Shown: positions 1-32,000, counted from the first letter of the stretch. The stretch: 32,000 nt of DNA from Methanococcus maripaludis (GCF_002945325.1 NZ_CP026606.1:480001-512000); one strand, 5' to 3'. Program-made: numbers and translations. Notes: a model not told the origin generated them from the sequence alone.

Positions 1-48
1 GTCATAGTCCTCGTCTGTGGTGCAGCAATTGTCATTAAAGTATTATAA
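1..48 (+). CDS. 3' end of a CDS truncated by the window edge (hydrophobic tail ...VIVLVCGAAIVIKVL*)
   Basis: Open frame from base 1 to TAA at 46-48. Same strand and spacing as the downstream operon. Confidence 0.3.
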   Translation, partial: VIVLVCGAAIVIKVL

Positions 49-77
49 TTCTTTAAAACTTTTTTTAGGTGATTTTT

Positions 78-593
78 TTGGCTTCAAACCCAAATAGCTC
101 AAGCCCTAAATCATTGCCCCATTGGCTAATCTTTTCTTTGAAAATGGTCGGGTGTGGTGTTGGTTTTGCAGGCCTGATGTGGTATATAATGAATAATTCT
201 GTTATGGGTTCTGATGTTGTTCGGGGCCTTGCAGCAGTTCCATTTGTATTTTACTTAATGGCTGAACTCTTAGATACAATAGTGGACATGAATAAAGTTG
301 TATACACTCCCCTTTTTAAAAACTATTCTGGACATGTAGCTATTGGATTAACCATTATAACGATAGTTTGCATGTTCTTTGTAACACTTTGGGCCTTGTC
401 TGGTTCAATTACTCTTTCAATTGGTTCAGCAGGTGCTTCAAGCGTGGTAGTTGCAGCAATCTTTGCATTGTACCTACTTGCCCCAAACACTGGAAAAGAA
501 AAACTTCTTTTATACATGTTTGTTGGTGCAACAATTGCAACAAAGTTCGCGTACTTGTCAATAATACCAAGTTTCTCAGGCTTTGGGCTTTAG
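78..593 (+). CDS. Polytopic membrane protein, paralogue A of 2041-2520
   Basis: ORF-track frame 69-593. The GTG at 69 lies inside the SD AGGTGAT (67-73), so the in-frame TTG at 78 is the likelier start. Several hydrophobic helices. Full-length similarity to 2041-2520 (LAPNTGKEKLLLYMFVGATIATK vs LAPETGDDELLLFVWIGATAATL). Confidence 0.7.
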   Translation: MASNPNSSSPKSLPHWLIFSLKMVGCGVGFAGLMWYIMNNSVMGSDVVRGLAAVPFVFYLMAELLDTIVDMNKVVYTPLFKNYSGHVAIGLTIITIVCMFFVTLWALSGSITLSIGSAGASSVVVAAIFALYLLAPNTGKEKLLLYMFVGATIATKFAYLSIIPSFSGFGL

Positions 594-618
594 GTGGTTT
601 AAAATGTAGGTGTAAATT

Positions 619-936
619 ATGATTAATCAATTAATTGTAGTTATCTTATCTTTTATCCTGTCAATGGTTTTAAAACCACAAGTGGAAGTTATTGGTCAGG
701 GTTTTGGATTATCGGGACTTCTTTCTTGGATTGTTCCAACACTAATTGTTTTATTATGCGTTTGGAAAATAGGTTCTGATAAATGGAATTTAGGCGATTT
801 AATCGCTTCTTTTGTTTTAATTGTACTTATTTTAATGTATTTTTACCAAGATGTTTCCCAGATTTTCCTTGAATGTTCAAGGATCATGCTTGGGGCATGT
901 GTCGGTGCAATAGTCGCTTATTCCGCTAAAAAATAG
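619..936 (+). CDS. Small membrane protein (about 3 TM)
   Basis: ATG preceded by AGGTG. Hydrophobic segments throughout, in an operon. Confidence 0.6.
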   Translation: MINQLIVVILSFILSMVLKPQVEVIGQGFGLSGLLSWIVPTLIVLLCVWKIGSDKWNLGDLIASFVLIVLILMYFYQDVSQIFLECSRIMLGACVGAIVAYSAKK

Positions 937-951
937 TGGTGGTGAGTTTAT

Positions 952-1188
952 GTGAACTTTGAATCAATAATTCCAATAATTCAAGCTTATTGGATTCAGA
1001 TTGTTATAATAATGCTTGTAACTCTTTTAATTAAAAATATTAAGGCAATAATTCTTGCCACCGCAGTTGTTTTTTCAATAAGTTATTTTGGATTTCTGGA
1101 TTTTTCAAACGTTGATTTTTCGGAAATCATTGAACAGGTTAATTATTTAATTGGAGGTATTGAATGGCAGAAATTATTGGTAAGGTAA
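952..1188 (+). CDS. Small membrane protein (2 TM)
   Basis: GTG start preceded by GGTGGTGAG. Two hydrophobic helices. Confidence 0.55.
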   Translation: MNFESIIPIIQAYWIQIVIIMLVTLLIKNIKAIILATAVVFSISYFGFLDFSNVDFSEIIEQVNYLIGGIEWQKLLVR

Positions 1189-1292
1189 AACGAAAAAAAG
1201 GATCTTTCGTCTACGTTGACGGAAAAGGAAACGTGATTCAAAAGAATCGAAGTGAAATGAAGAAAAAGGCAGGTAAAAAATCTAAAAGGTGA
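1164..1292 (+). CDS. Small basic protein, 42 aa (MAEIIGKVKRKKGSFVYVDGKGNVIQKNRSEMKKKAGKKSKR), not in the ORF track
   Basis: ATG at 1164 is preceded by GGAGGT at 1153-1158. It fills the otherwise unexplained gap between 1188 and 1298. Its stop TGA lies within the SD region of the next gene. Confidence 0.45.
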   Translation: MAEIIGKVKRKKGSFVYVDGKGNVIQKNRSEMKKKAGKKSKR

Positions 1293-1297
1293 AACTA

Positions 1298-2029
1298 ATG
1301 GCTAAAAATAATATATGGATTGGCCTTGCGATTGCAGTGATCCTCGTTGCTGCAGGAACGTGGTATTACTTAAGTCAGGATGATGCAGGGGGAATTATTG
1401 TACCTACCGGAACAACATTCTCATCAGATGCAGTATTTAACAGTGAAACGGGGGACGTTTTAATTACATTCAATGCTTCAAAAGAAAATATAACCGCAGA
1501 TTCAATTGAACTATATGTTTCATATGATGAAGTAACATTTACAAAAACAAATACCTTCGAAGACGTGGCATTCCCTATTGATGTTGAAGTAACGCCTGAA
1601 GAAGGAGAAGAAAACCTTTACTATTACGCTGTAGTTTCGTACAGTGACAAAACTTACAGATTGCCTACAGATGCAGGATCTTATGAAACTGTTGAAATAA
1701 TTGTTTCAAACACTACTGAAGAAAATACAGATCTTTTGACGTTCACTGCAGTATCTGACTTTGATAACACCACAGGAATTGTTTTATTCTCGCTTTCCGC
1801 TTCAGAAGACAATAAAACTGCTGATGTTTTATTATTCACTTCATACGATAACACAACATTCACAAATACTGTAAATTCAACCGCATTGGATCTTCCAGGA
1901 ACTTTTGAATTTACTGCAGATGCTGCTGAAACAGATCTTTATTACTACTTAGAAATTGTCTGTGATGGAAACACATCAAGACTCCCTGCTGAAAGTGCTG
2001 AATGGATTAATATCACAATTGCCGGATAA
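1298..2029 (+). CDS. N-terminally anchored/secreted protein with two tandem homologous domains rich in N-x-S/T sequons
   Basis: ATG at 1298 follows AAGGTGA; the track start GTG 1289 is inside the SD. N-terminal hydrophobic helix IWIGLAIAVILVAAG. Internal duplication (ENLYYYAVVSYSDKTYRLPTDAGSYETVEI vs TDLYYYLEIVCDGNTSRLPAESAEWINITI). Many NxS/T sites. Confidence 0.7.
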   Translation: MAKNNIWIGLAIAVILVAAGTWYYLSQDDAGGIIVPTGTTFSSDAVFNSETGDVLITFNASKENITADSIELYVSYDEVTFTKTNTFEDVAFPIDVEVTPEEGEENLYYYAVVSYSDKTYRLPTDAGSYETVEIIVSNTTEENTDLLTFTAVSDFDNTTGIVLFSLSASEDNKTADVLLFTSYDNTTFTNTVNSTALDLPGTFEFTADAAETDLYYYLEIVCDGNTSRLPAESAEWINITIAG

Positions 2030-2040
2030 GGTGATATTTC

Positions 2041-2520
2041 ATGGCCAATTTTTCTTTTGATGTTTGGCTTCCAAAAGCCTCTGCTGCTTCAATTGTGATT
2101 GGAATTTTACTCTGGTGGACTGGAACACAAGTAGTTACAATTTCTGAAATTGCAACTTCTCTTTCGTCTATCCCTTTTGCAGTAATTCTGTTAATTGAAG
2201 CTCTCGACAAATTTGCAGATGTTTCAGGCATTTATAATAAATTAATTCCTAACAACACATCAAATCACATGTTAAAATCAGTTGTTATTGGATTAATCGC
2301 ATTTATTGCTGTTCTTTACGGAATACTTGGAACAATTAGTTTATCATTAGGTTCAATTTCAGCACCTGCACTTGTAGCTGCAGGAATATGTGCAGTATAT
2401 GTCCTGGCTCCAGAAACTGGAGATGATGAATTATTACTATTCGTGTGGATCGGTGCAACTGCTGCGACACTTGGCCACAACATTGCCATAATACCGCCAA
2501 TCCCTGGAATCACAGGGTGA
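2041..2520 (+). CDS. Polytopic membrane protein, paralogue B of 78-593
   Basis: ATG after AAGGTGA. Colinear similarity to 78-593. Confidence 0.7.
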   Translation: MANFSFDVWLPKASAASIVIGILLWWTGTQVVTISEIATSLSSIPFAVILLIEALDKFADVSGIYNKLIPNNTSNHMLKSVVIGLIAFIAVLYGILGTISLSLGSISAPALVAAGICAVYVLAPETGDDELLLFVWIGATAATLGHNIAIIPPIPGITG

Positions 2521-2525
2521 TTGAA

Positions 2526-2966
2526 ATGAAGAAAATAATTTTCTTCACTTTTTTAGTTATTTTTTTGATTGTTTTCCAAATAGCAAACTCATCCAAATCA
2601 GATGAAGAGATTATTCAGTTAAAATTATTGAAATTTGGTTATCCTTCATCAGGATACATCATTTCAAATGAAACCGTGTATTATAAAGACGGTTCAAAAT
2701 CAGAATTGACTAAACCGCCAAAGATGTATGAAATCGGTGGAGTAGAAGCATATTATCTTGCTAAAGAGTACATTGAAAAAGAATATGGTAATTCATTAGA
2801 GTCAAAGGGCTTGATGATCAGAGTCGAACCCAAATCAATCGAAGAGTCCGAAAATTATTGGAAATTTAAATTTTATTTTGGAGATAATGGCTCAACTGGT
2901 AGATTTATGGGTTACATTACTGTAAATCGTGAAAAGGGCTATGTAGATATGGAAGGATTATTTTAA
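2526..2966 (+). CDS. Secreted protein with N-terminal signal/anchor (MKKIIFFTFLVIFLIVFQIANS)
   Basis: The in-frame ATG at 2526 follows GGGTGA. The track's 27-aa N-terminal extension overlaps the previous gene and is Cys/His-rich nonsense. Confidence 0.65.
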   Translation: MKKIIFFTFLVIFLIVFQIANSSKSDEEIIQLKLLKFGYPSSGYIISNETVYYKDGSKSELTKPPKMYEIGGVEAYYLAKEYIEKEYGNSLESKGLMIRVEPKSIEESENYWKFKFYFGDNGSTGRFMGYITVNREKGYVDMEGLF

Positions 2967-2977
2967 AAGGTGATTTT

Positions 2978-3103
2978 ATGGGACAGTATGCAAAAGGATG
3001 CTACACAAGTTTAATAATTTGCACTGCTTTAGTGGTTTTCTCATATATTTCAGGATTTTTGACAGTGAACTTCAGTGTTCTCAGGGATCTTGTGGGGCTA
3101 TAA
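2978..3103 (+). CDS. Small membrane protein, 41 aa (MGQYAKGCYTSLIICTALVVFSYISGFLTVNFSVLRDLVGL), not in the ORF track
   Basis: ATG at 2978 follows AAGGTGAT (2968-2975). One TM helix. Stop at 3101-3103 is 3 nt before the next ATG. Confidence 0.5.
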   Translation: MGQYAKGCYTSLIICTALVVFSYISGFLTVNFSVLRDLVGL

Positions 3104-3106
3104 CCC

Positions 3107-3646
3107 ATGCAGAAAAAACTGTTTTTAATTGTGTTGTTTTGTTTTCTTCCCGGGGTTTTCGCACAAAGTGACAATGAAACAGTTTATGTTTTGACAGATT
3201 ACGATGATTTGAATTATTCGACGTTGATCGTGTATGATGGAAACATGGTTTCGGGTCAGAACGCCCTGATCCATGAATTGAAACAAAACATTACAACATT
3301 AAAAGAAGAGCTTAGTAAAAAGGATAAACAGCTTTCAAGCTACATCGTGGCTAAAGCTGAGAACGTTGAACTAAAAGAAAACATTACAACTCTGAATTCA
3401 AAGATTAAACTGTTAGAAGCTGAAAAAGAAATTTTAGAAACTCAAAATGAAGGCTATCAGGACATGATAACAGACCTGATAACTAAACAAAGCAATGATA
3501 CTAAGGACATTAACACTGTAGCCTACAATAATGCTGTAAAAACTGTAAATAACTTTAAACTTGGTGTTTTAGTCGGAGTAGTAGTATGTTTAGTGTTATT
3601 TTTAGTGCTCAGATGGAAGAAAAAACAATTCGATTTTGGAATTTAA
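3107..3646 (+). CDS. Signal-peptide, coiled-coil, C-terminal TM-anchor protein
   Basis: N-terminal LFLIVLFCFLPGVFA. Heptad-like central region with an internal repeat (KQNITTLKEELSKK / KENITTLNSKIKLL). C-terminal VLVGVVVCLVLFLVL followed by RWKKK. Confidence 0.7.
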   Translation: MQKKLFLIVLFCFLPGVFAQSDNETVYVLTDYDDLNYSTLIVYDGNMVSGQNALIHELKQNITTLKEELSKKDKQLSSYIVAKAENVELKENITTLNSKIKLLEAEKEILETQNEGYQDMITDLITKQSNDTKDINTVAYNNAVKTVNNFKLGVLVGVVVCLVLFLVLRWKKKQFDFGI

Positions 3647-3687
3647 TTTATGACTGGTACCCATTTTTTTAGTTTTTTTTATTGTCA

Positions 3688-3733
3688 GGTACCACTAGTA
3701 CCGCCAGTAACGGAAGTATCTGCCAGTACCCAA
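3688..3733. repeat. Five degenerate 9-10 bp periodic repeats with a GTAC-like core (GGTACCACT AGTACCGCC AGTAACGGA AGTATCTGCC AGTACCCAA)
   Basis: Read directly. A sixth GGTACC is at 3656. Lies in the 128-nt gap upstream of the ATPase gene. The same stretch is also an open 37-aa frame (3650-3763). Confidence 0.5.
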
Positions 3734-3774
3734 ACCCCGGGATTTTGGCATTTTAAGGTATAGGGGGTCTAAAA

Positions 3775-5127
3775 ATGGTACGTATTAATCTAGGCATTGG
3801 AAGGGCAGATCCTACAAAAAGATTTGGAGAAAGAACTAAAAGAACTTTAGACCTTAAAAACGATGAAGCAAACCATATTACTCTTCTAGGAAAGTCAGGT
3901 TATGGAAAAACCACCATAATGCGTGGAATGATAGAAGAAATTTATTCGAGTTATTCCGATGCAGGCATTCCGCCAATAATTATTGTAATTGAAAGGAAAG
4001 TTGACACTTCAAAACCTAAGAAAGTAGTTGAAATTTATCATGAAGAGTCTGAAAACCTAAGTTCAGCTAAAGCATATCGTAAATATGGTGAAGGAATCTG
4101 GAACTATCTTGAACATTATGTTAAAGAAATTGAAAAGGATAAGGAGCTTAAATATGGTTTAATGGGTGATTTTGCCATTGGTTTTCCAAATATTCTCGGA
4201 AAATACACGAAAATGGCAAGTGACGAAACTAAATCACTTCTTGGACGACATGGTTTAAGTCCTGCAGCATACCCTGCAAGGCGATTTGTGTTTAGACCTC
4301 GAAGAGATCTTGAAAACATTGCTTTTGATAATGGTCCTTTAACTGAAGTGATTAATTCAAAACTTGCTTATCCTGATCTTGCATTTGAAATAATTGCAGA
4401 TATGAATAATTTGGGCGAACAGACCAGATATTCTGCAATTTTAAAGAATATATGGGATATTTCAAAAATTAGGGATCCAAAAGAAGTTTTGTTGATTACT
4501 GAACGTTCTGAAAATCCGAATTCTGGACCCTCTCAGACTTATTTACGAATCGAAGAAACAATGAATCGTTTAAAAACGGATGTACTGTTTACAGGCGATA
4601 TAGATAATTCTTTTTTAACAAAACTTACAAATAAAAAAATCAATATTCTCGATTTTTCACAAAATTCCGAACTAGAAACTTATGAAGAATGTTTAATTTT
4701 TAAATTAGTCGTTCAAAATGCAATAAACGTTGCAATAAAATACAGAATTCCAGTATTTTTCGTAGTGGATGAAGTTCAAAACTTTATGAAAGATAAAAAT
4801 GGAAAATGGGCAATTGATAAAATTTTAAGAGAAGGACGTTCTTTATGTATCAATTTGATCTGTGCGACACAGTACACCGATAATCTCCCAAAAGATATCT
4901 TGATTGGTTCGAGCCATATTGGAATAATGGGAAAATTAGCCTCAAATACCGATACAAAAACTCTTGAGAAATTAATTCCTGATTTTAGAGATGTCGTTGA
5001 TTTTGATGAACCAGGAAGTCTTTCAGAATGGGAAAACATGAAAAGAAAACTTCGATTTAGGGGTTATTTTTCATATAATAAAGATTACACGGAACATATT
5101 GAATACAGGCAACCACAGAGCTTGTAG
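3775..5127 (+). CDS. P-loop ATPase of the HerA/FtsK/VirB4 class
   Basis: Walker A LLGKSGYGKTT, Walker B PVFFVVDEVQNF, and REGRSLCINLICATQ resembling the HerA/FtsK arginine-finger region. ATG preceded by AGGGGG. Confidence 0.7.
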   Translation: MVRINLGIGRADPTKRFGERTKRTLDLKNDEANHITLLGKSGYGKTTIMRGMIEEIYSSYSDAGIPPIIIVIERKVDTSKPKKVVEIYHEESENLSSAKAYRKYGEGIWNYLEHYVKEIEKDKELKYGLMGDFAIGFPNILGKYTKMASDETKSLLGRHGLSPAAYPARRFVFRPRRDLENIAFDNGPLTEVINSKLAYPDLAFEIIADMNNLGEQTRYSAILKNIWDISKIRDPKEVLLITERSENPNSGPSQTYLRIEETMNRLKTDVLFTGDIDNSFLTKLTNKKINILDFSQNSELETYEECLIFKLVVQNAINVAIKYRIPVFFVVDEVQNFMKDKNGKWAIDKILREGRSLCINLICATQYTDNLPKDILIGSSHIGIMGKLASNTDTKTLEKLIPDFRDVVDFDEPGSLSEWENMKRKLRFRGYFSYNKDYTEHIEYRQPQSL

Positions 5128-5136
5128 GTGATTTTT

Positions 5137-5901
5137 TTGGGTTGGTTCGATATCCTTAAAATAAAAACTAAAAAAAGTGGCCCTGATCCAGGAAGTAAAG
5201 GATCTGAAAATAATGAAGAAATTGAAAATGATGAAACTGAAGATGAAAAACCGGGAACTTTCAACGTTATTGGAAAAGTAAAAAAGAAAAAAGAAGAATA
5301 TAATGCAGAAAGAGAAGCATATGACTCCCTTGCTCCATATTTGTGCAGACAAAAACTCTTAATTTGGCATAATGGATCCGGTGCGAAGGTTTTTGGTTAT
5401 CCACATGCAGTAATTCCCGATGAAGGAACTTACAAAATATTATACAAAAATAAAGCCACGGATTGGCTTGAAGATTTAATAATAACTATAAAATCAACTC
5501 TTTTTAATTATAAACGACATTACGCAGTTGTTTATGCCCCTAAATCTTGCGTGGACGTTTCTGAAGACATAATAATGTTTTTTGTGGATCACTTCAGGGA
5601 TGATAAATACGCAAATTTTGTGAAATATGCAGTTCCTCTCGAAGCTGATGATCCAAGACAAAGAGTGTCATGGATTGTTGAACGGAAACGTGCTGAGGCT
5701 TATGAAGTAATGGTTGAAAATTTATTATCTGAAGATATTCCAAACCTTGTCGATGCTGCGTTATACATTAATCCTACAATGAAAATGTACAAAGGAAGTG
5801 AAAAGGAAAGCAGCAGGAAGAGCACAAAAGAAAAAAGCTTTGAAGGCGGGGAATTTTCATTTGATAATGCCATTAATAGAATGAAAAATGAAATGATGTA
5901 A
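5137..5901 (+). CDS. Hypothetical protein with charged low-complexity N- and C-terminal regions
   Basis: ORF-track frame 5128-5901. The GTG at 5128 is inside the SD AGGTGAT, so TTG at 5137 is likelier. Confidence 0.55.
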   Translation: MGWFDILKIKTKKSGPDPGSKGSENNEEIENDETEDEKPGTFNVIGKVKKKKEEYNAEREAYDSLAPYLCRQKLLIWHNGSGAKVFGYPHAVIPDEGTYKILYKNKATDWLEDLIITIKSTLFNYKRHYAVVYAPKSCVDVSEDIIMFFVDHFRDDKYANFVKYAVPLEADDPRQRVSWIVERKRAEAYEVMVENLLSEDIPNLVDAALYINPTMKMYKGSEKESSRKSTKEKSFEGGEFSFDNAINRMKNEMM

Positions 5902-5911
5902 AGGTGATTTT

Positions 5912-6253
5912 TTGGCTGAAGAAATTGAAGGAGATTTTGTAGTTCCAAAACCAGAAAATACTGAAGGAGAAGAAATTCCTCCGGATTCTAAACCCATTTT
6001 TGATATTCCAACTGGAAGATCCAAGGCAGATTCTGAGGCTGATGAAGATGAATTTGATGAACGAACTCCAAAAACTGTAGGAAGAAAAAAGTCAGTTTAT
6101 TTAGAAAAGGTAGTAAATAAAACAATTATCGATATTTTGGAAGATTTAAAAGAGATTCATTCTGTTTCATACCAAAAAGAAGTTAAAAGAACTTCAAAAA
6201 AGATTGGAACGAATATAATGTTTTTAAAAGAAACTTTGAAAGGGAATATTTAA
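5912..6253 (+). CDS. Acidic hypothetical protein
   Basis: TTG start after AAGGTGAT. D/E-rich N-terminal half and basic C-terminal half. Confidence 0.5.
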   Translation: MAEEIEGDFVVPKPENTEGEEIPPDSKPIFDIPTGRSKADSEADEDEFDERTPKTVGRKKSVYLEKVVNKTIIDILEDLKEIHSVSYQKEVKRTSKKIGTNIMFLKETLKGNI

Positions 6254-7006
6254 TCAATCAATATTCCATTTTTCTTTTAATTTAACTAATGTTCCGTCAT
6301 TTTCCATTTCAAGAAGTGCAGCGTCAATAGATTTTTTTAATTCTGGATTAGTGTTATCTATTGCGATTGCAATGTATATAATGTCAAATTTATCTCCAAT
6401 AATTTTTAATTCAGAATTATATTTTTGAATTAAATAAAGGGATGTGAGATGATCAGTCACTTCTGAATCGATTTTGCCAGATAACAAATCTTTGTGGATA
6501 TCATTTTGATTTTCATAACTTATAATATCAAAATCCATAGATTTTGAAAGCGATTCTAACCATTTTTCCTCTATTGAATCTTTCAAAACACCAACCGATT
6601 TATGTTCAAGGCATTTTATTCCAACACATTCACTATTTTGTTTAACAAGTATTGAAGAATATGTGTATGCATACTGTCTTGAAAAATCCATTTTCAACTG
6701 TCTTTCTGGTGTTCTTCCAATATATCCTATTCCACAATCAACGTTACCCTCGGAAACTGCATCTAGCAGTTCTGAAAATGAATAGGCTATAAATTCAGGT
6801 TTTAAATCGAGTCTTTTCGATATTTCATATATCAATTCTACTTCAAAGCCTTTAAATTCTCCATCTTCAAGATATGAAGTTGGTGCTAGATCCGTACAGG
6901 CTCCAACATTTAGGACCCGATTGTTGGATTCTGTGTTTTTTTCAGTACAGCCTGAAAAGATTATTAAAAATATCGTTGAGATTATTAGAATTTTGGGATT
7001 AAACAT
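6254..7006 (-). CDS. Family-3 (amino-acid/polar) ABC-type substrate-binding lipoprotein, orphan
   Basis: Lipobox-like IIFSGC after an N-terminal helix. Typical SBP-3 pattern GFEVELIYEISKRLDLKPEF...SELLDAVSEGNVDCGIGYIGRTPERQLKMDFSRQY. No permease or ATPase gene nearby. Confidence 0.8.
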   Translation of the reverse strand: MFNPKILIISTIFLIIFSGCTEKNTESNNRVLNVGACTDLAPTSYLEDGEFKGFEVELIYEISKRLDLKPEFIAYSFSELLDAVSEGNVDCGIGYIGRTPERQLKMDFSRQYAYTYSSILVKQNSECVGIKCLEHKSVGVLKDSIEEKWLESLSKSMDFDIISYENQNDIHKDLLSGKIDSEVTDHLTSLYLIQKYNSELKIIGDKFDIIYIAIAIDNTNPELKKSIDAALLEMENDGTLVKLKEKWNID

Positions 7007-7028
7007 TCTTTTACTCCATTGCCTGATT

Positions 7029-7046
7029 TTTTGGATTAATCCAGAA
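7029..7046. promoter_or_regulatory. Inverted repeat TTTTGGA-TTAA-TCCAGAA (contains the perfect 12-bp palindrome TGGATTAATCCA); candidate recombinase or regulator site
   Basis: Read directly. Same half-site as the cluster at 8195-8274 on the other side of the methyltransferase gene. Confidence 0.3.
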
Positions 7047-7201
7047 TATAATATATATTGAATATTTGATCTAATTTTCTAAATGGATTAGATAGATATA
7101 TTAATATATTGGTTAACTGGGGACAAAATGTTAAATGAATTTAGTTGGGAGGTGATCCTTTGTAAATATCAATATTGAAATAACTCCGAAAAGGTGAGAT
7201 T

Positions 7202-8188
7202 TTGTTGGAATTAAATGAAATATACAATACAGACTTTTTTGAAGGTGTTAAGTCCCTTCCTGATAATTCAGTCGATTTAATCATTGCAGATCCTCCATAC
7301 TACAATATCAAAGGGGATTTTGATTTTAAATTGACTTTTGATGAATGGAAATTACTGCACAAAAGAATGGCAGAAGAATTTAAACGAGTTTTAAAGTTAA
7401 ACGGCAGTATTTTACTTTATGGTCATGCGAGAAACATTGCATACCAACAGGTTGTTTTTGATGAGTTATTTTTCCTTGAAAATAACCTTGTATGGCATAA
7501 AACAGACTGCCAAACTCGAAAAAACATTAAAGGATACCGCTGTTTTGCACCAGTTACTGAAAGAATTTTATTTTATTCGAATGAATATCGAAAAAACAAT
7601 AATTCGCTGGTAAATCCAATGTATAAAGAATATGTGGAAGTACTTACACCAATTATTGAATATTTCATGCAAGAAAAAGAAAAAATCATGAAATTAAAAG
7701 GTTTTTCAACAAATGGTGAATTTATTAGGTTCATGGACGAATACACTGGAAGTACAACTGCTGCAAGACATTATTTCTCATGGAGTCAATGGATGTTCCC
7801 ATCTGAAAAAACGTATGCTAAATTACAAGACATTGGTAATGGAGTTCTCGAAAAAGAATATCCTTTATTTAAAAAGCAATATGCAGAACTAAAGACTGAG
7901 TTTGAACGCACAAGAAGATATTTTGTAAATTCTGAACATACTGATGTTTTACTATTTTCTCAAGAAAGTCATATCACGAGAAAATATAATCACCCGACAC
8001 AAAAGCCCCCAAAATTAACAAAGATGTTGATTGAATCTACAACAAAACCTGAAAGTTTAGTTTTAATTCCTTTTGCAGGTTCCGGTGTAGAATGTGCATG
8101 TTGTAAGGAACTTCAAAGAAATTTTATTGGTTTTGAAATTGATGAAAAATATTGTGAAGTTTCCAGGAATCGAATTAATGAAGTTTAA
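7202..8188 (+). CDS. Beta-class DNA methyltransferase (N6-adenine or N4-cytosine)
   Basis: Motif IV DLIIADPPYYN near the N-terminus, HPTQKPPKLTKMLIE, and motif I IPFAGSGVECACC near the C-terminus (IV-to-I order = beta class). TTG start after AAGGTGA. Confidence 0.85.
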   Translation: MLELNEIYNTDFFEGVKSLPDNSVDLIIADPPYYNIKGDFDFKLTFDEWKLLHKRMAEEFKRVLKLNGSILLYGHARNIAYQQVVFDELFFLENNLVWHKTDCQTRKNIKGYRCFAPVTERILFYSNEYRKNNNSLVNPMYKEYVEVLTPIIEYFMQEKEKIMKLKGFSTNGEFIRFMDEYTGSTTAARHYFSWSQWMFPSEKTYAKLQDIGNGVLEKEYPLFKKQYAELKTEFERTRRYFVNSEHTDVLLFSQESHITRKYNHPTQKPPKLTKMLIESTTKPESLVLIPFAGSGVECACCKELQRNFIGFEIDEKYCEVSRNRINEV

Positions 8189-8194
8189 TTTTTG

Positions 8195-8274
8195 AGTCCA
8201 AAAAACATCTGAATTTTGGACTTTTGAATAACTATACTATTTTATTATTTTTTTTGGATTTATTGGTCCAAAAA
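8195..8274. promoter_or_regulatory. Cluster of inverted TCCAAAA/TTTTGGA half-sites (candidate res-like site and/or terminator)
   Basis: AGTCCAAAA (8195-8203) - 10 nt - TTTTGGACT (8214-8222). TTTTGGA - 8 nt - TCCAAAA within 8254-8274. A further TTCCAAAAA lies near 8293. Located immediately upstream of the serine recombinase gene. Confidence 0.35.
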
Positions 8275-8338
8275 CTCATTTTAAAAATCAAATTCCAAAA
8301 ATTATGAATTTTATAAGTTTTTAGACTAGGTGGTAGTT

Positions 8339-8926
8339 ATGATCATAGGTTATGCAAGGGTATCTACTAAGGATCAGAAACTTGACAGGCAGATTGATGA
8401 ACTGAAATCTTTTGGATGCGAAAAAATATTTTTAGAAAAGATTTCTGGAACTAAGAAAATTAGACCCGAATTTGATAAAATGCTAGAAATGTTACGAAAG
8501 AATGATTTAGTTGTTGTAAGTGAACTTACAAGGCTTTCTAGAAGTACAAAAGATTTAATTGACATAATGAACCGTTTTGAACAGATGGATGTTTCAGTGA
8601 AAAGTTTAAAAGAGGCATGGCTTGATACATCGACTGCTCATGGTAAATTACTTTTTACAATTTTTGCAGGCCTTGCAGAATTTGAGCGAGATTTAATTTC
8701 TGAAAGAGTAAAGTCTGGATTAAATGCTGCAAGATCTCGTGGAAAACTAGGTGGAAGGCCTACGGTAAGGAATGAAAAAATAAATCTGGCTTTAAAAATG
8801 TATGATTCAAAAGAATATTCGATAAATGAGATTTTAAAGGCTACAGGAATTAGTAAAAGTACACTTTATAATTATTTGGAAAAACGGAGAGAATGTATTA
8901 TTCAAAATCTAAATCATAATATTTAA
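8339..8926 (+). CDS. Small serine recombinase (resolvase/invertase family)
   Basis: MIIGYARVSTKDQKLDRQ catalytic-Ser N-terminus, conserved VVSELTRLSRS and FAGLAEFERDLISERVKSGL, and a C-terminal HTH (ILKATGISKSTLYNYL). ATG at 8339 follows AGGTGG; the track start GTG 8330 lies in the SD. Confidence 0.9.
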   Translation: MIIGYARVSTKDQKLDRQIDELKSFGCEKIFLEKISGTKKIRPEFDKMLEMLRKNDLVVVSELTRLSRSTKDLIDIMNRFEQMDVSVKSLKEAWLDTSTAHGKLLFTIFAGLAEFERDLISERVKSGLNAARSRGKLGGRPTVRNEKINLALKMYDSKEYSINEILKATGISKSTLYNYLEKRRECIIQNLNHNI

Positions 8927-8950
8927 ATTACGTAAAGTAAAGGATATAAT

Positions 8951-9388
8951 ATGACTAAAAATGATAACATTATTATAATTACTGCTTGTGGTGGTAGCAA
9001 AGAAGGTAAGCCCCAAAAAGCAGGAACATTATACAAATCTTCAAGAATACGGCATTTGTATAAAAAAGCATTAGAATTTGATGTTCCATTTTATATTTTA
9101 AGTGCTAAATATGGATTAATTAACTCAGAAAAAATAATAGACCCCTACAATCAAATAATGACTAAAGAACGGGCATTATTTCTTAAACCTTCGGTTAAAA
9201 AAACGCTTGAAGACTTTGAATATGTTGTGTTCTTCGAAGGGGGTGCCCGAAAAGAATATCGTGATTTAATTCATGAATCTACGAATGAATTGGGCTTGCA
9301 GTTAATTGCTTTCGGGTATAAGACTATGGGAGATATTGGGGAATTGAAGAATATACTGGGGGGAATAAATGGCTTCAAACAAACTTGA
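8951..9388 (+). CDS. Small alpha/beta protein with a YaaA/DUF6884-like motif; first gene of the four-gene operon
   Basis: N-terminal IIIITACGGSK strand-loop and ILSAKYGLINSEKIIDPYNQIM, which resembles the LSxxYG(V/L)...PY motif as I remember it from YaaA/DUF328 and DUF6884 proteins (unverified). Overlaps the next gene by 20 nt. Confidence 0.4.
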   Translation: MTKNDNIIIITACGGSKEGKPQKAGTLYKSSRIRHLYKKALEFDVPFYILSAKYGLINSEKIIDPYNQIMTKERALFLKPSVKKTLEDFEYVVFFEGGARKEYRDLIHESTNELGLQLIAFGYKTMGDIGELKNILGGINGFKQT

Positions 9389-11048
9389 AAATGTAAAAGA
9401 ATATATAAAAGATCCTGGAAAGCATAAAGCGCTTGTAAACCATTATTTATTAATATCTAATGAATTAAACGATAATAAAGAGTTATTGGAAACGTTATTA
9501 AATTTTAACATGAATGAACTTCCAAAAGCTATTTTAAGTAGTACTCCATTACAACTTAAAAATCTCAAAGGGGGCCCCCTGTCAGACTTTCCTTTAGAAA
9601 TAAAAAGTTGTTTGAAAAATAACAGAGTTTTTACTACTCAAAAAGAACTAATTAAAAACTTAGACTTAGACAAGGTTACTAATCTTTTAAAATCTGAAAA
9701 AATAGAATTGATTGGTATCGATGAGTCAAAGGTTGAAATACCTAGAGCAGGCTGTCTTTTTGCATATTTAAAAAGTGTTGCTTTTAGAATAAGTCTCGAT
9801 AATGAAAAACAGATTGAATCAATAGGGCCCATGGTAAATAAATTTAGAGTGACAATTAAAGATGAAGAAGATGCTGAATTTGAAAAAGAATCCCAGTTAA
9901 TAGGTTATTTAAGAAACATGTTTGTTGCATGGGTTGCCATTAAAAATTCACTTGAAAATGGATATAAACCAATAGTATTTTTACACGGGCCGTTAGTTAG
10001 GGCTATCGGAGGATTTACAGATATTGTGTTTGAAAAAGATACGTTAATAGATCTATTTACGATTTCCGAAGATATCGACGTTAATGAAAATTCGGATTTT
10101 TCCATATCTGGAAAAGAAATTATTAAAGAATTTCACGAAAATGAATCTAAAAATTGGCATAAGATCTATTCCAAAACAATTAAACGGCTAAACGATCCGG
10201 ACTATTCTGGAAAAGATCTTTGGAAACAGGCTTTACCTGTGGATATTACTGAAGAAGATGAACCTTTGAAATCATTTGAAGAACGAGAATATTATCCTGG
10301 AATTTCCATATATTTTTGGATGCTTGGAAAATTGTATGATGTATGTAAAGAAAATAAGGTACCACTCACTGCCACAGTGGAATCGATAAGTAGATCTACT
10401 GAATTTTTACAGTACGTTTTACCCACATTATTAGATAAAACTCCCGATATCCTCCCTGAAGACATTATGGAATTTGAAAAGGGATATGATAAAATAATTA
10501 AAATACGAAATGATGATGGGCGAAAAGAAAACTTTTACCGAAAGACTTACGGATTATTAAAAAATCTAAACATCACTGATTCCGTAGTAACCTCATATTT
10601 ATTAAATGAATCGGAATACACAACACCCATCCGAACGTGTAGGTATCAACCTCGTAGTATGTATTTAAATGCGTTAGGCCATCGGGAATTGGGCATAAAA
10701 GACAATTATAGTCCTATTTTGGAACATTACTTTAAAGCGTCCAATAAAATATTTTTTTCATATTTAAAAACTACTCCACTAAGGGAGCCCATAAGGGTAG
10801 AATTTTTTAATATTTATGATAATTACGATGAAATCATTGGTCTTAATTATCTATTTTCATTGATGTATCCCGATTATGGGATACCTGTGATGATATTTTA
10901 TGCAGATAAAATTGCTAGAACTCATAAAAATTATTTACAAATAATTTTGGACAGCATTTCATACGATATGCTTGTAAAAGGGGAATTTGATATTGAAAAA
11001 TTTTTAAGATTTGGAAATCATTTCACAAGAAACTTTTTTGAAAGGTGA
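9369..11048 (+). CDS. NurA-like (RNase H-fold) nuclease candidate
   Basis: Motifs in NurA order: LIGIDES, IVFLHGPLV (DGSL position), TATVESISRST, GIPVMIFYADKIAR. Abuts a HerA gene. Confidence 0.5.
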   Translation: MASNKLENVKEYIKDPGKHKALVNHYLLISNELNDNKELLETLLNFNMNELPKAILSSTPLQLKNLKGGPLSDFPLEIKSCLKNNRVFTTQKELIKNLDLDKVTNLLKSEKIELIGIDESKVEIPRAGCLFAYLKSVAFRISLDNEKQIESIGPMVNKFRVTIKDEEDAEFEKESQLIGYLRNMFVAWVAIKNSLENGYKPIVFLHGPLVRAIGGFTDIVFEKDTLIDLFTISEDIDVNENSDFSISGKEIIKEFHENESKNWHKIYSKTIKRLNDPDYSGKDLWKQALPVDITEEDEPLKSFEEREYYPGISIYFWMLGKLYDVCKENKVPLTATVESISRSTEFLQYVLPTLLDKTPDILPEDIMEFEKGYDKIIKIRNDDGRKENFYRKTYGLLKNLNITDSVVTSYLLNESEYTTPIRTCRYQPRSMYLNALGHRELGIKDNYSPILEHYFKASNKIFFSYLKTTPLREPIRVEFFNIYDNYDEIIGLNYLFSLMYPDYGIPVMIFYADKIARTHKNYLQIILDSISYDMLVKGEFDIEKFLRFGNHFTRNFFER

Positions 11049-11053
11049 TTTTT

Positions 11054-12937
11054 TTGAAAAAAATAGTTATTGGTGCAAGTTTAGGTTCAACTTCGGCATT
11101 TAGATTTAAGTTTATATTAACTGATGATGAATTTGAAAAAGAAAATTTAGTTTATAATTATGTGGAATTAAACCTTAATGGGCAGGTTGATGAAGTACTA
11201 ATCGCGAAAATTATTGATGTTAAAAAAGAAAATCCATTGGTAACTCCAGAACAGGCTGGGGCTTTGGCAAAGGATGTATTGTCCCAAATAAATTCTTTTA
11301 CAATTCCTCAAAGATTTACATATGCAGTAGCCGAATGTGAAGTTGTAGGTATTCTAAAAGAGGGAAAACTAGAAATGAATAGAAAATCTATCCCTCCTGC
11401 AACCGATATATTTCCAATAAGTCAAAAAAGTATAGAACAGCTATTTCATGATAAAAGTCCAAATTATTTACCTATCGGCGGAATGGAAAGCTTTAAGGGC
11501 TCTTATGGTACCCCAATTACCATAAATGGGGATGAATTAGTTACAAAACATTTTGCTATTTTTGGAATGACGGGATCTGGAAAAACAAACACAGCTGCAA
11601 AAGTTATTGAAGAATTAGCCATTAGGGGATATAATATTGTACTATTTGATCCCCATGATGATTATCAAAATATTAACGATTTTTCAGGTATTAAAGATTA
11701 TTTTGAGAAAAATAATATTGATTGGGATATAATTAAGAATAATTTCGCAGAAAAAAATATTTCTGAGGAAGAAATATTCTCATTTTTGCAGACTGTATCT
11801 GTTGTATATAATATTCCCATAGTGGGATATCTTTTGAAAATATCTGAAAATGGAAAAGCCTCATTAAATGAGTTATTAATGAAAATTTTAGGCGACGATA
11901 CATTGATTGAATGTATTAAAAATAGTGCCATATTCCAAAGACAGATGAATTTCGCAGAAAAACCGAATGATACAGAAATACCTACTGAAGAAAATAAAAA
12001 GTATGTTTCAACATACAATATATTTCCAGAACTTAGAGATTATGGTAAAAATCATGGCACATTTTCTAAACGACTTATGGAATGCTTTTTAGGGGAAAAA
12101 TTTACGGGGCCACAAGAAAGAATATTGGCATTGTGTAACTCGGATCAGAAAGGAATAGACTATATTAATGAGTTAAAAATCGTATGTGAACCAGAAGAAA
12201 GCAATGGAAAAGCTAAAAATACCCAGGACTCTACAAAAATGGCTTTAGCAGGTAAATTTACCACACTAGAAACAATTTACCACAATGCGTCAAAAGCGTC
12301 AAAAGCTTGCGACATTGAAGAGTTGATGAAAAATATTACTGATTCGGAATCGAAATCCAGGATACACCGTATTTCTTTATCCTCCCTTTCAGAAAGTATG
12401 AGAAAAACGACCGTTTATGCAGTTGTAAATTATATTTTTAATGAATATAAATATAATAACGAGTTAAAGGACAAAACCCCTGTTTTATTTATTTTAGAAG
12501 AAGCAAGAAGTTTAATTCCGAAAAATACACGAGAACATATTCCAAGTCTATCTGCAGTAGAGGCCCTTAGGGACCTTGCATATGAGGGTAGGAAGTTTAA
12601 ATTGGCATATGGGTTAATTTCTCAAAAACCATCTACTATTGATGAAGAGGTAGCCTCCCAGTGTAATACATTAATATTGCAACAGTTAAAAAGCCCTGAT
12701 GACCAAAGTTATGTTAAAAAGGTAACTGAAGGGATGACAGAGGAAGAATTATCTATATTAAAAAATATAGGAACGGGAAAAGCAGTTGTAACCGGAACTG
12801 CAATAAAATCAACAGTATTAATTGATGTTTTTAGAAGATATAGTAAAGAAGGTGTTAAAGAACCAAGGCCATTAAGCGACATTGTAATAAATGAGGTTAA
12901 TGATATTAAGAATAAATTAAAATTTGAGGAAAATTGA
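11054..12937 (+). CDS. herA: HerA-family hexameric ATPase/translocase
   Basis: Walker A FGMTGSGKTNT, Walker B VLFILEEARSL, and EGRKFKLAYGLISQKPSTIDEEVASQCNTLILQQLKSPDD, typical of HerA/DUF87. The track start GTG 11045 is inside the SD AGGTGAT, so TTG at 11054 is likelier. Confidence 0.85.
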   Translation: MKKIVIGASLGSTSAFRFKFILTDDEFEKENLVYNYVELNLNGQVDEVLIAKIIDVKKENPLVTPEQAGALAKDVLSQINSFTIPQRFTYAVAECEVVGILKEGKLEMNRKSIPPATDIFPISQKSIEQLFHDKSPNYLPIGGMESFKGSYGTPITINGDELVTKHFAIFGMTGSGKTNTAAKVIEELAIRGYNIVLFDPHDDYQNINDFSGIKDYFEKNNIDWDIIKNNFAEKNISEEEIFSFLQTVSVVYNIPIVGYLLKISENGKASLNELLMKILGDDTLIECIKNSAIFQRQMNFAEKPNDTEIPTEENKKYVSTYNIFPELRDYGKNHGTFSKRLMECFLGEKFTGPQERILALCNSDQKGIDYINELKIVCEPEESNGKAKNTQDSTKMALAGKFTTLETIYHNASKASKACDIEELMKNITDSESKSRIHRISLSSLSESMRKTTVYAVVNYIFNEYKYNNELKDKTPVLFILEEARSLIPKNTREHIPSLSAVEALRDLAYEGRKFKLAYGLISQKPSTIDEEVASQCNTLILQQLKSPDDQSYVKKVTEGMTEEELSILKNIGTGKAVVTGTAIKSTVLIDVFRRYSKEGVKEPRPLSDIVINEVNDIKNKLKFEEN

Positions 12938-13962
12938 TGATTCCATTTTTTGTGTTAGATCGACCTGCTAGTTTGGAAATATTGAAGGGACTTTTATTGA
13001 ATTACCCTGGACAAACATTTGGTTTAATGACGCATGCAAACGTTTCGGATCGTTTTACTGAGTTATTTTGTCAGTATCCTTATACAACAGAAACAAAATA
13101 TTACGATGAAAGCGTAGATATTTCAAAACTTGTAGATATTGACAATAATTTGATAAAAATTTCCGATAGTGGAGCTTTTCAAAAAAATGGAAAAGTACAT
13201 CCATATCCTGAACTTTTTCAAAAATATAACGCGCTTGGCGTACATTATGGAATTATTAATGATGTACTTCAGGATATGGATAACACTATTAAAAGTGCTA
13301 TCAAAGCCATAAATACTTACGATGACATGAAAAAAGAATGTAACTTCGAACTCATGGGTGTTGCACAAGGAAAAACTCCTGAAGAGTATTGTAAATGTTA
13401 TGGCGAACTCGAAAGTATGGGTTATAAAACAATTGCAGTTGGCGGGCTTTTAAAAAGAAATGGGGATTCCAACTATGTAATGATGAATGGGGAAGTGAGA
13501 ATGAAAAACATTGTTACAGCCATTAAAGAGAAATACGGGCCCGAAAAATTATTTACTCTTGGAATATACCACCCAAATAGGCATGATTTACTCGAAAGTT
13601 TAGATATTTGGGGGGCGGATTATAAAGGCTGGCTTTTTCATTATGATGAATATTATTATACTTCCAAAAAATTATTGGAAGAATCTGGAAAGTATACTGA
13701 ATCGATAGAAAATGCTTATAAACACTTTATGAAATGTAAAAGTAATCATGTGGCTGAAAGATCTCCTGAAAATCGAAAAATGTTTTTAAACTCCAAAAAA
13801 TTATTGGATGCGGAGTTAAAAAAAATAGATACTTCGTTACAGGAATTTAGATATCGGGAAGTTAGGAAAACTTTGGAAGAAAAGATAGTTTTAAAAATGA
13901 TTTCTAAAGGAATAGACGAATCAATATTCGAAAAAATCATGCCTGGTCAGGAAGTATATTGA
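12937..13962 (+). CDS. Short tRNA-guanine-transglycosylase-superfamily protein, DpdA-like (no zinc site, no PUA domain)
   Basis: Ordered TGT motifs ISDSGAFQ, MGVAQG, TIAVGGLL, FTLGIYHPN...WGADY. 341 aa. The ATG shares one nucleotide with the HerA stop (TGATG). SD GAGGA upstream. Confidence 0.6.
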   Translation: MIPFFVLDRPASLEILKGLLLNYPGQTFGLMTHANVSDRFTELFCQYPYTTETKYYDESVDISKLVDIDNNLIKISDSGAFQKNGKVHPYPELFQKYNALGVHYGIINDVLQDMDNTIKSAIKAINTYDDMKKECNFELMGVAQGKTPEEYCKCYGELESMGYKTIAVGGLLKRNGDSNYVMMNGEVRMKNIVTAIKEKYGPEKLFTLGIYHPNRHDLLESLDIWGADYKGWLFHYDEYYYTSKKLLEESGKYTESIENAYKHFMKCKSNHVAERSPENRKMFLNSKKLLDAELKKIDTSLQEFRYREVRKTLEEKIVLKMISKGIDESIFEKIMPGQEVY

Positions 13963-14200
13963 TTTTCGGTTTTTCTGCAGGCATATAATAAGAATATTCT
14001 GAAAAAAACCTTATTTTTTTAGAAAAATTTCTAACCTTATTTTTTTCATAAACTCAGGCTATTTTTAATCATGATTTACTTTGAAAATATGAAAAAGTAT
14101 AATCTTAAACTTTTCCACCCATTCACAAAAAACCCTTCATCGAAAATTTAATATTTTAGCCGCCTTAAATTAAATTTAATTATATTTATCGAGGGGAATT

Positions 14201-15532
14201 GTGGGAAAATTTGATAATTATTTAGAAAAGAATTATGAAAAAATATTTTCAATTTTAGAAATAATAATTTCTTTTAAATTTGGGTTTGTTACAATCCTTG
14301 TTCCAATGATTTTAATGTTAATCATGATTACTTCTTTTATCTATTTTTTTAGGATTGATACGTTACTTATAGTTGCAGTTGGAATAAGCGAGGCTTTGAA
14401 ATTTTCTGTTGCTTTTTATATAGTGTCATTTATTGTATATATCCTCTTTCTGACCAAATTTCCAACTTATAAAGATAACCCATTCAATAATTTTAATATT
14501 GCAGACATTCTGATTGCCATATTTCTATTTGCAATTCTTGTATCCTTTATGATGTCAAATTATACACTGATGGGTCCCGAATTCTACAAAAACGTTATTA
14601 AAATAATATATAGCTCTGAATTCTACGACAATATTCTTAAACTAATATCGGGACTTGGAACTTTTATTGTGGCCGCTGTAGCAGTAGTAAGTGCTGGTCA
14701 AGGAAAAGAACAGATTAAAGAAATGAAAGAACAGAGAAAATTACAACATGATCCCGAATTAATTGCAGAAAATGAATTTAAAATTTATTTTCATAATTGC
14801 AATGAATTTTTACATGAAATAATAGGTAAAGATGATGAGTATGATATCAAAAGGTTTGAAGATTCGATATATTCTTGGTCAAACTCATCAGAAAAACCTG
14901 AAAACTACCAAAAAATGATTTTAAATGAAATTAATGATCCAAATGATGAAATAACTCAATTTCAGAAACTTATAAACTTAGAAACTCATTTTGAAGATGA
15001 TTTCGGAGTAAAAATTTATAATGTTGGAAACGGGGTTGCAAAAAAAATAAATTACAGGTGGGAGTGTGATTTTGAGGAATTATATTCTTCAATTTTGGAA
15101 AATAATCGTATAAATGATCATAGGGTATATTCAGACTGCAGTGAGGGAGAGAATGCCTATTTTATGGGTGACACCATGATTCTAAATTGTAATTCGTATT
15201 TAGCGAGTGGTAATTACAATCTACTACTACCACACAGAACCCCTGATGATTTTATAATTATACCCTTACCAAAAGATCTTTTTAAAGCTTTAGGATATTT
15301 ATTTAAAACTGCTGATCTAACTGACATCTCTTTAAAAATATATTTAAAATTAGATTACACGGGAATAGACAATACTCCCCATTCTAAAACATATTTATTA
15401 GAAAGTGACAGTTATCTTTTTAATTGGTATTCTGGAATAATTGAGGCATATAGTCCACATTTTTATGAATTTTTCTTCAAAATCAGTGAAATAAAAGAAG
15501 AAATTGAAGAAACCACCAAATCCTCAAAATAA
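14201..15532 (+). CDS. Membrane protein (about 5 N-terminal TM helices) with an uncharacterised C-terminal soluble domain
   Basis: GTG start after GAGGGG. Hydrophobic N-terminal 170 aa. No recognisable motifs in the remainder. Confidence 0.55.
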   Translation: MGKFDNYLEKNYEKIFSILEIIISFKFGFVTILVPMILMLIMITSFIYFFRIDTLLIVAVGISEALKFSVAFYIVSFIVYILFLTKFPTYKDNPFNNFNIADILIAIFLFAILVSFMMSNYTLMGPEFYKNVIKIIYSSEFYDNILKLISGLGTFIVAAVAVVSAGQGKEQIKEMKEQRKLQHDPELIAENEFKIYFHNCNEFLHEIIGKDDEYDIKRFEDSIYSWSNSSEKPENYQKMILNEINDPNDEITQFQKLINLETHFEDDFGVKIYNVGNGVAKKINYRWECDFEELYSSILENNRINDHRVYSDCSEGENAYFMGDTMILNCNSYLASGNYNLLLPHRTPDDFIIIPLPKDLFKALGYLFKTADLTDISLKIYLKLDYTGIDNTPHSKTYLLESDSYLFNWYSGIIEAYSPHFYEFFFKISEIKEEIEETTKSSK

Positions 15533-15548
15533 CCCATTTAAACCAATT

Positions 15549-15617
15549 CAACTTTAAAAAGAGTAATTTAAGATAAAAATTCTTAAAATTAAAAGAATAA
15601 GGTTATTTTAAATTTCT
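15549..15617. repeat. About 70-nt intergenic repeat, copy 1 (3' flank of the OLD gene)
   Basis: About 84% identical by hand alignment to 25970-26037: TCAACTTTAAAAAGAGTAATTTAAGATAAAAATTCTTAAAATTAAAAGAATAAGGTTATTTTAAA vs TCAACTTAAAAAGAGCAATTTGAGCTAAGAATTATTAAAATTAAAATGATAAGGTTATTTTAAA. Confidence 0.7.
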
Positions 15618-17455
15618 TAATTATTAGCTGAATTTAATTTTTCTGAAATCCAATTAAATATCCTATCGACATTTTTCAATGTTTCTTTGCTTAAATCGTC
15701 TTTTGAAATTTTTCCTTTATCCACATTATTTAAAAAATTCTGTGCAAGTATCGTTTTACTTTTACCAATCTTTTTAAGATAAGTAGATAAACTTTTACCA
15801 ATTTTTGCAGATTCATCTTCTAGAACTAATTTTTTAAAATCCACTTCAGCGAATACATCTTCAATATCTTTGTCGTCTTGATCTAAAATAAAAAGGAACC
15901 GATCTTTTGGAATCAATAATTTTTCCGTTAATTCTTTTTTATAACCTTTTCCATCCCTATCCTTATCAAAAATAAAAAATGGATCTAATTTCCAACCTAC
16001 TAAAATGGACGCTATTGAAGGTATGTTTTTCCCGCAGCCCGGAATCATCTCAAAATCCAATTTAGAATCGAATAATTTTTTAAATGCTTGAATATATAAA
16101 TAGTCAGTAATTCCTTCCACCACAAAACTATTCTTTTTATCTGCCCTTAATCCACCCGCCATGTTTTCCCCAATTGCAGTCAATATTGGGGTAATTGTAT
16201 CTTTTTTTGAGTTTGCCCAGCATTTATTTTGAATTTTCGTTCCTTTTTTTTCATCCCATTCGACAAGTTTGATCCTATGTAATTCTTTTAATAAATAAGG
16301 TGAATGGGTTGTATATATTATGCCCATATTGCTCGAAGCATCTTCTAACTTATGGATAATGTCCTCCTGAGCTTGTGCGTGTAAAAATAGTCCTGGTTCA
16401 TCGATTAAAAGAATATTATTTTTTCCTTCTTTGGATCGTGCAGTAATTCGGATATAAAATGCCAAATGCCACTGTTTACCCTTACTTCTTTGTTCTGGCA
16501 TGTATGAGGTGTTATCTTCTTTTACCCAAAATTCAACATTGTTATTATCCCATGTAATCTCTAAATTAGATTCACTTTGTGTCCAATATTTACCATAATC
16601 TTTTTGTAAATCTAAATTAATAGCTCCATTGTGATTCTTTTTTCCCTGACGATCTGTACTTTTTATAAGATTAATATCAAGATTACTTACCTTTTGAAGA
16701 TCTTTAATAAATTCATCAGTTTCCAAATTAGCAAAAGGTATTATATTTGGAATTTTTGAGTCTTTATATGTTTCAAAAATTATAAAATTTGGAATATATT
16801 CTTTTTTTACAACATTTTCTATATATTTTTTTATTAATTCATCATAGTCTGAAAATTCTAGAGCGTATTTTTTGGCATCATCAAATAACGCATTTAACCG
16901 AGTTTTGGTTTCTTCTTCAAAATCTTCAATTTTTGATTTCCCGTCTTTAATTTTTTGATCCATTAATTTTCTAAATTCTTCCGCATTACTGAATACTGTT
17001 GGAAATACCACATCAACGTGTTTCCCAATATAATTAATCTCGTTTTCGATTTCCACGATAATATCAATAATTTCACTGTTATAGTTCTCCAAACATTCTG
17101 ATATGTCATTACTTTCTAAAAAATAGTTTGAACCTACTTTTTTTACCTCTAATTCAATATCTTCCGAAAAACAGTTTTTTAAATAGAGATCAGGCATTTC
17201 TTTTATTTTTTTAACTTCTTCAATATTTATTTTAAAAAATAATGAAATTTCAGGATCCAATTTACTAGATATTGGTCTTGCACTTTCTCGAATTGTTTTT
17301 CCCACGTTAAAATCTTCCAAAGCTTCCAGAACTGAGGTTTTACCACTTTCATTCATTCCAGCTAAAACTGTAATGTTATCGGAGGATAAATAAACTTCAC
17401 CGCTATCGTTAATTGATTTGTAGTTTTTAATTCTAAATTTTGTTAAAGATACCAT
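15617..17455 (-). CDS. OLD-family nuclease (N-terminal ABC/AAA15 ATPase fused to C-terminal TOPRIM)
   Basis: Walker A LAGMNESGKTS, Walker B ILLIDEPGLFLH, H-loop IYTTHSP, TOPRIM Glu FVVEGITDYLY and DxD FIFDKDRDG. ATG at 17455 follows GGGTG; the track GTG at 17467 is upstream of it. Confidence 0.8.
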   Translation of the reverse strand: MVSLTKFRIKNYKSINDSGEVYLSSDNITVLAGMNESGKTSVLEALEDFNVGKTIRESARPISSKLDPEISLFFKINIEEVKKIKEMPDLYLKNCFSEDIELEVKKVGSNYFLESNDISECLENYNSEIIDIIVEIENEINYIGKHVDVVFPTVFSNAEEFRKLMDQKIKDGKSKIEDFEEETKTRLNALFDDAKKYALEFSDYDELIKKYIENVVKKEYIPNFIIFETYKDSKIPNIIPFANLETDEFIKDLQKVSNLDINLIKSTDRQGKKNHNGAINLDLQKDYGKYWTQSESNLEITWDNNNVEFWVKEDNTSYMPEQRSKGKQWHLAFYIRITARSKEGKNNILLIDEPGLFLHAQAQEDIIHKLEDASSNMGIIYTTHSPYLLKELHRIKLVEWDEKKGTKIQNKCWANSKKDTITPILTAIGENMAGGLRADKKNSFVVEGITDYLYIQAFKKLFDSKLDFEMIPGCGKNIPSIASILVGWKLDPFFIFDKDRDGKGYKKELTEKLLIPKDRFLFILDQDDKDIEDVFAEVDFKKLVLEDESAKIGKSLSTYLKKIGKSKTILAQNFLNNVDKGKISKDDLSKETLKNVDRIFNWISEKLNSANN

Positions 17456-17523
17456 CAATACACCCACGAAATACTTTCAAATGGATATCCATTTATAAAA
17501 AAGAATATAAATAATTTAATCAT

Positions 17524-18411
17524 TTGGTTATGGATTTTATAATTAAATTAAATGTGGGACTTATGATGGAAAAAGTTAAAGAAATTAATTTGAATGGATT
17601 CTTTGTAGAATTTGAGAGACTTGTACCTAATGAATATTTGGATAGTAAAGATTTTGAACTATTTTTAAAAAAAGAGGATATTTTGAAAGCTTGGAAAATC
17701 TGTCTGGATGATGCAATAAAGCATGATAGGCCTCCGATATTAATTAGTGTTATTCCTTATGTTCATACCTCTTTTGAAAGCCTAATGCGATTAATGTTCG
17801 TTAGTAACGAACCCAGATTTTTCGAAATTATTCCAAAAATTTTGGAAGATTATATTCGTTGGAATTATAACAAAAAAGAAAAAAAGGAAGAATTAGATTT
17901 TACGCTTTTGTTTGAAGAAATGGAAAAAATATGGGATGAAAAAAAATTTATCGATATCAAAACTAAAATTGAAAAATTAATTGGAAAAAGTGAACCTGAA
18001 AACCCCTTAAACCCTAAACTTAAAGATACTGAATCTAAACTTAAAGATACTGAATCTAAACTTAAAGATACTGAATCTAAACTTAAAGATACTGAATCTA
18101 AACTTAAAGATACTGAATCTAAACTTAAAGATACTGAATCTAAACTTAAAGATACTGAATCTAAACTTAAAGATACTGAATCTAAACTTAAAGATACTGG
18201 ATTTTTGAGTAAAAATGCAAAATCAAAAAATATATTATTAAAAATATGGGATTTTTTGTGGGAAGAAACTACCCAATGGAAAATTCCAAAATTACTAGTT
18301 ATAATACTCGTAGCGTTATTATTGATAATTATTTATAAAATTACGTTTAAATGGGACGAATCCTTTGAATTTATAAAAAATTTATCGATTATATATAGTA
18401 GTCTTAGTTAA
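17524..18411 (+). CDS. Tail-anchored protein with (KLKDTES)x8.7 tandem repeat
   Basis: Helical N-terminal domain, perfect heptad-length repeat, C-terminal TM LLVIILVALLLIIIY. The true start may be ATG at 17530 or 17563. Confidence 0.6.
   Translation: MVMDFIIKLNVGLMMEKVKEINLNGFFVEFERLVPNEYLDSKDFELFLKKEDILKAWKICLDDAIKHDRPPILISVIPYVHTSFESLMRLMFVSNEPRFFEIIPKILEDYIRWNYNKKEKKEELDFTLLFEEMEKIWDEKKFIDIKTKIEKLIGKSEPENPLNPKLKDTESKLKDTESKLKDTESKLKDTESKLKDTESKLKDTESKLKDTESKLKDTESKLKDTGFLSKNAKSKNILLKIWDFLWEETTQWKIPKLLVIILVALLLIIIYKITFKWDESFEFIKNLSIIYSSLS
18016..18199 (+). repeat. Perfect 21-bp tandem repeat AAACTTAAAGATACTGAATCT, 8 full copies plus 16 nt
   Basis: Counted directly. No substitutions between copies. 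In frame within 17524-18411. Confidence 0.95.
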
Positions 18412-18429
18412 ATTACTTAAAAATAAAAA

Positions 18430-18714
18430 TTATTCATTTTCAGATTGTATTTTTTCAATTTCGTTACATCTGTTAATTATTTCCAATCCTTTTTTAGTTA
18501 GTTTATAATATTTTTTGGGCATCCTCTTGTTCTCACTAACTTCTTTTAGTGAAACTAAGCCATTTTCTTCTATTTCGGCAAGTAATTTACTTAAATTACT
18601 TTTGTGGATGTCCAATTCGTTTAATATTTCTCCGAAATACATCTCACCACGTTCATTTAATAAATTTAAAACGTCTGTGGCATATGCTTTGGATAATAGT
18701 TTTAAAATACTCAT
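18430..18714 (-). CDS. Small winged-helix transcription regulator (ArsR/PadR-like)
   Basis: FGEILNELDIHKSNLSKLLAEIEENGLV (HTH) followed by the wing ENKRMPKKYYKLTKKG. Paralogue of 27837-28115. Confidence 0.7.
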   Translation of the reverse strand: MSILKLLSKAYATDVLNLLNERGEMYFGEILNELDIHKSNLSKLLAEIEENGLVSLKEVSENKRMPKKYYKLTKKGLEIINRCNEIEKIQSENE

Positions 18715-18839
18715 AACGAAACCGTATACTTTTTTACAATAAAATATGGTATGTTTGTATTATAAATTATAGTTTGTAGTTTGATGTATGGTTAGTAAAA
18801 ATACTAACATTTATATAGTTGGATATCCACCATTATTAT

Positions 18840-18912
18840 TGTAGGTAAAGATACTAACAGTTAGTATTATAACCTACATAATACTCCACCTGAACCCCCA
18901 TTTTAATTTTTT
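18840..18912 (+). ncRNA. Candidate small hairpin RNA or 5' leader (copy 1)
   Basis: TATA-like TTTATATA at 18810-18817. 23 nt downstream is a 39-nt palindrome, TGTAGGTAAAGATACTAAC-A-GTTAGTATTATAACCTACA. This is followed by CCACCTGAAC and CCCCCATTTTAATTTTTT. The architecture is conserved in copy 2 with a different stem sequence. Confidence 0.25.
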
Positions 18913-18951
18913 AAAATAACGACTAATAAAAAAACTAAAAGGTGAAAACAA

Positions 18952-19365
18952 ATGTCAGCAGAAATAGAAGAAAAAGTTTTAAGAAATCTAAAAAGCCACG
19001 AAGAATTGAGCGATATTTTAAAATCAACACTTTATAAAATGTCTTTAGAAGGATTTGAAGCATTCGAAGACTACAAAAATTACGCAAATCCAGATTCATT
19101 CTCAAACGTTGTTAAAAAAATTGAATGGGTCGAACTGGTTGAAGATGACAGGTTGTCAGTTCACAAATTGCAGAAAATCAAATTACCCGACCTTTCAACA
19201 AAAACCACAGAAATTATGTCAGAAGGCAATTTAACAATAGATCAGTTCTTAGTTGGATACATTGTCCCAGAAGATAAAGTTATTGAAGAAATAAAAAAAG
19301 GAAACGAATTATATTATGTAAAAGACGCTGATCTATTTTACAAAATCAATGTTGATGAATTTTAG
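18952..19365 (+). CDS. Conserved 137-aa acidic protein of unknown function, copy 1
   Basis: ATG after AAGGTGA. 136/137 aa identical to 28488-28901 despite 23 nt differences. Confidence 0.8.
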   Translation: MSAEIEEKVLRNLKSHEELSDILKSTLYKMSLEGFEAFEDYKNYANPDSFSNVVKKIEWVELVEDDRLSVHKLQKIKLPDLSTKTTEIMSEGNLTIDQFLVGYIVPEDKVIEEIKKGNELYYVKDADLFYKINVDEF

Positions 19366-19551
19366 ACATACCTTCAATAAACCCATACATATCCACCAAT
19401 TTTGCTTTTGTAATCATATTTGTAATATAAATAACAAGAATTTTCGTTATTATTCTTTTATTTGAATTTGAAAATACATTTTGATCGAAATTGATCTAGA
19501 AAAACCAAAAACCTACACAAATTGTATTTATAGATCAAAATTCATGTTTAA

Positions 19552-19629
19552 TGGGCCCCTGTACTTGGTGTCAATACGAATATAGGGTTCTAAATGAAAT
19601 ATTTAAATTTAAAAATTTCATCAGGGGCC
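19552..19629. repeat. Nested inverted repeat GGGCCCCTG ... CAGGGGCCC enclosing ATGAAAT...ATTTCAT
   Basis: Read directly. One interior segment (TGGTGTCAATACGA, 19565-19578) is also perfectly complementary to 19732-19745. Confidence 0.6.
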
Positions 19630-20103
19630 CGATATTTAGTTTAAATTAAATTCATGACTTTTTTTCAGGTTTTTGTAATAATGTTTATATATTGAAAAAT
19701 CTAATCTAAATTGTCCCGGGTAAATAGTTAAATCGTATTGACACCACTTTGAAATTTTTTACCCTTAGACCTCAAAATATAATTACGGTGAAATTGGGAC
19801 ATTCACCTTTAATTTCAAAAAAACTGATTTTTTTTAATATAACTGATTTTAAATTTAAAAATGTGAAACTTCCCCTTCAGGTATATATCTTATCCATATT
19901 TAAAATATTCACAATTAACCCCATAATAATCGTGCTTTTTTTATGATATTGCCAAAATCGCATTATTATATTCTAAATAATCGTTATTCTATTTTTTTGA
20001 TATGTCGGTTTTACTATTGGGGAAATGATTTAATTTAATGCCCCAATTTTCAGTTACCTACATAAAAACCATATATACCCCAATAAATAAACAGATCAAA
20101 GAA

Positions 20104-20124
20104 ACTTAATTAACAGTTAATTAA
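20104..20124. promoter_or_regulatory. Perfect 21-nt palindrome CTTAATTAAC-A-GTTAATTAAG upstream of the chemoreceptor gene
   Basis: Read directly, 36 nt upstream of the TTG start at 20160. Shares the core TAACAGTTA with the palindrome at 18840-18878. Confidence 0.35.
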
Positions 20125-20159
20125 GTATATTCCCCAATCCACATATTAGGTGTATAATT

Positions 20160-22349
20160 TTGAAAATAAGTTTTAAAAAAATTGGTACAAAAATACTTGT
20201 ATTTATGATACTTTGTGCAGTAATCCCACTTATGATCGTTGGAGGGGTTTCAACAGACAAAATATCAAATGAAATGGAAATACAAGGTGAAAACAGCGTA
20301 GATTTTAATTTAAAAATACTTGAAGAAACAATAAACAATATACAGTCAGAATTCGAAACCACTACAGATTATACTGCTAATTTGGATGTAGTTTCAGATG
20401 CAATTTCAAATAACGACAATGGAATATTATTAAATTTTGCAGAAAATATGAAAGAATCCTCAGAAGTAGATTTAATTGCATTTACTGATAAAGATGGGAA
20501 TATCATATCTTCATCTGACAATACACAGACGAATTTAAAACCTATTGTATCGAAATTACTTGGAAATGAAGTTCAAAGTTCATTCTTGATAATTTCTGGA
20601 GCTGAAGCTTCAAAATACAGCGATTATAAAGTAGATAAAACAAACGATGCTCTTGCACTATGTGCAGTTGCTCCAGTTTACAATTCTGGAAAACTTGTGG
20701 GAAGTGTAACCCTTGTTGATATTGTAAACAAAGATGATCAGTGGGTGGACAGAGTTAAACAGGTTACTGGAAATGAAGCTACAATATTCCTTAAAAATGT
20801 TAGAATTTCCACAACTGTTCAAACTAATGGGAGAGATGCAACAGGAACTACTGCATCAGAAGAAGTTTATACTAAATCTTTAAATCATCAGGAACACGTT
20901 GGAACTGCAACTGTTTTAGGTCAGTCATACATTACAAAATATTCCCCGATAGAAGATATTGAGGGAAATGTAGTTGGTATGATCTTCGTAGGAACTCCAG
21001 AAGGTCCATTTTTAGCAGTTATTAATGGAATTAGGAATCAAATCATAATAGTGGCAATTGCAGGGTTATTGCTTTCAATTTTGATTGCACTATACACTGG
21101 AAGAAAAATTACAAAACCGATTGAAGAACTCAAAAAAGGAACTTCTGAATTTGGAAATGGTAACTACGATTATAAAACCAATGTTAAAACTGGCGATGAA
21201 TTACAAGAACTTTCAGATTCATTCAACGGAATGGCTGGCAATATTAAGAATTTAATGAAAACAATGGATATGGATAAGGTTGAACTTGCAAATCTTCTTA
21301 ATAACGTAACAAACGTAATGAATAATGTTGCAAAAGGAGACTTTACCGCAAGAGCTGATGAAAATACGGAAAATAACACCCTTCAAAAAGCAATCAATAC
21401 TGCGGTTGCAAATGTTGCACAATTAATTAAAGATCTAAGAGAAGAAGTCGATTTACTAAATATTCAGGTTCAAAAAGTTGAAGATGAACTTAAAAGTGCA
21501 GAAGAAACTGCCACACAAGTTACAGAAGCAGCAACTCAGGTTGCAGAAGCATCAAGCGATCAGTCTTCAAAATTACAGGAAGCGTCAGATCAGCTTGAAA
21601 ATACGTACGGTGTCGCAAAAGAAGTATACAGTGCAGCAGAAGAAACAGTTAAGTCTGCTGAAGAAATCAGCGAAAACTCTGAAAACGGAGTCGAAAAGGT
21701 TGAAAATGCGATTTCAAGAATGCAATCGATAACAAATGTAATTGATGAATTAGGAAAAGCAATTCAAATGCTTGGTGATGATGGTAAAAAAATTAACGAT
21801 GTTACCGGATTAATTAAAGATATTGCAGAACAGACTGGTCTTTTGGCACTGAACGCTTCAATCGAAGCTGCACGTGCAGGAGACGCTGGAAAAGGATTTG
21901 CAGTAGTTGCAAGTGAAATTAAAGCACTTGCCGAAGAAATTAAAAAATCCGTCGAAGATATTAACCGTACAATTGATGGTGTAAATCGAAGAATTGAAGA
22001 TACAATGGATTTAGGATTAAAAGGAAAAGACGAAGTCGATAAAGGAGTAATTGCAATCGATGAAGTAAATGATGCACTTTTAAGAATTAAAGGAAGTGTT
22101 AACGATGCTGCAATCAAAATAAATGATATTAAAAAGGGCGCACAGAGTGCTACAGACAATACTGAAGGCGCTTTAAAGAATGCACAGGATATTGCTGCAC
22201 TTTCAGAAGAGTTTACTGCAACAGCAGAAGAAGTTACTGCATCAACTGAAGAATTAAATTCGATCATTGAGGAAATTAGGGGAATTGCAGAAGAAGTAAC
22301 TCAAGTCGCAGAAAGAGTAACTAAAAAATCAGGTCAATTTAAGATCTAA
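20160..22349 (+). CDS. Methyl-accepting chemotaxis protein (TM1, periplasmic Cache-like sensor, TM2, HAMP, signalling domain)
   Basis: Two TM helices flank a ~270-aa domain. HAMP ([13 protein letters not shown]...[17 protein letters not shown]). Highly conserved MCP tip [40 protein letters not shown] start after AGGTG. Confidence 0.9.
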
Positions 22350-22381
22350 TTTTTTTCTTTTAGTTTTTCAAGAGGTAAAAA

Positions 22382-22870
22382 ATGGATTCCAATATTGATT
22401 TTGAAAATTTTGGATTTACTGAACTTTCTACAAAATCATCTACTATTTCATCTGAAATTTTGAGATATTTCACAACGTATTGTGAAGGTAAAAAGAAAGG
22501 TTTTGATAAATTAAATCCAAAAGAATACACAAATCTAGTTTTTCTGACCTTGATGTTAATAAAGCTATTAAAAGAAGAAATTAATGATATAAATTTGAAC
22601 GAAGAGCAAAAAAGAACATTTTTAGTTTTCCAAAGATATGGATATCATGAACTTACTGGCGAATACGAAAAAAACTATTTAAAATATTCCATATGGCGAA
22701 AAGCCGATTTTTTAAAATATTCTATTGATAAATATGATATTTTTTTGGAAGAAAAGAATTCAGGATGGAAAAAAATCTATGCTATCCCAATACCAAATTA
22801 CCGTCACATGGACACAATCGGGGCAGTTATTCTGCGTGTTGCAAATAAATTAGGAATATTTGATTTCTAA
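22382..22870 (+). CDS. Hypothetical protein
   Basis: ATG after GAGGT, 32 nt downstream of the MCP gene. No motif recognised. Confidence 0.5.
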   Translation: MDSNIDFENFGFTELSTKSSTISSEILRYFTTYCEGKKKGFDKLNPKEYTNLVFLTLMLIKLLKEEINDINLNEEQKRTFLVFQRYGYHELTGEYEKNYLKYSIWRKADFLKYSIDKYDIFLEEKNSGWKKIYAIPIPNYRHMDTIGAVILRVANKLGIFDF

Positions 22871-23173
22871 ATTTATATTTTAGAAATAAATTCTATTTTT
22901 TTGAATATATATTGCTAGATAATACTCCATTTATCAAAATAACCTTTAAAAAGTCTTTTAATTCCGAAAAACTTATATATCATCAATATATATTAAAAAT
23001 AGTTCCGTTAACTCAGTAGTTTTTTAACGCCTATAGGATATGATGGAAAAAGTTCTGGAAAAAAAATGAATATTCAACCCCGAATAAATTAACGGAACAC
23101 CTTTTTCAGAACATTATATTAATAAGATTTAATGCTTTTTTAATATTGTTATGTTAAGACTAATCGAAAAAAC

Positions 23174-23668
23174 TTAAATTATTGGCGGCCAGTCTGATTT
23201 ATTGATATTTTTGTTCTGATCGTAAATAACATCTAATTTATTTTCAAAGTCTTTTGAAATTTTTCCAATTAAATATTTAAAATTTTCAAATTCTTCAGGA
23301 TTTAAAAGTTCTTTTATTTCTTTTACAGTTATAATATGCATTTCTTCTTTCCACAAAAATAGATAATTTCCTTTTTTTGTTAATTCGACCCTTACTTCTC
23401 TTTTATCCTCTTCAGATTTTATTCTTTTAACATACCCTTTTTTTTCTAATTTTTTAGTCGTATTTGTAATTGCAGTATTTGTGTAGTTTAATTTTTCTGC
23501 AATTTCGGAAATTTTGGGATTTTCCATATAATAGACTGCCTCAAGATAAAATTTATCACTAATACTAATTTCCAAAAATTCTTTTTTCGAAATTCCCTGA
23601 TAAAGGTAATCTCTTGAAACTGCATACATATATTCCCATATCTTACAAGTATCTTTTACTAATTCCAT
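23174..23668 (-). CDS. MarR-family winged-helix regulator
   Basis: ISEIAEKLNYTNTAITNTTKKLEKKGYVKRIKSEEDKREVRVELTKKG. The internal ATG (MELVKD...) is preferred over the track's TTG at 23719. Confidence 0.75.
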   Translation of the reverse strand: MELVKDTCKIWEYMYAVSRDYLYQGISKKEFLEISISDKFYLEAVYYMENPKISEIAEKLNYTNTAITNTTKKLEKKGYVKRIKSEEDKREVRVELTKKGNYLFLWKEEMHIITVKEIKELLNPEEFENFKYLIGKISKDFENKLDVIYDQNKNINKSDWPPII

Positions 23669-24504
23669 AATTAAACCTACAATAATATTCCTAATATTTT
23701 TCAAATATGATTTGATCAATATATATTGGTTTTATAAATTACTTTAAAATATCTGTTACGATTCCAACGTCCCGGCACATATTTCCTTTAAATTTTAGTA
23801 ACTAATTATAATTTCAAAACAATACATGTTAATTAATACTCGTTTATTAAAAATCATATATATAATTTTATAATTTTATCGATGATTTAATTTTAAAACT
23901 AAAAAAGGAAGATTAATATTTTATCGAAGAATAATTATTTTAATCCAATTTAAACCATTAAATTCTGTTTATTATTAAAGTTTTTGATTTTTTCACGATG
24001 AAAAGTAGTAATAAGTAGAATACTAAATAAACCCATATGTGGGATAATATCCCATACTCCTACTTTGTGAATAAACTTGGGGCCAGGGGTCTGCTAATTT
24101 ATTATTGCAAAAAATATCATACACCATAATGGAAATAGCTTAAAACCGAAATGTAACTGTATTTCGCAGATACGAACTTTTTTTATCTTTTTTATTGTGG
24201 CAAATGAATTTATTCCACAGGGGTGACTGTCAGAATAACTAATATCCATTTACCACAAAAACCAAAGAATTGAAAAAATTCAGAGACACTTTATTATATT
24301 TATTTTAAGGTATTTTAAACTTTTAATTTTTAATTTGTGGAATTTAAATAAATCGGTTATTCACTATTTTAAAAGTATAATTAAAGTTTAAATTGATTAT
24401 AATTTACAATTATACGTTTAATTAAAAAAAGGACTTCATTAATTTGATAAATGTTAAATAACTCTGAGTTAAAAATATTAATTGTAAAACGAGGGGTGTT
24501 AAAT

Positions 24505-24687
24505 ATGCCAGACACTAAAAAACAAGATCCAAAAAAGCAGCAACAGCAACAAGCTCAGCAAAAGCAGGGTCAACAGCAACAAAAACAAGACCAACCGCAA
24601 CAAAAGCAAGCTCAAGCTCAGCAAAAACAGGGTCCTCAGCAACAAAAGCAAGCTCAAGCTCAGCAAAAACAGCAACATAAAAAATAA
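24505..24687 (+). CDS. Q/K-rich low-complexity mini-protein, 60 aa (MPDTKKQDPKKQQQQQAQQKQGQQQQKQ...QQHKK)
   Basis: ATG at 24505 follows GAGGGGTG. Paralogous termini shared with the next gene. The track's 18-aa extension has no RBS. Confidence 0.55.
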   Translation: MPDTKKQDPKKQQQQQAQQKQGQQQQKQDQPQQKQAQAQQKQGPQQQKQAQAQQKQQHKK

Positions 24688-24779
24688 GGTTTTTTTTAAC
24701 CCAAAAAACCTTAAAATGAACGATTAATAACTAATAACCCACTCTTTTTTCACTTTTCAAAATATTGAAAGGGGTATTT

Positions 24780-24947
24780 ATGCCAAACATAAAACAGGAA
24801 GAACAAAAAGAGCGCAATCAACAAAAAATAGCCGAATATCAACGAGAAGTTGGCCCACAAAAGCAGAAAAAACAGGAAAATCAAGATGTGCAGAAAGAAA
24901 TTCGAAAAAAACAGGCACATCAGAAAAAACATCAACATAAAAGATAA
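24780..24947 (+). CDS. Q/K/E-rich mini-protein, 55 aa (MPNIKQEEQKERNQQK...HQHKR)
   Basis: ATG at 24780 follows AAGGGGT. Same MP(D/N)xK start and QxHK(K/R) end as 24505-24687. Confidence 0.55.
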   Translation: MPNIKQEEQKERNQQKIAEYQREVGPQKQKKQENQDVQKEIRKKQAHQKKHQHKR

Positions 24948-24987
24948 AGTCTGTTAAATTCCGTAAGAATAATCAATTAACTACTTT

Positions 24988-25302
24988 TTAGTTTTTTATA
25001 AACTTTATAACTCTATCCATGAGACTTTTTTGATAAGATTCAATAGTTTGTATTCCATGATCTGTTATTTTAAGAGAAATTGAATAATTAAAATGTACTT
25101 TATCCATTTGTTTTTCAAGTAACTCCCCCTGTATTTGAATTAAATTCATTTTCGAGAGTTTTTTTAAATTTCTAATTAATTTATCTTCACCGTCTTCTTT
25201 AAAATAATTTATAAGATTTCTAAATTTGAATACGGGAGATTTTTCTGTTTTATAAATGAAATAAGCATAATTCAAGATATTTTTTTGGATTTGCTTTTCC
25301 AT
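24988..25302 (-). CDS. Small protein, possible winged-helix DNA-binding protein
   Basis: Helix-rich, with LIRNLKKLSKMNLIQI then SISLKITDHGIQ (wing-like). Lies downstream of the WYL gene on the same strand. Confidence 0.35.
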   Translation of the reverse strand: MEKQIQKNILNYAYFIYKTEKSPVFKFRNLINYFKEDGEDKLIRNLKKLSKMNLIQIQGELLEKQMDKVHFNYSISLKITDHGIQTIESYQKSLMDRVIKFIKN

Positions 25303-25364
25303 ATTTTCTTCCCCGGATCAGTTCAAATAACAGCTATAAAAATTTAAAAACTAAATGGGATTTT

Positions 25365-25655
25365 TTAAACCTGCATTATTATTTTATCAATATAAAACTG
25401 GTTTTTTTCAAAATCTTTTTTAGATTCAAAAGATTTGTTCATCATAATTAAATCTTTGATATTTGGAATTGAATAAAACTTCCAATCAGGCCGATTTCTT
25501 GACTCAAAGGCCCATGTCTGAAATGCTTTTAAGATCCATTTTCCAGTATTGGTTATTACAATCATGTGCGGTTCAACTACTCTTGGCAGACCTTCGTACT
25601 GAAAAGTAACTGTTTTTTTACTTTTTATTGCCGTTTTTAATGTATTTATGACCAT
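25365..25655 (-). CDS. Stand-alone WYL-domain protein
   Basis: TVTFQYEGLPRVVEPHMIVITNTGKWILKAFQ...DWKFYSIPNIKDLIMMNKSF follows the WYL/Sm-like beta-barrel pattern (xYxGxxRxVEP...G.W.L.A.Q...W+xFxxxxIxxL....F). Strong SD GAGGGGGT. Confidence 0.55.
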   Translation of the reverse strand: MVINTLKTAIKSKKTVTFQYEGLPRVVEPHMIVITNTGKWILKAFQTWAFESRNRPDWKFYSIPNIKDLIMMNKSFESKKDFEKNQFYIDKIIMQV

Positions 25656-25969
25656 TTAAACCCCCTCAATTAAAATGGTTCTATACCTTAGTAATATAAA
25701 TTTTAAAAATAGCCTTATTAAACTTTTTAGGTAGTCAAAACCAATATGCGGGGTTAAATTGAAATAATCTCGTAAAAAAGAACTTAAAAGGATTTTTAAA
25801 AATTGGAGCAAATTAAATACATTTTAGAATTTAAAATGCTCCAAGAGGTCTGAAAAAGCCATTTTTAAATCTGTTCAATTCGGGTCTGAAGAAATTATTT
25901 CTTCAGCAGTATAATTTCTAAAAATTGCAATATTAATACATTTTCTTCACATATTTAATCAACTTAAAA

Positions 25970-26037
25970 AGAGCAATTTGAGCTAAGAATTATTAAAATT
26001 AAAATGATAAGGTTATTTTAAAATTTATTTAAGTTAG
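25970..26037. repeat. About 70-nt intergenic repeat, copy 2 (3' flank of and overlapping the stop of the DUF2254-like gene)
   Basis: See 15549-15617. Confidence 0.7.
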
Positions 26038-27745
26038 AATGTATCTTTTCAATTCTTTCCATTTTCTCTTCATATTTATTTTTTCTAACCCATTTTTTAA
26101 AATTTCCATCAAAAAGATTATTGGTATTTAGATGGTGAATACTTTTCAAAATAGAATATAATGAGCCAGTATAGTTTTTAGATTCGAGTAAATCTATTAA
26201 TTTAGAAAAAGAATTAGCTATTAACTTATGCTCTTTTTCAAAAAGATAAACTAAGCCAATTTTATAATCAAAACCTTTTGTAATTATTATTTCCCTGTAA
26301 AAATTCAATAAATATTCAATTAAGTATTTTACCTCGTTTTCATTTTCGCTTTCTTCGATTATTTTGAATGTATCTTTATTGATCATTTCTATTAAATCGG
26401 ATATCCAGCGAGATTTTGTATGATGAATCTGAAATCGTGATATTTCATCCAAATTAGAATAAAATTTAACCCATTTAAAAATTAATTCTCTAGAGAGTGC
26501 CCACGAATATGTAAAAATAGACCTTAGATCATCTCCCTCATTATTTGATTTTATTTTTTCAAAGTTGTAAAGTTTGATTTTTAGAAAAGACTGTATTGTC
26601 TGAGAACAGACCCCTGTTATCATTATTTCTGACCCATAATCCCTCATGTCAATTAAACTTCTATTCGGATCATATTTTTCAATTGTATCATACGTTATAT
26701 CATATATGCATTTTAATTGGTAATGTGCAACATGATTTTTATCACTAATGTGTTTATATATCGTTTCAAGTCCTGATATGGCTGAAACTTTAATATCTTC
26801 TTCATAATTCTCAGGATATTTCATAAAACATATTTTTTTAATTAAGTATGTGTACTCTTTTAAGAATCCTTTTAACTCAGAAAATTCGTACTTTTCAAAT
26901 AAATCTTTAAAATACGTTCCAGATAGCAAATCCATACAATTTTTTAAAGCTTTGTACTGTTCCTGTTTTGCAAGAACTTTAAAAATATTTGCAATCATAT
27001 CTACTGAATACGTTTGTATTTCATCTGTTGAATTATATTTTGATTTTGAATTATGATATGAAATAATTTCTTTGGTATCTATTGAAGTCAGAATGCTTTT
27101 TAAAATATTTTCGGGTTTTAATGTATCCATTAAATGTAAAAAATAAGTTGGAATAAGAAATATACTGAAAAACATTAAAAATATTGGTAAAAGGTTTATA
27201 TTTAACCACATATCATTTTCCGAACTTGAAATAACCAGTAATAATCCTACCAATATTAAAAAAGGGGTAGTAACCAAGTAATATTGTACATATCTATCAT
27301 TTTTATATATTTCCCATATTTCTGAACCATAAGTACTTGATGAAAGTTGAACTATCAAAAAGGTAACTGAGATTATTATTGAGGCTAATGTGGCATATAC
27401 CATAGTAATATCCTTAAGATTTGAAACTACACCCTTGGAGTAAATATTTAAAAAAACCAATACATGAATGTTAAATAACAAATTAACTTTATTTTCCGAT
27501 AAAACTGAGTATATATCTTTTATTTTTGTTGTTGTACTCATAATCAGTTCTGAAATTTTGTTATCCATGTTATCGCCCATTTTAGCCCATAATAGTAAAT
27601 AAAATATATTCAAAAGCAGGAAAATTCCAAAAAACTCTGGAATTACCCAAATTCCAAAACCTATGATTAATAAATAGACTATGTAAAACATACTAAAAAA
27701 ACAGATGAAAATAAAAAAATCATTTAGATACTTTTTAAATTCCAT
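26018..27745 (-). CDS. Large membrane protein, DUF2254-like N-terminal region plus helical cytoplasmic domain
   Basis: About 6 TM helices. LASIIISVTFLIVQLSSSTYGSEIW resembles the (V/L)QLASSQ(F/Y)SPR signature I associate with DUF2254. ATG after AAGGTGGAG. Confidence 0.45.
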   Translation of the reverse strand: MEFKKYLNDFFIFICFFSMFYIVYLLIIGFGIWVIPEFFGIFLLLNIFYLLLWAKMGDNMDNKISELIMSTTTKIKDIYSVLSENKVNLLFNIHVLVFLNIYSKGVVSNLKDITMVYATLASIIISVTFLIVQLSSSTYGSEIWEIYKNDRYVQYYLVTTPFLILVGLLLVISSSENDMWLNINLLPIFLMFFSIFLIPTYFLHLMDTLKPENILKSILTSIDTKEIISYHNSKSKYNSTDEIQTYSVDMIANIFKVLAKQEQYKALKNCMDLLSGTYFKDLFEKYEFSELKGFLKEYTYLIKKICFMKYPENYEEDIKVSAISGLETIYKHISDKNHVAHYQLKCIYDITYDTIEKYDPNRSLIDMRDYGSEIMITGVCSQTIQSFLKIKLYNFEKIKSNNEGDDLRSIFTYSWALSRELIFKWVKFYSNLDEISRFQIHHTKSRWISDLIEMINKDTFKIIEESENENEVKYLIEYLLNFYREIIITKGFDYKIGLVYLFEKEHKLIANSFSKLIDLLESKNYTGSLYSILKSIHHLNTNNLFDGNFKKWVRKNKYEEKMERIEKIHSNLNKF

Positions 27746-27836
27746 TTCTCCACCTTTAATTTATTTTACCCCATTAAATAAACTTAAATGTCCAATATTC
27801 GATCAAAATACCTTTAAAATTACTTAAAAATAAAAA

Positions 27837-28115
27837 TTATTTATTTTCCCTTATTTCTTGCTCTAATTCGTACAAATCAATGACTTTTTTTCCGTTTTCA
27901 GTTATGGCGTAGTAAGATTTAGGCATTCTTTTGTTTTCTCTTTCTTCACGTCTTGAAACTAAATTTTTAGACTCCAATTCTCTTAATAGTCTGCTTAAAT
28001 AACTTTTATCAAGCTGAAATTCTTCTTTAAGTTCTGAAAATCCAATTTCATCCCCTTCCTTTAGCCTATACATTAATTCTTTTACGTGCTTTTTTGCAAG
28101 GATACCGAACAGCAT
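27837..28115 (-). CDS. Small winged-helix transcription regulator, diverged paralogue of 18430-18714
   Basis: FSELKEEFQLDKSYLSRLLRELESKNLV plus ENKRMPKSYYAITENG. Roughly 40% identical to the copy-1 regulator by eye. Confidence 0.7.
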   Translation of the reverse strand: MLFGILAKKHVKELMYRLKEGDEIGFSELKEEFQLDKSYLSRLLRELESKNLVSRREERENKRMPKSYYAITENGKKVIDLYELEQEIRENK

Positions 28116-28241
28116 GTTTTAACCTTTATTTTTGAATATGGTAAAATATATGTTGTAGACTCTAAATAACATAGTGGACTTAATTTTAAAATAGTGGACT
28201 AAATCCGTAAACATTAAATAGGTGGATATCCCTTTATTATT

Positions 28242-28334
28242 ATGTGGACTAAATTAGTAAACTATTGTATGAATTAGTATACTAAACTAGTACCACATAA
28301 CCCGCCTGAACAGCACCCCCTCATTTTATTTTTT
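28242..28334 (+). ncRNA. Candidate small hairpin RNA or 5' leader (copy 2)
   Basis: TATA-like CATTAAATA at 28212-28220. 22 nt downstream is the imperfect palindrome ATGTGGACTAAATTAGTA...TACTAAACTAGTACCACAT. This is followed by CCGCCTGAAC and CCCCCTCATTTTATTTTTT. Confidence 0.25.
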
Positions 28335-28346
28335 AAATATAAAGAG

Positions 28347-28503
28347 ATGATGAAGAATCAAAGATGAAAAAACAATTGAAAAACAGGTAAAACCATTCGG
28401 AAACACTGGACACATAACCCTACCTAAAAAACTAGTTGGAAAACAAGTAGAAGTTAAAATTAAAGATGATACAAAAGGTGAAAACAAATGTCAGCAGAAA
28501 TAG
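28347..28503 (+). pseudogene. Frameshifted remnant (or recoded gene) of a small AbrB/SpoVT-like (DUF2080-type) protein
   Basis: ATGATG at 28347 runs into TGA after 6 codons. The +1 frame (28354-28503) reads RIKDEKTIEKQVKPFGNTGHITLPKKLVGKQVEVKIKDD... with no start codon of its own. Absent from module copy 1. Confidence 0.35.
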
Positions 28504-28901
28504 AAGAAAAAGTTTTAAGAAATCTAAAAAGCCACGAAGAATTGAGCGATATATTAAAATCAACACTTTATAAAATGTCCTTAGAAGGATTTGAAGCATT
28601 TGAAGACTACAAAAATTACGCGAATCCAGATTCATTCTCAAACGTTGTTAAAAAAATTGAATGGGTCGAACTGGTTGAAGATGACCGGTTATCAGTTCAT
28701 AAATTGCAAAAAATCAAATTACCTGATTTAACAACAAAAACCACAGAAATTATGTCAGAAGGCAATTTAACAATAGATCAGTTCTTAGTTGGATATATTG
28801 TGCCAGAAGATAAAGTTATTGAAGAAATAAAAAAAGGAAACGAGCTTTATTATGTAAAAGATGCTGATTTATTCTACAAAATCAATGTTGACGAATTTTA
28901 A
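28488..28901 (+). CDS. Conserved 137-aa acidic protein of unknown function, copy 2
   Basis: See 18952-19365. Confidence 0.8.
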   Translation: MSAEIEEKVLRNLKSHEELSDILKSTLYKMSLEGFEAFEDYKNYANPDSFSNVVKKIEWVELVEDDRLSVHKLQKIKLPDLTTKTTEIMSEGNLTIDQFLVGYIVPEDKVIEEIKKGNELYYVKDADLFYKINVDEF

Positions 28902-28935
28902 TTATCAAACTCTTTTTACCGTTTTAATGATATTA

Positions 28936-29340
28936 CTACACACCCAGTTTTGATTTGAGTGCATCAGATCCAAAGTGCGAAACAATGACAATACCTACCA
29001 AATATGTAAAATGGGCCACGATAGTACCTACAAGCTCGGTATCCTGCGTTGGAACTTCTTTGAATATGTAAAATGTAATAACCATCATATATACTGCAAT
29101 CATTGTTCCGGTAATTGCGTCTTTTATTGATTTTGAATCATTGGGATCTTCAGAATAAATCCGTTTAGATATCAAATATAATCCAAAAAATACAACAAGC
29201 GACATCGAACCAAATGCCCAAGAAATACTAACCCGATAATTAAATCCGGTATCAAATGTTGCTAAAAATAACATCAAAACGCTCAAAAAGACCGTTGATA
29301 TGGCTATTAAGAGTATACTTCTCCATTCGTTTAAATTCAC
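28936..29340 (-). CDS. Membrane protein (4 TM)
   Basis: GTG start after GAGGGGA, which overlaps the stop of 29351-29614. Four hydrophobic helices. Confidence 0.6.
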   Translation of the reverse strand: MNLNEWRSILLIAISTVFLSVLMLFLATFDTGFNYRVSISWAFGSMSLVVFFGLYLISKRIYSEDPNDSKSIKDAITGTMIAVYMMVITFYIFKEVPTQDTELVGTIVAHFTYLVGIVIVSHFGSDALKSKLGV

Positions 29341-29350
29341 AAATATCCCC

Positions 29351-29614
29351 TCATCGAATAATCAAATTTTTTCCAAGTGAATTTATAATTTTTATTAAAA
29401 CATCAGACCTCATCTTGTAGCTGTCATCAGTATAAACCCTGTGAACCATTTTTCTGGAAATTTTCGACATTTTATAAAATTTGTATTGTGATTTATCCCC
29501 TATTAAAAAACGGATTGCAGGAAGTAAATCTTCGCTTTTAGACAATATTATTTCAAATTCATCGTTATTTTCGCTGGATTGTTCTTTAGGATTTATATCG
29601 TTCTTTTGGTACAT
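29351..29614 (-). CDS. Small protein, possible Cro/C1-type HTH
   Basis: C-terminal half FYKMSKISRKMVHRVYTDDSYKMRSDVLIKIINSLGKNL has HTH-like spacing. Translationally coupled to the membrane protein. Divergent from the MACPF gene. Confidence 0.35.
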   Translation of the reverse strand: MYQKNDINPKEQSSENNDEFEIILSKSEDLLPAIRFLIGDKSQYKFYKMSKISRKMVHRVYTDDSYKMRSDVLIKIINSLGKNLIIR

Positions 29615-29858
29615 TTATTGGACCCCCGGTGAGTAAACAGGGGTATTTTATTGTTAAAAATATTTATTGTTTAGTCGGAGTTTTTAAGTTATTATTAAAT
29701 TTAAGATTTGGGTTATGCCCTGGTTAAACCAACCATATAATTTTTGAAGATTTAAAATAAAAGATTGCCCTTCCAAACGCAAGTTAAACGTAATCAACAT
29801 CTTTTAAAAAAGAGTTTATGTCGGAAATTAAAAATCAAAAAACCGGCGGAGGGGTTAA

Positions 29859-31202
29859 ATGGCAGACGTTAGTCTATCAAATACTATTGACGAATTACCC
29901 GGGCTTGATGCACTGGGCACTGGTTACGATATTTTTGGCGAATATGCAAATCCAAAAAGCGTAAAATCAAAAATATTTAATCTCGGACCTCAAAAAGAAA
30001 TTGTTGTAGAGGGAAAAACGTTTCTAATTCCCGAAGTCGTAAGATACACAGAAGTAATGCAGGGCGTTTTTGATTCCAGGTTTGGAAAAACGCTGAAAGA
30101 ATATTCTGAAAAATTAAAAGTAAGTACTGGCCTTAAAGGAAATTATGGATTCTTTCAAGGGTCAATTACCGCTTCTTTTGATAAATCAACACTGCAACGA
30201 TCAGAATACGAATATTCTACAGTAAATGATGACGTTAAAAAATGGGTAATTGCACTGCCATCTAAAACCGATTTGAAAGTTAAATCAATGTTGGATTCAA
30301 CGTTCAGTAGAGATTTAAACGGAAAAATGGATCCAGAAACTCTTTTTGACACTTACGGTGCATACTACTTGCATGAAGTTATAGTTGGTGCCAGATGTTC
30401 ATACAACTCGTCAGTGAATAAAAAAACACTTGACCAAAGCGTGAACGTTGAAGTAGCTGCTGAAATGTCTTATAAAAAGTTCGTAAATTCAATTTCAGTA
30501 GACGAAAAAACACAGTATGAAAGTCAGATTAAGGAATTCGATTCAAATTCTTCGACAGGAACCGAAGTTCTCGGCGGAAAACCCGAATATGGTCACTACA
30601 TAAACCAGTCTGGAAATTATGATAAATGGATTGAATCAATAATTGATTATCCCGTATTTTCAGGATTTACAGAAAACAGTTTAGTTCCGATCTGGGAATT
30701 GTGTACTAATGACACTAGAAAAACCGAATTAGAAAATGCATTTCCTGCATATGCTGAGAAAAAAACAATGCCGTACAGTCAGTACTGCATAACTGATCTT
30801 TCAGTAATTGAATCCGATAAAGGAGGTGCTGCCCCACCTTACGGATTTAAAAAAGTTGACATGGACTTAAACAAAGGTGCAGGCGGAAAATATATTTATC
30901 TCTGCTACAAGGAAGGCCTTGACACAACAACACCAATTACCGACATTGTGGTACTCCATGGAAAAAATGCAGATGCTCCTAACGGCTATACAAAAATAAA
31001 CGTGGATTTAAACCATAAAGCCGGTGGAAAATATATCTACCTTGCATATTCAAGACAGACAAATAATAACCCGATAAGAAGCGTTGTTGTTGTCAAAGGT
31101 AAAAACGCAAATGCGCCTTATGGGTATGAAAAAATCGATTACGATTTAAACAAAGGTGCAGGCGGCGAATACCTCTATTTATGCTATTCTAGGTATTTCT
31201 AA
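29859..31202 (+). CDS. MACPF-domain pore-forming protein with three C-terminal MABP (beta-prism) repeats
   Basis: N-terminal LDALGTGYDIFG. MACPF signature spacing YGAYY-LHEVIV-GA (Y-G-x-x-Y-x6-G-x). Three ~45-aa repeats: PPYGFKKVDMDLNKGAGGKYIYLCY / APNGYTKINVDLNHKAGGKYIYLAY / APYGYEKIDYDLNKGAGGEYLYLCY. SD GGAGGGGT. No signal peptide. Confidence 0.8.
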   Translation: MADVSLSNTIDELPGLDALGTGYDIFGEYANPKSVKSKIFNLGPQKEIVVEGKTFLIPEVVRYTEVMQGVFDSRFGKTLKEYSEKLKVSTGLKGNYGFFQGSITASFDKSTLQRSEYEYSTVNDDVKKWVIALPSKTDLKVKSMLDSTFSRDLNGKMDPETLFDTYGAYYLHEVIVGARCSYNSSVNKKTLDQSVNVEVAAEMSYKKFVNSISVDEKTQYESQIKEFDSNSSTGTEVLGGKPEYGHYINQSGNYDKWIESIIDYPVFSGFTENSLVPIWELCTNDTRKTELENAFPAYAEKKTMPYSQYCITDLSVIESDKGGAAPPYGFKKVDMDLNKGAGGKYIYLCYKEGLDTTTPITDIVVLHGKNADAPNGYTKINVDLNHKAGGKYIYLAYSRQTNNNPIRSVVVVKGKNANAPYGYEKIDYDLNKGAGGEYLYLCYSRYF

Positions 31203-31212
31203 GGTGTTAAAC

Positions 31213-32000: not shown

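Follow-up and report, generated by a model that had tools for sequence, protein, structure and literature searches.

The phosphorothioate systems Dnd/Ssp combine a marking module with interchangeable restriction modules, and HerA-NurA, the classical archaeal resection pair, needs DNA ends or nicks. In the Dpd system of Salmonella Montevideo, modification by DpdA/B/C is combined with restriction by DpdD-K (PMC10164549). Archaeosine on tRNA arises in two steps, as a TGT inserts preQ0 and a C1-domain enzyme with the motif PCxxxK (ArcS) then modifies its nitrile (PMC5699537). Recently, a BREX-related HerA/FtsK-TGT system of archaea and bacteria with a predicted defence role has been described, which comprises the seven components PglZ, DUF6079 (BrxC-like), STAND NTPase, DUF4007, HerA/FtsK, GNAT and TGT and, according to its authors, has no DpdC homologue (NAR 2026, PMC12839542).

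The locus considered here lies in a stretch of 32,000 nucleotides from Methanococcus maripaludis (GCF_002945325.1 NZ_CP026606.1:480001-512000), the whole of which is called the window and from the first letter of which positions are counted. Four overlapping plus-strand genes at 8951-13962 encode a DUF6884 protein, a NurA-domain protein, a HerA ATPase and a TGT-superfamily protein. An earlier note, made from the sequence alone, had known of no described system with this gene combination, and full-text literature searches likewise yielded no paper on it. The four genes probably constitute a defence or exclusion system in which a DNA-acting transglycosylase is coupled to HerA-NurA.

The operon and its four products

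8906-8950, no strand: left boundary of the strain-variable cassette, placed by the identity drop against a second strain (L040)
8951-9388, + strand: DUF6884 protein of 145 aa, YaaA/DpdC/ArcS-C1-like (Pfam PF21818; motifs CxxxK and ILSAKYG)
9369-11048, + strand: NurA-domain nuclease-like protein 'type 1' of 559 aa (Pfam PF09376)
11045-12937, + strand: HerA-family hexameric translocase ATPase of 630 aa (from GTG 11045) or 627 aa (from TTG 11054) (DUF87)
12937-13962, + strand: zinc-less TGT-superfamily DpdA-like transglycosylase of 341 aa (NCBIfam/PADLOC DpdA, AF2 model)
13963-14106, + strand: 3' untranslated end of the operon with T-runs and a direct repeat
14107-14200, no strand: right boundary, a 94-nt conserved segment (95.7% identity between two strains)

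The earlier note had read the genes as one packed plus-strand unit, which holds at every coordinate, and all motifs it had quoted are present in the program translations of the four genes. Its account of the junctions is likewise correct: the first gene (8951-9388) runs 20 nt into the second (9369-11048), the stop TGA of the NurA-like gene (11046-11048) lies inside GAAAGGTGAT beside the HerA start region, where the junction sequence, read directly, offers GTG 11045 or TTG 11054 as candidate starts, and the final A of the HerA stop TGA (12935-12937) is shared with ATG 12937 of the TGT-like gene. As the homologues all open with MIPFF, ATG 12937 is the true start and the predicted length of 341 aa stands; the start TTG 12934 given by the ORF finder was rejected. 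Since homologues of each gene reach E values of 1e-140 to 1e-220 and the gene order is kept in many unrelated genomes, the four genes are not chance open reading frames.

Upstream, 8906-8950 consist of the final 20 nt of a resolvase gene and a 24-nt A/T-rich spacer (TTTAAATT...AAGGATATAAT) ahead of the first start codon, which might conceivably act as a promoter. The T-runs downstream and the two directly repeated copies of AACCTTATTTTTTT (14007-14020 and 14033-14046) are likely archaeal oligo-T termination signals, and the 94-nt segment at 14107-14200, which occurs a single time in the window, may mark a recombination boundary or serve as promoter for the gene that follows.

Among curated profiles, the TGT-like protein matches DpdA models only (NCBIfam NF041059, E 2.5e-10; PADLOC DpdA, 7e-10), the NCBIfam score (39.8 bits) falling far short of the cut-off of 200, and the Pfam scan returned no TGT match for the window protein. 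Its relatives P0276 and P0273 and the protein of a variant locus (L048) score above the Pfam TGT threshold, and hhalign of the family against these Pfam-TGT-positive relatives gave a probability of 99.2% (E 1.6e-19) with all three Asp aligned. The DpdA score below cut-off and the relatives passing Pfam TGT thus indicate a member of the TGT superfamily that is not a DpdA equivalog. As anticipated, the AF2 model (pLDDT 89.4, pTM 0.84) is a TIM barrel of eight strand-helix repeats, followed by a C-terminal three-helix domain. Foldseek against the PDB ranked DpdA first (7ui4, E 3.4e-10) and Z. mobilis TGT at ranks 2-5, with TM-scores of just 0.42-0.47 and other TIM barrels close behind, and DpdA was the sole match of the family profile to PDB sequences. 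The candidate catalytic residues D78 (DSGAF), D110 and D229 (WGADY), invariant in 24 sequences, align with Asp95, Asp130 and Asp256 of DpdA, residues with roles as general acid/base, in base binding and as nucleophile (PMC10164549), and the Phe of DSGAF stands opposite DpdA Phe99. The alignment shows no zinc site CxCxxC...H in the protein or anywhere in its clade, whereas the L048 protein and the DpdA-like relatives P0273 and P0276 possess one; Pfam scan and alignment detected no PUA, C1/C2 or zinc domain. With DpdA as the best solved match and neither PUA nor zinc site, the proposed placement of the protein on the DNA-acting rather than the tRNA side of the TGT superfamily is supported at the level of profile and model. 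Given the low DpdA score and the missing zinc subdomain, its substrate could differ from that of DpdA.

The product of the first gene, which had been compared with YaaA/DUF6884, indeed matches PF21818 above cut-off (E 2.3e-12, 47.6 bits against 30), followed by PDC-M57A (4e-12) and DpdC (9e-5) in PADLOC and by Pfam YaaA (0.043). C13 and K17 of CxxxK and I49-S51..G55 of ILSAKYG are invariant in the alignments, in line with the family definition by CxxxK and LSAxxG (PMC11701544). Searched with the AF2 model (pLDDT 89.4), viral structures gave YaaA and DUF6884 phage proteins as best matches (E 4e-10), while YaaA and ArcS were both missing from the Foldseek matches in the PDB. As relatives cross-match DUF5591 (5.5e-5) and, at E values down to 1.8e-8, the YaaA/DUF328 family to which DpdC belongs, DUF6884 appears to be related to the DUF328 family.

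The NurA-like protein exceeds the Pfam NurA cut-off (PF09376, E 1.7e-9, 37.9 bits against 21), has 84 homologues, a NurA domain being precomputed for many of them, and conserves in order D118/E119, H206-G-P-L, E338 and D513/K514. It can be classed as a NurA family member and predicted nuclease, as the earlier note had it, and its gene overlaps the HerA start. The HerA call, rated strong from the outset, is confirmed by Pfam DUF87 (E 3.6e-22) and PADLOC HerA (1.3e-43), with GMTGSGKT as Walker A and VLFILEEA as Walker B motif.

Strain-variable carriage and variants of the core pair

The flanks are shared at 99% identity with the second M. maripaludis strain (L040), in which the cassette, however, has diverged and contains a different HerA-NurA type. 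Identity is 98.9% up to 8906 and at most 75% thereafter, and the 'type 2' HerA of this strain has 'HerA Type III coevolved' as its best PADLOC match (1.5e-75). The window pair is strain-specific and exchanged in a sister strain. A housekeeping repair HerA was rejected on this ground and because the protein reaches at most 121 bits with NCBIfam HerA models against an equivalog cut-off of 970 for repair HerA, and domain scans of the window ORFs showed no Mre11 or Rad50. The left part of the window is an integrated plasmid of the pT26-2 family (PMC6972569), which adjoins the cassette, with a resolvase and a DNA methyltransferase between plasmid core and cassette. The cassette is accessory and mobile and occupies a strain-variable locus.

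About a dozen lineages of archaea and bacteria carry the cassette, in no fewer than 25 loci, so that the co-occurrence of the four genes in the same order extends to many archaea and bacteria. Thermophiles (Thermococcus, Aquificota, Thermotogota) are frequent among the hosts, the nearest relatives of the window cassette occur in Thermococcales, and a search of 2.9 million viral contigs revealed no copy. The defence-island context claimed earlier is true of this window but not in general, as the neighbourhoods of other copies are heterogeneous and mostly made up of housekeeping genes; McrBC adjoins one copy.

Genes for the TGT-like and the DUF6884 protein are neighbours or fused in about 31 of the 33 loci with enough flanking sequence. 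Fusions exist in both orders, and P0273, a true zinc-bearing DpdA-like protein, is likewise fused to DUF6884. This core pair is joined elsewhere to effectors of Dpd, DISARM and SIR2 type: two loci (L028, L031) add DpdJ-like (1e-40) and DpdK-like (1e-12) genes, one (L021) has a TGT-like::DUF6884 fusion in a DrmA/DrmB/DrmC cluster with no methyltransferase within the cluster, four (L006, L009, L029, L039) contain a SIR2-ATPase, and PLD effectors are also among the partners. The core pair thereby occupies the slot of the modification enzyme, methyltransferase or DpdA/C, of known systems. In four further loci (L004, L008, L010, L012) the pair stands as an orphan with no effector, as expected of modification modules, and is surrounded by housekeeping genes.

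At L048, the same NurA-HerA operon ends in a TGT (3.6e-17) fused to DUF5591, the ArcS C1 domain (5e-9). The fusion stands in the place of the TGT-like gene, no DUF6884 gene was called at the locus, and the protein has the ArcS motif PCxxxKPYxxS; CxxxK and LS(A/G)xYG are common to DUF6884 and this variant. The exchange of the pair for TGT::ArcS C1 links DUF6884 to 7-cyano-7-deazaguanine chemistry, and the functionally known relatives DpdC and ArcS alter the nitrile of preQ0 already present in nucleic acid (PMC10164549, PMC5699537). On the other hand, two of the ten sampled type-1 loci have no intact transglycosylase and keep DUF6884, NurA and HerA (L045, with a remnant, and L049).

Proposed function and competing readings

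There is an even chance that the cassette performs restriction-modification in the manner of Dpd, with the TGT-like and DUF6884 proteins marking self DNA and HerA-NurA degrading unmarked DNA. The zinc-less DpdA-like transglycosylase would exchange guanine at specific sites of the host DNA for a 7-deazaguanine base, most likely preQ0, which Methanococcus makes for tRNA archaeosine. The DUF6884 protein would flip out the inserted base and produce the final mark from its nitrile group, while the HerA hexamer and NurA would load on DNA and degrade it where the mark is missing; we know of no ability of HerA-NurA to read a base modification. HerA might also give ATPase help, as DpdB does for DpdA. 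Counting against this write-then-restrict scheme are the low DpdA score (39.8 against 200 bits) and the missing zinc subdomain, the PDB search with the DUF6884 model, in which YaaA and ArcS did not appear, as well as the neighbourhood survey of the cassette loci, in which no preQ0-synthesis genes recurred; preQ0 for Salmonella Dpd likewise comes from the host queuosine pathway (PMC10164549). The loss of the transglycosylase at L045 and L049 also speaks against it, as strict restriction-modification should not tolerate such loss.

These triads would merely be inactive, not toxic, if the transglycosylase instead attacked incoming DNA in a type IV-like defence, removing guanine or a phage base of 7-deazaguanine type. 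The remaining covalent adduct or abasic site would be recognised by DUF6884, and a nick would let HerA-NurA, with its need for ends or nicks, shred the invader. Base excision via a covalent Asp intermediate is the first step of TGT chemistry (PMC10164549), defence by a lone DNA glycosylase that excises modified bases of phages has been proven (bioRxiv 10.1101/2025.10.29.685425), and YfjM, a DUF6884 member, is reported as one of the proteins that bind abasic or RNA-base lesions (PMC11701544); the lack of nearby preQ0 genes agrees with excision as well. The position of the core pair in the methyltransferase or DpdA/C slot of DISARM-like and Dpd-like clusters is at odds with it, the replacement of DUF6884 by ArcS C1 at L048 points to modification of inserted preQ0 and not to lesion sensing, and orphan pairs among housekeeping genes are easier to reconcile with a harmless mark than with an enzyme that damages DNA. 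Excision-triggered defence is a tentative second choice. Lesion binding by YfjM would fit equally well with DNA repair or genome maintenance, in which HerA-NurA resection, a glycosylase-like enzyme and a lesion binder clear damaged guanines, perhaps in thermophiles. Such a role has been proposed for DUF6884 (PMC11701544), the NCBI name of the window protein is 'DNA double-strand break repair nuclease NurA', and the classical function of the pair, the many thermophilic hosts and the frequent housekeeping neighbours are in its favour. Repair is nevertheless improbable in view of the patchy, strain-specific distribution, the replacement of the cassette between almost identical flanks, the adjoining integrated plasmid, the SIR2, PLD, DISARM and Dpd effectors joined to the core, McrBC beside one copy, and a HerA far under the repair cut-off with no Mre11/Rad50 in the window.

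The same plasmid raises the question of whether the cassette is pT26-2-type cargo that modifies the DNA of the element against host restriction or excludes competitors, with HerA as a DNA pump in transfer. The resolvase and methyltransferase between plasmid core and cassette and the closest relatives in Thermococcales, which is the second order that hosts this plasmid family (PMC6972569), are in agreement with this, but most other copies are chromosomal with no plasmid genes nearby and the viral contigs hold none, which makes it an improbable account; as keeping out competitors also counts as defence, it differs mainly in the beneficiary. Least credible, and very improbable, is that the TGT-like protein acts on tRNA or another RNA and its link to HerA-NurA is incidental. 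Although tRNA is the substrate of most characterised TGT-family enzymes and a Thermococcus homologue is named 'tRNA-guanine(15) transglycosylase-like domain-containing protein' in UniRef, PUA, C1/C2 and zinc domains are absent, profile matches are limited to DpdA models, translational coupling to a DNA translocase and nuclease is conserved, and the partners are DNA-restriction genes of Dpd and DISARM. If the preferred reading as a defence system is true, the cassette represents an undescribed immune system of archaea and bacteria which may label self DNA by means of a modified guanine, a self-contained, horizontally mobile and compact counterpart of bacterial Dpd.

Relation to described systems

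Like Dpd, the cassette has a TGT-superfamily enzyme of DNA type in which the three catalytic Asp are the same, a companion drawn from the YaaA-like group of families, to which DpdC also belongs, presumably the need for host-made preQ0 and, in the sister variants L028 and L031, DpdJ-like and DpdK-like genes beside the core pair. Pfam and PADLOC scans of window ORFs showed no ParB-like DpdB (no ParB/DndB-like protein), and PADLOC detected no DpdD-K restriction genes in the window. In contrast to Dpd, the transglycosylase belongs to a separate zinc-less clade, the companion is DUF6884 instead of DUF328 (as DpdC, which converts dPreQ0 to dADG), the effector is HerA-NurA, and four genes take the place of about eleven, with archaea among the hosts besides bacteria. 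The HerA/FtsK-TGT system equally pairs a translocase of HerA/FtsK type with a member of the TGT family (PMC12839542), whereas the cassette has NurA and DUF6884 in place of PglZ, DUF6079, STAND NTPase, DUF4007 and GNAT, none of which was detected in the window ORFs scanned.

Archaeal HerA-NurA and the HerA modules of defence and CRISPR loci resemble the cassette in a DUF87/HerA ATPase with Walker A/B motifs and a translationally coupled NurA. The cassette pair is set apart by its strain-specific carriage with no Mre11/Rad50 link, by scores below the equivalog cut-offs and by its union with a transglycosylase and DUF6884 (with L045, L049 and L048 as exceptions). The two-step logic of arcTGT and ArcS would be the same, and L048 has the TGT fused to the ArcS C1 domain, but the cassette is tied to a DNA motor and nuclease, is devoid of PUA or C2 tRNA-binding domains, and its DUF6884 protein has a weak DUF5591 cross-match via relatives (5.5e-5). 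With DISARM and Dnd/Ssp, finally, the cassette has in common one conserved marking module with interchangeable restriction modules, as exemplified by L021, the difference being that its mark would be a base exchange as opposed to methylation or backbone sulphur.

The four-gene cassette and its products

The gene products are 100% identical to NCBI proteins of Methanococcus maripaludis, and the G+C content of the window is approximately 30%. The cassette under study consists of four genes.

Genes of the cassette (ORF calls)
8951-9388, + strand: gene 1, DUF6884 protein
9369-11048, + strand: gene 2, NurA-like protein
11045-12937, + strand: gene 3, HerA ATPase
12934/12937-13962, + strand: gene 4, transglycosylase

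Reading of the sequence bears out the tight gene junctions described in the earlier note, as genes 1 and 2 share 20 nt, the stop codon of the NurA-like gene is located inside GAAAGGTGAT, immediately 5' of the HerA start (candidates GTG 11045 or TTG 11054), and the HerA stop and ATG 12937 have one base in common. As MIPFF is the N terminus of every gene 4 homologue, gene 4 starts at ATG 12937 and encodes 341 aa. The motifs quoted in the note were all found in the translations of the four ORFs. A scan of the window for sigma-70 promoters and bacterial terminators, using bacterial models on an archaeal host, gave matches not above those in shuffled sequences.

While gene 4 is without a Pfam match, it is recognized by the DpdA models of NCBIfam (2.5e-10) and PADLOC (7e-10), and DpdA was the sole match of the family profile among all PDB sequences. 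The AlphaFold2 model (24 family members; pLDDT 89.4) displays a TIM barrel with three long helices after it, the barrel being of the TGT type. The best solved structure is the DNA preQ0 insertase DpdA (7ui4, E 3.4e-10), followed by a bacterial TGT, with modest TM-scores of 0.42-0.47 and further TIM barrels close behind. Distant relatives of gene 4 clear the Pfam TGT threshold, and in the profile-profile alignment of the family with these relatives (probability 99.2%, E 1.6e-19) the invariant D78, D110 and D229 align with the DpdA aspartates that serve as general acid/base, base-binding residue and nucleophile, respectively, roles defined previously (PMC10164549). The CxCxxC...H zinc site, which is kept by the Pfam-TGT-positive relatives, was not found in the gene 4 clade and no PUA or other tRNA-binding domain is present in gene 4, as had been noticed from the sequence. 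DpdA4 (DUF6610) of archaeal viruses was ruled out as the gene 4 family, as there is no match to its Pfam model (PMC10516641). The family is rare, with 113 clusters at E <1e-30 among 1.84 billion representatives, and no relatives were recovered from 2.9 million viral contigs.

With respect to the motor and the nuclease, the earlier HerA and NurA-like calls hold, with gene 2 scoring above the Pfam NurA threshold and gene 3 matching DUF87 (3.6e-22) and PADLOC HerA (1.3e-43). The pair is not the housekeeping copy, a possibility the note had raised against itself, as gene 3 reaches 121 bits against a cut-off of 970 for the NCBI repair-HerA equivalog and the pair is swapped in a sister strain (see below). 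The approximately 600-aa protein encoded before HerA falls into two highly dissimilar forms, type 1 in the window, in L001 and L002 and in the group of loci L043-L045 and L048-L051, and type 2 in most remaining loci. Both forms match Pfam NurA (type 2 in 13 of 17 members, best E 5e-7), their direct profile-profile comparison is not significant (E 0.075), and the two are joined through Pfam NurA and gene position only.

DUF6884 and clues to the chemistry

Gene 1 scores 47.6 bits against PF21818 (cut-off 30), which upholds its assignment as a DUF6884 protein, with weaker matches to PADLOC DpdC (9e-5) and Pfam YaaA (0.043). Across the system, C13 and K17 (CxxxK) and ILSAKYG are invariant in the DUF6884 proteins; CxxxK and LSAKYG-type motifs have been flagged by the Pfam curators as the likely active site (PMC11701544). 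The PADLOC candidate PDC-M57, of which no mention was found in the literature, also matches the DUF6884 gene. In a Foldseek search of the PDB with the DUF6884 model nothing scored below E 1e-3 and neither YaaA nor ArcS was recovered, and the profile of the DUF6884 family alignment had no match among PDB sequences; YaaA-named and DUF6884 phage proteins were recovered from a viral structure library (E 4e-10 to 1e-6). As the PDB searches were null, the link of DUF6884 with YaaA, DpdC and the C1 domain of ArcS rests on profile cross-hits and on a domain swap. The DUF6884 proteins of the system cross-hit DUF5591 at 5.5e-5 (L044) and, down to 1.8e-8, YaaA/DUF328, to which DpdC belongs, and a true DpdA-like protein with zinc site (P0273) is fused to DUF6884. 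The swap is located in a type 1 locus where no DUF6884 gene is called:

L048, 9735-11585: 616-aa protein ending the NurA-HerA operon, zinc-bearing TGT domain fused to DUF5591

This gene after HerA matches TGT (PF01702, 3.6e-17) and DUF5591 (5e-9), and its PCSQEKPYTRS, which is exactly PCxxxKPYxxS, and the LSGLYG further on are counterparts of CxxxK and LSAKYG in DUF6884. A zeta-toxin/AAA_33 kinase-like gene lies 3' of it. In archaeosine synthase, DUF5591 forms the C1 domain, whose PCxxxKPYxxS has been proposed to be catalytic in preQ0 conversion on tRNA (PMC5699537). The simplest inference is that DUF6884 would modify the nitrile of inserted preQ0 on DNA, because its known relatives do so on nucleic acid. 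Indeed, DpdC and ArcS both act on the nitrile of preQ0 previously put into nucleic acid by a TGT enzyme. The Foldseek search of the PDB lent this inference no confirmation.

Distribution, exchange and genomic context

When one genome per species was scanned, 39 transglycosylase-encoding loci were found, to which further loci were added by protein look-up. In about 25 loci the transglycosylase directly follows HerA, which is preceded by the approximately 600-aa protein, so that the gene combination does recur elsewhere, in archaea (including Thermococcales, Methanococcus, Thermoplasmata, Methanomassiliicoccales and Bathyarchaeia) as well as in bacteria (including Aquificota, Dehalococcoidia, Acidimicrobiia, Planctomycetes, Cyanobacteria and Chloroflexia). 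Beyond Methanococcus the closest relatives of the cassette are found in Thermococcus (54-57% identity), with the T. barossii cassette located between a PIN/RHH pair and polB. Of the 33 loci with enough flanking sequence, approximately 31 have DUF6884 together with the transglycosylase, encoded by the first gene of the operon, by the gene that follows the transglycosylase or in fusion with it at the C terminus (e.g. P0141, P0144, L051) or the N terminus (P0152, P0161). The module is self-contained, as no further component recurred when 134 neighbouring ORFs were pooled and scanned with Pfam; among the same ORFs no preQ0-synthesis gene (QueC, QueD, QueE) was found by Pfam.

The core pair of transglycosylase and DUF6884 also occurs without HerA-NurA, beside different defence effectors, while in two loci DUF6884, NurA and HerA are retained and the transglycosylase is lost or absent.

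Loci with other arrangements of the core pair or with a missing transglycosylase
L028, 4206-11203: mini Dpd-like cluster, with a transglycosylase::DUF6884 fusion
L031, 3574-10433: mini Dpd-like cluster, with a transglycosylase::DUF6884 fusion
L021, 2403-11290: DISARM-like cluster with DrmA, DrmB (8e-25) and DrmC (2e-13), transglycosylase::DUF6884 fusion at the end
L045, 11503-11691: 62-aa transglycosylase remnant
L049, 9673-10803: unrelated genes in the transglycosylase position

Both mini Dpd-like clusters encode a 1330-aa helicase with DpdJ as best match (1e-40) and a small PLD nuclease with DpdK as best match (1e-12); an additional protein of about 395-400 aa has no family match. No methyltransferase is present in the DISARM-like cluster, in which a 535-aa ORF on the minus strand interrupts drmA, with drmB and drmC next. 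In four further loci (L006, L009, L029, L039) the core pair occurs with a SIR2 plus ORC/Cdc6-like ATPase and a CARF6-like protein. The latter (210-350 aa; PADLOC CARF6 models down to 4e-30; no Pfam match in the two of four scanned) is encoded directly upstream of the transglycosylase, between it and the SIR2-ORC/Cdc6 ATPase, and such a nucleotide-sensor-like domain is unexpected beside the core pair. Finally, the pair stands alone amid housekeeping genes in L004, L008, L010 and L012.

The surroundings of the cassette were compared with L040, the corresponding locus of a second M. maripaludis strain.

Features of the window outside the cassette
3775-5127: DUF87/AAA ATPase of the pT26-2 family
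7202-8188: N6/N4 DNA methyltransferase, between plasmid core and cassette, 99% conserved between strains
8330-8926: serine resolvase, between plasmid core and cassette, 99% conserved between strains
14107-14200: 94-nt non-coding segment, 95.7% identical between strains, directly after the differing cassettes and before divergent downstream genes
14201-15532: multi-pass membrane protein, 443 aa, before the OLD nuclease, without family match
15617-17467, - strand: OLD-family nuclease (AAA_15 and TOPRIM; PADLOC Old 6e-20), 3' of the cassette
17524-18411: ORF with nine perfect tandem KDTESKL heptads, then a hydrophobic C-terminal segment
18952-19365 and 28488-28901: two copies of a 137-aa ORF
29859-31202: MACPF/perforin-domain protein (Pfam E 6.5e-13)
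31156-31884: endonuclease/exonuclease/phosphatase-family gene, overlapping the MACPF gene

Identity with L040 is 98.9% over 3244-8906, including the methyltransferase and the serine recombinase, breaks 20 nt before the resolvase stop and resumes over the 94-nt segment, which occurs once in the window. Between these flanks L040 carries a diverged cassette of the same four-gene plan (DUF6884 68%, transglycosylase 66% protein identity), in which type 2 stands in for the NurA-HerA pair of the window, the best PADLOC model of its HerA being 'HerA Type III coevolved'. With near-identical flanks, a diverged cassette and a swapped pair, the cassette is an exchangeable unit within which the motor-nuclease is itself exchangeable; methyltransferase and resolvase are part of the conserved flank, outside the cassette. 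A 19-nt direct repeat (8865-8883 / 14211-14229) was rejected as recombination site, as L040 possesses the left copy only; one such match is expected by chance in about one third of shuffles. As the window has no tRNA genes, an att site could not be placed.

Positions 1-6253 are assigned to a pT26-2-family integrated plasmid on the basis of the ATPase and of a gene with t26-6p domains (Pfam T26-6p) immediately left of base 1 (L046, 14159-16189); no integrase is visible in the window. Elements of this family have been found only in Methanococcales and Thermococcales and possess conserved and variable regions (PMC6972569). The defence-island setting proposed earlier holds for the window but not in general, as neighbourhoods elsewhere consist mostly of housekeeping genes, although McrBC or toxin-antitoxin genes lie beside some copies of the cassette. 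Neither the OLD nuclease nor the 443-aa membrane protein is found at this position in L040. Each copy of the 137-aa ORF is 93-95% identical to a single L040 locus (14400-14805). The MACPF and endonuclease/exonuclease/phosphatase pair is unusual in a methanogen. Matches to mad8-, mad1- and mad3-like PADLOC models in the window were dismissed as a MADS system, being domain-level similarity only.

Proposed mechanism and relation to known systems

A Dpd-like restriction-modification model is favoured, with about as much confidence as doubt, because the core pair sits in Dpd-like and DISARM-like clusters, as orphan pairs and in fusions, and because of the ArcS-C1 swap. The transglycosylase would put a 7-deazaguanine base, probably preQ0, which these archaea produce for archaeosine (reviewed in PMC5699537), into host DNA, DUF6884 would process the inserted base and HerA-NurA would destroy unmarked DNA. 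The triads of L045 and L049 are awkward for a strict version of this model. Their retention of DUF6884-NurA-HerA without an intact transglycosylase speaks for the main rival, rather improbable in our view, in which incoming DNA is the target of the transglycosylase and HerA-NurA is brought in by the lesion, as does the report of a DUF6884 protein binding abasic or RNA-base lesions (PMC11701544). Less likely are a role of the cassette in repair, a role in the service of the plasmid and a transglycosylase acting on RNA.

Restriction-modification can be extended to a broader, tentative reading, which we hold to be possible rather than probable: the gene 4 proteins would be a new zinc-less transglycosylase clade, always paired or fused with an ArcS-C1/DpdC-like DUF6884 protein, that writes a 7-deazaguanine-derived mark into archaeal and bacterial chromosomes, the mark being the common 'self' label of a modular immune family with HerA-NurA, DpdJ/K-like, DISARM and SIR2-ATPase restriction arms. 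Such a mark could be new, for example an archaeosine-like amidine. If this reading is true, it would to our knowledge be the first deazaguanine mark on the genomic DNA of cellular archaea, with the tRNA-modification chemistry of arcTGT and ArcS re-used on DNA.

If the mechanism holds, base-exchange self marking would reach beyond phages and the large Dpd clusters of bacteria to a compact system of four genes in archaea and bacteria, HerA-NurA would gain a defined self/non-self or trigger mechanism, and DUF6884, which is widespread and also common in phages, would receive a first function with a tie to archaeosine-synthase-like chemistry. One marking or sensing module can serve Dpd, DISARM, SIR2 and HerA-NurA effectors. 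A small DNA transglycosylase without zinc domain or ParB partner could, moreover, be put to use as a tool for replacing bases at specific sites. As M. maripaludis is genetically tractable and natural strains with and without particular cassette types exist, the idea is directly testable; the strong comparative evidence, tractable host genetics and simple decisive experiments make the system of high interest.

The statement of the earlier note that no such system has been described is in line with the literature open to full-text search, where we found no description of a system of DpdA, deazaguanine or transglycosylase with HerA or NurA, and DUF6884; a 2026 survey of archaeal immunity mentions neither HerA, NurA nor Dpd. 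The window cassette is not a Dpd system, as it is without DpdB and DpdD-K, and its transglycosylase scores below the DpdA equivalog cut-off and has no zinc site. It is likewise distinct from housekeeping HerA-NurA and from the BREX-related HerA/FtsK-TGT system of seven genes described in 2026 (PMC12839542). We rate the system as deazaguanine-type modification tied to restriction, in a new form.
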